In this document: in pieces, positions 1 to 64,000 of the stretch
Layout of the letters: the number at the start of each line of letters is the position of its first letter
How positions within the stretch are numbered: the stretch's first letter is position 1
Origin: Escherichia phage vB_Eco_F27
Sequence record: OP870146.1
Reading direction: 5' to 3' (one strand)
DNA length: 64,000 nt
Position numbers and translations under genes: made by a program
The notes under the pieces: model-generated
What the model was told of the DNA's origin: nothing
Databases searched by the model: none
What the model saw: the letters and a program-made list of their open reading frames with translations, nothing else

Positions 1-2206
1 CCGCTTCCACGGCCTTCATGAATTTAACGATTTGAGCGACCTGTTCTTTGGAAAGAGTACCACGTCGTCCCATGTAGTCTGACACAATATGATAATTGGT
101 TTCGAATTCAATAACCATTTTATCATCATTATCGTAAGCATTATCTTTAAGCTTATCGAAAATTTTAGCACACAATTCTAACTTCTTATTCAGGTCTCGG
201 TTAGTAGCACCTGAGAATCGATTCCATCCCCAACGATTATTTACTGTTGAAAGTTTTGCAAAGTCTTTACTGATTTCTTTGTTCTTAGAGCTAAAATACT
301 TACTAAGGAAGTTAAGCTCTTCATTACGAGTAATATGATTCAAATAAGGCTGTGCTCTACGACTTGGTGATACATACTCATCATAATCCACTTTATCAAT
401 TAGCGTAATATAGTCATTAATTGATTTTTCGAACAAGCATTCTACTTCACCAAGTTTACGAACTTTCTTAGCAATCTGTGGACGGACTACAGTGAACTCT
501 TTAATACCTGACAAATCAGCAATACGGGTCAAGAAATTGGAGTCATAGTTCAACCAACCTTTATCTGCGTCAAGACATTCAGCATTAGAACGATTACGAA
601 CTATAGCATAACCTTGGATTTCATCAGCTTCACTCGCTGGAATAAAGAGATCTTCTGATACCCAAACATCGTTTTCATTCTTAAAGAACCGATGAGCACT
701 TGGGGATTTAGGACGAGGCCCATTAGAACGAGTCTTGACTTCAATCCATGGCTTAACGATTTGTAAAAGCTCTGAAGTCTTGTACATGTTAATGTTGTCG
801 CCATCAAAGATAACTTTAAGGCGTTCCAGAAGTTTCATTGCATCTTCGTCTGTGGGGTCAACGAATAGTACGCTTTTACCAAAACCGCGTGGAACTTTAC
901 CGGTTAATTTAACCTCGTCTTTAGACATTTCAATTGAATTAAGAGCTCGCATTAATGGAACGCGTCCCTTAACGTCATCAATAACAATTTCAACGTTTTT
1001 AATGTTAATGCCAATCAGACTGTTAATTGAAATAGTTGCCGATGAGCTTCCGCTTTCACGAATACGACGAAGTCGTGGGTCTGAAACGATATCATATACA
1101 ACACCAAGGTTGCACCATTCAGGTCCCATTTTAAAACGTTTGTACAACTCGGAATAAGTTAGTTGTTCTTTAGAGTATTTCAGTGATTCAATATTAGACC
1201 CAGCCTTTTCCATGTATTTACGAGCGGTATAGCCAAGAGAATCAATTTCACGGAACACATGACGTGGGTATTTACAATCAATCCATTTCTTAGAATCTTC
1301 AGCGAACAATTTAGCATCGATTTCTGCAACGCGTTTATGGATATTTGCTACTGTACGTTTATCAAACGACAATGCTTCACGAGACGGGGCCACATCTAGT
1401 TCACCCATAGGGAATTTAATATAAGCTGTAGTGCATCGCGTCATCATCCATGTTTGTTCTTTAATAACACTTCCAATTGGATATACAATACCACCATAAA
1501 CAGCCATGATATTACCACGTTCACCCCATGGAGCTTCCTTGGCCAAATATACATCGTCAAATTCTGGGAAGTATTTAATATCTTTAACACCGCGAACTTC
1601 TGCAATATCACCTAGAGGACGCATAACATATGCAATTTCGGATGCGAACTTTTCAAAATCTTCCGGGTTAACCGGTACAACTACTTCTACACCCGTACGG
1701 TCATCAGGACCCATCTTATCTACGAAGGTTGGCTTAATCTGTGGACCACTGTCATCTTGATAAATTACATAACCACGAACTTCACCATTGTGATAAGACG
1801 TAAGGTTAAACGTATCAGTATATGCTAGCGGAGCTTTAGAACCGAGTCCGAATCCACCAATGAAATCGTTACTCGATGTTTTAGTTGAAGCAAAATATGA
1901 GTTATAAATTCCTGGCTCTTCGTCATTACCTCGAATGGTGAAATCGCTCATACCAGGACCAAAGTCTCGAACTACAAAACGTGGGTCTAAACGACCTGGT
2001 GCCTGAACAATAAACTTATCAGTGCAACCATTAAGAATTTGCCCATCGATACAGTTTGTGATTAATTCACGTACACAAGCCAATTCTTTATTTGTATAAA
2101 GGTCATTAGACAAAATCTTATAAACTTTGCTATTGCCTTGAATAGTGAATGCTGTGCTCTTACCGCCTGAACCAATAATCGTTTCTTTAGCCGTTTCAAT
2201 AATCAT
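1..2206 (-). CDS. rIIA: rIIA protein, partial (C-terminus lies beyond window start)
   Basis: Open reverse-strand frame from ATG at 2204-2206 (MIIETAKETIIGSGGKS...DFGPGM...) to the window edge, >735 codons; not in ORF track because it has no in-window stop; position next to gene 39 as in T4. Confidence 0.8.
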   Translation of the reverse strand, partial: MIIETAKETIIGSGGKSTAFTIQGNSKVYKILSNDLYTNKELACVRELITNCIDGQILNGCTDKFIVQAPGRLDPRFVVRDFGPGMSDFTIRGNDEEPGIYNSYFASTKTSSNDFIGGFGLGSKAPLAYTDTFNLTSYHNGEVRGYVIYQDDSGPQIKPTFVDKMGPDDRTGVEVVVPVNPEDFEKFASEIAYVMRPLGDIAEVRGVKDIKYFPEFDDVYLAKEAPWGERGNIMAVYGGIVYPIGSVIKEQTWMMTRCTTAYIKFPMGELDVAPSREALSFDKRTVANIHKRVAEIDAKLFAEDSKKWIDCKYPRHVFREIDSLGYTARKYMEKAGSNIESLKYSKEQLTYSELYKRFKMGPEWCNLGVVYDIVSDPRLRRIRESGSSSATISINSLIGINIKNVEIVIDDVKGRVPLMRALNSIEMSKDEVKLTGKVPRGFGKSVLFVDPTDEDAMKLLERLKVIFDGDNINMYKTSELLQIVKPWIEVKTRSNGPRPKSPSAHRFFKNENDVWVSEDLFIPASEADEIQGYAIVRNRSNAECLDADKGWLNYDSNFLTRIADLSGIKEFTVVRPQIAKKVRKLGEVECLFEKSINDYITLIDKVDYDEYVSPSRRAQPYLNHITRNEELNFLSKYFSSKNKEISKDFAKLSTVNNRWGWNRFSGATNRDLNKKLELCAKIFDKLKDNAYDNDDKMVIEFETNYHIVSDYMGRRGTLSKEQVAQIVKFMKAVEA

Positions 2207-2218
2207 ATTTTTCTCTCA

Positions 2219-2419
2219 TCACAAATTACGTTTAAAAATTTCTGCTACTTCAAGAAGTTCTTCTTTAGTAGCTGTATCGGTTTGTATTTTATATCGAATT
2301 TCTTTAAAGCGTTCTTTAAAGGACTCTGCTGACTCAATATCAAAAAATCTTTGGATAAGCCGGAATTCCCGGAGCACTGCTTTATCAAAAAGTTCCAAGT
2401 CCACGTTATATGTTCTCAT
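2219..2419 (-). CDS. small hypothetical protein (rIIA.1 position)
   Basis: 66-aa ORF directly upstream of rIIA on same strand. Confidence 0.45.
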   Translation of the reverse strand: MRTYNVDLELFDKAVLREFRLIQRFFDIESAESFKERFKEIRYKIQTDTATKEELLEVAEIFKRNL

Positions 2420-2511
2420 AATATTCTCTTCAGTAGATTCCTAGGGCACTATTACTAAAGACTATATAATCTATCATCTTATGTGTAATAGTGCCTCAGG
2501 CTATTCAGGAT

Positions 2512-3612
2512 TTACGCTGTGAAGATTTTATCCCACATCGCAACAACTGCATCTCGATTATACTTCTTCCATACTGCTTCAGCACGTTTAACTCGAGCTT
2601 CGTATGTGTCAGTAAATTCTAATACAGCTTTTGTGTAAAGCGCAACTACTTCTTTCTTAGGAGTAGAGGAATCAATTTCTACACGCACAGTATCTGGGTC
2701 GTATTCAAATGTCGCATGAGGATAATCCTTAAAAACTAACTGGATTACAGGGACACCTTTAGAGATGGCTTCAATAGAACTATTCTCTACCGTACCTGTG
2801 TCAGGACACGTATTAATAAGTGCTTTAGCTGTTTTAAGACGTTCCATGATTTCACTGTGTGGAGCATCAATAATAACAGGATACTTAGCCGGTGGTGCCC
2901 ATTTGCTTGGACAATAACCAATACCATTTTCGCCTAGTGCTTTAATCGCTTCAAGAGCAACATCAGTACGACGCATTTTAGTGTCATAACGTTGTGCACT
3001 AATAATCAGATCAGTCGCCGGAAGAACTTCAGGTTTCTCATTCAAACAAATAACCGGATAATCTTCGGCTTCAAACAACGGATTTGCTCGCCAATAATCA
3101 TAATCAATTTTGTCAGTCAGACCTGAAGTCATATAACAATATTTGCGTTCAAATTCACGGAAGGCTTTAGTAGGAGCATAACTCTTACCGCCATTCTTAT
3201 GAATTTGAATAGTCTGGTCCCAAATTTGAACAATGCCACGAGATACCGGTTCAAATGGTGTTGCCATAAAATTCTTATGAACTTTAGAGAGACCTGCGTC
3301 TTTAATTGCCTGAACGGTTAGTTTAGTCGGTTCCATAGTAACAACAAAATCGTATTCATGGATGCCGGCTAGTTCAACAATCTTACGAGCCATAGTATAA
3401 CTCATACCTAGACTGAATTTTGTCAGATGACCAACAGGATGATGATTAACCTTCCAATCACCAAACGTGTCATTATCAAAACCGATATAATCAATATCGG
3501 CACCAATAGAAACTAAATATTTCAACACATTTAAATGTACTGCTTCAAGACCACCTTGTACACGGTCAGGATTAAATGGGACTGCACGAGATGGGATAAA
3601 CATAACTTTCAT
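2512..3612 (-). CDS. putative glycosyltransferase, GT-B fold (candidate DNA hmC glycosyl/arabinosyl-transferase)
   Basis: 366 aa; N-terminal MKVMFIPSRAVPFNPDRVQGGLEAVHLN and C-terminal ENSSIEAISKGVPVI resemble GT1/GT-B donor-binding motifs; sits between rIIA and gene 39 where T4 has gene 60 and mobA. Confidence 0.55.
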   Translation of the reverse strand: MKVMFIPSRAVPFNPDRVQGGLEAVHLNVLKYLVSIGADIDYIGFDNDTFGDWKVNHHPVGHLTKFSLGMSYTMARKIVELAGIHEYDFVVTMEPTKLTVQAIKDAGLSKVHKNFMATPFEPVSRGIVQIWDQTIQIHKNGGKSYAPTKAFREFERKYCYMTSGLTDKIDYDYWRANPLFEAEDYPVICLNEKPEVLPATDLIISAQRYDTKMRRTDVALEAIKALGENGIGYCPSKWAPPAKYPVIIDAPHSEIMERLKTAKALINTCPDTGTVENSSIEAISKGVPVIQLVFKDYPHATFEYDPDTVRVEIDSSTPKKEVVALYTKAVLEFTDTYEARVKRAEAVWKKYNRDAVVAMWDKIFTA

Positions 3613-3627
3613 AATTAAGCCTTATTA

Positions 3628-3656
3628 AAATTAAAATGAAGCTCCCGAAGGAGCTT
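3628..3656 (-). terminator. rho-independent terminator (UUCG tetraloop)
   Basis: AAGCUCC-UUCG-GGAGCUU then UCAUUUUAAUUUU on minus transcript; between HNH and glycosyltransferase genes. Confidence 0.55.
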
Positions 3657-4452
3657 AGGACATCCAACACATTTTATAACCTTTGCAGGTTCTGTTAGGA
3701 TTATTTAATGCTTTCAATATATTAGAAGACCCTATATCTAAATACTCCCTTAATTCATAAAGATAGTTAAAATCAATAGTTTCACCTGTTTTTACACTTG
3801 TGATTCTTATAGGCCTTCTTTCATATTTAGATTTATACAACTCTCTAGTCTTAGCTTTAGTTTCTTCCGACCTAGGAGTGTATGGTTTAAATCCTTTTGT
3901 TTTAAATGTTTCCATTCTTGATTTAGTTATTTTATCCTGGTGTTCTTTTGTTTTTACAGGTGCTTTTCGCCCATTCTCCCAAGATAACTTATTGGCCTGT
4001 ATTATTTTATCTATTGCTTCTTGCGTATGAGTTTTACCATAAAATGGATTTAATTCGCCTATACGTTGTGAAGCAATATGTGACATTAATTCTCTTGTTG
4101 CTTTAGTATGTTTTTTACCTTTAAATGGGTTGCCATTTTTAGCAATCCATTCTTTCATAAATCTAGAGTGCTCTTTAGAGAATTCTTGTTTAAGCCAATC
4201 ATAATCTCTAGAATTTCTAGCTCCCATGTAAAAAGCTCTAATAGCCATAAGCATAGAACGGTTCTTATGAATTTTATAAAGCAATAAATGGGCGATAAAA
4301 TGCTCTCTAGGGGTCAATTTAACTAGATTTGATTTAGCATTACTCCCGCCCATAGATTTTGGCAATATATGATGTGTCTCAGTATAATTAGGAATAATGC
4401 TGCGGTTTTTAGCCGCAGCGATAAGTTTATCATAAATTTTACGATAATTCAT
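3655..4452 (-). CDS. HNH homing endonuclease with NUMOD3-type DNA-binding repeats
   Basis: HHILPKSMGGSNAKSNLVKLTPREHFIAH HNH motif; repeated GNPFKGKKHTKATRELMS / NPFYGKTHTQEAIDKI modules; start may be 4467 or 4452. Confidence 0.75.
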   Translation of the reverse strand: MNYRKIYDKLIAAAKNRSIIPNYTETHHILPKSMGGSNAKSNLVKLTPREHFIAHLLLYKIHKNRSMLMAIRAFYMGARNSRDYDWLKQEFSKEHSRFMKEWIAKNGNPFKGKKHTKATRELMSHIASQRIGELNPFYGKTHTQEAIDKIIQANKLSWENGRKAPVKTKEHQDKITKSRMETFKTKGFKPYTPRSEETKAKTRELYKSKYERRPIRITSVKTGETIDFNYLYELREYLDIGSSNILKALNNPNRTCKGYKMCWMS

Positions 4453-6272
4453 TATCCTAGCATCCAATCTTTACGGAGTTCAGGGTCGTTACCCATGAGC
4501 ATTTCAAATAGTTCTTTCCAATTTTCAGGAAGTTTAACTACGTCGTACACAGGGTTTTGAATCATTTCTTTATATTCATCTCGCTGAAGTGAGCCCAATC
4601 CCTTGATGTATCGAATACTATGCTTAGGCAGTGTATCTTTAACTTCTTCATACTCAGCTACAGTATAAAACCATTTTTGAGTTTTGCCAATTTGTGCAAT
4701 AATTACAGGCGTTTTAACAAAGCGAATACGTCCTTGTTCAAACAATTCAGGCCAATTACTAAAGAAAGCAAGCAAAGCCGGATAGATACTTCCAAGACCG
4801 TCATGATCGGCATCGGTCATAATTGCAATATTACGATAGTTCGTATTCTCTGCCTTTTCACCAAGAATAAGACCCGTGATAGCACAGATATCGAAGAGCT
4901 CTTTGTTCTTCATCATATCAGCATATGACATACCCCAGCTATTCATCACCTTACCACGTAATGGGAATCCGCCGTGTAGTTCACGGTCACGAACATCAAT
5001 GAGATAACCAATTGCCGAATCACCTTCTGTTAAGAACAATGTCGTATCTGCATCTTTACCACATTGGTTAGCTTTAATATGCTTATGAACCTTAGCTTTA
5101 GTTGCCTTTTTAGCTGCTTTAGTTTCTGCAGCCTTTTCTGCTGCCAATTTACGAGCTAATGCGGCTTCAACAATAGGCATAATCAAGGCTTCGTTTTTAA
5201 GAAGCGCCTGAGCAATTTTCTTAGCATCTAATTGGATATGATTACGAATATCACCATACGTTGACGTTAAACGTTCTTTAGTCTGAGAATCAAAACGCAT
5301 GTTGCTCATGTCTCTAATAAACATCAACATTGTGAGGCATTCTTTAACACGAGCTTTAGTGACTTCAATACCCTTATATTTCTTTTTAATACCCGGCAAA
5401 AGATGTTCGCAGATATCGTCCATTACACATTCAACATGATGTCCACCATTTTTAGTATGGATGTTATTCACATAAGTTAAATGACGGAAGCCATCTGGTG
5501 ATGTTGTGAATGCTATAGAGACTTTATCATTTTCTTGAATGATGTTATCTTCACCAAATTGTTTAGCAAATCGTTTAAAATTACCATCAACCTTTTTACC
5601 ATTAAATGTGAACTTGATATCAGGATAAACGACTGCCAATGTTTGAAGTCGGTCTAAAGTAATATCTAAATAAATTTGAGATAAATTATGCTCTTCAAAT
5701 GAAGAGAAATCAGGAGTGAAGATTACTTTAGTGCCTTTACCTTTAGATTTCTTAGAAGACCATGATTTGTTTTCCATTCCGTTTGAACAGTTAACAGTGA
5801 TTTCGTTTTCGCCATCTGACGTGATGCCTGTAAACAACGTAGAGAAGATATTAGTTAAACTACTCCCGACGCCGTTCATACCACCAGTCTTGCGTTCAGA
5901 GTCATCACCAAAGTTACCACCAGCCTTTGGAATAGTCCAGGCTGCTACAGGCCCAGGAATTTGTTCACCTGTTTGGTCGGTAACTAAACCTTGAGGAATA
6001 CCACGTCCGTTATCTTCCACCGAAACTTGATTATTTTTAATTTGCACATCAATTTTATTTGCAAACTTAAATGATGTACGAATAGCTTCATCAACCGAGT
6101 TGTCAATAATCTCATCGATTAATTTAACCAGACCAGGAACATATTCAACTTGTTGATATTTACCAAACAAAAAACGCTCATGGGCTTCTTTAGCAGAAGA
6201 ACCAATATACATACCACTACGTTTCTTAATATGTTCTACATCTGACAATACCTTAATTTCATTTTTAATCAT
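4452..6272 (-). CDS. 39: DNA topoisomerase II large subunit (GyrB-like ATPase), unsplit
   Basis: 606 aa, MIKNEIKVLSDVEHIKKRSGMYIGSS..., GHKL ATPase and Toprim motifs; single continuous ORF covering what T4 splits into genes 39 and 60. Confidence 0.9.
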   Translation of the reverse strand: MIKNEIKVLSDVEHIKKRSGMYIGSSAKEAHERFLFGKYQQVEYVPGLVKLIDEIIDNSVDEAIRTSFKFANKIDVQIKNNQVSVEDNGRGIPQGLVTDQTGEQIPGPVAAWTIPKAGGNFGDDSERKTGGMNGVGSSLTNIFSTLFTGITSDGENEITVNCSNGMENKSWSSKKSKGKGTKVIFTPDFSSFEEHNLSQIYLDITLDRLQTLAVVYPDIKFTFNGKKVDGNFKRFAKQFGEDNIIQENDKVSIAFTTSPDGFRHLTYVNNIHTKNGGHHVECVMDDICEHLLPGIKKKYKGIEVTKARVKECLTMLMFIRDMSNMRFDSQTKERLTSTYGDIRNHIQLDAKKIAQALLKNEALIMPIVEAALARKLAAEKAAETKAAKKATKAKVHKHIKANQCGKDADTTLFLTEGDSAIGYLIDVRDRELHGGFPLRGKVMNSWGMSYADMMKNKELFDICAITGLILGEKAENTNYRNIAIMTDADHDGLGSIYPALLAFFSNWPELFEQGRIRFVKTPVIIAQIGKTQKWFYTVAEYEEVKDTLPKHSIRYIKGLGSLQRDEYKEMIQNPVYDVVKLPENWKELFEMLMGNDPELRKDWMLG

Positions 6273-6311
6273 GTTGTCTCCTCGTTATGAAGGTATTCTA
6301 TCATCCGAAAT

Positions 6312-6337
6312 CTAAAGCAAAAAGGGCCGAAGCCCTT
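6312..6337 (-). terminator. rho-independent terminator (UUCG tetraloop)
   Basis: AAGGGC-UUCG-GCCCUU then UUUUGCUUU. Confidence 0.6.
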
Positions 6338-6761
6338 ATTTAAATTTAATTTTCTGAAGTGCATCAATTGCAGCTAAACGCCCTTGTTCACTTTTAACTG
6401 TAATGACCACATCGCCTGATACGATCACCGAACCATCAACAAATTCTATAGAGCCTTTTTTGAAATCGACAGCTGTATCTGGTTCCGGAACTTCTTCAAA
6501 GAATTTAAATTCTGCACCATAAAGCAGAATATCACCTTGCATACTATGAATAGTTCGGCCATAATCGCCTACGGCTTCTACAGCAATAATCGAAACGCCA
6601 TAACCAATCATCTCTTCCACAATAAAATCTTTGGACAATAAAGTAGTATGCAGATTAGTATTAAGACGTTTACCAGTTGTATTAAGAATTCTCAAGAAAT
6701 TATCTTCTTGTCCTTTGATAATACGATATTTCTTACCAACTTCAAAACCTTTAAAAGCCAT
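6336..6761 (-). CDS. hypothetical protein
   Basis: 141-aa ORF, minus-strand operon context. Confidence 0.5.
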   Translation of the reverse strand: MAFKGFEVGKKYRIIKGQEDNFLRILNTTGKRLNTNLHTTLLSKDFIVEEMIGYGVSIIAVEAVGDYGRTIHSMQGDILLYGAEFKFFEEVPEPDTAVDFKKGSIEFVDGSVIVSGDVVITVKSEQGRLAAIDALQKIKFK

Positions 6762-6763
6762 AA

Positions 6764-6943
6764 TTAACCCTTCTTAAGTAAGTCGTAAAAACCACCGTTC
6801 ACATGTTTAGGAGCAGAAACCCGACGAGTAGACAGACGATGACATTCAGGGCAAACATCGTTTTCTCGTTCAGAAATTCTTTTAATTTTTTCATATTCAT
6901 GACCACAATCTTCAGATTGGCATTTATAGTCGTATAACGGCAT
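6764..6943 (-). CDS. small zinc-ribbon protein (FmdB-like CxxC...CxxC)
   Basis: 59-codon ORF missing from track: MPLYDYKCQSEDCGHEYEKIKRISERENDVCPECHRLSTRRV...; fills gap between flanking genes. Confidence 0.5.
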   Translation of the reverse strand: MPLYDYKCQSEDCGHEYEKIKRISERENDVCPECHRLSTRRVSAPKHVNGGFYDLLKKG

Positions 6944-6948
6944 TATTA

Positions 6949-7377
6949 TTATTCCTTAAAATGTGCTTTCAACATTTGATACAAAGACCATGCCTGGTCA
7001 TTATTTTTGATAGTAATCGTCATCACAGGAAATTCAGACAATTCATCAAGTTCACCAGAATCTTGCTCTTCGGACGCTTGATACGGATTTTCAACTTCGT
7101 CAAAGAACTCTGCTTCATTCGTGGAAAGCCAGATAAAGTTTTCATCAAGGATATCACCGCCTGATGCATATCCAACCATGCCAGTAGATGTCACAATTTT
7201 GGTAGGACGTCCAAGATGGTCAACATCTAATACTTTAAATGGTTCCATGCCAAGACGTCGTGCATAAATCCCATTATCAGTGTGGTCTTTAATAAACTCT
7301 TCTTGGGCACGTTTATCTATAAATTGGTACCATGAATTAACGCGGAATTTATTAGCCATTAGTAAGTTTCCTTCCAA
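6949..7377 (-). CDS. hypothetical protein
   Basis: 142-aa ORF; acidic C-terminal half. Confidence 0.5.
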
Positions 7378-7586
7378 TAAGTTGTACCGTTTTCAGTGAT
7401 TTCACGGAAGATACCATAGATAGGCATTTCATCACCGAGTTTTTCGTAAACGTAAACCACTTCTGTGTAGCATAAAAATTCGGTCCAGTTTTTCTGTACA
7501 ACAACTAAATCAGGATTAAACAGAACATCTTCAAACTCATCGATGTTTGAATCAGTAGTTACGTTTTTAATGATTTGACGTTTCAT
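7359..7586 (-). CDS. hypothetical protein
   Basis: ORF with start at MKRQ (7584-7586) preceded by GAGGAG SD and early promoter; upstream 15 codons of listed ORF overlap the promoter. Confidence 0.45.
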
Positions 7587-7610
7587 AATATTCTCCTCTT
7601 GTTTTGATAG

Positions 7611-7644
7611 GTCTATAGTATCATAGACCATAGTTGTTGTACAT
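7611..7644 (-). promoter_or_regulatory. early-type promoter (minus strand)
   Basis: TGTACA-spacer-TACTATAGACC then 5'UTR TATCAAAACAAGAGGAGAA shared with promoter at 55670. Confidence 0.5.
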
Positions 7645-8168
7645 CATTTTAGCAAAATAAAATCAACTTGTTCTGCCAATGAACGTCTAAACATTAATTG
7701 ACAACTTCCGAGGATGAAATCAGGTGCTTCATAGACCGCGATGTAGTATCCTTTAGCTTTCAAGAGTTCAACATCCACCTGGTCATCAAACCATGCATAA
7801 ACCGCGTCAACACTTTCAAATCCAAAATAGAACCCTTGAGCCCAATCTTCGTTCAATTCAAATGTGTGCTCAATTCTATAGTATCTTAAGATATTTTGTT
7901 CAAGGAGTTTGTCTTCATTTACTGTAGGACGATTGGGGACATTATAGTTGTCGCCGTGATGGTAGAAGTTACCTGAGATTATTCCATGTTTATCAAGGAA
8001 CTCCCATGTTTCTTCAGAGTTGTCGGTGCCCGACCAACCGTATGGCGAACGAGGTTCTTTATTCCAAGAGGTTTCCCAAATTCTGACGGCTTTACCGTCT
8101 TCGATAGCAATTCCCGGTAATGATTCACGTTGAGTACAAAAACTACGTTCTACGCGGTAAACTAACAT
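7644..8168 (-). CDS. hypothetical protein
   Basis: 174-aa ORF with own promoter and SD. Confidence 0.5.
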   Translation of the reverse strand: MLVYRVERSFCTQRESLPGIAIEDGKAVRIWETSWNKEPRSPYGWSGTDNSEETWEFLDKHGIISGNFYHHGDNYNVPNRPTVNEDKLLEQNILRYYRIEHTFELNEDWAQGFYFGFESVDAVYAWFDDQVDVELLKAKGYYIAVYEAPDFILGSCQLMFRRSLAEQVDFILLK

Positions 8169-8189
8169 ATTATTCTCCTCTGGTTGATA

Positions 8190-8223
8190 TGGTTATAATA
8201 CAAAAACCAGAGGAGAAGTAAAC
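8190..8223 (-). promoter_or_regulatory. early promoter GTTTAC-N17-TATTAT, spacer complementary to downstream SD
   Basis: Minus strand GTTTAC ttctcctctggtttttg TATTATAACC; spacer CTCCTCTGGTT pairs with 5'UTR AACCAGAGGAG. Confidence 0.6.
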
Positions 8224-8227
8224 AACT

Positions 8228-8647
8228 TTATGCGAAAGCAGCTGGGCTATATTTTTTAATTTGGAATTCAGGAACTACCATGAACTGTCCGGCGAAAACG
8301 ATGTTATAAAGCTTAACACCATCTTCTACCCAACGGTCGCTAATAAATCCGGCGATTTGCTTAGTTTTCCACGGTGTTCCATCAGTTGCCGCAGCAATAG
8401 TGAATTCATGGTCTTTTTCAACAGAAACTGATCTGCATAATCCCCATTTGAACGCTTTTTCTTCTGGTTCAATGAATTGGCTTGAGACATAACCAATGTT
8501 ACCATCAGCGTCACGAACTTTAACTTCGTTACGTCCAAAAACCGGATCACTCACAGAAAGAACTTCAACCAACTTCCCAGCAACTTTAGAGCGAGAAGCA
8601 ACGGATACATATACATAATCACCTGTAGAGAGATTTACAATATTCAT
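8228..8647 (-). CDS. hypothetical protein, tandem paralog family member 1
   Basis: Shares C-terminal motif GFISDRWVEDGVKLYNIVFAGQF with next two ORFs. Confidence 0.55.
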   Translation of the reverse strand: MNIVNLSTGDYVYVSVASRSKVAGKLVEVLSVSDPVFGRNEVKVRDADGNIGYVSSQFIEPEEKAFKWGLCRSVSVEKDHEFTIAAATDGTPWKTKQIAGFISDRWVEDGVKLYNIVFAGQFMVVPEFQIKKYSPAAFA

Positions 8648-8656
8648 AATAATTCC

Positions 8657-9112
8657 TTAAGCTTTACGAGGAGACACGTAGCGAGTGATTTCAGATTCTT
8701 TAACAACTCGGAAGTCACCTAAGAATACGATATTGTATAACTTTTCACCATCTTCAACCCATTGGTCACTAATGAAGCCACACATAGTATCAGTTTTGCT
8801 TGGATAACCGTATTCATCGATGAAGTCAAATTCTTTATCAGTCTGGAATTCAACACCTTTGCAAAGGGCCCATTTGAACTGTGCATTAGGTTCAGTAGAA
8901 GCAAAATGAGCGCTCACATGAGTTTCCAAAAATTTAGGACTTACGTAAGCGTACTGAGTTTCAGTTTTTCCAGAACTAGGAATGATTCTAACTTTAACTT
9001 CTTTAACACGACCAGTACCATTAGTACGAAGTCCTACCACTTCAACTAGACGACCTGCAGCTTTAGAACGAGATGCAGACGATACACGCTTAATTTCACC
9101 AATAGTAATCAT
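8657..9112 (-). CDS. hypothetical protein, tandem paralog family member 2
   Basis: Start taken at MITIGEIKRVSSASRSK (aligns with paralog 1 N-terminus); GFISDQWVEDGEKLYNIVFLGDFRVV motif. Confidence 0.55.
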   Translation of the reverse strand: MITIGEIKRVSSASRSKAAGRLVEVVGLRTNGTGRVKEVKVRIIPSSGKTETQYAYVSPKFLETHVSAHFASTEPNAQFKWALCKGVEFQTDKEFDFIDEYGYPSKTDTMCGFISDQWVEDGEKLYNIVFLGDFRVVKESEITRYVSPRKA

Positions 9113-9140
9113 AATTTCTCTCTCTTTGTTTAAATTGAAT

Positions 9141-9171
9141 TCACTATACTCCATCCATCCTTGGATGTACA
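9141..9171 (-). promoter_or_regulatory. early-type promoter
   Basis: TGTACA-spacer-TATAGT upstream of paralog 2 start. Confidence 0.45.
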
Positions 9172-9174
9172 ACA

Positions 9175-9669
9175 TTAATTAAGGATATTAACCACAGCAC
9201 TACGTGGAACTACACTAAAATCACCTGCATGAACAACGTTCAGAAGTTCAACACCGTCTTCAATCCACTGGTCGGTTACCCATCCACTCACTGGTCCTGC
9301 AAACGGACGTCGAATTGAAACAGCTTTACACAACAAATCAGTAGGCTCAATAGGCTTAATCAGAGTACCGTACATACAAGCGATATCCATATCAATACAG
9401 ATGTCTTTAACGGGTTCTACTTCTTCAATCAACAGTTCAAAGTCGGTGCTTGGAAGGGCGGTAGTAGAAATTGTACCATATGAATTTTTAATTTCTAAGA
9501 ATAACCAAGGGCCTTCAGCTTGTTTGATGAAGTTAACAATAGTGAAACTATTACCTTGAGTGGCACCTAAAATTTCACAAAACTTTTCATAAGCTCGCAC
9601 TGAAGCACCGTACCAGTTGATTTGTTTTTCGTCTTTCAGGATGTAAGTAGCCGTAGTATTGATATTCAT
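9175..9669 (-). CDS. hypothetical protein, tandem paralog family member 3
   Basis: GWVTDQWIEDGVELLNVVHAGDFSVVP motif related to paralogs 1-2. Confidence 0.55.
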   Translation of the reverse strand: MNINTTATYILKDEKQINWYGASVRAYEKFCEILGATQGNSFTIVNFIKQAEGPWLFLEIKNSYGTISTTALPSTDFELLIEEVEPVKDICIDMDIACMYGTLIKPIEPTDLLCKAVSIRRPFAGPVSGWVTDQWIEDGVELLNVVHAGDFSVVPRSAVVNILN

Positions 9670-9700
9670 AATGTTTTTCCTGTTTGGTTAAGATAGAAAG

Positions 9701-9730
9701 ATTATACTCCAACCATCCTTGGTTGTAAAC
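9701..9730 (-). promoter_or_regulatory. early promoter with hairpin in spacer
   Basis: GTTTAC aaccaaggatggttggag TATAAT; about 40-bp cassette nearly identical to 52264-52304. Confidence 0.6.
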
Positions 9731-9735
9731 TGATT

Positions 9736-10413
9736 TTATCGCTGTTTTACACTTAACGGGTCAGGATTCTCAGGGACATCTTCAAGGCCAAGCGCATAAC
9801 GCTGAGCATATTTTAACATCAAAATATCTTTAGCACAATCATGAATACTATCATGGGCAACGAATCCTTTTAGCGTACCCATCGGTAATGGACACATACT
9901 TAATCCTCGTGTCAACGAGTAAGCTTCGATTGCCGTACGAATATCGCGTTGAGCCCAGAATTTAACAGGTTCTAATTTATCAGTATCGATCTCTGGTTCA
10001 AGAACACCTTCATCACGATAGAGGTCACGAATCAAATCGACCAAGATCGGGAAGTCAAAGCTCATACCACGGCACCACATCTGTGATTTCCATTGGTCAA
10101 CTTTATTAGCTCGGCAATAGTCTAAAAAGATTTTAATGCCTTCAAGCGTAGTGACATCGTCTTCAGACGGAGCCAAGTTTTTACGCGCTTCTGCCGACTG
10201 TTCTTTCCACCATTTCATAGTGGATTTAGCGAAAACTCGCTTCCCTTTCTGAGAAGCTAAATTAAATTTAATTCGCTTACCTCGTTGAACAAGTTCTTCA
10301 AATGATTCAACAACTTCAGGGTCGGAATTATATGCAATAACCGCAAGGTCAATAACAGCCGCTTTTGATGTATTGCCGAATGTTTCAAAGTCTATAATAA
10401 CATCAGTGCTCAT
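9736..10413 (-). CDS. dexA: exonuclease A (DnaQ-like 3'-5' exonuclease)
   Basis: MSTDVIIDFETFG...AVIDLAVIAY N-terminus matches recalled T4 DexA; synteny upstream of dda. Confidence 0.8.
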   Translation of the reverse strand: MSTDVIIDFETFGNTSKAAVIDLAVIAYNSDPEVVESFEELVQRGKRIKFNLASQKGKRVFAKSTMKWWKEQSAEARKNLAPSEDDVTTLEGIKIFLDYCRANKVDQWKSQMWCRGMSFDFPILVDLIRDLYRDEGVLEPEIDTDKLEPVKFWAQRDIRTAIEAYSLTRGLSMCPLPMGTLKGFVAHDSIHDCAKDILMLKYAQRYALGLEDVPENPDPLSVKQR

Positions 10414-10422
10414 AATTTTCTC

Positions 10423-11736
10423 TCAAATAAAATGGACGTCAAAACGACCACGAGTCGTGCCGACATACAATAACTGTTTAGCTAATTCTGAATCGGCATA
10501 ATGGATACACGGTGTATAAACAAAGGCCGTGTCAACAGACATACCCTGGGCCTTATGGAAGGTTGATACAGGTAGTGCCTTCACCTTAGTGAACATACGT
10601 TTAGCATCCCAGAACTCGCTCCATGGAGCTTTACCACCTTTATTCCAGAATTTGTATGTTTCTGCGGTCTTAGCCAAAAACAAATTGAATTTATAAAGCT
10701 CTTCTTCAGAAGAAATAACCTTTATATCTTCGCGGATGTATTCTTCATCATCCCCATATGTTTCTACTGTAAGATTCCAGTATCGTATCATATATTCGCC
10801 TGAAACACCGCGTGCTTTAACGAATGTAGACGTTTCTACAGCATCTCGAATACGAACGAATTGCCCGTTATTGAAAAGCATTTCGGTCATATTTTTGCCA
10901 TCTAGTTTATATGTCTTAGTAAATGGCTCTTGTAGAACAATGACTTCGTCTTTAATAAATGGTTTTTCTGTTTCAAGAAGTTTTCGGCGAATAATTGAAT
11001 TTAACTTATCCACCGACTTATTTGTGAATGCCATCATTCGATTTTCGAAAAGGTCTTCAGGAGTTTTAACGACATTAAAATAGTTCATCATATACGATTT
11101 AAGGTCTGTATATCCGTGAACACCGTGTCCATCAACTACTTTATCGTAAATCCATTTGCCATTACGAATATCAGTCGCAACATCAATAATTGGTGCATTG
11201 CTACGTTTAACTTCTGTAAGGTCGCATTGCACGAAGTCTTTGTGAGTGAAGAAAGGACTTAGATACGCAGTTGATTCGCCTGGGTCCACCGGTCGAATCT
11301 GACATCGGTCGCCAATTCCAATTACTGTACACCATTTAGGGATACTAGCTAACATTATTTTAAACAGAGGACGGTCGCACATTGACGCTTCATCAAATAA
11401 CAGTACACGACACAAGGCTAAGTCGGGAACCTTTTTCTGTTCAAACAATACGTTTTCTTCGTATGTAGTTGGGTTGATTTTAAGAATGCTATGAATAGTC
11501 GATGCTTCTTGACCTGCAAGTTTGCTTAGAACCTTTTTAGCAGCATGTGTAGGGGCTGCTAAAATAATACCTGATTCTCCAGAAGAAATAAGGGCTTCAA
11601 CGATGAATCTAGTAAGGGTTGTTTTACCTGTACCAGCAGGTCCATTAATAGTTACGTGATGTTTCTTTTCTTTAATAGCTTTCATAACAACATTGAAGGC
11701 GTTTTTCTGGCCTTCGGTCAAATCATCAAATGTCAT
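10423..11736 (-). CDS. dda: Dda DNA helicase (SF1B)
   Basis: 437 aa, MTFDDLTEGQKNAFNVVMKAIKEKKHHVTINGPAGTGKTT Walker A; near-identical N-terminus to recalled T4 Dda. Confidence 0.92.
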   Translation of the reverse strand: MTFDDLTEGQKNAFNVVMKAIKEKKHHVTINGPAGTGKTTLTRFIVEALISSGESGIILAAPTHAAKKVLSKLAGQEASTIHSILKINPTTYEENVLFEQKKVPDLALCRVLLFDEASMCDRPLFKIMLASIPKWCTVIGIGDRCQIRPVDPGESTAYLSPFFTHKDFVQCDLTEVKRSNAPIIDVATDIRNGKWIYDKVVDGHGVHGYTDLKSYMMNYFNVVKTPEDLFENRMMAFTNKSVDKLNSIIRRKLLETEKPFIKDEVIVLQEPFTKTYKLDGKNMTEMLFNNGQFVRIRDAVETSTFVKARGVSGEYMIRYWNLTVETYGDDEEYIREDIKVISSEEELYKFNLFLAKTAETYKFWNKGGKAPWSEFWDAKRMFTKVKALPVSTFHKAQGMSVDTAFVYTPCIHYADSELAKQLLYVGTTRGRFDVHFI

Positions 11737-12044
11737 CGTAAAGTCCCTGCAATTGGAATACTAACAATACGGCCAGTATCTAGAATTCGTTGATACAATC
11801 TTTGCGTCTCCGCATCTAGTTTAATGTGTTTCATTTCAAGCTTATTAAACCAGAACTTACGCGGAGTTTCGACCATTCTTAGAACTCCCATTTTTAAATC
11901 TGTTTTATACTGTGTTTTCAAAGTATCGAAAACTTTATCTGCAATATCCTTTCTAAAAAATACTGCAGGACGATATTCATCAAGAGGAACAGGGACAGTA
12001 AATCCTTCCATATCTCGATAAACTATTGCATATACATAAACCAT
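11733..12044 (-). CDS. hypothetical protein (dda.1 position)
   Basis: 103-aa ORF overlapping dda start by 4 nt. Confidence 0.5.
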   Translation of the reverse strand: MVYVYAIVYRDMEGFTVPVPLDEYRPAVFFRKDIADKVFDTLKTQYKTDLKMGVLRMVETPRKFWFNKLEMKHIKLDAETQRLYQRILDTGRIVSIPIAGTLR

Positions 12045-12046
12045 AA

Positions 12047-12793
12047 TTAACCTTTAATCAGTTGGAATAATGATGCGCTAAGTGGTAAGCCACGTTTCAA
12101 TTTTAATTTACCAATGAAACCAATCTTTTCAAAACGTTGCAAACCTTGGATAACTTTATCATATGTATCGAAAAGCGATTCAGCGTCAGTTAATTTAGTT
12201 TTAGTTTTCCAGTCAGAGCCTTTAAGAAGAACGTTGAGTTTAGTAAGTTCATGTCCTTCTGCTTGATGTGAGCCATTAATGCGTGCTTTCAAAGCAACAA
12301 TTCTAAGTTTAGATTCGTTAGATAAAGGTTGATTTTTCAACATGTTCGCCATATGCTTAACACGATTTTCACGTTTTGCTCGGATTTTTAAAATAGTATC
12401 ATAAACCTTTTTAATTTGGGCCCATTTCTTCTCGTCGAGATTAAGTTTCTCTACTTTACGGGCAGAAGGATTAGCGATACGTCTTGCAATGGCATCGCGT
12501 TTCTCAATAAGTTCTTCTAATGTTAAATCAGAACGAGCCGTGTTATATTTTTTCTTAACTGGGATAACATTACCTTTAATGTAGCCTATATCATTATTAA
12601 AACGTTCTAAGGATAATTTCTCACCTTCAACAGAGTTATTAAAAGATTCACCTGAGTAAGCGCAGACCTTTTGATCAAGAATGTTTTTAAGGTAATTAAA
12701 GTCTAAGTTAAAATCCTTAGAGCGTCTCTTCGCAGAAGCTCTGGTGTGGTCAAGACGACGATTGATTTTGTTAATTTTATTATTTGATAACAT
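12047..12793 (-). CDS. hypothetical basic protein, Srd-like by position
   Basis: 248 aa, lysine/arginine-rich; located between dda and modA-like genes as srd is in T4; assignment by synteny only. Confidence 0.45.
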   Translation of the reverse strand: MLSNNKINKINRRLDHTRASAKRRSKDFNLDFNYLKNILDQKVCAYSGESFNNSVEGEKLSLERFNNDIGYIKGNVIPVKKKYNTARSDLTLEELIEKRDAIARRIANPSARKVEKLNLDEKKWAQIKKVYDTILKIRAKRENRVKHMANMLKNQPLSNESKLRIVALKARINGSHQAEGHELTKLNVLLKGSDWKTKTKLTDAESLFDTYDKVIQGLQRFEKIGFIGKLKLKRGLPLSASLFQLIKG

Positions 12794-12840
12794 AATATTT
12801 TCCTCTGTCTTACGGACGTTAGGTCATTTAGCTGATAAGC

Positions 12841-12869
12841 TTATAATATCATGCCCTCAGGTAGTGTAC
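12841..12869 (-). promoter_or_regulatory. early-type promoter
   Basis: GTGTAC-N17-TATTATAAGC upstream of Srd-like gene. Confidence 0.5.
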
Positions 12870-12946
12870 ACTCTTTTTTTCGTAAAATGCTTTAATTTTT
12901 TATGTGTTATAATGGTTCTGAGTTCCATCCGGTTATTCCAATTCAG

Positions 12947-13555
12947 TCAGTAACTTACAATAGACAGATTCCAGATTGTATAACGTCCATCCTGAATAAT
13001 AGAATCTACACGCAGTGTAGTCCCTATAGGGAGCATAAATTCACATTCGTCAGATATAAGTCTAGCATTAGACCTTCTTGTCGCTTCAGGGAAAGCTCCA
13101 TTGAACTCACAAGATGGCGCAGCCAGAATCATGTTAAGCATATGTTCACGGAAGTTGAAAGCAAATGGCGCATCTTTGATGCAGAACATATTAAATGTTC
13201 CGTAAAAATTATACGAAGCAAAGTTACGTGCTACACCGAACACTGGGCTGAAGCTCATTACTCTGTCAAATTTAATAATACTACCAATGCCTTTATCATC
13301 GAGTGTGGCCATAGTTTTCTTAGAGATTCCACGATACATTGTCTCAGGAACAGAAGACGTCCAATTTCTACGAACGATTGAACTTAACTCCTGTTGAATA
13401 CAGTCTGGCTTGTTTTCCATACACTGCCAAAGGATGCTTTGTTCATTATCGTTGAATTGACTATCAATTTCGTACTGCAATACATCTTGATATTCGGGGT
13501 TTTGAGCACGACGAACCATTTCTTCAATTTCACACTCGTTATACGGCATAAACAT
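12947..13555 (-). CDS. modA: ADP-ribosyltransferase, ModA-like
   Basis: R-S-E ART signature (MYRG ... SFS ... ECEFMLP); paralog of next gene; synteny. Confidence 0.65.
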   Translation of the reverse strand: MFMPYNECEIEEMVRRAQNPEYQDVLQYEIDSQFNDNEQSILWQCMENKPDCIQQELSSIVRRNWTSSVPETMYRGISKKTMATLDDKGIGSIIKFDRVMSFSPVFGVARNFASYNFYGTFNMFCIKDAPFAFNFREHMLNMILAAPSCEFNGAFPEATRRSNARLISDECEFMLPIGTTLRVDSIIQDGRYTIWNLSIVSY

Positions 13556-13612
13556 TTAGGTTTCTCCTGTGGTTGATAAAGGTATAGTATCATCATCGGA
13601 AGAGTTTGTACA

Positions 13613-14194
13613 CTAAAAATTCAACATTTTCAAATGAATGATTTTGTATAACCGAGATAAAGGGTCATATTCTAAGTCTTCAATTTCTACAATCTCAAAT
13701 CTAGAGATACCTGAGACCATGTACTCTTGTTCAGATTCAATCATATCTAGGACGTCAACACGCTTTTCTTCCATAACATGCTTAGGGTTCTTTCCGGCGA
13801 GTACAATGTTAATCATGTTTTGGTAGTAATCAAAAATGAATGGAGCATTCCTGAGACTAAGAATAGTGTACGTCTGATATTCCCATCTCCCAGAGAATTG
13901 ACGAGCTGTACTGAAATCAGTTGTGAACGATGTTACTCGTCCAGGAGACCAATGGCATCCAACAGAAAGAAGGGAAAGACGTTCTACTTCTTCTGGAGTT
14001 ACACCACGGTAGAGTTCTACTGGTACTGTAGAAGTCATATGCTTACGAACAAGATGGTCTAATTCATAGTGGAAATCTGGGTCTTCCTTAGAATCAGTGC
14101 AAGCCCAGAGAATGTTTTGTTCTTGGCGGGTGAATTTGCTATCAATCAGATTTGTTAGGTATTCACGTTCTTGAAGTTCAGATTGACATGTCAT
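13613..14194 (-). CDS. modB: ADP-ribosyltransferase, ModB-like
   Basis: R-S-E signature (LYRG ... SFT ... ESEQEYMV); paralog of preceding gene. Confidence 0.65.
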   Translation of the reverse strand: MTCQSELQEREYLTNLIDSKFTRQEQNILWACTDSKEDPDFHYELDHLVRKHMTSTVPVELYRGVTPEEVERLSLLSVGCHWSPGRVTSFTTDFSTARQFSGRWEYQTYTILSLRNAPFIFDYYQNMINIVLAGKNPKHVMEEKRVDVLDMIESEQEYMVSGISRFEIVEIEDLEYDPLSRLYKIIHLKMLNF

Positions 14195-14220
14195 GATAGA
14201 CCTCCATTTAAAGATAAGCC

Positions 14221-14250
14221 TATCATAACACGAGAGGAGGGAATGTAAAC
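14221..14250 (-). promoter_or_regulatory. early promoter, spacer complementary to SD
   Basis: GTTTAC attccctcctctcgtgt TATGATAGGC; spacer CCTCCTC vs 5'UTR GGAGG. Confidence 0.55.
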
Positions 14251-14401
14251 TACTTTTTAAGCTTTCCTACTAAAGGTCCATCAGGGACAGGTTGTTCTAA
14301 CATGAATAACGATGCTTTAAAAAGCAATGTCAACCCTTTCACCATTCGATACCATGTCTCAAAGTCTTTTTCCTTGATTTCTAGTAAGAATTTCTCTTTC
14401 A
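14248..14401 (-). CDS. small hypothetical protein
   Basis: 50-codon ORF (MKEKFLLEIKEKDFETWYRM...) not in track; ATGA stop-start overlap with upstream gene. Confidence 0.35.
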
Positions 14402-14587
14402 TTTCCAAGGACTCCATGGTGGAGGGTCATCATAATAAGAGGCGAGGTCTTTCAGGACATCTAATGGTAAACTAAAGCCGTGTCGTTGTATAATACTATC
14501 TAGTTCATCAACAAGTTCACTACGATGCACTTTAGGAGCCTCAACTTCAGGCTCGTCAAACATACTCATAAGGTCCATATTATTCAC
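14399..14587 (-). CDS. hypothetical protein
   Basis: 62-aa acidic ORF. Confidence 0.4.
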   Translation of the reverse strand: MNNMDLMSMFDEPEVEAPKVHRSELVDELDSIIQRHGFSLPLDVLKDLASYYDDPPPWSPWK

Positions 14588-15044
14588 CTAAATAAAAACT
14601 AGGCTGCTCGGAGAATGTTTCTAGCGTTACACCTTTTGTCTTAAAAAATTTCCAAATAGCTCGTTGCAAATGGATTAAATCTGCTAATGATGTAATAAAG
14701 TATTTTTTGGCAAAATACATATGGTCTCGATTTTCAAACAGGTCTAAACGCTTTTCAGGATTCACATAAACAGCATTTTCTGTAGATTCATACCCTAAGT
14801 CCTTTATGCCTTCTTCAAGACTAAACGGAGAATTTTTAGAATGAGTAATAGCTCCAACTCGCTCTACACGAATTTTGTAACCTTTAGGAATCTGCAATTT
14901 GCAGAATTCTTCTACGATATATTGCGGATTATTTAGACTTTTGTTAATGAGAATAGCTATTTCTAGTGGAGTCTTATCTTCTACTGGTATATGTTTAAAT
15001 GACTTGGCTTCAAGCAAATACATTTTAAATAACATAGCATCCAT
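14580..15044 (-). CDS. hypothetical protein
   Basis: 154-aa ORF. Confidence 0.5.
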   Translation of the reverse strand: MDAMLFKMYLLEAKSFKHIPVEDKTPLEIAILINKSLNNPQYIVEEFCKLQIPKGYKIRVERVGAITHSKNSPFSLEEGIKDLGYESTENAVYVNPEKRLDLFENRDHMYFAKKYFITSLADLIHLQRAIWKFFKTKGVTLETFSEQPSFYLGE

Positions 15045-15223
15045 TATAATTTCCTCGATGGTTCACCCATATAAAGTTTTACAATACGTTCGCCTTCATC
15101 TTCGACGAGTTTTTCTTCATGTTTCTGGAATTCTTTAGCCATATTCTCTTCAAGAACATCTAACCAATCTTCTGGTCCGACTCCATCATTCCAGCTTTTA
15201 AACCATTTTACTATTCTGTTCAT
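15044..15223 (-). CDS. small hypothetical protein
   Basis: 59-codon ORF (MNRIVKWFKSWNDGVGPEDWLDVLEENMAKEF...) not in track; TAATG overlap with downstream gene. Confidence 0.4.
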   Translation of the reverse strand: MNRIVKWFKSWNDGVGPEDWLDVLEENMAKEFQKHEEKLVEDEGERIVKLYMGEPSRKL

Positions 15224-15408
15224 TCGCAGCTCCCTGAGTCCGAACTACAATCAGAATAACTTGAACCAGAATCTCCAGACCAGGATGATACGTAAGAATG
15301 ATTATAACTTGAAGAGCTTGAAGCAGACTTAGGACGAATAACTTCTTCCATCATGCCGTCACCAATATATTCCCAACTTTTTTCATGTGTATCAGGAATA
15401 TGCATCAT
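15220..15408 (-). CDS. small protein with Ser/Gly-rich C-terminal tail
   Basis: Start taken at MMHIPDTHEK; C-terminus SASSSSSYNHSYVSSWSGDSGSSYSDCSSDSGSCE. Confidence 0.4.
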   Translation of the reverse strand: MMHIPDTHEKSWEYIGDGMMEEVIRPKSASSSSSYNHSYVSSWSGDSGSSYSDCSSDSGSCE

Positions 15409-15421
15409 ACCTTCGCCTGGT

Positions 15422-15649
15422 TTAACAACAAATAACTTCTTCAGCATCGTAAGCATTAATTGTTCCTCGAACAAAACGAACACCACCATCATCCCAACGG
15501 ATTTCGGCATTAAATTTGACGTCTTCACCATCCATCATGAATGAGTGTACGACTACATCATCGTAATATCCAAGACCGTATTTCAACGAAACTTCTTGAG
15601 CAATCAAAGCACCTAATGTGTTATTAGGTTTAATCCAACGATTTAACAT
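15422..15649 (-). CDS. hypothetical protein
   Basis: 75-aa ORF. Confidence 0.4.
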   Translation of the reverse strand: MLNRWIKPNNTLGALIAQEVSLKYGLGYYDDVVVHSFMMDGEDVKFNAEIRWDDGGVRFVRGTINAYDAEEVICC

Positions 15650-15710
15650 AATGTTCTCCTCTTGAGTAAGTAAGAATATCTTAACATAGTTTTTAGTGGA
15701 TGTAAACTCT

Positions 15711-15740
15711 AGAAACGAAAAAAGGAATCCTTCGGGATTC
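15711..15740 (-). terminator. rho-independent terminator after soc
   Basis: AGGAAUCC-CGAA-GGAUUCCU then UUUUUCGUUU. Confidence 0.65.
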
Positions 15741-15750
15741 CTTAAATTAT

Positions 15751-15987
15751 TTAACCACCTACTTCCGTGGGTGTGAACATTGCTTTGTTCTTAGTACGCC
15801 AATCTGCTGCGTCAGTCACCACAGTAGTGTAAGCAGCTTTTTCGGACGGGAAAGTCTGATAATGAGAATCTGCAATCCGATGTTCGTTTGAATAAATCTC
15901 AAACGGAACAGAAACTTCCATACCTTTAACTTCTTTGCCTTCACCAGCAGGATGCGTAAAGGTTTTGATGTTTACATAACCACCCAT
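15751..15987 (-). CDS. soc: small outer capsid protein Soc
   Basis: GYVNIKTF...HYQTFPSEKAAY matches recalled T4 Soc; followed by terminator. Confidence 0.85.
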   Translation of the reverse strand: MGGYVNIKTFTHPAGEGKEVKGMEVSVPFEIYSNEHRIADSHYQTFPSEKAAYTTVVTDAADWRTKNKAMFTPTEVGG

Positions 15988-16032
15988 AATTAACTCCTTT
16001 GTTGTTTAATTACAGGTGTATTTATAACTTAA

Positions 16033-16554
16033 TTAGTAACCATTATCCTGACGTTCAAAGTTGTGTTGGTTTTTCAAGTAGTAAAGTTTGAAGATTTCTT
16101 CAGCAGAAAGACCCAGACCTTGGAACATGTTCAGAACGAAGTGCAGAATATCAATCATTTCGAATTTAATTTCGAGCTGGTCTTCAGGAGACAGTTCATC
16201 AATACGACGATTACGATATTCAGCATGTTGTGCTTTCCATGGCTTCCATACACTGCTGGCAGCTTTTTCACCGTTGGACATACCACCAAGTGAAGTCAGC
16301 AGTTCACGGAATTCATCATCAATATAATCTTTCTGATTACGCAGCCAATCAACAACATCGCCAGCAGTAGCCAATTCATCAGGATGTTTGTTATGTTCAG
16401 GCTTGTCATTTGCCAGACGAACCTGTAAAGATTTCTGCATATCAAGCATTACCTGCAGTGGGTCTTTATCTTCGTGAATCAGAGCATTAAAATAAGCTTC
16501 TTCTGCTTTATCAACACCAGAAATAAGTTGTGAACATTCGTTAAAGTGCGCCAT
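16033..16554 (-). CDS. 56: dCTP pyrophosphatase (dCTPase/dUTPase, MazG-like)
   Basis: MAHFNECSQLISGVDKA...DPLQVMLDMQ...IDDEFRELLTSLG...EIFKLYYLKN matches recalled T4 gp56. Confidence 0.9.
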   Translation of the reverse strand: MAHFNECSQLISGVDKAEEAYFNALIHEDKDPLQVMLDMQKSLQVRLANDKPEHNKHPDELATAGDVVDWLRNQKDYIDDEFRELLTSLGGMSNGEKAASSVWKPWKAQHAEYRNRRIDELSPEDQLEIKFEMIDILHFVLNMFQGLGLSAEEIFKLYYLKNQHNFERQDNGY

Positions 16555-16642
16555 TATTTTTCCTTTCAATTCAGTATAAGAGAGTTAATTCTAACATTAA
16601 TTTTATAAAGCATAATAAATAATAGGTAACTAAGGAGATATT

Positions 16643-16840
16643 ATGTTTAAACTTCCATTGTTAATCAACGCTATTAAAGGCAATAAAAAGAAAACTGCTA
16701 TCGCCGCAATAGTTGTAGGTGGCATTATTTCATGGAACTTTGGGATTGCACCATTGTTAGTTGCCCATGGTATTATAGTTCCTTCTGTTCCATTGGATAC
16801 TGTAGTTGATTTGGCCTTTGCTATTATAGGGCTTGTTTAA
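16643..16840 (+). CDS. small hydrophobic (membrane) protein, plus strand
   Basis: 65-aa ORF with strong SD (TAAGGAGATATTATG); predicted TM segments; convergent with primase gene. Confidence 0.45.
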   Translation: MFKLPLLINAIKGNKKKTAIAAIVVGGIISWNFGIAPLLVAHGIIVPSVPLDTVVDLAFAIIGLV

Positions 16841-17859
16841 ATCTTCGAATAACGAGATAATCTCATTTTAGCATGCAACCCACTTGAAATATTCTGTTTC
16901 ATATATTCTAAAATTTCTTGTGGTGTTGCATTTTCTTTTATTACCATATCATTCACGTCCTTTGATCTCCATGGAGCTCGATCCCAGAACATGACACGTT
17001 CGCCTGCATCAACTAATCGCTTCATGCGAGCTATAGTATCTGGATGCCTAGGTTCATTATCCATTACCCATACCCGACGTTCTTTAAATGGTACCACATC
17101 TAAATCTATCGAGCCGCCTGTAATAGCGATTGCATTGGGTATGAATAAACTATCAATAGGGCCTTCCATTACCCAGACGTCCCCTTCCTTAACACGTTCA
17201 ACACCATAAATTTTTGTTGCAGACTCAAACGCTTTAATAGTGATATATTTCTGAGGAGCATCTTTACGAAGTGCACGTCCTTGGAATGACTCAGCCTTCC
17301 CATCTTTATTAAAAATAGGAATCACTAAACGTGGTTCGGGGATCTCTTTCTTATACGTACCAGGTTGAATCTTGTTGACCAATTTAGGCCATTCTAACGT
17401 GAACCATAATCTGTTCCATGATTCTTTAGGAATACACCGAGACTTAACATATTTCACAATAGGATGCTCTTCAGGCAACTTGTCCAGACGAGAACAAGAC
17501 GGCAAAGAATTTATAGTCTTTTTCTCTGGCTCCGGCTTAGCTTCAGGAACCTTTTCAATCTTTGGTTCCATTCTAGCTTTTTCTTTACGAACTTCCATTA
17601 GATATTCGCGATAAAGCTCTTCATCATACTCTTTTAAGTATCCGGAAATTGTATTGTGGTATTGACAATTATAGCAATGTACATTACCAGGAGTACCGCC
17701 ATAATACCATCCGCGAGCTTTCATTGCATCTGTCTGAGAGTCGCCACAAACTGGACAACGAAACGTTAATTTAAATGTGCTTGAATTATTGATTTGTCTA
17801 AAACGAGGGAGGTGAGAAAACGCACGATAAGCAAATTCATTATCTATCCATTCAGCCAT
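16837..17859 (-). CDS. 61: DNA primase
   Basis: 340 aa; N-terminal zinc ribbon CPVCGDS...CYNC and Toprim region; size and synteny as T4 gp61. Confidence 0.9.
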   Translation of the reverse strand: MAEWIDNEFAYRAFSHLPRFRQINNSSTFKLTFRCPVCGDSQTDAMKARGWYYGGTPGNVHCYNCQYHNTISGYLKEYDEELYREYLMEVRKEKARMEPKIEKVPEAKPEPEKKTINSLPSCSRLDKLPEEHPIVKYVKSRCIPKESWNRLWFTLEWPKLVNKIQPGTYKKEIPEPRLVIPIFNKDGKAESFQGRALRKDAPQKYITIKAFESATKIYGVERVKEGDVWVMEGPIDSLFIPNAIAITGGSIDLDVVPFKERRVWVMDNEPRHPDTIARMKRLVDAGERVMFWDRAPWRSKDVNDMVIKENATPQEILEYMKQNISSGLHAKMRLSRYSKI

Positions 17860-18378
17860 AGTATTCTCCAGAGGCCTTAAATTAATAAGGCCATCATATC
17901 ACAACTTATTAATATTTACTTTAATTCGCTTTCTTTTCTTGGAAGGAATTTGTTCTGGACCTTTATTTACGACTGCACCTGTAGTTGTTCCTGATGCAAT
18001 AGCTTGAGGACTACCGCCTGAATCACCGGCAACCAGTACCGCCATAATACCATCCGCGAGCTTTCATTGCATCTGTCTGAGAGTCGCCACAAACTGGACA
18101 ACGAAACGTTAATTTAAATGTGCTTGAATTATTGATTTGTCTAAAACGAGGGAGGTGAGAAAACGCACGATAAGCAAATTCATTATCTATCCATTCAGCC
18201 ATAGTATTCTCCAGAGGCCTTAAATTAATAAGGCCATCATATCACAACTTATTAATATTTACTTTAATTCGCTTTCTTTTCTTGGAAGGAATTTGTTCTG
18301 GACCTTTATTTACGACTGCACCTGTAGTTGTTCCTGATGCAATAGCTTGAGGACTACCGCCTGAATCACCGGCAACCA
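17693..18378. repeat. perfect tandem direct duplication, 2 x 343 bp (17693-18035 = 18036-18378)
   Basis: Direct sequence comparison: unit spans the 5' end of gene 61, the intergenic region and the 3' end of the upstream gene. Confidence 0.9.
18023..18202 (-). pseudogene. duplicated 5' fragment of primase gene 61 (59-codon chimeric ORF)
   Basis: Second copy of primase start MAEWIDNEFAYRAF...CPVCGDS...WYYGG runs into duplication junction and stops after TGCR. Confidence 0.6.
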
Positions 18379-18709
18379 TATCCTCAAATAAAGGGAGTTC
18401 TTTAAATATTTCTTTCTGTTGTTCTTCCGTAATGTTATAGCGTGAAGCTACAGCACTCCAGGCAGACATCATTGAGGCCATTCCATTAAGACCTGGAACA
18501 GTGCTCATCATTCGCTTCATTGAACGAACTGAAGCATGAAAAGGTGTATAAGCCGCTTTCTCTTCAGGAGTAGAAGGACGTTTAAGAACACTTCCACGTT
18601 CATCGATGATTTTGGCTTCGTACGCTTTCCATTCTGTAAAAGGTTTTTGCATTAGTCGAATAAACTTATATGCATAAACTGAATCTATTGCAGTGTTAAT
18701 AATACCCAT
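18242..18709 (-). CDS. hypothetical protein
   Basis: Start taken at MGIINTAIDS (AGGAGG SD); C-terminal basic tail KKRKRIKV; 3' end lies in duplicated unit. Confidence 0.5.
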   Translation of the reverse strand: MGIINTAIDSVYAYKFIRLMQKPFTEWKAYEAKIIDERGSVLKRPSTPEEKAAYTPFHASVRSMKRMMSTVPGLNGMASMMSAWSAVASRYNITEEQQKEIFKELPLFEDMVAGDSGGSPQAIASGTTTGAVVNKGPEQIPSKKRKRIKVNINKL

Positions 18710-18728
18710 AGGTACCTCCTGAGTATAT

Positions 18729-18926
18729 TTAATCAATTACAAAGATTGCTTTGTCACCATTTATATCTGTGACTTCATATGTAGTGCCTTCATACTGTGG
18801 AATATTCCAAATTACACCGTCATTAGCTTTTACGCTAATATAGCATTGGTGTTTTGAAACAACTTCATAATCTTCAAAACTTGTAAAAACACTAATTTTA
18901 GAACCAGTGCAAATTGCAGTAGTCAT
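18729..18926 (-). CDS. hypothetical protein
   Basis: 65-aa ORF. Confidence 0.4.
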   Translation of the reverse strand: MTTAICTGSKISVFTSFEDYEVVSKHQCYISVKANDGVIWNIPQYEGTTYEVTDINGDKAIFVID

Positions 18927-18927
18927 T

Positions 18928-19587
18928 TTAACCTCGATTCATAAATGCATTAAATATTTGGTCATCAACAGAAATTTCTAATTTGACTTCAATTGCTTCA
19001 GCCTTTTCTTCAGGTGGTAATTCGTATCCACACACTACAATTTTTTCATCGATATCAAAATATACAGAAGCAATACGATTAATGTTACTTTCAGTTAAGT
19101 CTAAATCAACATCAACATCTTTTTGACCTACACTTAAAGGATAACTAATACGGGTTATTTTATTATCTTTAACAAAGAGTCCACCAACATACTCTGTACT
19201 GCGTTTGAAGTTTACACGTTTCCGAATTGAAAGATATGATACATCTTTACCGTGAGCTCGGCTCATAGGACATAATGAATAGCTAGAATAAGAGATGTCA
19301 AATCCTACACCTTCAATATGAGCCAACGTGTCATGATTAAACCAATTATAATCATATGCCAAATCCATTATATTGTAATATGTGAAAGGCACAGGATTAA
19401 CATCATATGTTGTACCTTTAAAATCTGCCCAGGCAACGATTTCGTTATCTTTAACAATTACAAAAATTACACCAATATGGTATCCGTTATTATTTTCGTT
19501 CGGCGTTATATTATAACATTGTGCATTAGGAAATTTACCATATTTAAATGGTGCGTTTTTGTGCATATAATAAATCATATTATTCAC
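18928..19587 (-). CDS. hypothetical protein
   Basis: 219-aa ORF. Confidence 0.5.
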   Translation of the reverse strand: MNNMIYYMHKNAPFKYGKFPNAQCYNITPNENNNGYHIGVIFVIVKDNEIVAWADFKGTTYDVNPVPFTYYNIMDLAYDYNWFNHDTLAHIEGVGFDISYSSYSLCPMSRAHGKDVSYLSIRKRVNFKRSTEYVGGLFVKDNKITRISYPLSVGQKDVDVDLDLTESNINRIASVYFDIDEKIVVCGYELPPEEKAEAIEVKLEISVDDQIFNAFMNRG

Positions 19588-19873
19588 CTGTGATTTCGGT
19601 TACGATATCTTTGTTATCGAAATTAGGGTCACAATACAAAACATAGTTGTACTGCATGATACCGCCGGACTTAAGTTGTTCAACAACTTTATTAACCATA
19701 TTAGGACGGTCTCGTTTAGTGATGTTCATGATATCAGAGAAGATTTGTTGTTCAACATCTTCTTGATTTGCAGTCATTGACCACTCACAGAGGTCTTTAT
19801 CATAACCTGCCGTAACTGGAGCCGGTGCACATGATACTGCAAGTAAGATTGCTGCCAATGATAACTTTTTCAT
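19580..19873 (-). CDS. sp: spackle periplasmic protein (lysozyme inhibitor / superinfection exclusion)
   Basis: Signal peptide plus AGYDKDLCEWSMTANQ...SGGIMQYNYVLYCD matches recalled T4 Sp. Confidence 0.85.
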   Translation of the reverse strand: MKKLSLAAILLAVSCAPAPVTAGYDKDLCEWSMTANQEDVEQQIFSDIMNITKRDRPNMVNKVVEQLKSGGIMQYNYVLYCDPNFDNKDIVTEITGE

Positions 19874-19902
19874 TTTAACTCCTTAGTTGATTTGATAGGA
19901 CT

Positions 19903-19932
19903 ACTATACTATAGTCCATCTATAATGTAAAC
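19903..19932 (-). promoter_or_regulatory. early promoter (spackle)
   Basis: GTTTAC-spacer-TATAGTAGTCC; -10 flanked by inverted repeat GGACTA/TAGTCC. Confidence 0.55.
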
Positions 19933-19936
19933 AAGT

Positions 19937-20185
19937 TTATTCTTTTTCGCGAATAATAATTACTTGTTGAGGCTGCTGAGCAGATTTCTTTTCGGCAACG
20001 ATAGACCAAATTAAAGTTCCAATCCAACCAATCATCGTCCAGTTAAAGAGTAAAGATACAAAGAAGATTGCTGTTGTGCTTTTTGTGCCACGAATAAGTG
20101 CGATTACCCAAGGCAACATGTAAATGATGATTGAACCGATACCTGCGATTAAAACTGCTACTGAACTAGCTACGAATAATTCCAT
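19937..20185 (-). CDS. small integral membrane protein
   Basis: 82 aa, two hydrophobic helices. Confidence 0.55.
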   Translation of the reverse strand: MELFVASSVAVLIAGIGSIIIYMLPWVIALIRGTKSTTAIFFVSLLFNWTMIGWIGTLIWSIVAEKKSAQQPQQVIIIREKE

Positions 20186-20212
20186 GTTAATTTCCTCTTG
20201 ATTTGTTATGTT

Positions 20213-20243
20213 TATAGTATCTTATTTTAACTTTGGTGTAAAC
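20213..20243 (-). promoter_or_regulatory. early promoter
   Basis: GTTTAC accaaagttaaaataaga TACTATAAAC upstream of membrane protein gene. Confidence 0.5.
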
Positions 20244-20246
20244 CAA

Positions 20247-20615
20247 TTAATTAAATTTGTTTAAACGTTCAATACACTGGACATAGTTATTCGCGATTTG
20301 TTTCTGGGTAGGCTCTTTACCAGTTGTTTCAACATAGCGAATGAATGCGATTTCAGTAGCCTGTAAGCAATGTTCTTTAACGCGTTGTTCTTTTGACAAC
20401 GCTACGGTATCAGAATCACGATAACGTTGAGCATGGGCATCAGCTTGAATCATTCGATTACCTACAGTAACCGGGTCTTCCACTTCAACTTTAGGTTGGT
20501 CGTACTGTTTAACATTCGGATTGTAAATCAATTGGCCGACGTTATTAGGGATAAAGCCATGGGCACCACATCCGGTTAATCCAAATACCATTGCTAAAGC
20601 GATTAATTTTTTCAT
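20247..20615 (-). CDS. putative lipoprotein
   Basis: Lipobox LTGC after signal peptide. Confidence 0.55.
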   Translation of the reverse strand: MKKLIALAMVFGLTGCGAHGFIPNNVGQLIYNPNVKQYDQPKVEVEDPVTVGNRMIQADAHAQRYRDSDTVALSKEQRVKEHCLQATEIAFIRYVETTGKEPTQKQIANNYVQCIERLNKFN

Positions 20616-20675
20616 TTCAATTTCCTCTGTAGTTGATAGAAAGATAGTAACACAGTATGTGGTGCTTGTAAACAG

Positions 20676-20888
20676 CTATTTTAAACTTTTTCGAAATTTG
20701 CGTTTTTCTTGACGAATCTGTCGTTTAGTCGGACGTACAGCAAATTTAACGAAGTCCACTTTGCCGTGTGGAAACTTTTCAGATGCTTCACAGTCCATCA
20801 TTAGTTCCCATCCTTCCAGAATAAGAGCTTTCCATTGTGTAGTTGATGCAAATTCATATGTTGATGGTTTAAACACAGTTGAATACAT
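20676..20888 (-). CDS. small basic hypothetical protein
   Basis: Start at MYSTVFKP; C-terminal VRPTKRQIRQEKRKFRK. Confidence 0.45.
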   Translation of the reverse strand: MYSTVFKPSTYEFASTTQWKALILEGWELMMDCEASEKFPHGKVDFVKFAVRPTKRQIRQEKRKFRKSLK

Positions 20889-20889
20889 A

Positions 20890-21081
20890 TTATCCTCTGA
20901 AATCAGCTTCAAAAACTTTCTCGTCATTAATAAATGCTTTAACTAATGTTTTGTTCACTTCAGCAAGTTGTACCGTAACCCACTCGATTTCTTCGCGATC
21001 ACCTGATAACATCATATCTTTAGTGAACATCTCACCGCTTTTAAACCAACCGATAAAAGTAACTTTAGTTAATTTGCTCAT
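20890..21081 (-). CDS. dmd: Dmd antitoxin (discriminator of mRNA degradation)
   Basis: MSKLTKVTFIGWFKSGEMFTK...AEVNKTLVKAFINDEKVFEADFRG matches recalled T4 Dmd. Confidence 0.85.
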   Translation of the reverse strand: MSKLTKVTFIGWFKSGEMFTKDMMLSGDREEIEWVTVQLAEVNKTLVKAFINDEKVFEADFRG

Positions 21082-21395
21082 ATTTCCTCGCAAAAGGCCC
21101 ATTCAGCGTGATAAACTGTAGCACCTTTAGTATTATTCATTTGAACTACGTCTACCGGAGAAATTACTCGATAGAGACGTGGTTCACCTCCATAAGAGCG
21201 TGCTGCTCGTCCTGCATAAATCTTTGCTAAACCGATATCTTCAGTAAAGAATACACGATCCAAGTTTTTCTTACGTCCAGTTTCAGACAGAACTCCTGTT
21301 TCTTCAGGAGGACAAAGCATGTTTTCGATGTTAGCTGAACTACTTGAACCGTGATAAAAAATCTTAAATTCTGCTTTACAATCGATGGTTTTCAT
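21078..21395 (-). CDS. hypothetical protein with Arr/Tpt1-like ADP-ribosyltransferase motifs
   Basis: FYHGSSS ... RVFFTEDIGLAKIYAGRAA ... GEPRLYRVISP resembles rifampin-ADP-ribosyltransferase (Arr) H-G-S/T, Y-F-T and Y-x-V/I-x-P blocks. Confidence 0.4.
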   Translation of the reverse strand: MKTIDCKAEFKIFYHGSSSSANIENMLCPPEETGVLSETGRKKNLDRVFFTEDIGLAKIYAGRAARSYGGEPRLYRVISPVDVVQMNNTKGATVYHAEWAFCEEI

Positions 21396-21420
21396 TTTGT
21401 TCTCCAGTAGTTGATAGGTC

Positions 21421-21450
21421 TATAATAACACAACTACTGGAGAAGTAAAC
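21421..21450 (-). promoter_or_regulatory. early promoter, spacer complementary to SD
   Basis: GTTTAC ttctccagtagttgtgt TATTATAGACC; spacer CTCCAGTAGTTG is exact complement of 5'UTR CAACTACTGGAG. Confidence 0.65.
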
Positions 21451-21825
21451 TTAAAAACGTAATTTAGATATATCCGCGTTGATTTCGTTTTGGTTTGCGT
21501 CATATGCAATTAAACGAACCGCTTTAGATGGGTCATTCAATGCATAGAAATGATGGAACATTGCTCGAACGATATCACCATTTACGAGTTCTACCTGGAT
21601 AGGAGAACCTTTTTCGAGTTGGAAATGTTCATAAGCTTTGATGGTTCGTAGATAATCAAGTTTTTGATTTCCGGCTCCAACAATTTGTACGATACGTTTG
21701 CCCGTGTTTTCCATACGAGATACAATAGTTTTAGGAGCAAGAATAACGTAGGTTGCCAGCGGAGAAACTACTTCAACAGTTGTGTTTTCGGTGATTGCAG
21801 TAAAAATTGCTTGAGACATATTCAT
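21451..21825 (-). CDS. hypothetical protein
   Basis: 124-aa ORF with own promoter. Confidence 0.5.
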   Translation of the reverse strand: MNMSQAIFTAITENTTVEVVSPLATYVILAPKTIVSRMENTGKRIVQIVGAGNQKLDYLRTIKAYEHFQLEKGSPIQVELVNGDIVRAMFHHFYALNDPSKAVRLIAYDANQNEINADISKLRF

Positions 21826-21854
21826 AATGTTTTCCTCTTGGTTTGTGTAAGTAC

Positions 21855-21884
21855 ATCATATCATGCCTAGAGGAAGATGTAAAC
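21855..21884 (-). promoter_or_regulatory. early promoter, spacer complementary to SD
   Basis: GTTTAC atcttcctctaggcatga TATGAT; spacer TTCCTCT vs 5'UTR AGAGGAA. Confidence 0.55.
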
Positions 21885-21885
21885 C

Positions 21886-21912
21886 ACGAAAGGAGACCGA
21901 AGTCTCCTTTTT
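21886..21912 (-). terminator. terminator-like hairpin after gene 41 (possibly bidirectional)
   Basis: GGAGAC-UUCG-GUCUCC; short U-run on minus transcript, longer T-run on plus side. Confidence 0.45.
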
Positions 21913-21913
21913 A

Positions 21914-23356
21914 TTAAAATTTTAACTCATTGGCTAAGCTATCTAGGTCAGCACGTGTTGCTTTGGCTTTACCTACGCGTTCCGTACGATTCACCTCTGC
22001 CTGACGCATCTGAGCACCTGCGTTTTCATTTACTGTGTTAGGTGTGTTCATGCCTTCTTGCTCAATCTCAACCCATTTCTGATTGCCTTTACGTACACCC
22101 ATCAGGAATTTATTCCACTTATTCTTATCGCCGTATCGTGATTTGATTTGTTTGATAAGTTGTTGTTCAGCTTGTGCAAGTTCTTCGGTTTCAATTACAG
22201 CCAACATGAAATCTGCCGTTGCTGGTAAACCTGCTGATTCTGCGATATCACTCATGTTCATGTCTGAAGCATCCCATGCTGCACGTCCTACTTGAGCTGC
22301 AGTCCATAGAACTGTTTCAGATTCTACTGCTAATGCACGAAGTTCTTCTGCGATAGCTTTAACTAATGTGTAGCTATTTTCAGTGTAAACTCTGATACGA
22401 CAAGACCCACAAATACCTAAGTAATCAACCATGATTACAGATGGCACAAAGTTCTTCTTAAGTTTTAACTCATTAAGCAATGCACGAAATGTATTAGCAT
22501 TAGCTCCACCAGTAGGATACTGTTTAACTACTAAACGTCCTAATGTGGATTTTGAACGCCATTTTTCCATCTTGGCTTTATATTCAGCATAAGATACGTT
22601 ACCATCATCAATATCATCAAGTGATACGTCAAGCATGTTTGCATCTATACGCTTAGCGCAAACTTCTTCAGCCATTTCCATAGAAATATAAAGAACGTTA
22701 TGACCTGTTTGAAGATAATCTGCGGCAAGTGAACAAAGGCCTAAAGATTTACCAACGTTAACACCAGCCATTAAAACATTCAGTGTACCGGTTTCAGCAC
22801 CACCTTTAGTGATTTTATTCAGAATGTTTAATTTGAACGGGACCTTACGTGCTTTGTTCAGATAAGAAAGCCAGCGTGCTTCATAGTCTTCCATCCAGTC
22901 ATGCCCAACATAACTATCAAACGAAATTGAAAGTGCTTGACGCATAATATCAGGAATAGCTCCTACGTCAGGCATTTTCTTGTTACGTTGTTCTGGAGGT
23001 AGTTCAGCATTAGACTGAATCTCAATGATTTTGGATGTAGCATTATACATCGCTTTTTGCTGGACATATTTCTCAGTTTCTTTAACCAACCATTCATGGT
23101 CTTCAGGAGTATCAGCCAATTTTTCAATTAGGTCTGAAGTTCCTTTATATTCGGCTTCAGTTAAAGAACTGTTATCTAAAGCCACCTTTAATGCATTGAT
23201 AGATGGCATTGCATTATATTCGTTAACGTGGCTCTTTATAATTTTAAAGACGTTTTTTGCCGGTCCACGCTCAAAATACTCAGAATCCATATAAGGCCAG
23301 ACCTTAGAAAAATAAGCCTGGTCATATACGAGATGAGACAAAATAATTTCTACCAC
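21914..23356 (-). CDS. 41: replicative DNA helicase (DnaB-like)
   Basis: 480 aa; Walker A GVNVGKSLGL, Walker B VIMVDYLG; synteny. Confidence 0.9.
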   Translation of the reverse strand: MVEIILSHLVYDQAYFSKVWPYMDSEYFERGPAKNVFKIIKSHVNEYNAMPSINALKVALDNSSLTEAEYKGTSDLIEKLADTPEDHEWLVKETEKYVQQKAMYNATSKIIEIQSNAELPPEQRNKKMPDVGAIPDIMRQALSISFDSYVGHDWMEDYEARWLSYLNKARKVPFKLNILNKITKGGAETGTLNVLMAGVNVGKSLGLCSLAADYLQTGHNVLYISMEMAEEVCAKRIDANMLDVSLDDIDDGNVSYAEYKAKMEKWRSKSTLGRLVVKQYPTGGANANTFRALLNELKLKKNFVPSVIMVDYLGICGSCRIRVYTENSYTLVKAIAEELRALAVESETVLWTAAQVGRAAWDASDMNMSDIAESAGLPATADFMLAVIETEELAQAEQQLIKQIKSRYGDKNKWNKFLMGVRKGNQKWVEIEQEGMNTPNTVNENAGAQMRQAEVNRTERVGKAKATRADLDSLANELKF

Positions 23357-23365
23357 GATAACTCC

Positions 23366-23707
23366 TTAAAAGAATTTAAATTTTTTCTTGGTTCGTTCAT
23401 TAAAAGCTTGTTGTACTTGCATTGTAACACATTTTTCAACATGTGGTGCAAGTTCTGCTTTTCTGTCCTGGTCAAGAACTGCAAAGTCCATTACGATTTT
23501 ACCATCAACCCAGTCTAGTTTTGTAATATAGACTATATGATGGGAACCGTCTTCAAGTGTAATCAGAATCTCTTGAATGACATTTTCCATTGCTGAACGG
23601 ATAATTTTAAGAGATTCATTAAACACTCGTTCTTTGCGAATGTCTTCCCCTTCCGAAGAAGGGGATTCATCAACGATTTCTAGATTTAAATCATCGAGAT
23701 TATTCAT
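23366..23707 (-). CDS. hypothetical protein at gene 40 position
   Basis: Located between 41 and uvsX as T4 gene 40; start taken at MNNLDDLNLEIV (alternative start 23728). Confidence 0.5.
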   Translation of the reverse strand: MNNLDDLNLEIVDESPSSEGEDIRKERVFNESLKIIRSAMENVIQEILITLEDGSHHIVYITKLDWVDGKIVMDFAVLDQDRKAELAPHVEKCVTMQVQQAFNERTKKKFKFF

Positions 23708-24872
23708 CGAAATCTTCCATTTCGTCAAGGTCGTTTTCTATATCTGCTGCAGACGGAGCATCAGAAGTTTTAACCGGAACTTTAGTTGTTGCTTTGCAAT
23801 TAATAAGGTCGTTAACAGCGTCATCAACTTCTTTAATAGAAGAGATAGCACCTAGTTTATATTTAGTTTCAATTGCATCTCGGAAAGGTTTGTGTTTAAA
23901 CAAAGGTCCCCAGAATTCTACACAATCAGTAGCTTTAGCACGCCATGATTTTTCTTCACGAATCATTTCACCTGTTTCTTCGTCAAGGAATTCACGAGCA
24001 TACCAACCAGCTTTAGGCTTAACAACAAATCCAATTTCAGTTGCCATTTCTAACAAGCCACTGAATGGATCAATACCGCCATCAAAATTAACCGTGATCG
24101 GGAAAGTAGATTTCTCTTTAACTGTACGAGATTTTTCTGCTTTCAACGTGAAGTCATAACCGGTCAATTCTGTACCTTCTTTAACCTGACGTTTAGAGAT
24201 AAAGAATACAGTGTTAGCAGAGTAAAGAATACCTGTACCACCACCCATAATCTCTTTAGGATATAGTCCGCCGATTTCCATTGCGGTATGGTTAATTGCA
24301 ACACACGGAATATCTTTAATAGTCAGATACGGGGTCACAATACGGAAAAGAGATTTAAGTGCCTTAGCACGAGACATATCACCTACAACTTTCTCGTTCA
24401 ACGCATCTTCGGTTTCTTTCTTAGATGCAGTATTACCGATTGAATCGATAAAGATAATAACTTTATCACCGCGTTCAATCGCGTCAAGCTGATTAGTCAT
24501 ATCAACTTTAAGTTGTTCGACAGATTGAATCGGAGTATGAACTACACGGTCTAAATCAACACCCATTGAACGAAAATAAGATTCCGAAGCACCGAATTCT
24601 GAGTCATAAAACAAACAGATTGCATCTTTATATTTCTTCATATATGCTGCAACCATGGTCAGTCCAAACAACGTTTTAAAGTGTTTAGAAGGAGCAGCAA
24701 AAATAGTCAAGCCTGATTGCAATCCTGCATTCAGAGCACCACCTAGTGCAATATTCAACATCGGAATACGAGTAGGGACTTCATCACGATTATTAAACAG
24801 CTTAGACTTAGTCAAGTCTGCAGTCATTTTAGAAGTAGAAGCTTTAATCAGACGAGATTTTAAATCAGACAT
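23700..24872 (-). CDS. uvsX: UvsX recombinase (RecA-like)
   Basis: 390 aa, MSDLKSRLIKASTSK..., RecA Walker A/B; close to recalled T4 UvsX. Confidence 0.95.
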   Translation of the reverse strand: MSDLKSRLIKASTSKMTADLTKSKLFNNRDEVPTRIPMLNIALGGALNAGLQSGLTIFAAPSKHFKTLFGLTMVAAYMKKYKDAICLFYDSEFGASESYFRSMGVDLDRVVHTPIQSVEQLKVDMTNQLDAIERGDKVIIFIDSIGNTASKKETEDALNEKVVGDMSRAKALKSLFRIVTPYLTIKDIPCVAINHTAMEIGGLYPKEIMGGGTGILYSANTVFFISKRQVKEGTELTGYDFTLKAEKSRTVKEKSTFPITVNFDGGIDPFSGLLEMATEIGFVVKPKAGWYAREFLDEETGEMIREEKSWRAKATDCVEFWGPLFKHKPFRDAIETKYKLGAISSIKEVDDAVNDLINCKATTKVPVKTSDAPSAADIENDLDEMEDFDE

Positions 24873-24925
24873 TGTATTTTTCCATAGGCATCATTATATT
24901 TTACTCATGTTTAAAAGATAAGATG

Positions 24926-24953
24926 ATTATATACTAAGGGTTATACAGCATTT
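24926..24953 (-). promoter_or_regulatory. possible MotA-dependent middle promoter upstream of uvsX
   Basis: Minus strand AAATGCTGTAtaacccttagtaTATAAT: MotA-box-like TGCTGTA 12 nt before -10. Confidence 0.35.
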
Positions 24954-24970
24954 AAAACTTTAAATGGCTC

Positions 24971-25519
24971 TTAACGAGCCCATTTGATAATTTCTGTAAT
25001 CAAATAATTACGTTCGCTTGCATTAAATCCTATAACTTTGTTAGCACCATCATGATTAAGTAATTGATACGTTTGGATTTTGTTATGAATTGCAAACTCT
25101 TCAAAATGTGAAATGACTGTATTAAAACCGAATGAAGACAAAGTAATAAGGTCGTCTTCAAAACTTTCAGTCATTTCGTTACGTGTTAAAATAATTGTGA
25201 ACACATCATGGTTTTGGCAAAGACGAACATAATCCTGCTCATAAACATCAAGAACAGAGTCCGCATCTTGTCGAATACGTCCATAAACCCAGTTACTAAT
25301 ATATCCACGGTCTAACAGATAAATCTTAGTAGGGTCTAAATAATTCAACATCGTTTCGAAACAACCAACTTCGTTTCGAGACTTAACATCGAAACGTCCA
25401 TCAACCGTTCGTTTAGGGAAATCAATCTTTACATATCTTTCACTAATTTCCATTATGTCATTAATGAAAGTTGTTTTACCAGCATTATCCGGGCCATCTA
25501 CTAAAATAATTTTAGCCAT
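24971..25519 (-). CDS. P-loop nucleotide kinase, thymidylate-kinase-like
   Basis: Walker A ILVDGPDNAGKTT; LLDRGYISNWVYG resembles Tmk DRY/S motif; occupies the slot where T4 has beta-gt. Confidence 0.55.
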   Translation of the reverse strand: MAKIILVDGPDNAGKTTFINDIMEISERYVKIDFPKRTVDGRFDVKSRNEVGCFETMLNYLDPTKIYLLDRGYISNWVYGRIRQDADSVLDVYEQDYVRLCQNHDVFTIILTRNEMTESFEDDLITLSSFGFNTVISHFEEFAIHNKIQTYQLLNHDGANKVIGFNASERNYLITEIIKWAR

Positions 25520-25520
25520 T

Positions 25521-26420
25521 TTATTCCTCGATTACAACATCTTCGTATTTAGGTATATTATACGGTGAAGAAATTAAAGCATTAAAGTAGATGAACTCAC
25601 CAAGACCTGGATGGAATACTTCTTCAGGATTTTCGAAATATTGAATCTTCGGACGTCCTTTAAGAATTTGATAGTACTCAGTTTTAGTTGGTTTAAAAAT
25701 TCGAATCAACGCTTCTTCAGGATACTTATTTCTGTCGAAGCTATTATTTGGATCGGTTATATAAAGCGGTTGACCTAATTGAATTGCGCATTCAACCACT
25801 TGTTCAAAACGATAGCATGGGTCACTAATTCGAAATGGATGAAAAATACCATCTAGATGAATAGGAGCCAAATCACCTACAAGACGCTGCATGATGGAAG
25901 GACGTATAACTTTCTGCGTTACGATAATCTTATTACCATCTGCACCAGCGTTAACCAGCACTTCTTTTTGACGTTCATTCAACACAGTAGTTTGAAGTGA
26001 ACGATTAACCGACAACATATCGGTTTTTAAGAATTCGTCAATATAAAAACGTGGTTTATTAGGGTCTGCAGTGATATTGAAATTGAATTCCACATCAAAA
26101 GCGCCGTCATATCCAGTGATATCTGTGATTAGAAAATCACAATCATAATAAGCAATTAATGAATCAACCACAAATTCATTTTCAGACCAGAAATATTTAC
26201 GAGTGTTATACGCGTTATCTTTATACCATAATGGAACAAACTTAAATTCTGGGAAAAGACGTTCACATTCTTTAATATCAGATGCATTACGTGGATATGT
26301 AATCACATCACCCGGATTAGCACGGTGCAAATGAAGTTGGAAGTTGCCATCCTTAAGGATAGCATACTGTCCAGTTTCATAAGACCGCATACTCAAAATA
26401 GGTACGCGGAAAATAGCCAT
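25521..26420 (-). CDS. hypothetical protein (candidate modification enzyme)
   Basis: 299 aa, no recognisable motif; in operon with gene 42 and Tmk-like kinase. Confidence 0.45.
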   Translation of the reverse strand: MAIFRVPILSMRSYETGQYAILKDGNFQLHLHRANPGDVITYPRNASDIKECERLFPEFKFVPLWYKDNAYNTRKYFWSENEFVVDSLIAYYDCDFLITDITGYDGAFDVEFNFNITADPNKPRFYIDEFLKTDMLSVNRSLQTTVLNERQKEVLVNAGADGNKIIVTQKVIRPSIMQRLVGDLAPIHLDGIFHPFRISDPCYRFEQVVECAIQLGQPLYITDPNNSFDRNKYPEEALIRIFKPTKTEYYQILKGRPKIQYFENPEEVFHPGLGEFIYFNALISSPYNIPKYEDVVIEE

Positions 26421-27136
26421 TAGTCAAGGAATCCTTTAACATAATCAAAATCACGTTCAAACACATGGGCACTTACCATGGTATGAGTATAATCACCAAC
26501 TTCTACACCGCATTCGTTAGCGATATAATGAAGTAATTTTCCTTGGAGATAAAAATCCAACTGCATAACAACAGCACAGTTCTGAGAACGCATATGACAA
26601 TGGGTATAAAGCTTACCATCACGAATATAATAAGTCACTGAGTCAGTACATGGATATTCAAGCGTTTCGTCTGAATCAAGCAAAGCCTGATCAGAACTTT
26701 CTAGAATTTGGAACACAACTCTTCGGGAGTTAGGCTTCTCTTTAAGTTCTTTTAGAAGAGCTGGTAATTGGGCCGCAATGCGAGGACCATAGAAAGTGTT
26801 GAAGTTCGCCGGCAAAACATCTGATTTTGGTTTAGAAATAAATTTAGCGACATTAGGATATGCCTTAAACGCTTCTTCTGCGTTGGTACCACCAGAAATC
26901 ATAAACTTCCAGAAGTCTTCGGCATATTCATAAGAGATGCGGTTAATACGTGGGTCGGTCATTTTGAATGATGATGGAGTGTCAACAACTACTGTCATAG
27001 ACCCAATTTCATTACAACGTCCAATACGAGAATCAGTTACGAATTCCGGGTTTTCTAAAATTTCACGATTGACTGCTTTAAATGCGGTTTGAAAATCTGC
27101 GGCTTTGATATATTTCATTGTGTTATGTTTTCCCAT
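26420..27136 (-). CDS. 42: dCMP hydroxymethylase (thymidylate-synthase superfamily)
   Basis: PCTDSVTYYIRDGKLYTHCHMRSQNCAVVM...HTMVSAHVFE matches the TS-fold active-site block (catalytic Cys, MRS, D); 238 aa close to T4 gp42 size. Confidence 0.8.
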   Translation of the reverse strand: MGKHNTMKYIKAADFQTAFKAVNREILENPEFVTDSRIGRCNEIGSMTVVVDTPSSFKMTDPRINRISYEYAEDFWKFMISGGTNAEEAFKAYPNVAKFISKPKSDVLPANFNTFYGPRIAAQLPALLKELKEKPNSRRVVFQILESSDQALLDSDETLEYPCTDSVTYYIRDGKLYTHCHMRSQNCAVVMQLDFYLQGKLLHYIANECGVEVGDYTHTMVSAHVFERDFDYVKGFLD

Positions 27137-27178
27137 GTTTACCTCAATACAATTTATTATATACTCAATTCGTAAAGC

Positions 27179-27418
27179 TTATTTGAATTTCTTGACAATG
27201 TTGATATAACGTAAAGCTTCAGCATCGATACTTCCAAGAACACTATGAAGAAATGCATCAGCGTAGTATTCCAATTGAACAGGTTCTTTAATCACTTTAG
27301 CCGCTTTAGTTTCAAACAGGCCCATCAGGGCCTTTTTAAGAATTTGTTCATTAGTGTTCAGTTTAATAGTCAAAATCTCTTCATTAAGTTGGTGGTTAAA
27401 AGTTTTTCTAGAAATCAT
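27179..27418 (-). CDS. hypothetical protein
   Basis: 79-aa ORF between Cys-rich enzyme and gene 42. Confidence 0.45.
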   Translation of the reverse strand: MISRKTFNHQLNEEILTIKLNTNEQILKKALMGLFETKAAKVIKEPVQLEYYADAFLHSVLGSIDAEALRYINIVKKFK

Positions 27419-28575
27419 TCCGGGTACCTCAAAGCGTCATCAGAGTTAGTTATATCAATAATAGATATAGAGTTTTCTGCTAACCCGTTTTTAGATAATT
27501 GACGTTTATAATATCTTTCACAATATGTACACGTCGTCCCGCAGATTTCATTAGCACAATCGAAATCTGGATGTCTGAACCACCTTTTTTCTAAAAAGCC
27601 ATCTAACAAAGAGGTTTCAATATTTACTGTATGTGAAAACTCGGTCTCATTTTCAAGAGTGAAAATAGTCTCTAAAGGCTTCCACAGTTCTAACAAATTA
27701 CCTTCAAACTTTTCAGAAGCGTATGCTTCAAGAACTTTCAAAATGTAGTCTGTGCTACCTGTACGTCCTGAAACTTTGAATTGAGTGATACCAATATCAT
27801 TATAAAGTTTCAAATCTTGAGGACGAACAAAACGAGTTCTCAACCAGTTAAATGGGTCTGTATCACGAGCTTTAATGCAGTGTTGCATTGGGTATCCGTT
27901 TAAGGATTTAGCATCATCAGCTGTAACATCAGTACTATGGAAAATATAGCAAGAGTCACGATAGCTACAATGTGTTGTATACCCTTTACCAGCATTAGAA
28001 CAGAACTCATTTACAAGAACTTCAAATATTATATTGTTCTTATTGCAAAACTCTGCTGCACGCTTCAGGAAAGAAACTGAACGGTTCTTATGAATTCCAC
28101 AGCAGACCTTTTTGATATTATATTGGTCATGCAAGTATTTGATTTGAGTTACAGCATCGACATGTAGAATTGTTGAAACTTCAATCTCAATGTCTTTATT
28201 GACTTCACGAACAATTTCCATAACAACAGGGTTAGCGATAGTAATACGCCATACGCCTATTGACCAAAGATACTGAACATAATCCTGAATAGCTTTCTTC
28301 TTCCACTCAACTAGTTCTCTTTTTGAACCAGGATTTATCGTGTTGAGTGTATAGTTAAAGCAAATACCTAATTCGTTACAACGTTTAACGTAATCTTCTA
28401 ACATCTTTTTGTCAACGTCAGGAAGCCTAAAATCAGGTCTGGCTGCTACAAAAGCCATTTCTCTTGTAGAGCCGTATACTTCGTTTATCAAGCTATTAGG
28501 ATAAGTTTTATTGAGCTCTACGATTTTATCAAGAAGAGCTAAATCAAAATTCGTTCCGATTTTAAAAGTATTCAT
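27415..28575 (-). CDS. Cys-rich hypothetical enzyme (possible Fe-S/metal cluster protein)
   Basis: 386 aa; FCSNAGKGYTTHCSYRDSC and C-terminal CANEICGTTCTYC (Cx4Cx3Cx2C); faint resemblance to peptidase-U32/TIM-barrel family. Confidence 0.45.
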   Translation of the reverse strand: MNTFKIGTNFDLALLDKIVELNKTYPNSLINEVYGSTREMAFVAARPDFRLPDVDKKMLEDYVKRCNELGICFNYTLNTINPGSKRELVEWKKKAIQDYVQYLWSIGVWRITIANPVVMEIVREVNKDIEIEVSTILHVDAVTQIKYLHDQYNIKKVCCGIHKNRSVSFLKRAAEFCNKNNIIFEVLVNEFCSNAGKGYTTHCSYRDSCYIFHSTDVTADDAKSLNGYPMQHCIKARDTDPFNWLRTRFVRPQDLKLYNDIGITQFKVSGRTGSTDYILKVLEAYASEKFEGNLLELWKPLETIFTLENETEFSHTVNIETSLLDGFLEKRWFRHPDFDCANEICGTTCTYCERYYKRQLSKNGLAENSISIIDITNSDDALRYPE

Positions 28576-28634
28576 TTTTTTTTTGCATCTCGCGTTAATT
28601 GGTGCGATGGTTTTTGCAGGTCTTACTTAAATTA

Positions 28635-29036
28635 TTATAGATTCGGTTTATATGATTTAAATGTTTCGAATTCGCCTTTATTCATAAGAGCTTTGAATTC
28701 GTCAGGACGCATAGCTTTGTCGTCGATAATCCAATCATATACTGGTTTATGTGTTAGCAAATTATGGTACTTCAAGCCAATGTTTGCCAAGTTCTGAATC
28801 AGACTTGGGAGAATGTCAATTGCTATACGACCAGGACCTACTGACTTCATACCGCGAGCAGTGTAAAGCGTTATGGTATGCCCTGCATCATACAGAGCAT
28901 TAATGGCAGACACCATTTCGACGTCTGGTTTGAAGTTCACGTAATCACGATTGTTATTCCACTCTGTTATACAATCATCGACATCAAAACAAAGATTAAG
29001 CATGTTTTCTACACGGTGCATTAGATTCGTTCCCAT
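28635..29036 (-). CDS. small HAD-family phosphatase, KdsC-like
   Basis: Motif I FDVDDCIT (same spacing as KdsC FDVDGVLT), motif II TLYTAR, Lys and terminal DD motifs. Confidence 0.6.
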   Translation of the reverse strand: MGTNLMHRVENMLNLCFDVDDCITEWNNNRDYVNFKPDVEMVSAINALYDAGHTITLYTARGMKSVGPGRIAIDILPSLIQNLANIGLKYHNLLTHKPVYDWIIDDKAMRPDEFKALMNKGEFETFKSYKPNL

Positions 29037-30706
29037 TGATGAGTGATATCGCCACCGATTGGACGATAGGAAACACCAGTTTCTTTATCAGTTAGTACCC
29101 ATTTACCAGGATTTTTTGTAATCAGAGTAGCCGTTACAGGTTCTGCTACGTCATAACTAATAGAGCCGTCTTGAAGTACACGGCCCATATTACGTAATTG
29201 CTTAGTCAGAAGTTCCATACCTTTATAATATGCGGCTACCGCTTTAAGTGGATTATTCTTGAAATAACCACCTAATGCAATCCAGATAATTGCCACTGCC
29301 AAATGATGATACTCGTTAAACGAACTCATCTTTCCATATTTGTAAACTAATGGATTGATGTTAATAGTCACATTACAAGTTGTTTCATCAATAGTAAACT
29401 GTCCCCAGGTCGGATTAGCGTTGAATTCATCATAACCTGAAACAGCATAAAGCACTTTAGCTTCATCATACAATTTTGGCCCGTAAATCTTTGTTTCGCC
29501 AAAATATCCACGAGGGTCGATAAATTTGACTTCGCCGTTATCAGTAATCATAGTATTACTGAAGTTCGGGTCACCATGAATAACAGAGTACTGTCCCTGA
29601 GAACGGTTATGATAACGAATAAGGTGTTCTAAAGCTTGTTTCAGCATTGGCTTCAGACGTCCAATCTTAGTGTAGTTCACATGTGTGATTTTACCAAATG
29701 AATCAATCAATGGTTGAATGCTTTCACAACGATCAATAACTTTCGTATAGAATTCTTTAGTGAAATCACGACGAACAGTTTCAGGACTTACAAAATAAGT
29801 GTCTGTGCTGAATTTCAGTGCATCTAAAATTGCATCAACAATTTGTGGACGAGCAAGACTTGATTTGGATTTAATATATTCAAATGCCGGCTTACCTTTA
29901 ATGCGTTCCATTTCAAAGTTATTTTCATTAACAGAAACTAACTGAGGGACTGAATCTGATTTCACTTTCAAATACCACGAAATCTCATCTTTCTGAAGAG
30001 CTCGGCCCTGTTCGGTTAATGCGAATTTAGTTACAGTTTCTTCACCAATTTCAACTGCATTAAAACTACGATTAAGTTCACGAACTTCATGAGCTTTTTC
30101 AAGTTTAGGCATATCACCTAAATCAATTAGATTCATAAGCTCTGATTTATTGAATGCGCTGGCGTAAAGGAATTCTACGAAATCACGTCCTTTGCAGTAT
30201 TCATGAATTTCCTCATCGGTAGAACCCATATAGAATTCCCAGTCTTTGAACTGATAAATTCCTACAACATTACCACCTGTTGAACCTACGTTAGTGATAT
30301 TTTCACCGTCGAAATTATATCGACATTCGTCACCCTTAACATAGATTGCGTTAACATTCCAAGACCATGAACCAAAATCAGGAATAATATCACACCAGTT
30401 AACAATTACGTTATGGCCGTCTAAATCTTTGTGTAATTTAGCAAGAGCATAAGCAGAACCATACGCTTCATCAACTGTACGAATAGTCACATTGAACCCT
30501 TCTTGCTCACAATAAGCTCGAACAGTTTCAGCAAATTTTGAATGAACTACTACAATAATTTCATCTGCGCCAAGGTCAGAATAAATTGTATACAAATTGC
30601 TCAGAATAGTGTCTTGTTTATAGTTAACAAGCACCTTAGGAATATGATGCGTTATTGGATATAAACGAGTTGCCAATCCAGCACCAAGAATAACAGCTTT
30701 TTTCAT
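29021..30706 (-). CDS. bifunctional sugar-1-phosphate nucleotidyltransferase / APH-type sugar kinase
   Basis: N-terminus ILGAGLATRLYPIT..PKVLV (RmlA/GlmU-type G-x-G-T-R-L); C-terminus HGDPNFSNTMITDNGEVKFIDPRGYFG (APH/choline-kinase Brenner and DFG-like motifs). Confidence 0.7.
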   Translation of the reverse strand: MKKAVILGAGLATRLYPITHHIPKVLVNYKQDTILSNLYTIYSDLGADEIIVVVHSKFAETVRAYCEQEGFNVTIRTVDEAYGSAYALAKLHKDLDGHNVIVNWCDIIPDFGSWSWNVNAIYVKGDECRYNFDGENITNVGSTGGNVVGIYQFKDWEFYMGSTDEEIHEYCKGRDFVEFLYASAFNKSELMNLIDLGDMPKLEKAHEVRELNRSFNAVEIGEETVTKFALTEQGRALQKDEISWYLKVKSDSVPQLVSVNENNFEMERIKGKPAFEYIKSKSSLARPQIVDAILDALKFSTDTYFVSPETVRRDFTKEFYTKVIDRCESIQPLIDSFGKITHVNYTKIGRLKPMLKQALEHLIRYHNRSQGQYSVIHGDPNFSNTMITDNGEVKFIDPRGYFGETKIYGPKLYDEAKVLYAVSGYDEFNANPTWGQFTIDETTCNVTININPLVYKYGKMSSFNEYHHLAVAIIWIALGGYFKNNPLKAVAAYYKGMELLTKQLRNMGRVLQDGSISYDVAEPVTATLITKNPGKWVLTDKETGVSYRPIGGDITHQWERI

Positions 30707-30747
30707 GTTGAAGTCCTCATTGGTAAGTAGGAGTATTGTACACTATT

Positions 30748-30891
30748 CTAGTTAAAGCATTCATACTTTGCTTGTAGTCCAATCATAATCCATCCAATTA
30801 CAAGTGTTGGAATCATTACTGGAGCCGTTAAGCTCCAGTAGATAGTCATGACAAGCATCAATAGTAAAAGTCCTATTGTTATTGCTTTCAT
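30748..30891 (-). CDS. small membrane protein
   Basis: 47-codon ORF not in track (MKAITIGLLLLMLVMTIYWSLTAPVMIPTLVIGWIMIGLQ...); ATGA overlap with SIS gene stop. Confidence 0.4.
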   Translation of the reverse strand: MKAITIGLLLLMLVMTIYWSLTAPVMIPTLVIGWIMIGLQAKYECFN

Positions 30892-31523
30892 TGCTCGCCT
30901 CGTAACATGGCACCTAGTGCACCACCTGGATGGAACTTAAGGAAATCATTAGAGGTAAATCCACGTTCAGACGAAAGGTTGATAGCAAACGTATCGATAA
31001 GCGCTAACAACAATGTAGTGGACATAGTCGGAGCCAGAGAATTCTCATCAACCTCTACTGCGATGCCTGCACAGAAAGAATAATCAAAAAGGGCTTCATT
31101 TTCTTGTGGAATGTCCGGGTTACAATGCAACAGAATCTGTTTGACGTTCGGTCGAATCATTTTAAGATGCTTAGCCACGCCTATCATTTCTTCAGTTTTA
31201 CCAGAACGACTAATATGAATCAACACGTCATTAGGCGCAATAAATCCTGCATCACCGTGAGAATAATGCCCAGTGTTCAAGTACATACTCGGGATACCGA
31301 GTGAAGCAAATGTCTCAGAAGCTTTAGTTGCAATATTAGCATTCTTACCAACACCTGTAATAATTACACGACTTTCATAATTACTCAGTCCCGGGCGTCG
31401 AAGAGTTTCTAGAATAGCATTATAACGAGCAGGGTTTTGACTAATTACTTTGGCCATAGCGGCCAAAGAAGAAGCTTGTTTTATGATTGCGTCAATAGCG
31501 ATAGTAATAGGAGTAGTTTTCAT
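30888..31523 (-). CDS. SIS-domain sugar-phosphate isomerase, arabinose-5-phosphate isomerase (KdsD/GutQ)-like
   Basis: VIITGVGKNANIA ... HGDAGFIAPNDVLIHISRSGKTEE ... APTMSTTLLLALIDTFA ... FHPGGALG match SIS motifs. Confidence 0.75.
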   Translation of the reverse strand: MKTTPITIAIDAIIKQASSLAAMAKVISQNPARYNAILETLRRPGLSNYESRVIITGVGKNANIATKASETFASLGIPSMYLNTGHYSHGDAGFIAPNDVLIHISRSGKTEEMIGVAKHLKMIRPNVKQILLHCNPDIPQENEALFDYSFCAGIAVEVDENSLAPTMSTTLLLALIDTFAINLSSERGFTSNDFLKFHPGGALGAMLRGEQ

Positions 31524-31563
31524 ATTTCTCTCATTTAATTAGTTTACCGTCCATGACATTATA

Positions 31564-34275
31564 TCAAAAATCGAACATATCGAACAGAGATGCTTTCTTC
31601 TCGTAATCGAGTTTCGCTGCTGATGTGAATCCTTCAAGTGGTTTAATAAATGTCTTCTCAAGGAGAACAGTGTAGTCCATCCAATGAAGTACATCGTCTT
31701 TAATTAAATCTGTGATTTCAGTACCAGAAGGCCATGCGATACATTTATCACCGAATGGGTTTCCTTCACGTAAAGGCAGAACATATACTTTTTCACCTTC
31801 TACAACTTGCGGTGCATCGATATTACCTTTGATAGCCCGGTTATACGTCAGAATTCCACGAATATGGAACGGGCATTTGGGACCAGGGAATCCACCTACG
31901 TCATATTTAGCAATGTTATTCGCAGAAGATACCGACGCGATGCTAATATAATTCAATTGACGGAATTCTTTTTCAAACTCTTTAAAATATTCTTGTAATG
32001 ATTCTTCACCTTCTTGAAGCATACGACGAATACATTCTTTAAGAGCTTTCTGTACTGCTTTAGGGGTCGAAGATTTCTGAGTTTCTAGACCCATGATTTT
32101 GAGTTTAGGCTCGGCGTAACGAGTACCTTCCATATCCCACACGTTTAATGCATAACGTTTCTTACCAGTCCAGAATCCACCAATACCTTTAGAACCGAGC
32201 GGAGGACCAGCGATAGCTTCTCGGTCCATGAACATTAAGTGTTGTTTATTGTTCATGTATTCACACATTTCACGGAAACCTCTATCAATAGCAGGTTCCA
32301 TACGTTCACGTGCAAACTTATCTAAGAAGTCTACCCAATGGTTAGTATCGCGGAATTTAGATTCACCGACCTTATCGATAATTTTATCGGCGGATACGTA
32401 AATAGAGTCTGTATCACCATAAAGAACGAAAGCTTCACCTTCTGTACCACAAACTTCATTCAGATATTCATTAACTTTACGTTCAATCCACTGTAAAGCC
32501 ATTTGACCAAATGTTGTGATTGCAGTTGCATTACGCAAATCGTAATAACGGAACCAAACGTTTCCAAGTGCACCATAAAGCGAGTTGATAAGCAATTTAC
32601 GGTTAATTTGTGCAGTCATACCTGCAACTTCAGTACGTTGAGCTCTAAACAACATTTCATTAAGAGATTTAGCAGACAACTTTTTAATCTTTTCTTTAAT
32701 CTCATCACTGAAGTCGAAACGATAATCAACATCTAATGGTTCGTCAACAGAAAGATTAGGATTATGCAATGCCTCTTTAATTATTTCGCCATTACGTTGA
32801 GCTGCAAGCATGTAACCTTTATGTTCTTTACGTTGATTAAAGACCTTAGTGATTTCAGTTGGAACTACACCATCACGGTCTTTATAATACATCATGCCGT
32901 TAGGAGAGCAACTGTACACATCTGAAGGACGTTCAGCGATTGCGTTAATATAATCATGCAGTGGAGCTACTTTAAACGTTCCTGCTATTGTTTCAGGGCT
33001 AATATTCACTTGGCGAATAATACTTGGATACAGAGATGTAAGGTCGAAACTCATTACATATTTGTATCGATTTGGAATAGGTTCCTTAACAAAAGCGCCA
33101 GGATAAGGTTGAACCGGGTGAGAACGACCTTGTGGAATCACCTTGTTCTGCTCTTTAAGGCTATTAAAAATAATAGCATCCCATGTTTTAATTGGACTGA
33201 ACACAGATTGAATCTGAATTTTAGCATAATAACCCATGTCCAAACTCAAGTTGATGAACTGACGCTTAGCATCAATTTGCAATACACGATATACGTCGAT
33301 AATGTTATAAGAAATATATCGTTGGTGATTGCTTTCACGAAGTTTAGAAATAGGACCGTCGTATTTCAGTTTACCAACGTTCAATTCAAATTCTGAAATG
33401 TAATCCAGAGAATACGACGGTTGGTTCGTGAAAGAGAACTTTTTGTAAAGGTCAATGTAATCAAGAACAGAGATACCGAACAATGTAATGATTTCACGAG
33501 AACCATACATGTTTTCGATAACTTTAACACGAGTTTTACGATGTGGTGATAAACGTTTAGCGGTAGATTCGCCAAAAATATTCTTGATTCGGTTATACAC
33601 ATATGGAATATCAAATGACTCAACGTTCCATCCAGTCAAAATGACAGGAGTTTTCTGTTGCCAGAAATTGAGATATTCCATCAATAATTCTTTTTCATTA
33701 TCAAACGGCATATAAACAATTTTGTCGATAATTTCGGATGGAACTTCATCACCACCTTGTTCTTGAAGCTTAGCCGCAATTTCGATAGACCATTCTTCTA
33801 CATTACCATATGGAGAATTCAATAGATCAAATACGTAGAACCTGTCGTCAATTGAGTCATAATGGGTGATAGCATCAATCGGATGTTTTGCTTGTGACGG
33901 CTCAGGGAACCCGTCCGGAGATGTTACTTCGATGTCGAAGTTAGCCACACGAATTTTTGTATGGTCGTATTTGATTTCATAGTTATAAGTGTCAGACAAA
34001 TACGCCAATTTGAAATCGTCCATGCCAAGTGCTTCAAGTCCGATATCTTCCATGCGTTTAATCCATTGTGAGGCATCACGCATATTAGCGAACAACTTAC
34101 GAGTACACGGCTTACCATAGATATCGAAATATTTCGTAGCCTGACTTTCTGGACAATGAGCAAACAGTGATGGTTTATATTCTACTTCACGAGTACGTTC
34201 ACGGCCATTAGAATCGATGTAACGTTCAAAAATTGAATCACCGATCTGTTCAACCGTTAAGTAAAATTCTTTCAT
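31564..34275 (-). CDS. 43: DNA polymerase, family B
   Basis: 903 aa; exo motifs FDIEV, YNIIDV; pol motifs DLTSLYPSII, KILINSLYGALG, YGDTDS; N-terminus as recalled for RB69 gp43. Confidence 0.97.
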   Translation of the reverse strand: MKEFYLTVEQIGDSIFERYIDSNGRERTREVEYKPSLFAHCPESQATKYFDIYGKPCTRKLFANMRDASQWIKRMEDIGLEALGMDDFKLAYLSDTYNYEIKYDHTKIRVANFDIEVTSPDGFPEPSQAKHPIDAITHYDSIDDRFYVFDLLNSPYGNVEEWSIEIAAKLQEQGGDEVPSEIIDKIVYMPFDNEKELLMEYLNFWQQKTPVILTGWNVESFDIPYVYNRIKNIFGESTAKRLSPHRKTRVKVIENMYGSREIITLFGISVLDYIDLYKKFSFTNQPSYSLDYISEFELNVGKLKYDGPISKLRESNHQRYISYNIIDVYRVLQIDAKRQFINLSLDMGYYAKIQIQSVFSPIKTWDAIIFNSLKEQNKVIPQGRSHPVQPYPGAFVKEPIPNRYKYVMSFDLTSLYPSIIRQVNISPETIAGTFKVAPLHDYINAIAERPSDVYSCSPNGMMYYKDRDGVVPTEITKVFNQRKEHKGYMLAAQRNGEIIKEALHNPNLSVDEPLDVDYRFDFSDEIKEKIKKLSAKSLNEMLFRAQRTEVAGMTAQINRKLLINSLYGALGNVWFRYYDLRNATAITTFGQMALQWIERKVNEYLNEVCGTEGEAFVLYGDTDSIYVSADKIIDKVGESKFRDTNHWVDFLDKFARERMEPAIDRGFREMCEYMNNKQHLMFMDREAIAGPPLGSKGIGGFWTGKKRYALNVWDMEGTRYAEPKLKIMGLETQKSSTPKAVQKALKECIRRMLQEGEESLQEYFKEFEKEFRQLNYISIASVSSANNIAKYDVGGFPGPKCPFHIRGILTYNRAIKGNIDAPQVVEGEKVYVLPLREGNPFGDKCIAWPSGTEITDLIKDDVLHWMDYTVLLEKTFIKPLEGFTSAAKLDYEKKASLFDMFDF

Positions 34276-34287
34276 TTAATTTCCTTT

Positions 34288-34303
34288 AGACGAGTTATTG
34301 TCT
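34288..34303 (-). promoter_or_regulatory. hairpin directly 5' of gene 43 SD (possible autogenous translational operator)
   Basis: mRNA AGAC-AAUAACUC-GUCU (4-bp stem, 8-nt loop) followed by AAAGGAAAUUAA-AUG, like the known T4/RB69 gp43 operator arrangement. Confidence 0.4.
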
Positions 34304-34336
34304 TTTGTTTGTTGATGAACTTATTATACTCCAAAT

Positions 34337-34350
34337 GGGACCGAAGTCCC
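34337..34350 (-). terminator. GC-rich UUCG-tetraloop hairpin after regA
   Basis: GGGAC-UUCG-GUCCC; weak U-tract. Confidence 0.4.
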
Positions 34351-34356
34351 ATTGCT

Positions 34357-34725
34357 TTAATTACCAATTGTATATTTTGCTTTCAAAGTCCAGTCATCTT
34401 TCTGTTTAAAAGAGATAACTCGGAAGTTATTAGTCAGGCCAAACAGATCTTCACGAGCAGAGTCTTCAATAACAATCAATCCCCAGTCTTCAAGCAACTG
34501 AGCAATCGAATCACGTCGTTGGTAGTCTTCACCATCGATATCAACTTGACGTCCGTCCATACGCAGCATTTCTTTAAAGTGGACGATATAGTATTTACCT
34601 TGCTTTTGGAGGATATGACAAGACTGGTAAAGGACTTTATCCTTGTTATTAGCGATGCCCATACGGGTCAAAGTCTCTTTGACTTTCAGAAAATCTTCAG
34701 GGTTCTTCAATTTAATTTCAATCAT
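34357..34725 (-). CDS. regA: RegA translational repressor
   Basis: MIEIKLKNPEDFLKVKETLTRMGIANNKDKVLYQSCHILQK...NNFRVISFKQK matches recalled T4 RegA. Confidence 0.92.
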   Translation of the reverse strand: MIEIKLKNPEDFLKVKETLTRMGIANNKDKVLYQSCHILQKQGKYYIVHFKEMLRMDGRQVDIDGEDYQRRDSIAQLLEDWGLIVIEDSAREDLFGLTNNFRVISFKQKDDWTLKAKYTIGN

Positions 34726-34727
34726 TT

Positions 34728-35291
34728 TTACCATTCCAATGCTAATTTTTTAAATTGTTTTTGTTCTTTCACATTTTTTGTAACTTCTTTGAGAAACTCA
34801 TCAGTGACCATGGCCTTCAGTTCTTTAAGGACTATTGGCAACTTGTTATTTTTTTCAAGGAGCCGCTTATACACAGTAGCATCATTCATGTTGATTGTGT
34901 AATGTTTCATCAACAGTTTGATAACTAGTAACTCTGAAGTGTCTTCGACTAGTTTAGCCCATTTAGAGAATCGTCGGCCACGTGGAATTGCCGCCATCAT
35001 ATAGTTGAAGTGCGCTTCATCACTTAATTCAGAACCGACCAAGTTCATCATGTAAACTGCGGGCATACATTCTGGAAACTGGGACAATGAGTTTTCAACC
35101 ATAAATTTTGAGTAGTCAACCTGAGCAATTGACATCGATTTCTTTTCATTAATTGCGTTAATGATTTTAAAGAATTCGTTCTCAGGTTTTTCTTTAAACA
35201 TGTCAGCACATTTTTGAATCGCATCAGCGTCGTTAGACTTCCATGCGATTTGGTGCTCGTTAAGTTGGACGTCATCATCAAATAAGTTCAT
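34728..35291 (-). CDS. 62: clamp loader small subunit
   Basis: 187 aa; [17 protein letters not shown]...; synteny with 44/45. Confidence 0.9.
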
Positions 35292-35292
35292 A

Positions 35293-36255
35293 TTATTTCC
35301 AAGTCAATTCACAAGTCAATTGAAGAAGCATATACATAACATGTAATTCAATATTACTAGCTAGTCCATGAAACTTATTATTTTCACCTGCAATTTCATA
35401 AAGCGAAATAATACTTTTACCTGGTGCGACTTTGTCATAACACTCAGAAACTAATTTATCGATGAACCATGAATAATCAGCGGCATATTTTGGAGCTAAT
35501 GCACGAAGCTGTTTGATATCTTTATTTTTCATTGCTTCTATGACATCATCTACCGTGCCACGATCATTGGTTACAATCGACAAAATACCTGCATCAAGAA
35601 CACCTTTAGACGAGTACTGGTCTAATTGACCAATTGTACGACGAAAGTCCGGGAAGTTCTTTTTAACCAGAGCTGCAACAACTTTCATGTCAGCGATTTC
35701 GATATTTTCGTTCTTACAGATTTCAACCATACGATGAATCATTTTCTTCATCATCGAGATTTTATCTTCTTCGGTTGGACGACCGAATTCGATAACTCGA
35801 CAACGACTACGTAACGGTTCGATAATTCCATCGATGTTGTTGGCAGTAATAATAATAGAACAGTTACTAGAGAATTCTTCCATGAATGTACGAAGGTGTC
35901 GTTGTGATTCAGCAAGGCCACTACGGTCAAATTCATCGATAACGATAACTTTAGGCTTGCCTTCCATTGAGACTGAACGAGCAAATGCAGTTAACGGACC
36001 GCGTACAAAATCAATTTTACAATCAGAACCGTTGACGAACATCATTTCAGCGTTGATATCGTTACATAATGCTTTTGCCACGGTTGTTTTACCGGTACCA
36101 GGAGAAGGAGAGTGTAAAATAATATGAGGAAGTTTTCCTTTAGATACTAAAGACTTGAATGTTTCATGGTCATACGCAGGCAGAATACATTCGTCAATGG
36201 AAGAAGGACGATATTTCTGTTCTAGAATGTGTTCTTTGGAATTGATAGTAATCAT
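35293..36255 (-). CDS. 44: clamp loader large subunit (AAA+)
   Basis: Walker [11 protein letters not shown], Walker [12 protein letters not shown] motif. Confidence 0.95.
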
Positions 36256-36330
36256 GTAATTTTCCTCATTATCATTAAACTGGAGGATTTCTCCTCCATA
36301 ATCGTACTACATTAAACGTAAAGCTTTGAC

Positions 36331-37017
36331 TTAGAAGTCGTGAGTAGAATCGGCTTCCATCGCAATAACATAACTTACTTGAGAGCTTTCAAACTTGGCT
36401 GCAACTTTATCACCAGCTCCCCACAACATTACTTTATAGTTACCTGGCTGGATTTTCATATTAGCCATATTGATTACGAAGTTAAAGTTGTTAGAACCAT
36501 CATAATCGGTAAGAGTCAAAGAATACTTAGGACGAGTTAGTCCGGAATCTTCAACTTTATTATAGCCATTGATAACAATTTTACCATCTTTATTTGTAAT
36601 AGCAATTGTATCAATCTGAAGTCCACGTGAAACTCGAAGCAATTGTTGAAGGTCTTCAGCTTTAATTTCAGTAATCACAGAAGCCACTGGGAATTGAATT
36701 GGCTTATTAGGAAAAACAATGGTGCTCTTGTCGGCAGCAGGCCAATAAACTGTGGAACGTGTATCTGCAATTTTAATATTGCCATCAGTATGCATTGAAA
36801 TTTCGGCATCATCAGACACTAGACTCAAAATGCTTAAGAAGCTATTCAAATCATAAAGTGCTACGTCAAAATCAATTTCATCAGAGATATTTGCTTCCGC
36901 ATAAGTGGTGCCATTAACTGCGCGAGTCATAATAAATTTACCTTGACTCAGCAGAATGCCAGAGTTAATAGAGGCAAAGTTTTTCAGAATAGCGATAGTA
37001 TCTTTAGACAGTTTCAT
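36331..37017 (-). CDS. 45: sliding clamp
   Basis: Start at MKLSKDTIAILKNFASIN; 228 aa; synteny. Confidence 0.9.
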   Translation of the reverse strand: MKLSKDTIAILKNFASINSGILLSQGKFIMTRAVNGTTYAEANISDEIDFDVALYDLNSFLSILSLVSDDAEISMHTDGNIKIADTRSTVYWPAADKSTIVFPNKPIQFPVASVITEIKAEDLQQLLRVSRGLQIDTIAITNKDGKIVINGYNKVEDSGLTRPKYSLTLTDYDGSNNFNFVINMANMKIQPGNYKVMLWGAGDKVAAKFESSQVSYVIAMEADSTHDF

Positions 37018-37059
37018 TTTATTTCCTTTCAAGACAATTCAAAGTTTATAACAAATTTA

Positions 37060-37476
37060 TTACGCAGCAACCATCTGCTTTTTAATAGCTTCAGGCAGTG
37101 ATTCAATATATTCTGGAATTTTAGAAGCAACAATTTCGCCAGCTGCAATTAGTTGTTCGTCGGCATCAACACAGTAAAAATCTTCAAGGCGTTCAGAACC
37201 GTCTTTATCAAGAACGATTTTAGCACCTGCTTCGATAGAATCTTTATAGTGCTTACGCATCAAATGAATCCACATATCAGACACATCGTTATCAATAAAA
37301 CCATAAATCATAAAACGAGTTTCTTGTGGCAAAGATTGGAGTTTTTTAGCACTTGCGTCATCACAATGCAGGACCCATGCTTTACGAACACGATTATGGT
37401 TATGTGGGTTAGCGTCAGTACGGATAGAAGTAACTTTCAGATCAGCAGCAGTGAAACCTTTAGCAGTAGTAAACAT
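37060..37476 (-). CDS. hypothetical protein at rpbA position
   Basis: 138-aa ORF between 45 and 46; synteny only. Confidence 0.45.
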   Translation of the reverse strand: MFTTAKGFTAADLKVTSIRTDANPHNHNRVRKAWVLHCDDASAKKLQSLPQETRFMIYGFIDNDVSDMWIHLMRKHYKDSIEAGAKIVLDKDGSERLEDFYCVDADEQLIAAGEIVASKIPEYIESLPEAIKKQMVAA

Positions 37477-37488
37477 ATTATTTCTCTC

Positions 37489-37689
37489 TTATTCGTAGAA
37501 GTCGGTAACTGTCCATGCGGAATTGCGATTAGACATTATTTTATTATACTCATCTTTAAAAGCAGATTTGAGCATTTGTTCAGTAACAATATGTTCTTCA
37601 CCTGAAAACGTATTGGTCAAAACATATTTTTTAATTTCAGGGACAACGAGAAGATGTTGTCCAGTTGAATACTCCATGTTGTTCTCCAT
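37489..37689 (-). CDS. hypothetical protein
   Basis: 66-aa ORF. Confidence 0.4.
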   Translation of the reverse strand: MENNMEYSTGQHLLVVPEIKKYVLTNTFSGEEHIVTEQMLKSAFKDEYNKIMSNRNSAWTVTDFYE

Positions 37690-37731
37690 TTAATTTGATG
37701 TGGTCATTATAACCACATCGTGTTAAAGCGT

Positions 37732-39420
37732 TTATGAAACAGTCATTACAGTAAATCGTCCAACTTTGCTCATTTGCAAATGTTGTCCATAACGTTGAGG
37801 GTCATGGTCCCTATGAGAAATAATGAACACGTTAGTATTTTGTAAACTTCCAAGAATGGTATCTATAGCCTTAACAGCTTCAGAATCAACTGCCCCATCA
37901 AAAACCTCATCAAGAATCAGAGTGTTGATTTTAACACCAGAGACCTTTTCAGCAATATCTCGCCATGTAAACAACAACGCGATATCAATGCGTGCTTTTT
38001 CACCTTGACTAAATGAAGCATAACTAAAATCTTCACGACCACGTGATTTTATAGATTCATTGAATTCTTCATCAATAGAAAACACGTAATCAGCTTCCAT
38101 AATTTTAAGATAATGGTTAATCTGCTTGTTGAACAGAGGCACATATTTTTTAATGATAGCACCTTTAATACCAGAATCTTTTAACATATCTGTGATAATA
38201 CCACGATGGTATTTTTCAAGAACGGTATCCGATTTTGTTTTAATGATTTTATCAAGTTCTTTTTGAAGCAAAGCTATCTCATCGGCATGGTCGATAAATT
38301 CTGCTGAGGCTTGCTCTATTGCAGCTTTAACTTTCTTAGCTTTATCAATAGTGGCAATCATTGCTTGTTTCTTGGTACGAATATCAGATGCAAGGTCCTG
38401 CTTAGTCTTAACATTAGCTCTATATTCATCAACTAGGACACTCAGATTATCTCTGTGACAGGTAAGTTGCTCGAATGAGTGATTACATTCATGAAGCTTA
38501 TCGGTAATCTTAGAGACAATAGGGTCACCCTGGTGCAATTGTGATGCACAAGTAGGACATGTGCCACCGTCATGATACATCTTAATAACTTTGTTATATG
38601 AGTCAATTTTAGATTTAATCAAGAATGCTTCTTGTCCTATCTTATTGAATGCCTCAGTAGGGTCTTCATCAAGAACGATATTAAGTAGTCGCTCATTAGC
38701 TTCTTCGATTTCTGCTTTTAATGAACGAGCTTCTTTGGCTAGGTCGTCATACATATTCTGTAGACGCGCTACATTATCACCAGATAATTTCTTTTGACGT
38801 TCGATATTCTCATTATAAATCTTAATTTGTTGGATAACACCATCTTTCTTGGCATCGAGAACTTGCCCCTGGGAATTAAGTTCGCGAACTTGAGACTTAT
38901 TGATTTTATCCATTTCAGCGAGTGTGCCGACTTCTAAAAGGTCTTCGACAAGTTTTCTACGAGCAGGGGTGCTAAGAGCCATGAAAGGGGTATACCCTGC
39001 CGTCCCAAGCACAACGATCTGTTTAAAAGACGCGTATGACATTCCGATGCTACGTTCAAATTCTTCTTGGAAGTCACGACTGCTGGCAGATTCATCGAGA
39101 CGAACACCGTCAACGGAGATTTCGAAAATATTGGGCTTTTGGCCGCGTCTAATGAAGTATTTTTTATCATCGAATTCCATCCAAAGCTCAACTAAGAGCT
39201 CTTTCTTGTTCGTGCTATTAATGATTTGTCCTTTCTTAACATCACGAAATGGTTTACCGAAAAGTCCGAAAGTAATGGCTTCTAACATCGTAGATTTACC
39301 ACCGCCATTTTTACCAGTGATTAATGTCTTTTGGACTTTATCTAATTGGATATCAATAGGATTCCCACCTACCGACATGATGTTTTGATAACGAACACGA
39401 TTTAATTTAAATGATTTCAT
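37732..39420 (-). CDS. 46: recombination endonuclease subunit (SbcC/Rad50-like ATPase)
   Basis: 562 aa; Walker A GKNGGGKST, coiled-coil, CPTC zinc hook, signature/Walker B LILDEVFDG. Confidence 0.9.
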   Translation of the reverse strand: MKSFKLNRVRYQNIMSVGGNPIDIQLDKVQKTLITGKNGGGKSTMLEAITFGLFGKPFRDVKKGQIINSTNKKELLVELWMEFDDKKYFIRRGQKPNIFEISVDGVRLDESASSRDFQEEFERSIGMSYASFKQIVVLGTAGYTPFMALSTPARRKLVEDLLEVGTLAEMDKINKSQVRELNSQGQVLDAKKDGVIQQIKIYNENIERQKKLSGDNVARLQNMYDDLAKEARSLKAEIEEANERLLNIVLDEDPTEAFNKIGQEAFLIKSKIDSYNKVIKMYHDGGTCPTCASQLHQGDPIVSKITDKLHECNHSFEQLTCHRDNLSVLVDEYRANVKTKQDLASDIRTKKQAMIATIDKAKKVKAAIEQASAEFIDHADEIALLQKELDKIIKTKSDTVLEKYHRGIITDMLKDSGIKGAIIKKYVPLFNKQINHYLKIMEADYVFSIDEEFNESIKSRGREDFSYASFSQGEKARIDIALLFTWRDIAEKVSGVKINTLILDEVFDGAVDSEAVKAIDTILGSLQNTNVFIISHRDHDPQRYGQHLQMSKVGRFTVMTVS

Positions 39421-39671
39421 ATGTATTCTCTTCGAATGAAGTCCTCTACATATTTTAACATGTCATCTCTATCAGCAAAATATTCATCTAGTTCTGCATA
39501 CATAACAACACCTGGTGCGTACTCACAGGTAACATACATTGTTCCAAAGAAACGAGGAGTTGATTCCTCGTAATTCTCAGTCCATTCAACGATACCAATA
39601 TAGCCGTCACCAATACTAAATTCATGACGATGGATTTCATAATCAGTCTTCGTCATTATACGCATCCTCAA
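39417..39671 (-). CDS. hypothetical protein
   Basis: 84-aa ORF. Confidence 0.4.
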   Translation of the reverse strand: MRMRIMTKTDYEIHRHEFSIGDGYIGIVEWTENYEESTPRFFGTMYVTCEYAPGVVMYAELDEYFADRDDMLKYVEDFIRREYI

Positions 39672-39900
39672 TACACGCTTCAGCCATTTTAATAATAGAG
39701 CCGGGAGTATCGTTGTCCATTATATTAAAGCTAAATTCAATAGCCCAGTCGGTGCAGACATGAACTGCTTTAACTTCATTGCCTTCAACGCGTAATGGCT
39801 CAATCCAATACTTGATGGTGTTCTCGAATCCATCATCATCTTTAACGTCTATTTCAACTTCAAGCCCGAGCCCAGCATTGTTAAATTCATCTAAAGTCAT
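39643..39900 (-). CDS. hypothetical protein
   Basis: 85-aa acidic ORF. Confidence 0.4.
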   Translation of the reverse strand: MTLDEFNNAGLGLEVEIDVKDDDGFENTIKYWIEPLRVEGNEVKAVHVCTDWAIEFSFNIMDNDTPGSIIKMAEACIEDAYNDED

Positions 39901-40916
39901 TGTGTTGCCTCAATATAAAGTTCGTTGGAATATTTGACCAGCGCTTCTCTGTCTTCGTCTGAGATATCTGGAATCGCGTCAATATATTCTTTAATGATAT
40001 CTTGAAGTGATTTAATCTCGATTTCCTGGTCGTCATCAGATTCAACACTGTTATCAACTTTAGAAACCATACGAAGAGAGTGAACTACTTTTTCAAGTTC
40101 AGATTCAAACTTAGTCAACTCTGAATCAATTTCTGATACTATAACACGTACGGCTAGATTAGTATAATCAGAATAATTAATTTTGCCTTTAAACGGATAA
40201 GTGATTCGTCGATGCCATGTTGTTTCATTAGGAATAAATTCCATACGTTCAACATCAGTGTCAAATACCCAGAATCCGCGTGGGTCGTTCTCATCGCCTG
40301 CAGTAAGGGTCCATGGTGTCCCAATATATTTGACGTTAGCAGCTTCAGAGATTGTGTGGAAGTGGCCGGACCAGACTTGTTTATAGGTCTTTAAGAAATC
40401 AGGTTCAAGCCCATGAGACTTCATTCCTTTATAGAAATAAAAGCCATTCAGTTCCCAGTGACCAACACAATACGCAGCAGAAGAAGTCTTGATGTGCTCT
40501 AATATTTCACCTGTATTTTCTTCACACATCCATGGAACGATATCAATCAGACATCCGTCAAAATCTACAGTAGTCGGATGCTCGTAAATAGTAAAGTTTT
40601 CAAATTGAGTTAACAATTCAGAAACAGTGTTAGGTGTTATTGTATTCTTAAACGCCATGTCATGGTTTCCTATCGTGACATGAACGTGAATGCCTGCTTT
40701 AGAAATCATATCAACGATTTCACGATTGAATTCCATTGTACGATGTGTTATTGCTTTACGGACGTCAAACCAATCACCGTACTGAATCCAAGTTTTAATC
40801 CCGTGTTTCTTAGAGTATTCAATTGCTTGATGAATACCATCACGTTGAATATCTTGAACCCATGGGTCGTCTTGTTTGACTCCGATATGGAAGTCGCCTA
40901 AGTGCAAAATTTTCAT
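39897..40916 (-). CDS. 47: recombination endonuclease subunit (SbcD/Mre11-like phosphoesterase)
   Basis: MKILHLGDFHIG ... GNHDM calcineurin-like motifs; 339 aa. Confidence 0.9.
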   Translation of the reverse strand: MKILHLGDFHIGVKQDDPWVQDIQRDGIHQAIEYSKKHGIKTWIQYGDWFDVRKAITHRTMEFNREIVDMISKAGIHVHVTIGNHDMAFKNTITPNTVSELLTQFENFTIYEHPTTVDFDGCLIDIVPWMCEENTGEILEHIKTSSAAYCVGHWELNGFYFYKGMKSHGLEPDFLKTYKQVWSGHFHTISEAANVKYIGTPWTLTAGDENDPRGFWVFDTDVERMEFIPNETTWHRRITYPFKGKINYSDYTNLAVRVIVSEIDSELTKFESELEKVVHSLRMVSKVDNSVESDDDQEIEIKSLQDIIKEYIDAIPDISDEDREALVKYSNELYIEATQ

Positions 40917-40959
40917 ATTATTTCCTCATTAGTTAATTCATTCTATCATCCGTTTATAA

Positions 40960-40988
40960 AGCAAAAAAAGGAACTCCGAAGAGTTCCT
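40960..40988 (-). terminator. rho-independent terminator
   Basis: AGGAACUC-UUCG-GAGUUCCU then UUUUUUUGC. Confidence 0.65.
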
Positions 40989-41159
40989 ATCCACATAGTA
41001 CACCATACAGAGGCTCATTTGAACTTTTAAATCGAATGGGCTTGTACGTAATAGTTCCTTCGGCTTTAGCTTTATCATAAGACTCTTTAAAACGTCTCAT
41101 TCTTTCTGCTTTGCCTTTACGGATTTTATCGAAATTTTCAGAAGTCGGGATGTTCGTCA
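40986..41159 (-). CDS. small hypothetical protein
   Basis: 57-codon ORF not in track (MTNIPTSENFDKIRKGKAERMRRFKESYDKAKAEG...). Confidence 0.35.
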
Positions 41160-41199
41160 TGCATAAGCACCTCTCAGAAAATACCTAAACCGATTTCTC

Positions 41200-41403
41200 T
41201 CATTGTTTCCACCATTTCTTAACTTGAAATGAATCAACCCACACGAGTTGTTTTGGGTCTGCCTTTACAATAGGCGGACAAATTTCTGTAATAGAACCGT
41301 CATGATATTCCTTTTCAGAAATTTTAACACAAAGAGGACCTCCCAATTTAAGGGTGAACCCTGCGTTCAGCTTCAGACGTTTAAACTTTGTTTGAACTAG
41401 CGC
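41200..41403 (-). CDS. hypothetical protein
   Basis: ORF, start uncertain. Confidence 0.35.
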   Translation of the reverse strand, partial: ALVQTKFKRLKLNAGFTLKLGGPLCVKISEKEYHDGSITEICPPIVKADPKQLVWVDSFQVKKWWKQ

Positions 41404-41704
41404 CATTAATGATGTCCTCAATAGCCTGACGAGTAGTAACCCACTGGATTTTAATTAACTTGTCATTATATGGTTGTCGTAGAATATCCCGAGATTTCTT
41501 AATAGCATATTCGTAAGCTTCGAAGTTGTTTTGAATTGCTGCTTCTTGAGCATGTGCATAAAGACGGTTTAGTTCAAAACGATTCTTTTTAAGAATCTTT
41601 TCGGATTTTTTACGTGCTTCAGCTTCATTTTTCTTTTGGATTTCTTGTAGCATTTTAGCTACTGCATCTTCTGCTTCTTTATTTTCAATAATCTCGGTAG
41701 TCAT
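41381..41704 (-). CDS. hypothetical protein
   Basis: 107-aa ORF, lysine/glutamate-rich. Confidence 0.4.
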   Translation of the reverse strand: MTTEIIENKEAEDAVAKMLQEIQKKNEAEARKKSEKILKKNRFELNRLYAHAQEAAIQNNFEAYEYAIKKSRDILRQPYNDKLIKIQWVTTRQAIEDIINGASSNKV

Positions 41705-41705
41705 A

Positions 41706-41921
41706 TTATCTCATTAAATTAAAATAAAAACGTCCGTCCTCTTCAATACAGAACTCGTACTCAACTGGAGTTCCATTTATCGAAAATGACACGTCATGTG
41801 GGTTCAAAGGGTCGATGTCAAAATTAATTTTAAATTCTCGACCCAACAGTTTTACCAAATAAGGGATTGCTTCGTCAAAAGGTTCTTCTAAGTAGTTAGA
41901 GATGTCAATTGTCATCCTCAT
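41706..41921 (-). CDS. hypothetical protein
   Basis: Start taken at MRMTIDIS downstream of gene 55 stop. Confidence 0.4.
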
Positions 41922-42480
41922 ATAAAAAATCCAAACTAGGCGAATCGCTAACAACTTCCTTCTTTTCAGCCCCAGGAGCTTTATAAGCGGATTCTTCATA
42001 ATGCGTCATTTTATCGTAGATGTCTTGAATAAACGTTTCATCTACCAACGCTACCATATCATCGTCATGACTGTCGTAGACATTATGAACGAAGTAACTA
42101 TATTTCTTTGCAACTTCCTTACGTTCTTTTTTGATACGTTGGACAAAAGCATTAAAACAAGCTCGAGTTATGTATGCATGTGGGTTATTGTACTTAGTTT
42201 CGTCGAAATTATGAAGTCCCTTAATAGAGGCTTCAATCCCATCTGCAATCATCTCCTGCTTCCAAGACTGGGTATATCCTGAAAAGTTGAAACGTTTGGA
42301 CAGGCCTTCGGCGATAAGCATAATTGCTAAACCGATGGTATCATTCTGACGAATAATTTTGTTTGGGTCTTTATTATTTAAGAGCTCCTTTTTCCATTCG
42401 ATTATAGCGGCGAGAAGCTCTTTATTATTCACATAGTTATTTTTAGGTTTTTGTTCAGTCATAAGTACCTCTTGGCTCAA
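41905..42480 (-). CDS. 55: late-transcription sigma factor
   Basis: [83 protein letters not shown] nearly identical to recalled T4 gp55. Confidence 0.95.
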
Positions 42481-42617
42481 TTCATAGGTCTATTATATCA
42501 TAATATTTAGAGACCTATCTTAAAGCACGAGATACTATCAAAGATACGTAACTTTTATAAAGTTGTCGACTTAAAATTCACCAAACTTTTCTTCGGTTAT
42601 AGTGATTCGAGATAGTT

Positions 42618-42845
42618 TCATTCTATTTCCTTTGCTGCAAATAAGGCAGCATCCAACGAATCAAATTGGTCAACGAAATCAATATTCAACGCATCGTCAA
42701 CCGTAGCATATAACCACCATTGTTTGAATTCGTATTCTAGAATAAATCCAGGACCTTCAATCTGAGGAAGACCTAGGCTATTTGTACCAACTTCGTAACC
42801 AGCTAGACGCAAGTCATTAATCAAAGTTTCTGTTAATACGCTCAT
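42618..42845 (-). CDS. hypothetical protein
   Basis: 75-aa ORF. Confidence 0.4.
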   Translation of the reverse strand: MSVLTETLINDLRLAGYEVGTNSLGLPQIEGPGFILEYEFKQWWLYATVDDALNIDFVDQFDSLDAALFAAKEIE

Positions 42846-43174
42846 TTTACCGCCTTAACAATTTTCAAGTCAGCGAATTTTTTCTTACGTTGATTTTTCA
42901 TACGACGGATAGTCTTTTCAGAGATTTCATGTTTCTGATAAGCTTTAGATTCAACACCAAATGCAGCAACGTCAAATTCAGAAAGAATATATTGTACTAG
43001 AATTTCGCGAATAGAATTACGTCCAATTTTCTGGTCGTGTTTTTGCATGATTTCATAAAGACGGAATTCCCACGCATCAAGAACTTGAGGAGTAACAATA
43101 TTGCCGGATTCCAGAAGAGCAACAACTTTATCGAAAGCGAAAGAATTAACTACGTTTTTGATTTTAGTAGACAT
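42842..43174 (-). CDS. hypothetical protein
   Basis: Start taken at MSTKIKNVV. Confidence 0.4.
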   Translation of the reverse strand: MSTKIKNVVNSFAFDKVVALLESGNIVTPQVLDAWEFRLYEIMQKHDQKIGRNSIREILVQYILSEFDVAAFGVESKAYQKHEISEKTIRRMKNQRKKKFADLKIVKAVK

Positions 43175-43243
43175 ATTATTTTCCTCGGTTATTTTATTAT
43201 CCAATGAGAGCATTATACTCTGCTCTCAAGAGTTTGTAAATCG

Positions 43244-43444
43244 TTATCCGAACTTTTTAGCGCCTTTCCAGCCTTCGTACATAACTGCGCAAGTCAATAG
43301 CACAGCGTGTTGGCATTCTTTGTATTTGTAAATCCAGAACCAGCGTAAGAAGTCTTCATCCTCAACGCCGTTGAGTTTCATATTGGCAAAGAATTCAGCT
43401 CGTTCTTCGCGAAGTTTTTGAGATAACATAGATTCAGGATTCAT
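43244..43444 (-). CDS. hypothetical protein
   Basis: 66-aa ORF. Confidence 0.4.
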   Translation of the reverse strand: MNPESMLSQKLREERAEFFANMKLNGVEDEDFLRWFWIYKYKECQHAVLLTCAVMYEGWKGAKKFG

Positions 43445-43575
43445 TTTATATTCCAGGCCCCATTTTCATCGATGAACTTAATCCAGTCATTTACAGACCA
43501 TTTAGTTGTATCACCCTTTGGATTAACATTTAAAGTATATAATCCCTGCTTAAAAAGCATTCGTTTGATATTCAT
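43441..43575 (-). CDS. small hypothetical protein
   Basis: Start taken at MNIKRMLFKQ to avoid overlap with upstream gene. Confidence 0.3.
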   Translation of the reverse strand: MNIKRMLFKQGLYTLNVNPKGDTTKWSVNDWIKFIDENGAWNIK

Positions 43576-43582
43576 AATTTCC

Positions 43583-43876
43583 TCAACTGTAACGATAACA
43601 TTCGTTAGCTTTACGTTTGGCTTCAGTATGAGAAGTATTATAATCATACTCTTCTTTACTGTAAACATCTTTTTTCAACTTACGAACTTCTTTGCGGAGT
43701 TGTCGATTCATTTCATTCTTGACTTCAGAATCAACGCCTTTCATACGTTTCCATTTATCTGAGCGGAAAATGTTTTCAACCATGTCTTTGTGGCTAACAC
43801 CGTCAGGAGCTTTACGCTTACCAAAATAGTCGTAATCACGAACTTTCAAATCTTTACGACGATATGTTTTACCCAT
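43583..43876 (-). CDS. hypothetical basic protein
   Basis: Start taken at MGKTYRRKD. Confidence 0.4.
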   Translation of the reverse strand: MGKTYRRKDLKVRDYDYFGKRKAPDGVSHKDMVENIFRSDKWKRMKGVDSEVKNEMNRQLRKEVRKLKKDVYSKEEYDYNTSHTEAKRKANECYRYS

Positions 43877-43883
43877 AAGTACC

Positions 43884-44132
43884 TCAAAGGTTGATTGATA
43901 CAATGCGTTTGATAAAATTCACTTCACTTACTGAAAGGTCTTTAAGACCGATTGATTCTAAACGCTGAGTAAGCGTCAACATCGGGATATAATCCCAATG
44001 AGTTTTATTTGCTTGATAAGTACGAACGCCATTAGCAATTTCAACATACAAATCGGAAATGGTAACGAATACCGGTCGCTCGTCATTAACTTTAAGGGTT
44101 AGAACAACTTTCTTTGAATCTAAACTAATCAT
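43884..44132 (-). CDS. hypothetical protein
   Basis: 82-aa ORF. Confidence 0.4.
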   Translation of the reverse strand: MISLDSKKVVLTLKVNDERPVFVTISDLYVEIANGVRTYQANKTHWDYIPMLTLTQRLESIGLKDLSVSEVNFIKRIVSINL

Positions 44133-44431
44133 GGCTTAATTTCCTTCGCAATTGAACAGAAGATACCACGGTCACAAAGCATTTCACCAATTTCTGGATA
44201 TTTGATTGAACGGTACCAAACATCCAGGCTTGAAACTCTGGTTATCTGTACGGCATTACCATTGACAGAATAGTACTGGTCAACCTTAATTTCTTTATCT
44301 TCAATTGTCATTTTATTTTCCTCTATAGTAGATGGTTTAATCTTAACACATCTATTGAGGATGTAAACTGTTTTATGAAAATATTTTTGATTTGAGAGGG
44401 GCACAAGGAGATAGTGAAGTGAAGATTCCAA
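44129..44431 (-). CDS. hypothetical protein
   Basis: ORF, start uncertain (MESS or MTIEDKEIKV). Confidence 0.4.
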   Translation of the reverse strand: MESSLHYLLVPLSNQKYFHKTVYILNRCVKIKPSTIEENKMTIEDKEIKVDQYYSVNGNAVQITRVSSLDVWYRSIKYPEIGEMLCDRGIFCSIAKEIKP

Positions 44432-44476
44432 TGGATTATATTAGAAATGAGATAAAGAAGACCAGGCGGCACCTGG

Positions 44477-44800
44477 TCAATCTTCTATGATATCAGAGTC
44501 ATATCCTAATGAAATCAAGGACTTTTTAAACTCTGCAATATTCTTTTGTTTCTTATCATTTAAAAATATGACAGGATAACGAATGTTAAGAGATGTGAAT
44601 CCTGCACGTTTAGCAAGAGATACGATTAAAGGACGGTCATATTCAATCTTACCATTATTAGTGAGGACTTTATAAAATGTATAAGGAGCATTGAGCTCCT
44701 TTAAAAGTTTTGTAACAGTATAACATCCTGGACAACGTCCTACTTCTTCAGGGATGCCATAGATTTCAATCTTGTTCTTTAAGTTCGAGTTTTGTTCCAC
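44477..44800 (-). CDS. glutaredoxin/NrdH-like redoxin (start codon uncertain, possibly GTG)
   Basis: KIEIYGIPEEVGRCPGCYTVTKLL ... YPVIFLNDKK thioredoxin-fold CxxC; no in-frame ATG downstream of overlapping upstream ORF; GTG at 44798-44800 preceded by AAGGA. Confidence 0.5.
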   Translation of the reverse strand: MEQNSNLKNKIEIYGIPEEVGRCPGCYTVTKLLKELNAPYTFYKVLTNNGKIEYDRPLIVSLAKRAGFTSLNIRYPVIFLNDKKQKNIAEFKKSLISLGYDSDIIED

Positions 44801-45083
44801 AAGAAATAATTCCTTGGTAAGCCCAATAAGGAGGATTAACAGGATCCTCGCCAGAGTTTTCTTCAGGAAAATAAACCTGGATAACGAAGCCGGATTCATC
44901 AAAGGTAAAATAAACCGTAGGCAGTTCACCTAACAAATCGGCACGAGCGTTGATTTCTTCGAGGTCTTGTTCACGTCCAGCCCAGAAGCTTGGGTTCAGA
45001 CTACATTCATAGAAATAATAGTCATTACCGAACATATCAAAACCATTCCAACTCTCTACTACATACCGCTCAAAACTAATCAT
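44766..45083 (-). CDS. hypothetical protein
   Basis: 105-aa ORF. Confidence 0.45.
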   Translation of the reverse strand: MISFERYVVESWNGFDMFGNDYYFYECSLNPSFWAGREQDLEEINARADLLGELPTVYFTFDESGFVIQVYFPEENSGEDPVNPPYWAYQGIISCGTKLELKEQD

Positions 45084-45085
45084 AA

Positions 45086-45301
45086 TTAAGCCTTTTTATC
45101 AAGAACAGAATTCAGTTTATTAGTAATTTTGTCCAAACGTTCATTGAATTCGCTGGAGGATAAACCCTTTTCTGGAGAAATTAAACTAATCACGAAAAAT
45201 ACGCCAGTAAAAGGAATAAGAAAAATAGCTCCAACTGCCATAAACAAAAAGAACGTTACAGTTGTAAGAAAATCAGCTAAACCTTTACGAAATTTGTACA
45301 T
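45086..45301 (-). CDS. small membrane protein
   Basis: 71 aa with hydrophobic core. Confidence 0.5.
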   Translation of the reverse strand: MYKFRKGLADFLTTVTFFLFMAVGAIFLIPFTGVFFVISLISPEKGLSSSEFNERLDKITNKLNSVLDKKA

Positions 45302-45411
45302 ATTTACCCTTAATTAACTAAGCATTGATAATCATTAAACTATATTGCGAATAAAATTCTGGACCAAAACGAAAAATCATATCATTTATAGTATCCATAA
45401 TGTAATTCAAT

Positions 45412-45882
45412 TTAATCATGTTTCCACACCCCATCGGTATTTGACCAAAGTCGCTGATTATCTGATCCTCGCCACAGCTTTTTAGTCGGAAGATTTTTCT
45501 CATACTTCCCATCAATAATAACATCAACATATTTAAGCATTTCTAGTTGTTTAATATCTTCAAACTTATATCCTGTCCACAACCAAATGCTTTTATTGGG
45601 ATAAAGATTTTTTACTGTTTGAACAATGCAATGAATAACATCTCGGTTATCAGGATAGAGAGGGTCACCTCCGGTTATAGTTAATCCTTCTATATAATCA
45701 TTATTCAAACATTCAATTAATTGTTCTAGTGTTTCACCAGTGAATGGAACACCATTTCTAGCATTCCATGTTGATTTATTATAACACCCTTCGCATTTAT
45801 GCAAACAACCCGTAACGAAAAGAACGACCCTGCATCCAGGGCCATTCACAAAATCGCAAGGATAAAATCTATCATAATTCAT
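45412..45882 (-). CDS. nrdG: anaerobic ribonucleotide reductase activating protein (radical SAM)
   Basis: CLHKCEGC CxxxCxxC motif near N-terminus; 156 aa. Confidence 0.93.
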   Translation of the reverse strand: MNYDRFYPCDFVNGPGCRVVLFVTGCLHKCEGCYNKSTWNARNGVPFTGETLEQLIECLNNDYIEGLTITGGDPLYPDNRDVIHCIVQTVKNLYPNKSIWLWTGYKFEDIKQLEMLKYVDVIIDGKYEKNLPTKKLWRGSDNQRLWSNTDGVWKHD

Positions 45883-47158
45883 TGGTGTTTAACCCTATGC
45901 ATGATTTCTTTATTTTTACCGAGATTAAATCCGCGTTCGTTCGGATTTCCCAAATAACCACATGTTCTTCTTATTGTGTTCATCTTTTTAGGATCAGTTT
46001 CTCCACAAATAGAACAAACAAATCCGTTTTCAGTAGGAGTCATTTCATGGGTACTTCCACATGTAAAACATTTATCTACTGGCATATTAACACCAAAATA
46101 ATCTAAATGTTGTGCAGCATAATCCCATACGGCCTCAAGGCCTTTCAAGTTATTTTTCATATCAGGAAGTTCAACATAAGAAATGTGACCACCTGTCGCA
46201 ATGAAATGATATGGCGCTTCACGAGAAATCTTTTCAAACGGAGTAATATTTTCTTCTACTGAAACATGGAAACTGTTAGTGTACCAACCTTTATCGGTAA
46301 CATCTTTTACGCTTCCATATTTTTCTGTATCAAGTTTACAGAAGCGGTAACAAAGGTTTTCAGCAGGAGTAGAATACAAACTAAAAGCAAATCCAGTTCT
46401 TTCGGACCACTGTTTAAGATGAGCATTCATTTTAGTTAAAATTTCTTGCCCAATATCACGACCGACAAGAATATTCAATTCGTGAATACCAATGTATCCT
46501 AAAGACACTGAACTTCTACCGTTTTTAAATAACTCAATTATGTCGTCATCAGGTTTAAGACGAACCCCGAATGCACCTTCTTGGTAAAGAATAGGAGCAA
46601 CAGTCGCTTTAACACCCTTTAAAGAACTAATTCTACACATCAAGGCTTCAAAACACAGATCCATTCGTTCATTAAACAATTCGATAAATTTCTGTTCATT
46701 GAACTGTGTTCCAATATAAGAATCTAATGCGATACGAGGAAGATTCAGTGTTACAACACCAAGATTATTACGTCCATCAAGAATTTCATTACCGGTTGAA
46801 TCTTTCCACACACTCAAAAAACTGCGGCAACCCATTGGAGAAACAGGAATAGATGAGCCGGTGATAGCTTTATTGTTCTTAGCTGAAATAATATCAGGAT
46901 ACATTCTTTTGCTTGCACATTCTAACGCAAGTTGTTTAATATCATAGTTCGGATCATCTTTATAAAGATTAACACCTTCTTCAACAAACATAACAAGTTT
47001 AGGAAAAATAGGAGTTATTCCATCACGACCAAGGCCTTTAATGCGGTTTTTAAGAATTGCCTTCTGAATCATTCGTTCAGTCCAGTCAGTTCCCGTACCA
47101 AATGTAATTGTTACAAAAGGCGTTTGACCGTTTGAACTGAAAAGTGTATTTACTTCAT
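45879..47158 (-). CDS. nrdD: anaerobic ribonucleoside-triphosphate reductase, exon 2
   Basis: C-terminal glycyl-radical motif RRTCGYLG and Zn site CFTCGS...CSICG; joins exon 1 to give 605 aa. Confidence 0.88.
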
Positions 47159-48202
47159 CATTATATTCAGCATGAGTCGCAAATTCATGCCCGTTTATAT
47201 GAAACAACAAAATTTGGATAGTCCATAGATATGCAACGTTCTTTTATAGTGCTAGGATGAAAATTTAGCGCTTTAGCTGCTTCTATATAAGACGTATACT
47301 TAATACCGTCAACAACCACATATTCAGGAACTTTATGAATAGTAGTCTTAATACTCAAAACAAGAGGATGAGTTTCGACTTCACTTTCAGTGCAATTTAA
47401 ATATTCCGCTGCTTTTTTAAAACTTCTAAAAGTTTTATTTTTAAGCTTTATCGATACTTGTTTTTTACTTTTTCGACTATTGATATTATTTTGCACATGT
47501 TCCTTAGATCTTCCGTTTTTAGCATAATATTCAGCTACAGAAGATTTTATATTGTTTTTATGAGATTCGGATAACACTTTACCCTTATGAGCATCTCTTA
47601 ATTTTTGAATATGTTCTTCAGTATCCGGATGCTTATAAAACTTTTTACCGCCTATGGATTTATTTAAACATTTTTTGCTATAAAAATATTTACGTATGAC
47701 CTCTTCTTCATGTTTTAATGCATCTTTATAACTATCAAATGTTTTTAAAATTATCCATTTAGTAGGTGTATCAGTTTTTAAGCGTTCATTTATATACTTA
47801 GATGACGTTGTGTAAGTTTTCCAGTTTGTGGGCTTGTTTTTAATTGTTCTAAATTTTTTATAACCGATATAAATGTCGCCATTAGAAAACTTAACTAAGT
47901 ATGTAAATGCGTCTTTATCTTTTATTTTAGTACAACGTCTTTTATCCATTTCATTGTTTCACCTCGTATTCATAAGATAATCTTATTTATACAAGATGAC
48001 TGCTGCATGTCGCCATGCAGATTAGACTATATCTTCATCTTTCGATGCCGGTCGTTTCGAATAGCATTAGCTTCTATTCTACACCGCTACATTCATCACG
48101 GTTAGTCGTTAGGCATTTAGTTCAAAAGAACATTTAGCACGGGATTGTCTACTAGAGAGGTTCCCCGTTTAGACCGGTTTTACATGAGCCTGAATTAAAT
48201 TA
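47159..48202 (-). mobile_element. group I self-splicing intron in nrdD carrying a homing-endonuclease ORF
   Basis: nrdD frame interrupted for 1044 nt; exon 1 ends in U, intron ends in G; joining restores ...AFQAYE-YEVNTLFSS...; untranslated structured segment 47950-48202 then HEG ORF. Confidence 0.8.
47185..47949 (-). CDS. GIY-YIG homing endonuclease (I-TevII-like), intron-encoded
   Basis: N-terminal TYLVKFSNGDIYIGY GIY-YIG module; basic C-terminal DNA-binding repeats; lies inside nrdD intron. Confidence 0.75.
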   Translation of the reverse strand: MDKRRCTKIKDKDAFTYLVKFSNGDIYIGYKKFRTIKNKPTNWKTYTTSSKYINERLKTDTPTKWIILKTFDSYKDALKHEEEVIRKYFYSKKCLNKSIGGKKFYKHPDTEEHIQKLRDAHKGKVLSESHKNNIKSSVAEYYAKNGRSKEHVQNNINSRKSKKQVSIKLKNKTFRSFKKAAEYLNCTESEVETHPLVLSIKTTIHKVPEYVVVDGIKYTSYIEAAKALNFHPSTIKERCISMDYPNFVVSYKRA

Positions 48203-48740
48203 ACTCATACGCCTGGAACGCGTCATAGACATCTTTTTCTGTTTTAGATTGAGCATAATTCAACGCATCAGCGATTTGCCATTTTTCTGCATCTTCAACA
48301 TGTTTAGCGTATGTGCGTTTAACATAAGGAGAAAGTACTTTATCGACATTCGCAAATGTAGTTCCGCCATACTGGTGTGAAGCAACTTGTGCAGTAATTT
48401 GTGCCATAATTGCAGTAGCAACGCCAATAGATTTAGGCGTTTCAATTTGAGCATTGCCTAATTTAAATCCATTCTCAAGCATCCCCTTTAAATCGACCAA
48501 ACAGCAATTAGTAAACGGAAGAGCAGGAGAATAATCAATATCATGCATGTGAATGATTCCGCTTTCATGCGCATTCATAATAAAAGACGGGACCATATTT
48601 TTGGCAATGTGCTTAGACACAATACCAGCCATAAGGTCCCGTTGAGTTGGAAAAACACGAGAATCTTTATTAGCATTCTCGTTCAAAAGATCTTTATTAG
48701 TTTTATGAATTAATCCTTCAATTTCTTTTTCAATTTTCAT
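48203..48740 (-). CDS. nrdD: anaerobic ribonucleoside-triphosphate reductase, exon 1
   Basis: MKIEKEIEGLIHKTNKDLLNENANKDSRVFPTQRDL...; in-frame stop 2 codons after splice point. Confidence 0.88.
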
Positions 48741-49210
48741 TTTAAACTCTTTCTAAGCTGCTTTTTGAATGAAGCTATTAATTGTGTTTTAGTATCAGAT
48801 TCATTATATTCAAATCCTCTTTGAAGCATCTCGGCCATCATTTCCTCTTTACCTAGTCTTGAGAACTCTTTAGTTTTGTCTGGAACAAAATTAGGATGGA
48901 TATTATTAGCAGAATAATCTTGTTTCAAATAAGCAAGAAGAGCTTCAAGCCATTCGAGGTAGTCGACATCACGACCTTTAAGACCAGAACGGTTGAACTT
49001 ATGCTTCATTTGTCCTTCTGCTGCGTTGCACAGAGAACAGAGTAATCCACGAACTCTACCGGCTTTTGGCCCGTTTAATTCATGGTCGTGGTCAAGATGG
49101 TTACCTTGAACATCAGGGTCTAATTCACGGTGGCAAATAGGACACTTACCGTTCTGTGCATCATAAAATTTTTGTTTTTCTTCTTTATATTTTGCGCCTG
49201 ATAATAACAT
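48737..49210 (-). CDS. 49: endonuclease VII (Holliday junction resolvase)
   Basis: 157 aa; CPICHREL...HLDHDHELNGPKAGRVRGLLCSLCN near-identical to recalled T4 gp49. Confidence 0.95.
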   Translation of the reverse strand: MLLSGAKYKEEKQKFYDAQNGKCPICHRELDPDVQGNHLDHDHELNGPKAGRVRGLLCSLCNAAEGQMKHKFNRSGLKGRDVDYLEWLEALLAYLKQDYSANNIHPNFVPDKTKEFSRLGKEEMMAEMLQRGFEYNESDTKTQLIASFKKQLRKSLK

Positions 49211-49245
49211 GATAAACCCTTACCTTAAATAGATAAGGGTATTTA

Positions 49246-49671
49246 TTAACTTAAACGTCTTTCTAAATATTCAATGTATTCTGCGGCTGCTTGCATCAGG
49301 TTACCTTCATAGCCGTCGTTATTTTCTTGTCCGGCTAATTTAGCTAATGCATAAGAAATTCGTTCACCTTCGAATTCACCAAGTTTACTACCTAGCACAT
49401 CCGCAATATCAGCCGAATCAATTTCTTCGAGTTCATCTATTGAATGTGATTCCCAGAAGCACCAAAGAGAAGTATCACGGTCATAGATGCAAAGTTTCTC
49501 ACCAGTGTTCAACATCACTTCAATAATGCCATGGTCGCCATAACCATCTTCGGTAGTAGTACCAATTACCTTGATGATTGTATCTTTCTTTAATTCAGGA
49601 AACTTGACTTGTAGTTCTTCATCTTCTTTAACAATCTTGAACCATTTACCGCGAGTTTCAGAAATATTCAT
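49246..49671 (-). CDS. hypothetical protein
   Basis: 141-aa ORF. Confidence 0.45.
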   Translation of the reverse strand: MNISETRGKWFKIVKEDEELQVKFPELKKDTIIKVIGTTTEDGYGDHGIIEVMLNTGEKLCIYDRDTSLWCFWESHSIDELEEIDSADIADVLGSKLGEFEGERISYALAKLAGQENNDGYEGNLMQAAAEYIEYLERRLS

Positions 49672-49672
49672 A

Positions 49673-49870
49673 TCAATATTCTCTATAAAAGTTATGATGA
49701 GAACGTTTAGCTTTGCGAAGCTGACGTTTAGTAGGACGAACTGTAAATGGTTGTCCGGAGAAAAAATTTGGTTCAGTTTTAATCAACACATACCAATCGT
49801 GTTCGCCACTTTTTAATAAACGGTATAACAATTTAACTTGCATAATAATCTCTTCCCATTTCCAAATCAA
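49673..49870 (-). CDS. small basic hypothetical protein
   Basis: C-terminal FTVRPTKRQLRKAKR, paralogous tail to ORF 20676-20888. Confidence 0.4.
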   Translation of the reverse strand: MIWKWEEIIMQVKLLYRLLKSGEHDWYVLIKTEPNFFSGQPFTVRPTKRQLRKAKRSHHNFYREY

Positions 49871-49971
49871 TTATATCGTTTACTGTAGGTTCATTATAAC
49901 ACGTTTCTTCGTCGTTGTAAACTGTTTCGACGTCTGGCTCGACAGTTTCCCATCGAGCCGAATACCATGGT

Positions 49972-50328
49972 TTAGCCCCGGAGTTTATTGAGCTCTTCAT
50001 AATCAATCCAGGATTCTAGCCCTGACGGCAGGTCACATTCAATGTTCCACAGAAGCTCTTCAATGGCTTGCAGGCGATTATATTCTTCAACGGTAATGGT
50101 AACCATTGGTGCAACCGGTTCTGCCTTTTTAACCATCATATCGTTCATCAGGACGTAAAGGTCATCACGAACGTCAGTGTCGTTCCAACCCCATGATTTG
50201 GCTTCGTAAGCTAATGATGAAGTGAGCACATTTAAAACTTCAATAATAGTTGGAGCATCAGGACCAAGTTCATTGGCACAAACTTCGTATACATCTTGGA
50301 AATCTTTAAGATTTAATGAATATGTCAT
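49972..50328 (-). CDS. hypothetical protein
   Basis: 118-aa ORF. Confidence 0.45.
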   Translation of the reverse strand: MTYSLNLKDFQDVYEVCANELGPDAPTIIEVLNVLTSSLAYEAKSWGWNDTDVRDDLYVLMNDMMVKKAEPVAPMVTITVEEYNRLQAIEELLWNIECDLPSGLESWIDYEELNKLRG

Positions 50329-50588
50329 TTAAAATATTCTCGTAGTTGGTCAAAGCCACCGATCGAAGTTCCATCAGGAGCAAACACCTGAGGCATCGTC
50401 AATCCAACATGTGTTTCACGTCCAAGCTTAGCCAGAAGCTCAGCAATTTTTTCTTCATCGAATACACCTTTTTCTGGCATAACATTAATGAATTCGAACG
50501 GCTGTTTCTTAACAGTCAGCAATCGTTTCGCATTATCACAATAAATGCATTTATGAATAGTAGAGTCATACCCGTACACTTTAAACAT
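50325..50588 (-). CDS. nrdC: glutaredoxin (thioredoxin) NrdC
   Basis: MFKVYGYDSTIHKCIYCDNAKRLL...GLTMPQVFAPDG matches recalled T4 NrdC. Confidence 0.9.
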   Translation of the reverse strand: MFKVYGYDSTIHKCIYCDNAKRLLTVKKQPFEFINVMPEKGVFDEEKIAELLAKLGRETHVGLTMPQVFAPDGTSIGGFDQLREYFK

Positions 50589-50994
50589 TATTTTTCCTTT
50601 CATCGATTAAATATGCAATGCCAAATACAATACATGTAATAAAACCTGTGATACAGATAGAGACCAACAACACTGTACCAAAGAACCAAATCAAGTTATC
50701 TTTAGTAGTTTGTTTGATATCCATCTCACGAATTTCTATAGCTATCGTATCACCTTTATTCAGAAGCGTATAAAATGATGGAGATACACGCCTGTCAAAA
50801 ACTCGTCCTTGCTCATCTTTATAGACTGCAATAAATTCTAATTTAGAATATTTTCCTGTAGATTGGCCTGAGATTAATTCCACTACCTCCACAGGAATTA
50901 CTTTAGTTTCCATGTAAGTATTCTGACTGTTCCAAATGAATGGAATAATGGCAAAAACTAAAGCTGCGATAAAACAACGAAGACTATATCTCAT
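50581..50994 (-). CDS. membrane protein
   Basis: N- and C-terminal hydrophobic helices. Confidence 0.5.
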   Translation of the reverse strand: MRYSLRCFIAALVFAIIPFIWNSQNTYMETKVIPVEVVELISGQSTGKYSKLEFIAVYKDEQGRVFDRRVSPSFYTLLNKGDTIAIEIREMDIKQTTKDNLIWFFGTVLLVSICITGFITCIVFGIAYLIDERKNNV

Positions 50995-51299
50995 TATAAT
51001 GTTCTCTCAAATTTGTGGAAGCATTTACGGCATTTCAATTTCAAGTTATCAGTGGTCCAGTTAACCAGTTGGACTTGGATAGTTCCACATTCTGGGCATG
51101 GATGTTTTGCTGCCGATTTGGCAGCATTTTCACGTCGTTCAACCATTTTCATTATTTCGTTCCATGCCGGAGGAACGAACTCTTCTTCACCGTGGATTTT
51201 ATCTCGCTGAACAAATTCAATCTTTGAACTATCGCCAATAAACTTAACCAAGCGGTGATTAGTGTTCATATCAATATCCTCTAAAAGACGTAGTTTCAT
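50994..51299 (-). CDS. zinc-ribbon protein
   Basis: CPEC ... CRKC pair. Confidence 0.5.
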   Translation of the reverse strand: MKLRLLEDIDMNTNHRLVKFIGDSSKIEFVQRDKIHGEEEFVPPAWNEIMKMVERRENAAKSAAKHPCPECGTIQVQLVNWTTDNLKLKCRKCFHKFERTL

Positions 51300-52249
51300 T
51301 ATAATACCTCAATGGCATTTCGTAAACCATCCGCTTTTGCATTCAGAGCTTTTAATGATTTAGTTTGTTCTGCAATTTGGGCTTCGACTTCTTTCAGACG
51401 AGATTTGAGATATTCGCGTTCTTCAGCCATGATATCGACCTTTTCTGCTTTAGGTTCTTTAATAAGCTTAGGTTTATACGTATTAGGGTTCTTCAGCTTA
51501 ATTCGGGTACGAGAACTGAATAACATTGAACCGTTATCTTCGGTTTCGTCGAACATTTCAACAACATCCATAGTCTCTAACAATGTAATAAGTTTATAAG
51601 ACAACGAACGAATAGTTTTGTTGTGCTTATTAATTTCTTCGGCTTTCATGGTACCGAGATTACGTGAGTAATAATAAGGAACCTGGATATCAATTGATAA
51701 TGATGCGTTACCATTACCGGTTGGTTTGAATACTGCAGTAACCCAATCTTTAACATGAACTTTATTTGTACGACCATCACCGCCTGTGAATAATTTACGA
51801 GAATGTTTAAAAAGCATATTCACTTGTTTATTGAATTCACAAGCAAATTTATCAGCAAATTTAGTTTCAGGAATGGTAGTTAACCAATCAGCCAAATGAG
51901 TCTTTTTAACATCGTTAATAATAGTGAATTCAACCAAATCGGTTTTAGACGTCACAGATTTAATAAAACTCGGCTTCATAAAGTTTTTAATGTTATCGCG
52001 AGCTACAGTAGAAGATAATAAACGAGAACGTTTGAACCATTGAAGCAACGTCCCTAACGAATGAGAATACGCATTTTGAGTATCTTTACAGATATGATTT
52101 TCTTGGCCTATGTATGTACCAAAATCGCGAAGAATACCACTTACCACATCTCGGTGTGGAACATCAAATCCTAGTGCACCAGAAGCGCGCTGAGCATGAA
52201 CGTTAGCGATAAGACCTGCAAAATAATCAATGTAATGTGAACGTGTCAT
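51299..52249 (-). CDS. hypothetical protein with C-terminal coiled coil
   Basis: 316-aa ORF with own promoter. Confidence 0.5.
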   Translation of the reverse strand: MTRSHYIDYFAGLIANVHAQRASGALGFDVPHRDVVSGILRDFGTYIGQENHICKDTQNAYSHSLGTLLQWFKRSRLLSSTVARDNIKNFMKPSFIKSVTSKTDLVEFTIINDVKKTHLADWLTTIPETKFADKFACEFNKQVNMLFKHSRKLFTGGDGRTNKVHVKDWVTAVFKPTGNGNASLSIDIQVPYYYSRNLGTMKAEEINKHNKTIRSLSYKLITLLETMDVVEMFDETEDNGSMLFSSRTRIKLKNPNTYKPKLIKEPKAEKVDIMAEEREYLKSRLKEVEAQIAEQTKSLKALNAKADGLRNAIEVL

Positions 52250-52277
52250 AATATTTTCCTCTCGTTAAGATAGAAAG

Positions 52278-52306
52278 ATTATACTCCAACCATCCTTGGT
52301 TGTACA
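52278..52306 (-). promoter_or_regulatory. early promoter with hairpin in spacer (copy of 9701-9730 cassette)
   Basis: TGTACA aaccaaggatggttggag TATAAT; overlaps stop codon of upstream gene. Confidence 0.55.
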
Positions 52307-53302
52307 TCATTCCTTAAGAAGTTTTACTACTTGAATAAGATTAGCTCGTTCTGTTTTATTTTTACCGTTTAAGCCTGCTAATCGTGAGATTTCATCGTCA
52401 GTCTGTTGAATAGTTACATTAAGTTCGTTAATCAAAGCTTCAAAGTATTTGATTTGCTCAGCATGTTTTGATTCAAATTTCTGAACCGGAATAACGTCTT
52501 GATTCAGTTCATCAATAAGGTCTTTAAGAGCATCTTCTTGGTTGATATCATATTCAACTTCTTTTATTTCTTCAACGAGCTCGTCTTTATATCTAACGTC
52601 TTTTAGTCCTGGAGCTGGTCCTAAAATCTCTTCTTTAAGAGTACAAACATATCCAATACGATATCCAGTGCCGTCTCGCTTGATATCAACTTCGTCGATA
52701 AATCCACAATGTTTAAGACCAGAGCCGATTAGGTTAAAATATCCTTGACGTCGTCCTTCAAACGTTACGCGAACTACTAAGACAGTTTTACCTGCAACCT
52801 TTTGAAGCTCACATTTATAAAAGTCAGTTGAACCTGAATAACGTGGATGAGTTTTAAAGTTCATCTGACGATCTAGGCCCATTTGTAAACGTGCTGATAC
52901 GGCCAGAAAACGTGTTTGGTTCTCGTTAAGATGAGCAACAATCTGTTTCAAAGGCATTTTACCATGTTCACGACCGAACAAATCAGTACGTCCTAAATTA
53001 CGCAGGATATTGTTAGAGTTAATCATCGACAGAACGTTAAGTTTATTCAGCGCGCTGAAGATTCCATCAGCCATTGATTTTCCATAACCTTTACACGCTT
53101 TAATAAGTGCTCGCGGCAGATTAGTATAGATTTCAGACGGCATATGAAAATCAAATTTACTAACCAGTAATTGATGAACTTGGATAGAAATTTGTTCATA
53201 ATTAAGTGCTCTGCGATCATTATGGTCTTTAAACCACACTTTAATCTGTGAAGCACATAAACCATTAATTTCATGTTTTACCGCATCAGATGTAATGCTC
53301 AT
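52307..53302 (-). CDS. hypothetical protein with C-terminal coiled coil
   Basis: 331-aa ORF. Confidence 0.5.
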   Translation of the reverse strand: MSITSDAVKHEINGLCASQIKVWFKDHNDRRALNYEQISIQVHQLLVSKFDFHMPSEIYTNLPRALIKACKGYGKSMADGIFSALNKLNVLSMINSNNILRNLGRTDLFGREHGKMPLKQIVAHLNENQTRFLAVSARLQMGLDRQMNFKTHPRYSGSTDFYKCELQKVAGKTVLVVRVTFEGRRQGYFNLIGSGLKHCGFIDEVDIKRDGTGYRIGYVCTLKEEILGPAPGLKDVRYKDELVEEIKEVEYDINQEDALKDLIDELNQDVIPVQKFESKHAEQIKYFEALINELNVTIQQTDDEISRLAGLNGKNKTERANLIQVVKLLKE

Positions 53303-53364
53303 AACTATTTCCTCAGATTGAATTGGAACTCAAAACCATTATAACCCGTCCTTGGGTAAAGCGT

Positions 53365-53889
53365 TTATGCGTGAACCGTCTTTAAACGTTCTTCAAATTT
53401 CCGAAGAAGTGCTTGGCGTTCTGCTCGTTGTTCCATATAAGTTTTAATACGACCTGAAGTGAGGGCGTATTGTTCGTTTACCGATTCCTTCATAAAATCA
53501 GGAATCTCACGACAAGTTTTGATTTCGTCGAACTTGTCAATAACTGCTTGTTGTTCTGCAATCAGATTATTGTAGTATTCGATATCTGATTTAATGTTTT
53601 GGATATCAGACTCAGTAGGCATGTTACGTGCTTTACGTTTTGCCTGATATTCTGCGTTTGTAGCACGACTCCAGTGAAGAGTACGTTTTTTGTTAGTGTT
53701 TTTGTAGACTTCCACAATTCCAACTGAATCGATGATAACAATCCAATTCCAGCGAGATTTGAAAATCTGACCTCCGTCCACGGTAATCTCGTTACCATAA
53801 GCAACATCATTAAAGAACTTGCTTTGTGCTTCAGATTTAAATTTACCGTCGTTATAATTTACCAGGTTGAAAATATCTTTAGCGTTCAT
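53365..53889 (-). CDS. hypothetical protein
   Basis: 174-aa ORF with own promoter. Confidence 0.5.
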   Translation of the reverse strand: MNAKDIFNLVNYNDGKFKSEAQSKFFNDVAYGNEITVDGGQIFKSRWNWIVIIDSVGIVEVYKNTNKKRTLHWSRATNAEYQAKRKARNMPTESDIQNIKSDIEYYNNLIAEQQAVIDKFDEIKTCREIPDFMKESVNEQYALTSGRIKTYMEQRAERQALLRKFEERLKTVHA

Positions 53890-53915
53890 GTTTTACCTCC
53901 AGTAGTTGATAGGTC

Positions 53916-53945
53916 TATAATAACATAACCGTAGACCTTGTAAAC
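53916..53945 (-). promoter_or_regulatory. early promoter
   Basis: GTTTAC aaggtctacggttatgt TATTATAGACC; 5'UTR CAACTACTGGAGG shared with promoter at 21421. Confidence 0.55.
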
Positions 53946-53947
53946 AA

Positions 53948-54235
53948 CTAAAAGAAACTTTTTTCGGTATTTTTTCCACTGAACCAAACAGACTTCGGTA
54001 TTTTCTGTAATTTTTCAGATTTAAGTTTCTCTTCCCGTTCTTTCTTATATACACCCTTGTCGTACTGGAGCATCTCTATGGCATTCTTTTGCAAACGATC
54101 TAAGGTAATTAAGGCTTTAGTTTTTCCTTTCAAGGAAGAGTCCTGGCGAACCTCCTCGCTATATTGCATTGTAGAACTAACCATATGATGAGCATAGAGT
54201 TCGACTGCGGCTTTAATTTTTTGCATAAAATCCAT
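53948..54235 (-). CDS. hypothetical protein
   Basis: 95-aa ORF. Confidence 0.4.
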   Translation of the reverse strand: MDFMQKIKAAVELYAHHMVSSTMQYSEEVRQDSSLKGKTKALITLDRLQKNAIEMLQYDKGVYKKEREEKLKSEKLQKIPKSVWFSGKNTEKSFF

Positions 54236-54373
54236 AACATATCCTCTTTGATTTGTACATCATTATTTTTAAATATTTCTATGCCCTAAGTAGGTTCCTG
54301 GTGTCCTTCTTTGAGGTAAGCCATATGATTATTCATCTTTATGGCTTTTGTTACCTCAGAACTTCCTATAAGC

Positions 54374-55375
54374 TTATTTCAGTAAAGTTACTTCAGAGAT
54401 TTCCTCCCAACCATCTTTATCAGTTGAAATAAAATCTGCTACATAAAGAGCCGTACGTAATGATACATTGCGAAGACGAGATACGTTAGCCTTCATCCAG
54501 GACAATGCTTTATACGTTTCTGCATCCGTCAGACCACGTTTCTGCATCATGTCAGTAGATAATATTACATCTTCAACTCGAACCATAATCTCTTCATTAG
54601 AGTGTACTCCAAGGTCGAGATACACTGAACGAGATACTAAAGCTTGAAGGTGCGGAGCAAGTTTCGAACCGCGTTCTAACTCTTTATCGATATCAACGTT
54701 TGTAATGAAAACGATAGTACCTTCAAACTCAAATTCTTTATCAATACCCTTATCATCGAGATAAGATGACGCAGTGCTCCAACAAACTTTGCGTTTATCT
54801 CCGGTATCTAATGCTGCTTTAAGAAGGTTCAAGATGTCCATATCTGAGAATACATCAACGTCGTCGATTAAGAGAACGCTGTCTGCATCACGGTTGAGCC
54901 AAAGTTGTTCGTAAAGGCCAATACCAGAGATTTTACCATTAATGCTTTTGTATTTGATGAAACCATTATCATTAGCATTATTAAGTGCTTTATCCAGAGA
55001 ATACGTCTTACCAATACCGGCTGCACCTGAAATAATGAGTGAACGAATTTTGCCATCGATAATGCCATTCGTCATCATGTTCATTACTTTAAAGCGTTTG
55101 TTGATACGAGTTTTCATATCTTCAGTGCTTTCAACAACTGCAACTGGTGGTGTCTCAACTCCTTCCATTACGATGTCTGATTTGAAGACCCATACTCCAC
55201 GTTCAGAACCATCAATCATAACGAAAATTTTACCATCACCTAAGTGGGAACATTCAGGATTAAGCTTTGCCGGGAACCATGTCTTTGTGGCAACATAAGA
55301 ACCAGAGATTTCGTTATTACGATAGATACCTTTTTTGATTTGAACGTTGAACATTTTATTCTCCAATTTACTCAT
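54374..55375 (-). CDS. P-loop NTPase (AAA-type)
   Basis: Walker A ISGAAGIGKTYS, Walker B VLLIDDVD. Confidence 0.6.
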   Translation of the reverse strand: MSKLENKMFNVQIKKGIYRNNEISGSYVATKTWFPAKLNPECSHLGDGKIFVMIDGSERGVWVFKSDIVMEGVETPPVAVVESTEDMKTRINKRFKVMNMMTNGIIDGKIRSLIISGAAGIGKTYSLDKALNNANDNGFIKYKSINGKISGIGLYEQLWLNRDADSVLLIDDVDVFSDMDILNLLKAALDTGDKRKVCWSTASSYLDDKGIDKEFEFEGTIVFITNVDIDKELERGSKLAPHLQALVSRSVYLDLGVHSNEEIMVRVEDVILSTDMMQKRGLTDAETYKALSWMKANVSRLRNVSLRTALYVADFISTDKDGWEEISEVTLLK

Positions 55376-55392
55376 TTCGTTTCGATAGGTCT

Positions 55393-55421
55393 ATAATAAC
55401 ATGTTTAAAGCAAAAGTAAAC
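55393..55421 (-). promoter_or_regulatory. early promoter
   Basis: GTTTAC ttttgctttaaacatgt TATTATAGACC. Confidence 0.55.
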
Positions 55422-55423
55422 AA

Positions 55424-55642
55424 TTATTTGCGACGAGATTTTTTGGTAAGAGGTTGAAAGAACACTGCTTTACCTGCTGGGGATAAGGTGACTCGTAATG
55501 CATTACCGATTCCTAAGGATGCTTTAACTAAACCTTTAGCTTTCAGTTCACCAAATGCTTGACGTTGGTCTGCATCACGAGTGTTAACCATAAGACCTTT
55601 ATCACCTGCTTCACGAATCATTTCTAACATTTTGGTTTTCAT
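55424..55642 (-). CDS. hypothetical protein
   Basis: Start at MKTKMLEMIREAGDKG with GAGGAG SD. Confidence 0.45.
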   Translation of the reverse strand: MKTKMLEMIREAGDKGLMVNTRDADQRQAFGELKAKGLVKASLGIGNALRVTLSPAGKAVFFQPLTKKSRRK

Positions 55643-55669
55643 TTTGTTCTCCTCTTGTTTTGATAGGTC

Positions 55670-55699
55670 TATAATAACATATCCTAAAAGCATGTACAC
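55670..55699 (-). promoter_or_regulatory. early-type promoter
   Basis: GTGTAC-N17-TATTATAGACC; 5'UTR identical to that at 7590-7610. Confidence 0.5.
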
Positions 55700-55711
55700 T
55701 ACTTTTTAAAA

Positions 55712-55745
55712 ATATTTTAACCCCCTAAAGGGACCCGAAGGTCCC
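55712..55745 (-). terminator. terminator-like hairpin
   Basis: GGGACC-UUCG-GGUCCC then UUUAGGGGGUUAAAAUAUUUUU. Confidence 0.5.
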
Positions 55746-55750
55746 CACAT

Positions 55751-56032
55751 TTACTTATCGCACTTAGCAACATAATTAGGCATATCACAGAATACGGAGC
55801 GAGTAACTACTCGGCCCTTTGACCATGCTTCAGTTGCTTGTCCGGCCGTGCTATTAATATAGCTTGATTTGATATTCTCAATACCCTGAGAATGTGATGC
55901 ATTTACCGAACCATTAGAAGGCCCAGAAGACTGGTTACCACCAGCTCCTGCACTACCGCTAGCTGCACCTGTGGTAGCGCCAACAGAGAATGCCATCATT
56001 ACTGCGAATAAACCAATTACTAATTTTTTCAT
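55751..56032 (-). CDS. secreted Ser/Gly-rich protein
   Basis: Signal peptide MKKLVIGLFAVMMAFSVGA; followed by terminator. Confidence 0.5.
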   Translation of the reverse strand: MKKLVIGLFAVMMAFSVGATTGAASGSAGAGGNQSSGPSNGSVNASHSQGIENIKSSYINSTAGQATEAWSKGRVVTRSVFCDMPNYVAKCDK

Positions 56033-56063
56033 ATTTACCTCAAGTTAAGGGTTATTTATCTAC

Positions 56064-57053
56064 TTATTTATAGTAAGAATTATGATTTTCGAGATAGACT
56101 TGTTCAAGGAAGTCATCCCAGAAACTCATATCTACTTTTTGTTGCATACCGTTCTTAGTGGCTTGTTCCGATGCTTGTTCAACTTGGTCAACGATATCTT
56201 CTAGGAATTCTTGTACAGTTTTAAACGTATGTTTACCAAGCTTAACATCGAGAATAAATGGAGCATCCTGAAGTGGGTAAACCAGGTCGCCGGTTTTGTA
56301 AATTTCCAATAGTTGAAGTCCACCACGACATGCATGACTCAATGCTTTCCAGTCAATACCTTCGTTGGCTTCTGCCTTACGAGCACGTTCACCATAGTTC
56401 TCTTCCAGTTTAACCAGGATGGCATTGAACTCTTTATTGGTTAACGTGTCTTGGAATTTACGGTCTAACAGATTATAGAATGTTTGCTTACCTGTTTTCT
56501 CGTTTTCGGTTTCAACCCACGAAGCAAATTCACCTACAGGCAGAACATTCTTCATATGTGATAAACGAATTACTGCACCATTATCAAAGTATTGTCCCCA
56601 TTCATTAGAACGTTTAAGGGCTTGACGAAGAACAGCCAGTCGAGAACCCTTGACACCGTATTTAGAAGCTTGCTTACGGACATACCCTAAATAAGATTTC
56701 ATGTTAGTAGTATAGAAACGAGACCTGTTGTCTTGAATATACTTCCACACGTCAGGCAAATCAGATTTAACTACTAGACTTGGTGGAGTGTGAAGCATAT
56801 CTAATGCGACGGTTTCACCATCCGCAGCTAGTTTAAAGAAATATTTGAGACTATACAACTCATGGTCCACGTCGTCTTTTGTGTTCTTAGAAGATGTGTT
56901 ATTCGTGTTCTTGCTCATGTGTTCTTTAACGTTACCGGTCAAGATATCACGAGCATGAGGGACATAAATTTCTTTAAAATCGACGTCAGATTCAGGAGTA
57001 GACGTTCCATAAAGGTGGCTACCAAAGTAGCCTTTCATAATTGTTTTCATCAT
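56064..57053 (-). CDS. putative nucleotidyltransferase (Pol-beta superfamily fold)
   Basis: GSHLYGTSTPESDVDF = [GS]-x9-D-x-D nucleotidyltransferase signature. Confidence 0.5.
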   Translation of the reverse strand: MMKTIMKGYFGSHLYGTSTPESDVDFKEIYVPHARDILTGNVKEHMSKNTNNTSSKNTKDDVDHELYSLKYFFKLAADGETVALDMLHTPPSLVVKSDLPDVWKYIQDNRSRFYTTNMKSYLGYVRKQASKYGVKGSRLAVLRQALKRSNEWGQYFDNGAVIRLSHMKNVLPVGEFASWVETENEKTGKQTFYNLLDRKFQDTLTNKEFNAILVKLEENYGERARKAEANEGIDWKALSHACRGGLQLLEIYKTGDLVYPLQDAPFILDVKLGKHTFKTVQEFLEDIVDQVEQASEQATKNGMQQKVDMSFWDDFLEQVYLENHNSYYK

Positions 57054-57523
57054 TTAGCCTTATATTCAAGAGTAGGACAGACTTTTTCTTTACGAGCTTT
57101 AAGGTATTCGCCTATTAATGATTTCTTACGTTCAATAGGCTCAAGTCCATTTTTAATTCGTTCTTGGTTTTGTGCAATGAGCTCAATTTCTTTATAATAT
57201 TTTCTGTCGTTATATTTGTCTAACAACCAAGACGGACCAATTACCAACCCGGTAGCAATAAAAGCCATGACTGCTACAATTAAAACGCCTACACCAATTG
57301 AGGCTGGAACTAATGTCCATAGACTGCTAAAAACAAAGAATTTAGTTAAAATTTCCTGGCCAATGATTGTGACTGCTGCTAAAATCGCAAATCCAATAAT
57401 TGAAACAGCTAATACCGGGATTAGCGTTTTCCAAAAATAAGCACACAACGTTTTCGGACGATTCCATGTACTATTGAACGCGGCATAAATTTTAAAGTGC
57501 CAAGAGTTTTCATTGATAATCAT
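57050..57523 (-). CDS. integral membrane protein
   Basis: Several hydrophobic helices. Confidence 0.5.
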   Translation of the reverse strand: MIINENSWHFKIYAAFNSTWNRPKTLCAYFWKTLIPVLAVSIIGFAILAAVTIIGQEILTKFFVFSSLWTLVPASIGVGVLIVAVMAFIATGLVIGPSWLLDKYNDRKYYKEIELIAQNQERIKNGLEPIERKKSLIGEYLKARKEKVCPTLEYKAK

Positions 57524-57532
57524 AATAATTCC

Positions 57533-58063
57533 TTATTTCAAAGTTGGGATAATAGAATCGAGATAAGCTTTAAGAGCAACTGCTTCATCTTTGTCTAATG
57601 TAATGATATGTTGACGAAGGTCATCAATTTGGCGAATAACTACGACATCACCGTCTTCATAAGAAGGATTAACGCCTAGGACTGTTGTATAGTCAGGGCG
57701 GTCCTGATTTGTAATAAAAGCATTACGGCATTTAGCCCATTGAAGTTTGGCCTTTTTGGCTGTTTCAGATTCCATTAATTCTTTCACCTTAGTGACGAAT
57801 GTTTTCCAATTATTGATAGAAAGGCATTCATCTTCTGTTTCGATATTAACCCCACTATAAAGACCGTGATAAAAACGAACTTGAAGGTCTTCATCAATGT
57901 TAATTACAGATGCATGGCCGGGCGGATTGAGTTTCAAAATCTTGTCCAGTTCCATAGGAAGAATAGTAACAGCATCATCTTCTTGTGTCAGAACGTAAGC
58001 ATAACCACGTTTTTCGATACATAAATCACCAAACAACTCAGTCGTTTCAATTACAGTTTTCAT
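57533..58063 (-). CDS. hypothetical protein
   Basis: Start taken at MKTVIETTE. Confidence 0.45.
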   Translation of the reverse strand: MKTVIETTELFGDLCIEKRGYAYVLTQEDDAVTILPMELDKILKLNPPGHASVINIDEDLQVRFYHGLYSGVNIETEDECLSINNWKTFVTKVKELMESETAKKAKLQWAKCRNAFITNQDRPDYTTVLGVNPSYEDGDVVVIRQIDDLRQHIITLDKDEAVALKAYLDSIIPTLK

Positions 58064-58312
58064 ATTATTCACCAATTAAAGTTTCAACAAAATTCACTAA
58101 AGCATTCTGGCAAGCATCAACCTGATTTCTATAAAAATTAAATAAGATCCATCAATTTATTAGCTTGTTCACGAGTCATTTTACCATGCTCGCTTCAATA
58201 AGATTCATTACACCATTTACCATGTTATAGGTAAACATCGGATAATTGTATTGTACTACAACATAAGCGATAAGCAAAAGTTTCATTTTGTTCTCCATTT
58301 GTTTTGGTAGGA

Positions 58313-58344
58313 CTACTATAACATAGTCCTACCAAGTTGTAAAC
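58313..58344 (-). promoter_or_regulatory. early promoter, -10 flanked by 9-bp inverted repeat
   Basis: GTTTAC aacttGGTAGGACTatgt TATAGT AGTCCTACC; perfect IR GGTAGGACT/AGTCCTACC. Confidence 0.55.
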
Positions 58345-58577
58345 TACCGATTGTGTTTTAAATGTTGATAAAGCTCTTCAACTTGTTTAGGGTCCAAAAC
58401 AATTAAGTCATTTTCTTGACGAAGATAAATCCATCCCTTATCCCCAGGACCATTTTTACAAAACATCACCACCATATCATCATCTTCAGCGCTTTCAGGT
58501 AAAAGTTCAAGTACACCGTCTTCAGATTTTCCAGTATAATCGTAAAGCATAATATCCTCACATAATCTCGTTAACAT
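58344..58577 (-). CDS. hypothetical protein
   Basis: 77-aa ORF. Confidence 0.4.
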   Translation of the reverse strand: MLTRLCEDIMLYDYTGKSEDGVLELLPESAEDDDMVVMFCKNGPGDKGWIYLRQENDLIVLDPKQVEELYQHLKHNR

Positions 58578-58737
58578 ACATTTGCAATTCGGTGTGGGCG
58601 TCAGCCATCTTTTTCATAGCTCTGTTAATGTCGATGTCTCCATCTTCGCAACCATGAGCATTTTCCCAATCAGATACCGCATTAGCGTACTCTTCAATCA
58701 AAAACATTAACTTAGAAATTTTTTCTTTACGTGACAT
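58558..58737 (-). CDS. hypothetical protein
   Basis: Start at MSRKEKISK after promoter and SD. Confidence 0.4.
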   Translation of the reverse strand: MSRKEKISKLMFLIEEYANAVSDWENAHGCEDGDIDINRAMKKMADAHTELQMYVNEIM

Positions 58738-58764
58738 AACGTTCTCCTCTAGTAAGTAAGGTTT

Positions 58765-58793
58765 ACTATAACACAACCTGAGGAGAAGTAAAC
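58765..58793 (-). promoter_or_regulatory. early promoter, spacer complementary to SD
   Basis: GTTTAC ttctcctcaggttgtgt TATAGT; spacer CTCCTC vs 5'UTR GAGGAG. Confidence 0.55.
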
Positions 58794-58802
58794 TGATAGA
58801 TG

Positions 58803-58832
58803 CCAAAAAGCCCCAACCTTTCGGAAGGGGCT
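58803..58832 (-). terminator. rho-independent terminator after rI
   Basis: AGCCCC...GGGGCU stem then UUUUUGG. Confidence 0.55.
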
Positions 58833-58838
58833 AGTAAA

Positions 58839-59141
58839 TTAGATAGATGTAGGCTCTAATTTTATTTTCATGAACTCGGCAAATTGTCTGGCAGTTTTTA
58901 TGCCTTGTTCATGACATTCAAATGCATCATCACAGGGGCTATTTTTGTAATGCTTTGCCATATACTTATAGAATTTTTCAGAATTCTCGACATTTTGAAT
59001 TTCAAACAAAGTATATACGTTTTTAATCCCTGATTCCATAAAGTTATCAAAATATGGGTCGATATATGCAGTACCAACGATAGGAGTTGTTGCTGCAAAA
59101 AACCCCAGCATCGCCATGACAGCTATCGCTCTTAAGGCCAT
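58839..59141 (-). CDS. rI: lysis inhibition regulator rI
   Basis: DPYFDNFMESGIKNVYTLFE...YKNSPCDDAFEC matches recalled T4 RI; synteny next to tk. Confidence 0.85.
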   Translation of the reverse strand: MALRAIAVMAMLGFFAATTPIVGTAYIDPYFDNFMESGIKNVYTLFEIQNVENSEKFYKYMAKHYKNSPCDDAFECHEQGIKTARQFAEFMKIKLEPTSI

Positions 59142-59153
59142 ATAGGCCTCCTG

Positions 59154-59366
59154 TTAATTTTGGCCAGTATTTATTTTTCGCCTTTGGACGGCCTTAACAT
59201 CTGTGAGGTATTTTTCCAGCTTGCGCTTGCGTGTATAATCAGCTTTAGAACCAGTTTGACGGATATCCTCGTTTAAATGAGAAATAGAATGTCCTAATTC
59301 TCTTCGGATTTCATCCAATTTGGTTACAGTAAGATTACGAAGTTGTCTTTCGTTTAATTGCTGCAT
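59154..59366 (-). CDS. hypothetical protein (rI.1 position)
   Basis: 70-aa basic ORF. Confidence 0.45.
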
Positions 59367-59393
59367 ATATACCTCTTGGTTAGATATTAGTAT

Positions 59394-59975
59394 TTATAAC
59401 AACCCTGTCAAATCGTTCCAATGCTTCCGGCATAATGACACATATCTATCGGTATCACCAATTTCAATTTGACTGCCATCTGTAATTGGAAGTCCGTCTT
59501 CCGTGACTCTAGCTACCATTGTGGCCTTTTTACCGCAATGACAGACACCTTTAAGTTCAACAAGCTTATCGGCAATAGCCATTAATGCTTGAGAACCTTC
59601 AAATAGATTACCTTTAAAATCTGTTCGTAGTCCATATGCCATTACCGGCACATTGTATACGTCAACAATACGACTAAGTTGATACACCTTTTCAGTAGTT
59701 AAGAACTGAGCTTCGTCAACAAATACGCAGTGAATATCCTTTTGTGCTGCAGCCCATTTATAGAATTCAAAGATATCCATGTCTTTTGTAATTATATTGG
59801 CGTCCTGGCGAATACCAATACGAGAGACTATTTCACCTTTTGAATCGCGAGTATCAATAGCCGGTTTAAGAACTAATACACCCATGCCACGTTCTTTATA
59901 GTTATGTGCGGCAGTAAGTAATGAAGCAGACTTACCAGCGTTCATAGCGGCATAGGTAAAAATTAAACTAGCCAT
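59394..59975 (-). CDS. tk: thymidine kinase
   Basis: Walker A AAMNAGKS; Zn ribbon CHCGKKA...CRKH; 193 aa. Confidence 0.93.
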   Translation of the reverse strand: MASLIFTYAAMNAGKSASLLTAAHNYKERGMGVLVLKPAIDTRDSKGEIVSRIGIRQDANIITKDMDIFEFYKWAAAQKDIHCVFVDEAQFLTTEKVYQLSRIVDVYNVPVMAYGLRTDFKGNLFEGSQALMAIADKLVELKGVCHCGKKATMVARVTEDGLPITDGSQIEIGDTDRYVSLCRKHWNDLTGLL

Positions 59976-59984
59976 AAGAGTCCC

Positions 59985-60167
59985 TTATAGTGAATTCACG
60001 TAGTCAATGAGTTCTTGTTCTTTCCTGTCAAATGATTCCAACAATGCTTGATATTCTTCGTCCGTCAAAGGAGCATATTCATCATACGCATTGGTGGCTG
60101 CTTGCTCATCCAATAGGTCATGGATAAGTTCAAACAGTTTAGTTTTCTCTTCTTTAGTCAATTTCAT
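59985..60167 (-). CDS. hypothetical protein
   Basis: 60-aa acidic ORF. Confidence 0.4.
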   Translation of the reverse strand: MKLTKEEKTKLFELIHDLLDEQAATNAYDEYAPLTDEEYQALLESFDRKEQELIDYVNSL

Positions 60168-60391
60168 TTAGGTTCACCTTCTTTAACGAAATCTGGGTAA
60201 GGGTAAAATCCTGAGTAAAACCCTTCACCTTTATGATTGCTACAACCTTTGTTCGAACAGTAACACCAATAATCAAAATCACAAGCCATTTCGTCATTGC
60301 ATAAAGCAAAAACTACAGGCCATTCGCATTTTTCGCATTTAGCACCTGTAAGAATTTTTGTTTGACTCATAGCCATGTCACCTTTAAGCAA
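60164..60391 (-). CDS. Cys-rich small protein
   Basis: CEKCEW ... CYCSNKGCSNH. Confidence 0.4.
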   Translation of the reverse strand: MLKGDMAMSQTKILTGAKCEKCEWPVVFALCNDEMACDFDYWCYCSNKGCSNHKGEGFYSGFYPYPDFVKEGEPK

Positions 60392-60594
60392 TATTCTTCT
60401 ACATGTTGTTTACGGCCTTTCTTATCAATAAAGGTATATTCAACGAATGTTCCGATGTAGTCTTTATCTACATCATGTGGACTATTAATTGGACATTTAG
60501 TACGACAAATGCGTTCCCATTGACGAATAATTACTGCCTTATTCTTTGGATCATATGGATGTGGATAATGTATATTCATAATAACGGTTCCCAA
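60367..60594 (-). CDS. hypothetical protein
   Basis: 75-aa ORF. Confidence 0.4.
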   Translation of the reverse strand: MGTVIMNIHYPHPYDPKNKAVIIRQWERICRTKCPINSPHDVDKDYIGTFVEYTFIDKKGRKQHVEEYCLKVTWL

Positions 60595-61073
60595 TCAACA
60601 ATCACAATTTCTAGTTTAGTGGAATACGTATCTAAAATCTCTTCGATGACATCCCAGTTTCCACCACCAATACCTGCACCAATTCTTGGCATATAAATTA
60701 CAGGCTTTGTTATCTTATTCTTTCCGAATTCATTTAATTCTATTATACAATTCATTAAAGCAGAGTACTCAAAATTAGGTCCCGGCTCAAACTGTGTATA
60801 AAGATTAAAGCAATAAGCTTTATGGGTCTTAAAATATTTTTCATAAACCGAATAAGTCCAGAGTTTAGACTTGTCTCCGAATTCGGTTTGAAGTTTATCG
60901 GCTTCCAGAATTTTTGGATAAGCCTTTGCTAATTGCCCTGCCACACCAGCGCCCATTGTATGAAAACAATTACACCCATGAGCAATATTATTACCTTTAG
61001 AAAACAGGGCGACAATATCGCCCTTGATATAGTTTTTAATCACTTGCTGCAAGTCCTCTATTATAAGAGTCAA
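60576..61073 (-). CDS. macro-domain protein (ADP-ribose binding / ADP-ribosyl hydrolase)
   Basis: HGCNCFHTMGAGVAGQLAKAYP and MPRIGAGIGGGNWDVIEEIL match macro-domain glycine-rich loops. Confidence 0.7.
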   Translation of the reverse strand: MTLIIEDLQQVIKNYIKGDIVALFSKGNNIAHGCNCFHTMGAGVAGQLAKAYPKILEADKLQTEFGDKSKLWTYSVYEKYFKTHKAYCFNLYTQFEPGPNFEYSALMNCIIELNEFGKNKITKPVIYMPRIGAGIGGGNWDVIEEILDTYSTKLEIVIVDWEPLL

Positions 61074-61383
61074 CTAAACGGTCCACCATAGAATTGCATG
61101 CTGCCTTATCTTTAGGTTCCGCCACCGAGCATTCTAATATTTGCCATTTTTTATAGTATCTTTTAATTAAGGTAGACGCCTTGAACCTACTAGACGCCCC
61201 ATCTTTTTCTCCGTCTTTATAAGCGTATAACAATTTTTGTGAAAAATCTACTTTACACTCTTGACTTTTACCACAATAATCAGACGCCGTTCTGTTTGTA
61301 TACTCCGTTACATCAGTATATGTAGTATTAGCAAGAGCGTTAAATGAAACCAAGCCAACTATTAAAGCCAACATTTTGGTCAT
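61036..61383 (-). CDS. secreted hypothetical protein
   Basis: Signal peptide MTKMLALIVGLVSFNALA. Confidence 0.45.
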   Translation of the reverse strand: MTKMLALIVGLVSFNALANTTYTDVTEYTNRTASDYCGKSQECKVDFSQKLLYAYKDGEKDGASSRFKASTLIKRYYKKWQILECSVAEPKDKAACNSMVDRLVDSYNRGLAASD

Positions 61384-61922
61384 TCTTTTATTTCCAGTAG
61401 TTTATTTGATTTAAGGTAATTAGCCTTTTCTAGGACTTCAGAAGCATATTTACTTCCAGCACTTGTCTTCCATCCCGCATTATATGAGGATATAGCTTTT
61501 CTTATATCCCCGTTATGTATATTTAACCAATAAGAAAATTCGATATAAGCCCATCTGGTTGAATTAGACCGCTTAGATAGCATTTTCTTAATTTGGGCAT
61601 CAGTCATATTATAACCAAGCTGGTTAATTCTTGCCCTCATTGTTGGTAGATAATTTTGGAACATTCCATACGCATGGTGACCTTTCTTATCTTTAAGATT
61701 AATACCGGCAGATGATTCCTGCCATAGTATTGCGGCCATTATGTATCCAAGTCCTTTCTTATGCATATTTTCATGCGTTTTAAATTTTCCATCCTTAGAA
61801 AACTGTTCCCCAAACTGATAAGCATAATTCAAGTTATCGAGTTGGACATTACTAAAAGTATGCTCGGAGCTATGTGCTGATAACGAAAGAGCAAATAGAC
61901 CAGCGAGTAGTGCTTTTCTCAT
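61380..61922 (-). CDS. secreted lytic-transglycosylase-like protein
   Basis: Signal peptide; AILWQESSAG ... HAYGMFQ resembles SLT-domain catalytic Glu and GLMQ motifs. Confidence 0.5.
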   Translation of the reverse strand: MRKALLAGLFALSLSAHSSEHTFSNVQLDNLNYAYQFGEQFSKDGKFKTHENMHKKGLGYIMAAILWQESSAGINLKDKKGHHAYGMFQNYLPTMRARINQLGYNMTDAQIKKMLSKRSNSTRWAYIEFSYWLNIHNGDIRKAISSYNAGWKTSAGSKYASEVLEKANYLKSNKLLEIKE

Positions 61923-61930
61923 GTTTACCT

Positions 61931-62389
61931 CTAGATTTTAATCACTGCTTTAGAAGCTTTTCCTGGTAGTCGTTTACTGTTAATAATAGCCATTCTGCAT
62001 TGAAGAGTCTTCATTTTGAATGCTGGATTTTCGCGACAAACTGTAAGTCCTAACCAAAGATTTCCGTCAGTTATTTCTAAACGGCCTGGACGATACTCGA
62101 CACCTTCGACAAAATCTTCATCAACATCTGGACGGGCCGGCATTGATAAAAATTCTGCAACTTCTTTAACATGATTTTTTACTTTATGAAATAATTCAAA
62201 AACGTAATTCTCATCTATTTCTCTCTGGATGGCACGATCTAAGAGATGTTGAGAATACTTGATATGAAAGCCTGGTAGTCCAAGAGACTTTGCAGCATCT
62301 TTTATACTGGCATTTATTTTGCGGAACTCCGTTTCAAAGATTCGACGGAGTTTATTACGGCGGATAAAAACGTCTGAATTGATAGTCAT
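61931..62389 (-). CDS. regB: RegB sequence-specific endoribonuclease
   Basis: MTINSDVFIRRNKLRR...YSQHLLDRAIQREIDENYVFELFHK...CRMAIINSKRLPGKASKAVIK matches recalled T4 RegB. Confidence 0.93.
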   Translation of the reverse strand: MTINSDVFIRRNKLRRIFETEFRKINASIKDAAKSLGLPGFHIKYSQHLLDRAIQREIDENYVFELFHKVKNHVKEVAEFLSMPARPDVDEDFVEGVEYRPGRLEITDGNLWLGLTVCRENPAFKMKTLQCRMAIINSKRLPGKASKAVIKI

Positions 62390-62415
62390 TTTGATTTCTC
62401 CTCTAGTTGACAGGT

Positions 62416-62446
62416 CTATAGTAACACAACTAGAGGAGAAGTAAAC
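62416..62446 (-). promoter_or_regulatory. early promoter of regB, spacer complementary to SD
   Basis: GTTTAC ttctcctctagttgtgt TACTATAGACC; spacer CTCCTCTAGTTG is exact complement of 5'UTR CAACTAGAGGAG. Confidence 0.65.
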
Positions 62447-62449
62447 TGC

Positions 62450-62701
62450 TTATTCTTGGAATGGTGTGAGTTTTCCAGCTATCGAACAAATTTCTACCAT
62501 TGCAGGATAAAACTCTTTCACTTGTTCAAGGCGCTGGACAGCGTACCGCATTTCGCCTTCTTCAAGACAAGCCACCTGGTCATCGAGCAAATATTTGTGG
62601 TAACCAGTACAGGCTTCACTAATGATACGTTGGAATTCTTGCAAACTTTCAATTTTCACTAGTATTTTTCCTCGGGTCGAAATACTGCACGACATGCCCA
62701 C
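62450..62701 (-). CDS. hypothetical protein
   Basis: 83-aa ORF. Confidence 0.4.
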   Translation of the reverse strand: MGMSCSISTRGKILVKIESLQEFQRIISEACTGYHKYLLDDQVACLEEGEMRYAVQRLEQVKEFYPAMVEICSIAGKLTPFQE

Positions 62702-62925
62702 ATGCTGGCTTCTTTTAGATGTTGCTTAGCATACTTAAGAGCCTGTACTGCATCCATATCTTCTTTGGTTTGTTGCTCTGTTTCATTTTCTTTCAAGATA
62801 TATGCTTCTTCAATCAGAGCATCAAACAACAATCCAAGACGGACTTCTGCATCTTTAATAGCGTTCACTTTACCGATTTTATCGTCGGTATGTGGCTTGT
62901 AGCCTTTAATATCTTCAATCGACAT
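62659..62925 (-). CDS. hypothetical protein
   Basis: Start taken at MSIEDIKGYK to avoid overlap with upstream ORF. Confidence 0.4.
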   Translation of the reverse strand: MSIEDIKGYKPHTDDKIGKVNAIKDAEVRLGLLFDALIEEAYILKENETEQQTKEDMDAVQALKYAKQHLKEASMWACRAVFRPEEKY

Positions 62926-63139
62926 AAGGAATTTCCTCATCGGTGGCAAGGTCATATTCGACCAATTGGATAGGCTCATTAATACCATATCCACGTACAG
63001 TGATATCAGTTGCCGGATAGTTTCCAGTAATATCACCCATTCTAAATGCTTCAGTGAATGATTGCTCGCCTGAGCAACTAAACCAGGCGGCAAAACATTT
63101 TAAAACATCTTCAGACCCTTCTATAATCAATTTAGCCAT
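62915..63139 (-). CDS. hypothetical protein
   Basis: 74-aa acidic ORF. Confidence 0.4.
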   Translation of the reverse strand: MAKLIIEGSEDVLKCFAAWFSCSGEQSFTEAFRMGDITGNYPATDITVRGYGINEPIQLVEYDLATDEEIPYVD

Positions 63140-63501
63140 TATAGACTCTCAGTAAAGGTACGAGCGATAACGTCGCGCTGCTGTTCCGGAGTCAGAGAGT
63201 TAAAGCGAACTGCATAACCGGATACACGGATGGTCAGCTGCGGATATTTTTCCGGATGCTTAACTGCATCTTCCAGAGTTTCGCGACGCAGAACGTTAAC
63301 GTTCAGGTGTTGACCACCTTCAATTTTAACTTTAGGTTGATGTTCAATTTCAATTTCACGGGCATGCAAACCGTAGAAAATTTCCGGGTCTACAATAGAG
63401 TCTTCTTTAAAAGTCTTAGAGACGATAATCCGGGCTTGAGTACCGTCTTCAAAATAAATAGTGCCTTTATGTGTACCTTCAAGAATTTGATATGCTTTCA
63501 T
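63139..63501 (-). CDS. autonomous glycyl-radical cofactor (GrcA/YfiD-like)
   Basis: C-terminal [15 protein letters not shown] glycyl-radical signature; 120 aa; a T4 YfiD homolog has been described. Confidence 0.8.
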
Positions 63502-63507
63502 ATAACC

Positions 63508-63816
63508 TCAATTAGAAAATAAATTTATCCAAGATTTTTCTTTAATCAAAAATGGGTCGGAATTAAACGCCATTAAACTTTGAGTGATTAATCCCTTAAA
63601 TGGCCCATCAATAAATTCCATTTTGAAATGTGGAATACTAGTCATCAACCGTGCATTAGGAGCAGTACAAAGAACATGCTGCCCTGCGAACGGACCTTTA
63701 GTTAAACGATATCGTTTAGGTTTAAAATGGTAAATCTCGTAATTTTCTACAAGAGCCCTTTTATTGCATACTGGGCTGTTATAACAATACTCAAAAACTT
63801 CAATAGTGGTCATCAT
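63508..63816 (-). CDS. hypothetical protein
   Basis: 102-aa ORF. Confidence 0.4.
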   Translation of the reverse strand: MMTTIEVFEYCYNSPVCNKRALVENYEIYHFKPKRYRLTKGPFAGQHVLCTAPNARLMTSIPHFKMEFIDGPFKGLITQSLMAFNSDPFLIKEKSWINLFSN

Positions 63817-64000
63817 TGCATTCCAATCACAAAAAATTGAGGACGAGCATTACCGCCGATGCAATATTTGCTTTTGCAGCAGTGCTGTACTGTTTTAATG
63901 TGGACATTGTAAATCTTATCCATATCAGGAGCTTTAATAGGCTCGTCAATTATATACAGAATACGAGAAAGCGTTAATCCACGGAATTTAGAACCTTCAT
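63813..64000 (-). CDS. hypothetical protein, partial (start beyond window end)
   Basis: Open reverse frame from window edge ending ...CCKSKYCIGGNARPQFFVIGMQ; ATGA overlap with next gene. Confidence 0.35.
   Translation of the reverse strand, partial: EGSKFRGLTLSRILYIIDEPIKAPDMDKIYNVHIKTVQHCCKSKYCIGGNARPQFFVIGMQ

Follow-up and report, generated by a model that had tools for sequence, protein, structure and literature searches.

A 105-residue open reading frame of Escherichia phage vB_Eco_F27 belongs to a large and slowly evolving phage family, and modelling predicts with high confidence that its product adopts the fold of the ADP-ribosyltransferases (ARTs). The evidence supports a relationship to the rifampin-modifying enzyme Arr and places the protein in the lineage shared by Arr and the NAD+ lobe of KptA/Tpt1. 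The window analysed here is a stretch of 64,000 nucleotides from this phage (OP870146.1), and the ART gene lies on its minus strand at 21078..21395, directly ahead of dmd. We judge the chances to be about even that the protein is an active, minimal ART of the Arr lineage which is made early in infection and acts in host takeover or counter-defence independently of Dmd.

The classic example of viral ADP-ribosylation comes from T4-like phages, with Alt, ModA and ModB. The window protein represents a fourth, much smaller ART of these phages. Its gene is held by more than 600 sequenced phages of hosts that include Escherichia, Klebsiella, Acinetobacter, Aeromonas and Vibrio, and its domain is reused in giant polyvalent proteins.

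The ART gene and its neighbours

The ORF listing of the window gives a 105-aa frame with an ATG start at 21078..21395 (-). The gene is the orthologue of one labelled 'RB69ORF040c hypothetical protein' (NP_861730) in the record of Escherichia phage RB69 (Mosigvirus), and it falls in PHROG 2110. About 1.3 kb around it is 98.8% identical to RB69 and 99.1% identical to phage AV111. The minus-strand order in RB69 is uvsX, 40, 41, ORF041c, ORF040c, dmd, 61.4, imm.1, imm and sp.

The gene dmd, for discriminator of mRNA degradation, encodes an antitoxin-like inhibitor of RnlA and LsoA. In the window it occupies 20890..21081 (-) and is recognised by Pfam PF17587 (Dmd; E 5e-21), by PHROG 2102 and from the RB69 annotation. 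Positions 21078-21081 read tcat on the plus strand, and therefore ATGA on the minus strand, where the end of ART and the start of dmd overlap by 4 nt. The preliminary description had placed a 105-aa frame immediately upstream of dmd with just such an overlap, and the ORF call, the shared ATGA and the Pfam match bear it out. The GAGG Shine-Dalgarno sequence of dmd sits within the 3' end of the ART ORF. Straight after dmd, completing an ART-dmd-tifA unit, comes a homologue of gene 61.4 (20676..20888, -; Pfam DUF7279, E 4.7e-20; RB69 gp61.4). Gene 61.4 has been renamed tifA, and inhibition of ToxN has been demonstrated for RB69 TifA (PMC9391042). The neighbours of the ART gene in the window are accordingly two proven anti-defence genes, dmd acting on RnlA/LsoA and tifA on ToxN. 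On the other side, between gene 41 and ART, lies ORF041c (21451..21825, -), which encodes 124 aa of unknown function (PHROG 10668) and has homologues in only 2 protein clusters among 5.8 billion sequences.

A consensus scan places an early-type promoter-like site upstream of ART, at 21422..21449 (-), with a score of 9/12. The site, which is a consensus match only, consists of G-TTTACT, a spacer of 16 nt and TATTAT, with a TG ahead of the -10 element. A GTTTAC-N16-18-TAnnAT site is found at the same position in the ART loci of Dhakavirus and Tegunavirus. ORF041c has an early-type promoter-like site of its own (21883-21855, -; GTTTACA-17-TATGAT, 10/12). The terminator scan called no terminator-like site between ART and dmd. 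Together with the 4-nt overlap and the early-type promoter, this makes the sequence consistent with co-transcription of ART and dmd, as had been suggested; in T4, an early promoter drives dmd together with tifA (PMC9391042).

Two other signals were noted in the region. A terminator-like site inside the ART ORF (21310-21293) was set aside as chance, with 1 found against 1.3 expected in shuffles. A GC-rich hairpin that the terminator scan did not call can be read from the sequence after gene 41.

Predicted fold and homology to Arr

The AlphaFold2 model of the ART protein, built with 27 homologues (mean pLDDT 86.9, pTM 0.78), has six strands and one long helix and contains the split beta-sheet NAD+-binding fold of the ADP-ribosyltransferase superfamily. 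The preliminary description had let its case depend on structural similarity to the ART fold, and in a Foldseek comparison with the PDB the first 13 places are taken by Arr and KptA, at modest scores (E 7e-3, TM 0.56-0.58). Among BFVD models, leaving the family itself aside, the best match is a phage protein of 94 aa that takes its name from Arr (37% identity, E 1e-8, TM 0.74-0.82), and polyvalent and PcfJ-type proteins rank next.

By sequence, the window protein matched nothing in Pfam (even at E<=1), NCBIfam, PADLOC or a PDB sequence search, and a profile of its close family (A1) gave no match in the PDB sequence search. The family profile, used in an exhaustive HMM search, returned 230 proteins at E<=1e-3, 129 of them at E<=1e-10, and a broad profile (A2) was made from an alignment of 59 diverse domains of the ART family. 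Searched against the whole PDB, A2 reached Arr and only Arr below E 0.01 (Arr-ms 2HW2 and 9IAF, E 1.1e-4; Arr-2 9IBA, E 2.4e-3). The alignment sets H19-G-T of Arr against H15-G-S of the phage protein, E40 against E38, R43 against R41 and I-Y49-I-T51 against V-F49-F-T51, and it also takes in the helix and the following strand. Four distant relatives (P0127, P0131, P0134 and P0147, each matching the family profile at E<=1e-24) score 26.9-29.7 bits with Pfam Arr-ms, above its gathering cutoff of 25. The match of A2 to Arr, the relatives that pass as Arr-ms and the fold thus support homology to Arr through transitive sequence evidence and structure. Alignment by hhalign of A1 to an Arr-2 sequence whose first 90 residues match those of the PDB alignment was sensible and scored weakly (probability 41%, E 2.9e-4).

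The first ART motif, H (or R)-G-[ST] on strand 1, is present as H15-G16-S17. In place of the second, Y/H/S-x-[ST] on strand 2, stands F49-F50-T51, and its leading Phe lies opposite Y49 of Arr and opposite the His of the KptA 'VHLS'. Of 99 family members, 97 have Phe here and the other 2 Tyr. With Phe the aromatic ring is kept and the hydroxyl or imidazole is lost. Translation of the ORF contains all three blocks that had been quoted as Arr-like, namely H15-G16-S17, F49-F50-T51-E52-D53...Y60-A61-G62 and Y75-R-V-I-S-P80, and they coincide with conserved positions of the family. What had been proposed was an Arr/Tpt1-like fold. The fold stands, on the Foldseek ranking, the A2 match to Arr and the Arr-ms relatives; the window protein belongs to neither of the two families proper.

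Conservation of the family

The ART protein matches PHROG 2110 at E 7e-60, and more than 140 protein clusters (at the 90% identity level) are at least 60% identical to it. Against orthologues at 67-81% nucleotide identity, dN/dS is 0.07-0.11. These results, with the 609 phage records in which tblastn finds the gene, leave the ORF clearly a real gene, and the family is under strong purifying selection.

In the T4-like set, Y14, H15, G16, F49, T51, D53, Y60, G69, G70, G91, F101 and E103 are invariant. Across 99 diverse members, H15, G16 and Y60 are present in 100%, as is [ST] at position 17, with F49 in 98% and T51 in 97%. The family-wide invariants comprise [YF]-H-G-[ST], P-P, E38 and R41, the last within a basic G-R-K-K-N loop (G40-R41-K42-K43-N44 in the window protein), followed by V-F-x-T, A57, Y60-A, G-G and G91. 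Of these, the residues predicted for the NAD+ site are H15-G16-S17 from strand 1, F49-x-T51 from strand 2 and Y60 from the helix. On the last strand is E103, which is invariant within A-F-x-E103 in the T4-like stand-alone subclade. The conservation of H15, G16, Y60, F49 and T51, taken with the low dN/dS, suggests that the protein is likely to be an active enzyme.

Differences from Arr, KptA and other ARTs

The curated Arr model (PF12120) is unmatched by the window protein at its gathering score. Arr chains have 140-151 aa, whereas the window ART is some 35-45 residues shorter and lacks the C-terminal region of Arr. The profile alignment spans only residues 13-82 of Arr, and the window ART ends about 20 residues later. 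H19, Y49 and D84 have been reported to matter in Arr, and of these only the His is kept (H15). The C-terminal region of Arr contributes to the rifampin-binding cleft in the Arr-rifampin structure. Compared with Arr, the basic GRKKN loop is 2 residues longer, and the T4-like ARTs add the invariant A-F-x-E at the C-terminus. Arr is found in resistance cassettes, whereas the gene described here is in lytic phages.

The alternatives to the function that we favour fall in the rough order of small-molecule modification, RNA-end processing, a toxin-antitoxin pair with Dmd, and NADase activity. The first of these takes the protein for a small-molecule ART of the Arr kind, which would disable an inhibitor made by the host or a competitor, or an immune signalling nucleotide, through ADP-ribosylation of a hydroxyl, and we regard it as unlikely. 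Arr is indeed the sole solved family that is reached by sequence and also one of the top structural matches. In addition, the third catalytic position is I, V or L in 66 of the 99 members and Glu in only 12, a 'H-x-hydrophobic' pattern that, read from sequence, resembles that of the H-H-h clade of Iyer et al., which they connect with small-molecule modification and soluble ADPr derivatives. The window protein, however, ends at residue 105 and is without the C-terminal third of Arr. It has Phe in place of Y49, and D84 has no conserved equivalent, the region lying near the variable N87/N88. Members of the T4-like subclade moreover have Glu throughout at the position of the canonical catalytic residue, and no candidate ligand is known.

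The relationship to KptA/Tpt1 is more distant. The N-terminal lobe of Tpt1 binds RNA and bears most of the catalytic tetrad. This lobe is missing from the single-domain, 105-aa ART, which therefore has no counterpart of the catalytic residues that it carries. Sequence similarity is marginal: hhalign of A2 to an E. coli KptA sequence produced a sensible alignment at a weak score (probability 3.7%, E 0.011). We consequently think it quite improbable that the protein is a KptA/Tpt1-like enzyme of RNA or DNA ends, one that would ADP-ribosylate or remove terminal 2'- or 5'-phosphates on RNAs cut by defence RNases and cooperate in this with Dmd and TifA. Besides the absence of the RNA-binding lobe, the link to dmd and tifA is confined to a minority of phages.

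Two further groups of phage ARTs can be set beside the window protein. AcrIF11, an anti-CRISPR mono-ART of phages and plasmids, has no detectable sequence relationship to it. Its target is a Cas protein of type I-F systems. The present family is far more conserved across hosts, and this wider conservation points to a conserved target. Alt, ModA and ModB of T4 are likewise ARTs of T4-like phages, early or injected, that reprogram the host. They are much larger, however, and are not among the structural matches listed. Iyer et al. 2022 (PMC9503650) assign all three to the R-S-E clade, whereas the window ART is a minimal protein of the H type.

Distribution among phages and polyvalent proteins

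The 609 records are spread over phages of Escherichia (215), Klebsiella (116), Acinetobacter (68), Aeromonas (62), Enterobacter (29), Cronobacter (14), Vibrio (14) and other hosts. Across Escherichia, Klebsiella, Acinetobacter, Aeromonas and Vibrio the protein is conserved at 60-100% identity. Such identity, with dN/dS near 0.1, argues for a conserved and probably important host target.

Many of the HMM matches show the ART domain as an internal or C-terminal module of giant phage or plasmid proteins, which measure 511, 870, 1046, 1606, 1955, 2892, 3559, 3735 and 3924 aa. Domains that co-occur with it there are ART-PolyVal, GNAT, Toprim, PcfJ, DUF7178 and phage minor-tail domains. These large proteins are the polyvalent proteins that, as Iyer et al. 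(2017) proposed, subdue the host after injection together with phage or conjugative-element DNA. The presence of the same module in such proteins supports a host-directed effector role for the ART.

A scan of bacterial genomes with A1 yielded 5 loci only. Several of these are on contigs of 167-178 kb, as long as a phage genome, and may be phage sequence. Two distant stand-alone relatives (P0121 and P0125) lie on contigs shorter than 1 kb, which are uninformative for gene context.

Pairing of ART with Dmd

A link between an ART family and Dmd is already in print. Iyer, Burroughs, Anantharaman and Aravind (Viruses 2022, 14:1977; PMC9503650) count 'p0068-like' ARTs with the commonest in viruses and, in section 3.7.1, predict that the p0068-family ART and Dmd form a phage type II toxin-antitoxin system, the ART taking the 'toxin' position beside dmd in T4-like phages of Escherichia, Shigella and Salmonella. 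As this description fits the ART locus of the window and no other neighbour of dmd, the window ART most likely belongs to the p0068-like family, the match being one of description alone. That article places the family in an H-Y-[EDQ] clade, whereas our data tie it to Arr, with a pattern of H-F-hydrophobic/E. Several GenBank records already call homologues 'putative ADP-ribosyl transferase'. As predictions, then, the enzyme fold and the link to dmd in these published accounts are not new. A literature search for experiments (activity, expression or target) with RB69ORF040c or any homologue found none.

On the toxin-antitoxin proposal, the ART would be a toxin that is neutralised by the direct binding of Dmd, as happens with RnlA and LsoA. 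The gene order resembles that of toxin-antitoxin systems, with a 4-nt overlap, although overlaps of this size are common between adjacent genes of these loci. Among 66 dereplicated loci on IMG/VR viral contigs, collected with A1, Dmd lies within 4 kb of ART in 11, and in all 11 it is the gene directly after ART. The same article also describes Klebsiella phages in which Dmd accompanies a different, Mod-like ART (PMC9503650).

These points are outweighed, in our view, by the distribution of the two genes. In 75 fetched loci with a downstream ORF, the downstream neighbours of ART fall into 32 unrelated clusters. Dmd is found in 798 records, nearly all from phages of Escherichia, Shigella, Enterobacteria, Yersinia or Salmonella, and 571 of these are in a T4-like band below 60% identity. 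None of Klebsiella, Acinetobacter and Aeromonas, which account for 116, 68 and 62 of the ART records, is among the ten commonest hosts of Dmd records, so that the phyletic patterns are largely disjoint; detection of Dmd here was by tblastn or a 4-sequence HMM, by which weak relatives could be missed. In KP15, Acinetobacter phage 133 (Acj133) and Aeromonas phage 25, the ART is elsewhere in the genome and the genes downstream of it are not Dmd. In Yersinia phage TG1, the site that ART occupies in the window holds an ART of 86% identity; the next gene is sp, and the locus lacks dmd. Conversely, T4 has the order 41, dmd, 61.4 without an ART. The position of dmd directly after 41 in T4 suggests that its place is ancestral and that the ART was inserted ahead of it.

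Nor do the two proteins vary together. ARTs that are 100% identical adjoin Dmds that are only 56% identical, and over 28 pairs the divergence of ART and that of Dmd are uncorrelated (Spearman rho 0.13, p 0.5). Dhakavirus carries two tandem, divergent copies of dmd. The contrast is that of a fast-evolving arms-race gene, in the case of Dmd, with a slowly evolving enzyme, in the case of ART.

A toxin-antitoxin pair would be expected to co-occur, to keep its adjacency across genomes and to co-vary; what we found is a Dmd beside ART in 11 of 66 loci, disjoint hosts and no co-variation. A strictly lytic phage has, besides, no obvious need to shield the host from its own effector. An obligate toxin-antitoxin relationship between ART and Dmd is therefore unlikely, and we give the proposal a very low probability, while a looser functional link may exist in Mosigvirus and Dhakavirus. 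The published reading is probably wrong, and it is for this reason that a host target, rather than neutralisation by Dmd, seems worth seeking.

Proposed function

The function that we favour is that of a Dmd-independent, host-directed ART. The ORF would encode a catalytically competent NAD+-dependent ADP-ribosyltransferase of minimal size (~95-105 aa), and from the conserved residues we hold its competence with good confidence. As head of an early transcription unit, ART-dmd-tifA, it would be made in the first minutes of infection. Its adjacency to dmd would then be the outcome of insertion at the head of an ancestral '41 -> dmd -> tifA' early unit, and its role in host takeover or counter-defence would not depend on Dmd.

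NAD+ would be bound in a pocket formed by H15-G16-S17, F49-x-T51 and Y60, and the basic G-R41-K-K-N loop could contact NAD+ or the substrate at a phosphate-bearing or acidic part. In the T4-like subclade, the catalytic acid may be E103 of the last strand, a guess from its position and invariance. ADP-ribose would be passed to a conserved host target. We have moderate confidence in this class of target, and a macromolecule, either protein or nucleic acid, would be likelier than a small molecule. The preliminary description had named a small molecule, an RNA end or a host protein as what the enzyme may modify.

A more specific version would make the family a new class of minimal ART directed at nucleic-acid ends or at another phosphate-bearing host molecule that is universally conserved. 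Its signature would be a length of ~100 aa, an H-F-E/hydrophobic pattern and the basic GRKKN loop, and it would be used by phages and polyvalent effectors alike. As an example, it could cap or mark RNA ends left by defence RNases and so form, alongside Dmd and TifA, the third and enzymatic arm of an operon against RNase toxins. We consider this version a long shot. Least probable of all is that the protein is no transferase and acts as an NADase, an NAD+-processing enzyme or a non-catalytic binder of NAD+ or ADP-ribose, for its nearest relatives by structure and by sequence are transferases and depletion of NAD+ would seem counter-productive in a phage that needs NAD+-dependent functions.

If the favoured, host-directed ART is correct, its target, once found, could disclose a new mechanism of host takeover or counter-defence. 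At 94-105 aa, compared to ~140 aa for Arr, the protein may also offer the smallest ART scaffold that works. With its large family and extreme conservation, we see it as a worthwhile lead for experiment.

A stem-loop at the ART start

A perfect 14-bp stem-loop lies just upstream of the ART gene at 21400..21444 (-), its arms being 21444-21431 and 21413-21400. The RNA fold has an energy of -21.9 kcal/mol (z -4.7), and 0 of 200 shuffles were as stable. The 3' arm includes the GGAG Shine-Dalgarno sequence of ART (21405-21402), and the -10 element of the promoter-like site is in the loop. From this layout, transcripts started at the ART gene's own promoter would lack the 5' arm and be translatable, and transcripts reading through from ORF041c would have the ART ribosome-binding site sequestered. 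The stem-loop is identical in two IMG/VR Mosigvirus loci and has one mismatch in RB69. Its 5' arm is found only in Mosigvirus, which has the extra gene upstream of ART.

Genes downstream of the ART

The gene after dmd is a homologue of 61.4/tifA (window 20676-20888, minus strand; DUF7279), and inhibition of ToxN by the TifA of RB69 has been shown experimentally (PMC9391042). The ART thus stands first in a unit that also encodes two factors against RNase toxins, Dmd and the ToxN inhibitor TifA. Past this unit the gene order continues with imm.1, imm and sp.

In phages of the Dhakavirus type, two tandem dmd paralogues lie 3' of the ART, as at 2819-3217 of the Escherichia phage fDHCT2 locus (L002) and in loci L018-L023. 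These tandem copies are divergent, being about 56% identical, and related phages with identical ARTs differ in which dmd type comes first. This suggests that Dmd is rapidly diversifying or being swapped.

Upstream sequence and neighbours

At 21400-21449 of the window (minus strand), RNA folding gives a 14-bp hairpin without mismatches (-21.9 kcal/mol, z -4.7) that sequesters the Shine-Dalgarno sequence of the ART, and a consensus scan finds an early-type promoter-like site, GTTTACT-16-TATTAT, spanning the 5' arm and loop of that hairpin. RNA started at the hairpin's own promoter would lack the 5' arm, and in read-through RNA from ORF041c the hairpin would mask translation of the ART. The layout resembles arrangements known from some T4 genes, in which a promoter lies inside a hairpin. 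Mosigvirus alone has the 5' arm.

ORF041c itself (124 aa; window 21451-21825, minus strand), between gene 41 and the ART, is a near-orphan, with only two matching protein clusters in a database of 5.8 billion sequences and no matches in a domain search. It is not found at the corresponding site in Dhakavirus, Tegunavirus or T4. In 14 loci, which belong to Slopekvirus, Aeromonas and RB43-type phages, the gene directly upstream of the ART encodes a protein of 252-306 aa (phrog_7439 / phrog_7204; L003 1593-2468, L005 1681-2439 and 12 further loci), possibly a functional partner.

Relatives beyond these phages

Five matches to the ART fall in bacterial genomes (L011-L015). L012 (178 kb) and L013 (167 kb) lie on contigs the size of a phage genome, and L011 and L015 come from short contigs of 1-3 kb; these four may be phage sequence. 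The fifth is a 148-aa relative with 47% identity (L014 4902-5348) on the 993-kb chromosome of a CPR bacterium, a Candidatus Kaiserbacteria MAG; judged by eye, the adjoining ORF looks like a transposase or integrase.

The ART domain is also contained in giant multi-domain 'polyvalent' proteins, among them P0137 (3735 aa), P0142 (3924 aa), P0132 and P0178. Some carry a second, unrelated ART (ART-PolyVal) within the same chain, and P0142 starts with a phage minor-tail domain.

Follow-up and report, generated by a model that had tools for sequence, protein, structure and literature searches.

The closest described relatives of the locus studied here are the gp45-gp55 cluster of phage RB69 and the Afh cluster of phage HY126. 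In RB69 DNA, cytosine is replaced by mono- and di-arabinosyl-5-hydroxycytosine (5hoC), oxygen from 18O2 is incorporated and the synthase carries bound flavin; NMR, mass spectrometry (MS) and 18O2 data place an ether link between 5hoC and arabinose. The independent Mosigvirus NP contains the same arabinosylated nucleosides (PMC13390438). According to PMC13326640, RB69 gp48 and the HY126 enzyme both produce 5-hydroxy-dCMP (5hodCMP) from dCMP with O2 and flavin in experiments, and the reconstituted sugar route runs from Ara5P to Ara-1,5-bisphosphate (kinase domain), to Ara-1-P (HAD phosphatase) and then to UDP-Araf. The same text cites He 2026 and Mahler 2025 as further descriptions of the arabinosylation cluster.

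We analyzed a 64,000-nucleotide stretch of Escherichia phage vB_Eco_F27 (OP870146.1), referred to below as the window. Nine minus-strand open reading frames (ORFs) lie at 24971-31523, between uvsX (23700-24872) and gene 43 (31564-34275), exactly where the original prediction had placed them. The whole block has 98-99% nucleotide identity to RB69, HY126 and G53, and per-protein identity to RB69 and HY126 is 97-100% across the cluster. About 150 other Mosigvirus genomes share the region at the same 98-99% identity; coverage of the block reaches 80% or more in 151 phage records, and 154 show 95-99% identity. On this comparison of sequences, the region is very probably the Mosigvirus (RB69-type) arabinosyl-5-hydroxycytosine DNA hypermodification cluster. 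Its features, together with two genes elsewhere in the window, are as follows.

2515-3612, minus strand: predicted second arabinosyltransferase, outside 24971-31523 (RB69 ORF003c homolog; tblastn, 99.5% over 366 aa)
16036-16554, minus strand: gp56 dCTPase, removing dCTP to leave only its modified analogue for incorporation (tblastn, 97.1% to RB69 gp56)
24971-25519, minus strand: Tmk-like P-loop nucleotide kinase (RB69 gp45 homolog; phrog_761 thymidylate kinase, E 2e-45)
25521-26420, minus strand: predicted first DNA arabinosyltransferase, 299 aa (RB69 gp46:47 homolog; identity and literature assignment)
26420-27136, minus strand: predicted 5-hydroxy-dCMP synthase, ThyA fold, flavin/O2-dependent (RB69 gp48 homolog; Pfam, active-site signature and identity)
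27179-27418, minus strand: 79-aa helical ORF, Mosigvirus-only, in the chorismate mutase slot of other genera (homolog search)
27415-28575, minus strand: U32-family Fe-S protein, Cys-rich, 386 aa (RB69 gp50 homolog; Pfam, AF2 fold and conserved Cys)
28635-29036, minus strand: AfhF-like HAD phosphatase, predicted Ara-1,5-P2 to Ara-1-P (RB69 gp51 homolog; NCBIfam, motif and identity)
29021-30706, minus strand: AfhE-like bifunctional kinase/nucleotidyltransferase, 561 aa (RB69 gp53:52 homolog; Pfam, motif and identity)
30748-30891, minus strand: 47-aa two-segment hydrophobic peptide (RB69 gp54 homolog; phrog_3610, function unknown)
30888-31523, minus strand: SIS-only D-arabinose-5-phosphate isomerase, predicted Ru5P to Araf5P (RB69 gp55 homolog; Pfam, NCBIfam and identity)

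The original prediction was right to see here an RB69-type phage whose cluster supplies nucleotide-activated arabinose for DNA glycosylation. Profile searches bore out its family calls (SIS, NTP_transferase with a kinase-like C-terminal half, HAD-type phosphatase, ThyA fold and Tmk-like P-loop), and it assigned the isomerase, the fused nucleotidyltransferase/kinase and the HAD phosphatase to the correct enzyme classes. The gene-by-gene pathway, offered there as its own inference, was already in Thomas 2018 (PMC6024577) and Lee et al. 2026 (PMC13326640): The DNA arabinosylation module is a published system, product structure, key hydroxylase and sugar route included.

The main point at which our reading departs from the earlier one is the base. 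The 238-aa ThyA-fold ORF matches Pfam Thymidylat_synt (PF00303, 56.9 bits) and retains the catalytic C146 in the alignment. In E. coli ThyA numbering, it carries L143E, N177D, D169N, W80A and G173V, along with an RSQN motif. The published diagnostic of 5hodCMP synthases is Asn at ThyA Asp169, plus N177D (dCMP specificity) and L143E; the signature positions are identical in 12 phage homologs, whereas T4 gp42 keeps the folate-site residues W80, D169 and G173, none of which is kept in the present ORF. The protein is 99.2% identical to RB69 gp48 and 97.9% identical to the HY126 enzyme, against 25% for T4 gp42. It had been called gene 42, a dCMP hydroxymethylase; its residues instead identify it as a predicted 5-hydroxy-dCMP synthase. 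Because this "gene 42" homolog carries the D169N/L143E/N177D signature, the base is predicted to be 5-hydroxycytosine with ether-linked arabinofuranose, not hmC. The argument that gene 42 shows the DNA to contain hmC fails with a protein this close to proven 5hodCMP makers, and the suggested search for hmC plus pentose by LC-MS would turn out negative under the 5-hydroxycytosine reading. The gene 56 dCTPase, also invoked there, was located.

In the sugar branch, the 211-aa isomerase ORF (99.5% identical to RB69, 98.6% to HY126) matches Pfam SIS (PF01380, 40.7 bits), NCBIfam KpsF/GutQ (TIGR00393, E 2.3e-32 over residues 52-207) and KdsD (E 8e-31). The C-terminal CBS pair is absent, with TIGR00393 matched over model positions 2-153 of 268, and the KpsF/GutQ and KdsD scores therefore fall below their cut-offs (112.7 versus 203.7 bits for TIGR00393). 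Its role in converting Ru5P to Araf5P was proposed in PMC13326640. The 561-aa fusion is 96.8% identical to HY126 AfhE and 99% identical to RB69 gp53:52; Pfam NTP_transferase (PF00483) covers residues 3-99, weak kinase-family matches cover 344-409, and the Brenner-type motif IHGDPNFSN is present. Its C-terminal APH/choline-kinase-like domain is predicted to phosphorylate Ara5P at C1, and its N-terminal domain is predicted to make UDP-Araf from Ara-1-P. The HAD ORF, 100% identical to the HY126 protein and 99.2% identical to RB69 gp51, carries motif I as FDVDD. It has no Pfam match in profile searches, and its hit to the capsule-biosynthesis phosphatase family TIGR01689 (E 4e-13) scores 49 bits versus a cut-off of 162.

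The 299-aa ORF had been left as an unknown; it corresponds to RB69 gp46:47, which is published as the putative first arabinosyltransferase and is GT-B-like by published fold analysis (PMC13326640). A predicted transferase thus lies inside the cluster. It is 99-100% identical to RB69 ORF046/047 and 99.3% identical to the HY126 protein (phrog_3891), and a homolog in NRG-P0074 is annotated "glycosyltransferase." Profile searches gave no Pfam or NCBIfam match for it. Homologs occur in 348 phage records, with a distribution that parallels that of the ThyA homolog. ORF003c was proposed as the second transferase in PMC6024577 and PMC13326640, and single transferases did not arabinosylate 5hoC-DNA in vitro (PMC13326640). 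The reported absence of alpha-gt and beta-gt was confirmed: tblastn (E<1e-3) found no homolog of either T4 gene in the 64-kb window, and about 1 kb separates gp47 from gp55. The Tmk-like ORF contains the Walker A sequence GPDNAGKT, and its gene adjoins the glycosyltransferase (GT) and ThyA homolog in DLP3, RL38J1, Thanatos, IME08, and Acinetobacter and Pseudomonas phages.

Taken in order, the pathway would begin with gp56 hydrolyzing dCTP and the ThyA-fold enzyme hydroxylating dCMP at C5, with O2 and flavin, to 5hodCMP. Kinases would raise this to the triphosphate, which the polymerase would incorporate in place of C. In parallel, the SIS isomerase would convert ribulose-5-P to arabinofuranose-5-P, to which the kinase half of the fusion would add a 1-phosphate; the HAD phosphatase would then take off the 5-phosphate, and the nucleotidyltransferase half would yield UDP-Araf. 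The 299-aa glycosyltransferase would then attach the first arabinose to the 5-OH through an ether bond, and the ORF003c-like transferase would add the second. Published experiments on proteins 97-100% identical to these have established the synthase activity, the AfhE and AfhF steps and the product's chemical structure. The step-by-step division between the two transferases, the first acceptor (nucleotide or DNA) and the substrate of the Tmk-like kinase are inferred.

Two other readings of the whole cluster deserve weighing against this one. The original prediction, like the 2018 reading, had a gp42-type hydroxymethylase making hmC and then ara-hmC, with the sugar passing from Ara5P through free arabinose and Ara-1-P to NDP-Ara. 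The ThyA-superfamily ORF is indeed syntenic with T4 gene 42 and has N177D and L143E in common with hydroxymethylases; ara-hmC was reported from MALDI and HPAEC (Thomas 2018, PMC6024577), and the free-arabinose scheme is still listed as a putative function in Table 1 of PMC13326640. Such a route is nevertheless very improbable here, given the low identity to gp42 and the substitutions D169N, W80A and G173V, which gp42 lacks and all tested 5hodCMP synthases share. The ether link from 5hoC also stands against it; published NMR and LC-MS have already refuted ara-hmC for RB69, and PMC13390438 explicitly terms that assignment erroneous. For the sugar, the reconstitution reported in PMC13326640 supports Ara-1,5-bisphosphate, in place of free D-arabinose, as the intermediate. 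It is harder still to believe that NDP-arabinose is destined for a non-DNA target, such as host envelope glycans or capsule, and that DNA modification is incidental. The best family match of the HAD protein is a capsule-biosynthesis phosphatase, and the isomerase is similar to KpsF/KdsD, which belong to capsule and LPS pathways, yet in RB69 and NP each cytosine of the virion DNA bears arabinose, the cluster is always accompanied by a 5hodCMP synthase and a DNA glycosyltransferase, and the phage transferases used UDP-Araf on DNA in vitro (PMC13326640).

Inspection did not support the statement that the operon has no internal promoters: The minus strand has two sites resembling MotA-box middle promoters, at 30761 and 25583. 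TATAAT elements are present in most intergenic gaps of the block, and a generic sigma-70 scan found 30 sites versus 36 expected, neither enriched nor depleted. The 47-aa peptide is matched at 57% over 30 aa by a counterpart between 42 and imm in T4, and its homolog in LC53 carries a transmembrane annotation; because T4 does not arabinosylate, the peptide is probably not part of the arabinose pathway. The 79-aa ORF is probably dispensable. Its homologs are only near-identical Mosigvirus ones, many of them truncated, and it is split in HY126; its AF2 model has a pLDDT of 65. We rejected it as an AroQ chorismate mutase: It has no Pfam or NCBIfam match at E up to 10 and no BLASTP similarity to the phage chorismate mutase family, and the hhalign probability is 0.3%. 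A hidden Markov model built from that family found no chorismate mutase in the window.

The U32 ORF matches Pfam Peptidase_U32 (PF01136, 42.2 bits; cut-off, 22.4), and its AF2 model (pLDDT 91.9) finds the U32 protein 5d88 as its best fold match in the PDB. Among 121 relatives, C158, C192, C203, C209, C233 and H213 are invariant, as is a C-terminal CX4CX3CX2C; C203 and C209 are also invariant when the phage proteins are aligned with UbiU, UbiV, RlhA and TrhP. Four Cys for an Fe-S cluster are a criterion of the family, and E162, C170 and C177 are essential in TrhP; E185 and C192 of the phage protein fall in the TrhP E162/C170 region, where the alignment is shifted by a few columns around C192. 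In 51 phage records from about 12 other genera, the gene immediately after U32 encodes a Pfam-verified chorismate mutase. No U32 gene was found in the Acinetobacter and Pseudomonas phage clusters examined, whose hosts are aerobes. Unrelated low-GC phages in metagenomes have a member of the same U32 subfamily whose neighbors include Tmk, dCMP deaminase and DNA glycosyltransferases but neither a ThyA-like nor a TET hydroxylase.

By analogy, and tentatively, since we put it at somewhat below an even chance, the U32 protein could be an O2-independent, prephenate-dependent C5-hydroxylase of dCMP or DNA cytosine, backing up the ThyA-like synthase in anaerobic enteric hosts. Such a back-up would resemble these phages' paired aerobic and anaerobic ribonucleotide reductases, and in most non-Mosigvirus genera the phage-borne chorismate mutase would supply the prephenate. 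In the metagenomic low-GC phages, U32 alone may provide the hydroxyl group on which glycosylation takes place. The chances are about equal either way that U32 is unrelated to base hydroxylation, as a sugar or heterocycle reductase, a genuine peptidase or a host RNA/quinone enzyme, with the neighboring chorismate mutase serving another purpose. Table 1 of PMC13326640 labels gp50 "sugar or heterocycle reductase," collagenase activity is reported for some U32 proteins, and one metagenomic locus has its U32 gene among sugar genes (SIS, kinase, DAHP/KDO8P-synthase family protein and epimerase). In E. coli, no enzyme beyond the ThyA-like one is needed for 5hodC (PMC13326640), and the E. coli Dhakaviruses (IME08) do without U32. 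However, U32 is unneeded for any step of the sugar pathway, given that DLP3 and other Acinetobacter phages lack it and still produce the same arabinofuranosyl-5hoC. Prephenate- and Fe-S-dependent C-H hydroxylations are the genetically characterized U32 functions (RlhA and TrhP), chorismate mutase stays beside U32 even in the rearranged Thanatos cluster, and U32 is 82-89% conserved between genera, second only to the HAD phosphatase in the cluster, versus 46-69% for the GT.

The possible hydroxylase role of U32 merits follow-up: The published hydroxylase needs O2, whereas the phages infect gut bacteria and eliminate dCTP through gp56. If true, an O2-independent route to 5hoC would explain their anaerobic replication and would give the U32 hydroxylase family its first substrate among DNA precursors, with relevance to phage therapy in anoxic niches and to the prediction of DNA modification from sequence. 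The value of the check on the remainder of the cluster is corrective: T4 synteny-based annotation of such phages miscalls the ThyA homolog as gene 42 and mispredicts hmC.

Compared with RB69 and HY126, the present cluster has the same genes in the same order, with the same flanks and the same second transferase near rIIA. The "split" genes of RB69 are intact single ORFs here (299 and 561 aa), as RB69 re-sequencing predicted, the ORF046/047 split being a sequencing error; orf79, frameshifted in HY126, is also intact. The homing endonuclease insert of NRG-P0074 has no equivalent in the window. The Acinetobacter phages DLP3 and fHyAci03 and Pseudomonas phage PspYZU05 keep the order of SIS isomerase, fused kinase/nucleotidyltransferase, HAD phosphatase, D169N ThyA homolog, GT and Tmk-like kinase, but they lack U32 and the small gene after it, so that the HAD gene directly abuts the ThyA homolog; in DLP3, additional transferases serve to add a third arabinose (PMC13326640). 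T4 (gp42, alpha-gt, beta-gt, gp56 and gp1) uses the same logic in the same genomic slot: dCTPase, ThyA-fold dCMP modifier, kinases, incorporation by gp43 and then transfer from a UDP-sugar. In T4, however, hydroxymethylation is folate-dependent, the linkage is C5-CH2-O and the sugar comes from host UDP-glucose, whereas here flavin/O2 hydroxylation is followed by a C5-O ether to Araf from phage enzymes, and the glycosyltransferases are unrelated.

The phage U32 protein has its own closest parallels in RlhA (ho5C2501 in 23S rRNA) and TrhP (ho5U34 in tRNA), with which it has in common the Pfam U32 motif and TIM-barrel fold and whose essential Glu and Cys align with its conserved residues. Their chemistry, pyrimidine C5-hydroxylation, is the reaction that the present cluster needs. 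The phage protein differs in its identity to them (17-21%), in lacking DUF3656 and the TrhP C-terminal domain, in its own C-terminal CX4CX3CX2C and in its putative substrate, a deoxynucleotide or DNA as opposed to RNA. Both have an O2-dependent counterpart in the cell (TrhO), a precedent for dual O2-dependent and O2-independent routes.

Between uvsX and the DNA polymerase gene 43, nine close-packed ORFs occupy the minus strand (24971-31523), encoding proteins of 182, 299, 238, 79, 386, 133, 561, 47 and 211 aa. The original prediction located this block exactly, and most of its family calls are supported by profile searches; the 299-, 79- and 47-aa ORFs have zero Pfam matches. The cluster, its flanks and the genes located elsewhere with tblastn are as follows.

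2515-3612: second transferase, ORF003c homolog (99.5%; tblastn)
16036-16554: gp56 dCTPase (tblastn)
23700-24872: uvsX, flank
24971-25519, minus: Tmk-like kinase; PHROG thymidylate kinase, Walker A motif
25521-26420, minus: 299-aa predicted glycosyltransferase (GT), RB69 gp46:47 homolog
26420-27136, minus: ThyA homolog, thymidylate-synthase fold
27179-27418, minus: orf79
27415-28575, minus: U32 protein, Pfam Peptidase_U32
28635-29036, minus: predicted HAD phosphatase; best match, HAD capsule-biosynthesis phosphatase family (TIGR01689, E 4e-13)
29021-30706, minus: fusion of an N-terminal sugar-1-P nucleotidyltransferase with weak APH/choline-kinase-type matches around an HGDPNFSN motif
30748-30891, minus: orf47, hydrophobic peptide
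30888-31523, minus: KpsF/GutQ-like SIS protein, 211 aa, SIS-only, without the CBS pair
31564-34275: DNA polymerase gene 43, flank
39900-40916: gp47 (tblastn)
41917-42462: gp55 (tblastn)
45415-45882: NrdG (tblastn)

The arabinosylation cluster is a previously published system. Megablast of the block returned 213 phage records (151 covering at least 80% of it; 154 at 95-99% identity), including RB69, G53, NRG-P0074, JS09, HY126 and other Mosigviruses. At the protein level, identity to HY126 and RB69 is 97-100%; two RB69 genes are split by sequencing errors, whereas their counterparts here are single ORFs. Arabinose on RB69 DNA was reported by Thomas et al. 2018 (PMC6024577), whose proposed transferase was ORF003c, with ORF055c and ORF53_52c as UDP-arabinose genes. 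LC-MS and NMR identified the modified RB69 cytosines as mono- and di-arabinofuranosyl 5-hydroxycytosine, with the ether bond directly at C5, and arabinosyltransferase function was assigned to gp46:47 and gp3 (Lee et al. 2026, PMC13326640). The same nucleosides occur in phage NP, an independent Mosigvirus, and the earlier ara-hmC assignment has been declared erroneous (PMC13390438). The predicted arabinose DNA-modification module was right in kind and matches the published cluster, and its 299-aa 'unknown' corresponds to gp46:47, the glycosyltransferase assigned within that cluster. The predicted absence of T4-type glucosyltransferases also holds, as tblastn with the T4 alpha- and beta-glucosyltransferases found no homologs in the whole 64 kb.

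The base had been predicted to be hmC, on the strength of a 'gene 42'. Our alignment set the 238-aa protein against E. coli ThyA, T4 gp42, RB69 gp48 and the HY126 homolog, and was then extended to eight further phage homologs. The catalytic Cys146 is retained, L143E and N177D are present, and position 169 is Asn, the published diagnostic of 5hodCMP synthases, together with W80A and G173V. T4 gp42 keeps W80, D169 and G173, and its identity to the 238-aa protein is 25%. The hmC argument fails on this identity and on the 5hodCMP-synthase residues, and the modified base is predicted to be 5-hydroxycytosine, not hmC. The RB69 homolog gp48 produces 5hodCMP with oxygen from 18O2 and carries flavin (PMC13326640). 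Relative to E. coli ThyA, W80A and G173V accompany D169N in all 12 phage 5hodCMP-synthase homologs examined, a pattern that would fit a lost folate site. The pair could sharpen the sequence diagnostic for these enzymes.

A sugar route through free arabinose had also been proposed. Early proposals have this route, as does Table 1 of PMC13326640, but reconstitution gave a different order of steps. As cited in the latter paper, He et al. 2026 describe the HY126 route as Araf5P to Araf-1,5-P2, Araf-1-P and UDP-Araf, catalyzed in turn by the AfhE kinase domain, the HAD phosphatase AfhF and the AfhE nucleotidyltransferase domain.

The claim that the operon has no internal promoters is unsupported. 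A hand pattern for MotA middle promoters (AATGCTTTAA, 11-13 nt, TAnnnT) gave two minus-strand candidates by consensus match alone: AATGCTTTAA...TACAAT at 30761 (30735-30761), immediately 5' of the 561-aa gene, and AATGCTTTAA...TATAAT at 25583 (25557-25583), upstream of the Tmk-like kinase gene. Further TATAAT elements, likewise consensus matches alone, lie in the pol/SIS, HAD/U32, orf79/ThyA and Tmk/uvsX gaps. A generic promoter and terminator scan was uninformative, with no enrichment (30 sites versus 36 expected). The gap between regA and gene 43 contains a hairpin with a perfect 8-bp stem and a UUCG tetraloop (AATGGGAC-TTCG-GTCCCATT, 34334-34353), directly followed on the minus strand by TATAAT. 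Overall, the original prediction was largely sound in its observations and in the kind of module, and erred on the base and its hydroxylase, the order of sugar steps, the transferase and the promoters.

A 30-aa stretch of orf47 is 57% identical to a counterpart in the T4 intergenic region between 42 and imm, which is unannotated (L003:6231-6320); orf47 is therefore probably a small ORF conserved among T4-like phages and outside the arabinose pathway. Orf79 is Mosigvirus-specific; truncated copies of 47-58 aa are common in databases, and in HY126 it is frameshifted into two pieces (L005:5718-5956), unlike the neighboring U32 gene, which is 99-100% conserved. This suggests that orf79 is decaying or dispensable. 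Its AF2 model is poor (pLDDT 65). We ruled out a diverged chorismate mutase: BLASTP found nothing, the hhalign probability was 0.3%, and Pfam and NCBIfam gave no matches. The Tmk-like kinase adjoins the GT and ThyA homolog in every cluster version examined; 5hodCMP phosphorylation is already performed by an RB69 gp1-type kinase (PMC13326640).

The region is a hot spot for homing endonuclease insertions. Such genes lie at varied points in or beside the cluster in NRG-P0074 (L001:8003-8764), LC53 (L019:4078-4716) and Thanatos-1 (L020:7215-7868), and the cluster studied here carries no insert. Misleading public annotations are frequent (comparison loci L001, L002, L019 and L022): the fusion appears as 'dCMP deaminase' or 'GlmU', the HAD protein 'phosphoheptose isomerase', the GT 'RNA polymerase binding protein', the U32 protein 'peptidase', and the 5hodCMP synthase 'dCMP hydroxymethylase' or 'thymidylate synthase'.

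The 386-aa U32 protein corresponds to RB69 gp50, for which 'sugar or heterocycle reductase' is a putative label (PMC13326640). Its model is a confident U32 TIM barrel (pLDDT 91.9); the best Foldseek match in the PDB is the U32 protein 5d88, the others being generic TIM barrels, and PDB sequence searches with the protein and its profile returned nothing meaningful. Among 121 relatives, C158, C192, C203, C209, C233 and H213 are invariant. C203 and C209 are also invariant in alignment with E. coli UbiU, UbiV, RlhA and TrhP, and E185 and C192 fall in the region of the essential E162 and C170 of TrhP. Unlike these four proteins, this subfamily has a C-terminal C340-x4-C345-x3-C349-x2-C352 motif (DCANEICGTTCTYC, residues 340-352), invariant in 121 members, which probably forms a second site for a metal or Fe-S cluster. 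The last three Cys of this motif resemble the radical-SAM CX3CXΦC pattern.

In other genera, the U32 gene has a chorismate mutase (CM) partner. In Enterobacter phage Entb_45, an AroQ chorismate mutase gene (Pfam CM_2, 40.9 bits versus a cut-off of 27) lies between U32, whose stop codon it overlaps, and the ThyA homolog. With tblastn we found this type of gene within the arabinosylation cluster in 51 records of phages from about 12 genera that infect Klebsiella, Serratia (including LC53 and 92A1), Yersinia, Enterobacter, Edwardsiella, Erwinia, Pectobacterium, Providencia, Morganella, Kosakonia, Escherichia (EcS1) and Shewanella. At all six loci examined (L006:4989-6397; LC53, L019:4718-6228; Thanatos-1, L020:4850-6240; L018:1329-2731; L021:1070-2746; L022:998-2731), it lies downstream of U32 with at most one small ORF in between, passes Pfam CM_2 and keeps the catalytic Arg/Arg/Lys/Glu/Ser/Gln. 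U32 and CM stay adjacent and overlapping in Shewanella phage Thanatos-1 despite its rearranged cluster order. Mosigviruses, including the one studied here, have no chorismate mutase of their own; the unrelated orf79 occupies the slot after U32.

The ThyA-like gene occurs in about 342 records and the GT in about 348 (65 and 57, respectively, from Acinetobacter phages), and U32 in 221, with Acinetobacter absent among the genera listed. In fHyAci03 (Acinetobacter) and PspYZU05 (Pseudomonas), the HAD gene and the D169N ThyA homolog are direct neighbors, with neither U32 nor CM between them. Because Acinetobacter phage DLP3 has the same Araf-5hoC chemistry without U32 (PMC13326640), U32 is dispensable for the sugar and for aerobic hydroxylation. 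Between genera, U32 is unusually well conserved (82-89% identity; GT, 46-69%; ThyA homolog, 66-83%).

U32 relatives at 49-58% identity also occur in phage-like contigs of low GC content and up to 466 kb in length, beside deoxynucleotide and glycosylation genes (metagenomic loci L008:8001-9086; L011:8001-9083; L028:6001-7083; L025:6001-7086; L026:6001-7101; L027:6001-7101; L009:8001-9098). Gene neighborhoods at these loci:

Tmk, UDG/DnaE, dCMP deaminase, U32, SDR-like protein
Tmk-like, unknown ORF, U32, TET-associated glycosyltransferase (33.9 bits, above cut-off), dUTPase/DCD; further along, UDP-galactopyranose mutase
SIS-like, kinase-like, U32, DAHP/KDO8P-synthase family, epimerase
U32, NT5C, dNK; further along, radical SAM protein, second U32, nucleoside deoxyribosyltransferase

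Neither a ThyA-like gene nor a chorismate mutase was found within 6-8 kb of these relatives. A conserved 248-aa U32 partner in megaphage-like contigs was rejected as ThyA-like; it is weakly SDR/epimerase-like.

The most economical reading of U32, which we hold tentatively, is that it may be an O2-independent, prephenate-using pyrimidine C5-hydroxylase. It would supply 5hoC when the O2-dependent ThyA-like enzyme cannot work. Three caveats apply: U32 is absent from the E. coli Dhakaviruses, the association between U32 presence and host lifestyle has few independent lineages behind it, and in Mosigviruses, which have no CM of their own, U32 would depend on host PheA and TyrA. The Thanatos paper mentions neither U32, peptidase, anaerobiosis nor chorismate, and a literature search on U32 and prephenate in bacteriophages found nothing further; He et al. 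2026 or Mahler et al. 2025 may report a role for U32. Together with its CM partner in other genera, U32 offers a concrete, testable hypothesis within an otherwise known system. Among known U32 proteins, RlhA is required for 5-hydroxycytidine in 23S rRNA and depends on Fe-S biogenesis and prephenate (PMC5727448), and TrhP makes ho5U in a prephenate-dependent, O2-independent manner, redundantly with the O2-dependent TrhO (PMC6599085). The proposed pairing of U32 with the ThyA-like enzyme would parallel TrhP and TrhO, and such dual hydroxylases would likewise parallel the aerobic and anaerobic ribonucleotide reductases (NrdG, 45415-45882) of these phages.

Follow-up and report, generated by a model that had tools for sequence, protein, structure and literature searches.

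Gene content of the locus

The window, a stretch of 64,000 nucleotides of Escherichia phage vB_Eco_F27 (OP870146.1), carries two adjoining minus-strand genes between uvsX and the homologue that stands at the gene 42 position (Table 1). One encodes a P-loop kinase of 182 aa, in which the motifs VDGPDNAGKTT and DRGYIS correspond to residues 7-17 and 70-75, and the other a protein of 299 aa. Both open reading frames are present as the original prediction described them. It had further placed them in the exact slot of the T4 beta-glucosyltransferase gene. The place is the same, but the T4 order there is uvsX - segA - beta-gt - 42, so that T4 has segA in it as well.

Table 1. Genes of the module and associated features in the window
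Feature	Position	Strand	Remarks
Second glycosyltransferase, 366 aa (RB69 gp3 type)	2512..3612	-	near-identical to PDB 9iqz/9ir0
UvsX, 390 aa	23700-24872		downstream of kinase; ~69% identity to Tequatrovirus UvsX
Tmk-fold P-loop nucleotide kinase, 182 aa	24971..25519	-	RB69 gp45 orthologue; predicted 5-hydroxy-dCMP kinase
Predicted compact GT-B glycosyltransferase, 299 aa	25521..26420	-	RB69 gp46:47 orthologue; predicted base-proximal arabinosyltransferase on 5-hydroxycytosine
Thymidylate-synthase homologue, 238 aa, assigned as 5-hydroxy-dCMP synthase	26420-27136	-	Pfam Thymidylat_synt E 2e-15
79-aa ORF	27179..27418	-	position of chorismate mutase in sister genera
Peptidase_U32-family protein, 386 aa (RB69 gp50)	27415..28575	-	Pfam PF01136 E 7e-11, above cut-off
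HAD-type phosphatase (RB69 gp51 / HY126 AfhF type)	28635..29036	-	TIGR01689 capsule-biosynthesis phosphatase E 4e-13
Sugar-1-phosphate nucleotidyltransferase + kinase, 561 aa (RB69 gp52:53 / HY126 AfhE type)	29021..30706	-	
SIS-domain arabinose-5-phosphate isomerase (RB69 gp55 type)	30888..31523	-	Pfam SIS E 2e-10

The genes are tightly packed. The stop codon of the synthase gene overlaps the start codon of the 299-aa gene (TAATG), and the stop codon of the latter is separated by one base from the kinase ATG, within a junction that contains a GAGGA ribosome-binding site (GAGGAATAAAATG). Operon structure gains no support from a scan for promoters and terminators between 24700 and 28800, because the counts match those expected from shuffled sequence (15 vs 16 and 2 vs 2, respectively). 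That the two open reading frames are real genes rather than chance ones follows from their occurrence in 343 (kinase) and 348 (299-aa protein) phage records, whose distribution among genera is the same, and from the 138 protein clusters gathered by homologue search at E<=1e-3.

DNA identity of the region reaches 99.0% with Escherichia phage AlbertHofmann and 98-99% with about 150 other Mosigvirus genomes. The kinase protein is 98.9% identical to that of RB69 and 98.4% to that of HY126, and for the 299-aa protein, identity to the combined RB69 ORF046c and ORF047c amounts to 99.3%. Judged by sequence, the window is that of a Mosigvirus (RB69-like).

Several further genes are of the kind required for sugar supply. 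Roles in UDP-arabinofuranose synthesis are taken from PMC13326640 for the HAD-type and bifunctional proteins; the latter shows an N-terminal Pfam NTP_transferase match (E 8e-10) and C-terminal matches of the APH/fructosamine-kinase-like type. For the SIS-domain gene, the syntenic counterparts in HY126 and NRG-P0074 bear the annotation D-arabinose-5-phosphate isomerase. For the sugar-activation steps, PMC13326640 cites the afh genes of HY126 (He et al., 2026) and the work on Bas46/47 (Mahler et al., 2025). The second glycosyltransferase aligns over its full length with the structures 9iqz/9ir0, deposited as 'phage HY126 glycosyltransferase' (E 3e-250), and gp3-type enzymes are proposed to add the second arabinose (PMC13326640).

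The synthase and the predicted GT-B glycosyltransferase

The neighbour of the 299-aa gene had been read as gene 42. Along its entire length, the encoded protein shares about 97% identity with the HY126 enzyme of known structure (PDB 9iqc/9ir2/9iqu). Within its motif RSQN...D, an Asn is found at the position of ThyA D169 and an Asp at that of N177, whereas T4 gp42 and E. coli ThyA have Asp at 169. Asn at the D169 position is diagnostic for 5hodCMP synthases, and RB69 gp48, a thymidylate-synthase homologue, makes 5-hydroxy-dCMP with flavin and O2, its DLP3 orthologue being active too (PMC13326640). Because of the D169N signature and of the near-identity to the HY126 enzyme, the protein is best described as a flavin- and O2-dependent 5-hydroxy-dCMP synthase, not a dCMP hydroxymethylase; on the strength of this signature and of the published chemistry, the gene 42 reading has to be abandoned. 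Moreover, the protein would result from a displacement and not from the divergence of gene 42, since it shares only 24% identity with T4 gp42, against 55% with the synthase of an unrelated metagenomic contig of 122 kb.

The nature of the modified base points in the same direction. Arabinose on RB69 cytosines was described by Thomas et al. in 2018, and the base was then reported as arabinosyl-hmC (PMC6024577). According to mass spectrometry and NMR data, the RB69 base is not hmC but 5-hydroxycytosine bearing one or two arabinofuranosyl residues (Lee et al., NAR 2026, PMC13326640). In the literature, arabinosyl-5-hydroxycytosine has been shown chemically in RB69, NicPhage and Bas46/47. These data bear directly on the proposal that the 299-aa protein would be the transferase for hmC made by a gene-42 hydroxymethylase, the kinase feeding NDP-sugar synthesis. 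Such a model could appeal to the genomic slot shared with T4 beta-gt and to the first description of the RB69 base. However, that description was corrected by the NMR and mass spectrometry data, the synthase is of the D169N type and the kinase is also found in cassettes without arabinose genes (see below), so that the model must be held extremely improbable.

The 299-aa protein has no recognizable sequence motif, as had been noticed at the outset. It matches nothing in Pfam or NCBIfam at E<=0.1, gives no Glycos_transf_1 or Glyco_trans_4 signal, belongs to PHROG 3891 ('unknown function') and retrieved nothing useful in a PDB sequence search. Its AlphaFold model, built from a 59-sequence alignment (pLDDT 95.3, pTM 0.90), consists of two Rossmann-like domains that can be superposed on known GT-B enzymes. 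This outcome agrees with the published result. Neither sequence similarity nor close structural similarity to T4 beta-GT was observed. The family has a median pI of 5.15, as compared with 9.05 for T4 beta-GT and 6.1 for T4 alpha-GT; because T4 alpha-GT is also acidic, this value is weak and uninformative as evidence against DNA binding.

The company kept by this family is informative as to the acceptor. Its members occur solely in the presence of a D169N-type synthase or a U32 protein; gut-phage cassettes that are otherwise syntenic but encode an hm-type (D169) synthase lack them. The 299-aa protein is predicted to be the first, base-proximal, arabinosyltransferase acting on 5-hydroxycytosine, a role that fits an alpha-linked proximal arabinose. 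The proximal arabinose is indeed reported to be alpha-linked, and proteins of this type were earlier predicted by Lee et al. to be arabinosyltransferase 1 (PMC13326640). Thus, of the proposal of an hmC transferase, the transferase part survives, as a predicted GT-B fold, but the acceptor would be 5-hydroxycytosine.

Another function has to be considered for the same protein. TH1_063 of phage Thanatos is a syntenic orthologue with 47.5% identity, encoded in the order TS - GT - kinase, and in vitro formation of UDP-xylose has been reported for it (PMC12838424). In this case, the 299-aa protein would be a sugar-1-phosphate nucleotidyltransferase, that is, a UDP-pentose pyrophosphorylase, instead of a DNA transferase. 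This is very unlikely in view of the predicted fold, which is GT-B and not that of a nucleotidyltransferase. In addition, the 561-aa gene of the cluster already encodes an NTP_transferase domain, and its HY126 counterpart makes UDP-arabinose, as cited in PMC13326640.

The Tmk-like kinase and the distribution of the module

In the model of the kinase (pLDDT 87.9), thymidylate kinase (Tmk) is the closest fold. The P-loop is intact and, like the FPKR and DR motifs, invariant across the family. Sequence comparisons with curated models were negative: the score against TIGR00041 is 16.0 bits, below the cut-off of 83.25, and Pfam PF02223 gives no match with the window protein and weak matches with 13 of 28 relatives (best E 2e-4). 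A PDB sequence search returned chance P-loop matches only, and the family profile could be aligned with human TMPK over the first 38 residues only. A DNA-base kinase resembling 5-HMUDK was also considered for this gene and rejected, phosphorylation of the 5-hydroxyl being chemically senseless as a route to O-glycosylation.

The context of the kinase was studied by scanning IMG/VR with the alignment of the 299-aa family, which gave 52 loci, and then with profiles for the transferase, the kinase and the synthase. Three loci are truncated, leaving 49 that could be assessed. Across these T4-like and other viral genomes, the kinase gene lies on the same strand and less than 3 kb from the transferase gene in 47 cases: directly downstream of it in 33, in the order kinase - TS - GT in 6 (Dhakavirus), 2.0-2.8 kb upstream in 5 and immediately 5' of it in 3. 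Two loci with full flanks have no kinase. Of the 45 loci in which position 169 of the synthase could be read, 43 have Asn, and one of the two exceptions is probably a mis-read of the regular expression. Contigs that do not belong to T4-like phages keep the trio, at identities of 28-38%, and no arabinose genes occur in them within 6 kb of it; the kinase stays beside the transferase there down to 28-30% identity. The trio is also kept in Shewanella phage Thanatos (TH1_062, TH1_063 and TH1_064) and in Rhizobium phage RL38JI, a hexose user (PMC13326640).

A search from the kinase side, with the corresponding profile, led to human-gut phage contigs of about 50 kb, in each of which a cassette immediately precedes a PolIII-alpha gene. 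Two of them (L055 and L056) show the order dUTPase_2 - GT - kinase - GT (299-aa family) - U32, and a third one (L064) the order kinase - radical SAM - GT (299-aa family) - U32. In two others (L062 and L063), the kinase is followed by a radical SAM protein, a 371-aa protein and a TS homologue of the hm type (RSND, Asp169), and in the last one (L065) by a 293-aa protein and a TS homologue with RSND. What these cassettes have in common is the kinase, whether they contain an hm-type TS homologue or a U32 protein.

The arabinose-free contigs, RL38JI and the gut-phage cassettes indicate that the kinase tracks a modified pyrimidine nucleotide, and not the sugar or one particular transferase. Because the module recurs in the great majority of assessable loci, including phages unrelated to T4 that have no arabinose genes, the kinase most likely phosphorylates a modified dCMP, which in the present case would be 5-hydroxy-dCMP. 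Two roles had been put forward originally for the kinase. The comparative context favours phosphorylation of a modified dNMP; supply of an NDP-sugar loses ground, as the kinase is also present where the cassette is devoid of arabinose genes. From the same comparisons, the synthase-transferase-kinase set can be viewed as a portable cassette, which in this lineage would have replaced gene 42 plus beta-gt.

It could also be argued that the enzyme is an ordinary thymidylate kinase, boosting the dTTP supply and having no role in DNA modification. Its closest folds are thymidylate kinases, and 'thymidylate kinase' is the label used in many records and in PHROG 761. Nevertheless, the failure of the curated models mentioned above, a distribution nearly identical to that of the transferase and the location beside modified-pyrimidine enzymes in unrelated phage lineages make this quite improbable. 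Furthermore, T4-like phages already make dTDP by means of the gp1 kinase.

Published statements on the kinase have changed with time. In a June 2025 preprint, Lee et al. presented RB69 gp45 and DLP3 gp78 as 'cognate dNMP kinases', co-expressed with the synthase to obtain 5hodC in DNA. The final NAR text names gp169 and gp159 instead, and phosphorylation of 5hodCMP is credited to RB69 gp159, of the gp1 type, not to gp45 (PMC13326640). Whichever version is considered, a nucleotide-kinase role for gp45 is regarded as natural from the authors' point of view. If gp159 phosphorylates 5hodCMP, the Tmk-like kinase would be redundant in T4-like phages. In the accessible literature, no demonstration of an enzymatic activity was found for the kinase or for the 299-aa protein.

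A separate observation concerns the Peptidase_U32-family gene. Members of the U32 family include RlhA, TrhP and UbiU/UbiV, which work without O2; prephenate is the product of chorismate mutase. In prephenate-dependent reactions, RlhA forms 5-hydroxycytidine in 23S rRNA and TrhP 5-hydroxyuridine in tRNA (reviewed in PMC13602947). A chorismate mutase of the CM_2 family adjoins the U32 gene in Kanagawavirus and in Edwardsiella, Klebsiella, Pectobacterium, Serratia, Yersinia, Proteus and Thanatos phages, that of Entb_45 matching Pfam CM_2 with E 2e-10. In the window, no CM_2 gene was found. The 79-aa ORF has no match in Pfam, NCBIfam or the PDB, and a chorismate mutase assignment was discarded for it, as it is unrelated to the Entb_45 CM_2 protein encoded at the same position.

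In gut-phage cassettes, the U32 protein replaces the TS homologue beside the same transferase and kinase families. Ten of its Cys are invariant, and identity does not fall below 81.6% in any of the 221 phage records. The Thanatos-1 protein shares 81% identity with that of the window, as against 47% for the transferase and 44% for the kinase. No Acinetobacter phage record has the gene, and about 40 of the 176 Escherichia records carrying the transferase lack it as well; among the loci examined, it is missing from Dhakavirus, Acinetobacter and Pseudomonas phages. A PDB sequence search with the protein gave nothing useful, and Lee et al. list it only as a 'sugar or heterocycle reductase' (PMC13326640). 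The U32 protein is a candidate O2-independent pyrimidine C5 hydroxylase, which may thus act as an oxygen-independent cytosine hydroxylase and offer a route to 5-hydroxycytosine. No published link between U32 proteins and oxygen-independent formation of 5-hydroxycytosine was found in the literature searched.

Proposed pathway and comparison with known systems

The two genes are probably part of a 5-hydroxycytosine glycosylation module of RB69-like phages, for which a pathway in four steps may be proposed. In the first step, shown for near-identical orthologues, the TS homologue would hydroxylate dCMP to 5-hydroxy-dCMP with flavin and O2. The 182-aa kinase would then convert 5-hydroxy-dCMP to the diphosphate, in overlap with the dNMP kinase of the gp1 type, after which host Ndk and the phage polymerase would bring 5-hydroxycytosine into DNA. 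In the third step, the 299-aa GT-B enzyme would place D-arabinofuranose from UDP-Araf on the 5-hydroxyl, yielding the base-proximal alpha-arabinoside. The adjoining isomerase, kinase/uridylyltransferase and phosphatase genes would provide UDP-Araf. Finally, the gp3-type transferase would add the second arabinose.

The main rival to this pathway is a model in which glycosylation would precede replication. The 299-aa transferase would arabinosylate free 5hodCMP, the Tmk-like kinase would phosphorylate the glycosylated nucleotide and the polymerase would incorporate a sugar-bearing dCTP. The Tmk-like kinase would then exist because a gp1-type kinase cannot take the bulky arabinosyl-5-O-dCMP. Several features would be accounted for: translation of the transferase and kinase genes is coupled and the two are neighbours in nearly all cases, the transferase family is acidic, and a second, otherwise redundant NMP kinase has been kept despite a gp1-type kinase able to use 5hodCMP. 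However, to our knowledge, all characterized phage cytosine glycosyltransferases (T4 alpha- and beta-GT) act on DNA. Moreover, hm-type synthases and non-homologous proteins are also found as partners of the kinase, as would be expected of a plain modified-dCMP kinase. Published experiments can be invoked on both sides. Lee et al. saw no arabinosylation of 5hoC-DNA by single DLP3 glycosyltransferases, and left undecided whether the first arabinose is added at the mononucleotide or at the DNA level (PMC13326640). On the other hand, DLP3 gp76/gp77 work on DNA, and E. coli readily incorporates 5hodC in DNA, which makes an unglycosylated route feasible (PMC13326640). The preprint also implies that gp45 works with 5hodCMP. 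On balance, the pre-replicative model is unlikely; if true, this would be glycosylation of a phage nucleotide ahead of replication, for which no precedent is known.

The original prediction is therefore partly supported: the module, as we would now read it, is directed to 5-hydroxycytosine. DNA arabinosylation is already known from RB69, HY126, Bas46/47 and DLP3, and since the pathway has been described in these phages, the window adds no new type of system. The importance of such pathways lies in the fact that phage DNA is hidden from restriction enzymes, CRISPR-Cas and DNA glycosylases. The GT-B result for the 299-aa protein having been published previously, what the present analysis adds is the comparison of IMG/VR loci and gut-phage cassettes, which narrows the question of the kinase substrate to a modified pyrimidine nucleotide, as opposed to a sugar.

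Each of the two proteins has distant structural relatives. GT4-type GT-B transferases, such as sucrose-phosphate synthase (6kih), BshA (6n1x) and PimA (2gej), share 7-12% identity with the 299-aa protein. Where these enzymes have the EX7E region, the 299-aa protein reads HPGLGE instead, within the segment HPGLGEFIYF, in which H270-P271-G272 are invariant. Thymidylate kinases, including vaccinia A48R (2v54) and the S. aureus enzyme (4dwj), are 8-19% identical to the window kinase, below the curated thresholds. The P-loop Arg of type I Tmk is replaced by an invariant Asn12 in the window kinase family, and the segment from FPKR to DR is about 20 residues shorter than in thymidylate kinases. The substrate also differs, being dTMP for thymidylate kinases, whereas the genomic context of the window kinase is that of a modified dCMP. 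In this respect, T4 gp1 is a functional parallel: it is a phage kinase that phosphorylates a modified dCMP, hmdCMP in T4. No structural or sequence similarity links the window kinase to gp1 (1dek). The RB69 homologue of gp1, gp159, phosphorylates 5hodCMP (PMC13326640).

The closest comparison is with RB69, HY126 (He et al., Nat Chem Biol 2026) and Bas46/Bas47 (Mahler et al., Cell Host Microbe 2025). The synthase signature, the gp45 and gp46:47 orthologues, the UDP-Araf genes and the gp3-type transferase of the RB69/HY126-type cluster are all present. Orthologues have 98-99% protein identity with those of RB69 and HY126, with the same gene order, synthase signature and predicted roles, and there is no difference of substance. 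The RB69 reference record splits the 299-aa gene into ORF046c and ORF047c, a sequencing error according to Lee et al., whereas the gene is intact in the window.

The Tmk-like kinase and the gap before uvsX

The function of the Tmk-like kinase is directly concerned by a discrepancy between the two versions of the study of 5-hydroxycytosine in RB69 and DLP3. In the legend of its Figure 3, the preprint (bioRxiv 10.1101/2025.06.16.659550) gives DLP3 gp78 and RB69 gp45, which are Tmk-like kinases, as the "cognate dNMP kinases" that were expressed together with the synthase. The published version instead names gp169 and gp159, of the gp1 type, as the co-expressed kinases (PMC13326640).

Between the stop codon of the kinase and the start of uvsX lies an AT-rich gap of 98 bp (24873-24970). 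On the minus strand, it carries aaaTGCTgta at about 24953-24944 followed, after 14 nt, by TATAAT at 24931-24926. Judged from its sequence, this element resembles a T4 middle (MotA-box) promoter, which would serve uvsX. It is not among the matches listed by a simple sigma-70 scan of positions 24700-28800.

Orthologues of the predicted 299-aa transferase

TH1_063, the Thanatos orthologue of the predicted GT-B transferase, has been described as a UDP-xylose pyrophosphorylase in vitro (PMC12838424). A GT-B fold sits poorly with such an activity, which may correspond to a reverse reaction, to a side reaction or to a contaminant. In the RB69 reference record (AY303349, 24600-25497), the gene is split into ORF046c and ORF047c, and its match to the window's gene falls into two parts. 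A single intact 299-aa ORF is present in the window and in about 340 other records, and the split is consistent with a sequencing error in the old RB69 record.

Features discussed, in the window and in the compared phage loci
Feature	Location	Strand	Remark
Peptidase_U32-family gene	window 27415-28575	-	within modification cluster
79-aa ORF	window 27179-27418	-	unrelated to chorismate mutase; at CM_2 position of sister genera
Thanatos TH1_063	L060 4995-5897		orthologue of window 25521-26420, 47.5% identical
U32 comparison loci	L061 4489-5897; L060 6462-7852; L056 3465-6029; L064 5001-8672
NRG-P0074 genes	L001 12174-12935; 12920-14605		loci concerned by the differences
Flavodoxin_2-family gene	L005 4739-5293		directly upstream of TS homologue
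Flavodoxin_2-family gene	L035, L037, L038, L040-L042, L044-L046, L048, L050, L058		same position
Radical-SAM (SPASM) gene	L062/L063 5514-7567; L064 5519-6541		gut-phage cassettes

Variation of the cassette

In the close relative NRG-P0074, a homing-endonuclease gene, absent from the window, is inserted between the HAD phosphatase and 561-aa bifunctional genes. The record labels these "phosphoheptose isomerase" and "dCMP deaminase", respectively; both are probably mis-annotations.

Directly upstream of the D169N synthase gene, non-T4 metagenomic contigs carry a gene of the Flavodoxin_2 family (Pfam E 2e-13). Its product could plausibly be a dedicated flavin reductase for this flavin-dependent hydroxylase. 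T4-like phages, including this one, are devoid of it. In gut-phage cassettes, a radical-SAM (SPASM) gene stands between the Tmk-like kinase and transferase or hydroxylase genes, a placement which suggests further, undescribed cytosine hypermodifications.

The U32-family protein

The U32 protein is at least 81.6% identical across all 221 phage records, with ten invariant cysteines. Among the records and loci examined, its gene is missing from Acinetobacter phages and Dhakavirus. In the cassettes of the gut-phage contigs of about 50 kb, U32 replaces the TS homologue, beside the same transferase and kinase families. Prephenate-dependent hydroxylation is known for RlhA and TrhP (PMC13602947). In many sister genera, a CM_2 chorismate mutase gene pairs with the U32 gene; the window has no chorismate mutase, the 79-aa ORF occupying that position. 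Because the cellular U32 proteins RlhA, TrhP and UbiU/V are prephenate-dependent hydroxylases, the phage protein may, by analogy, be an O2-independent cytosine C5 hydroxylase.
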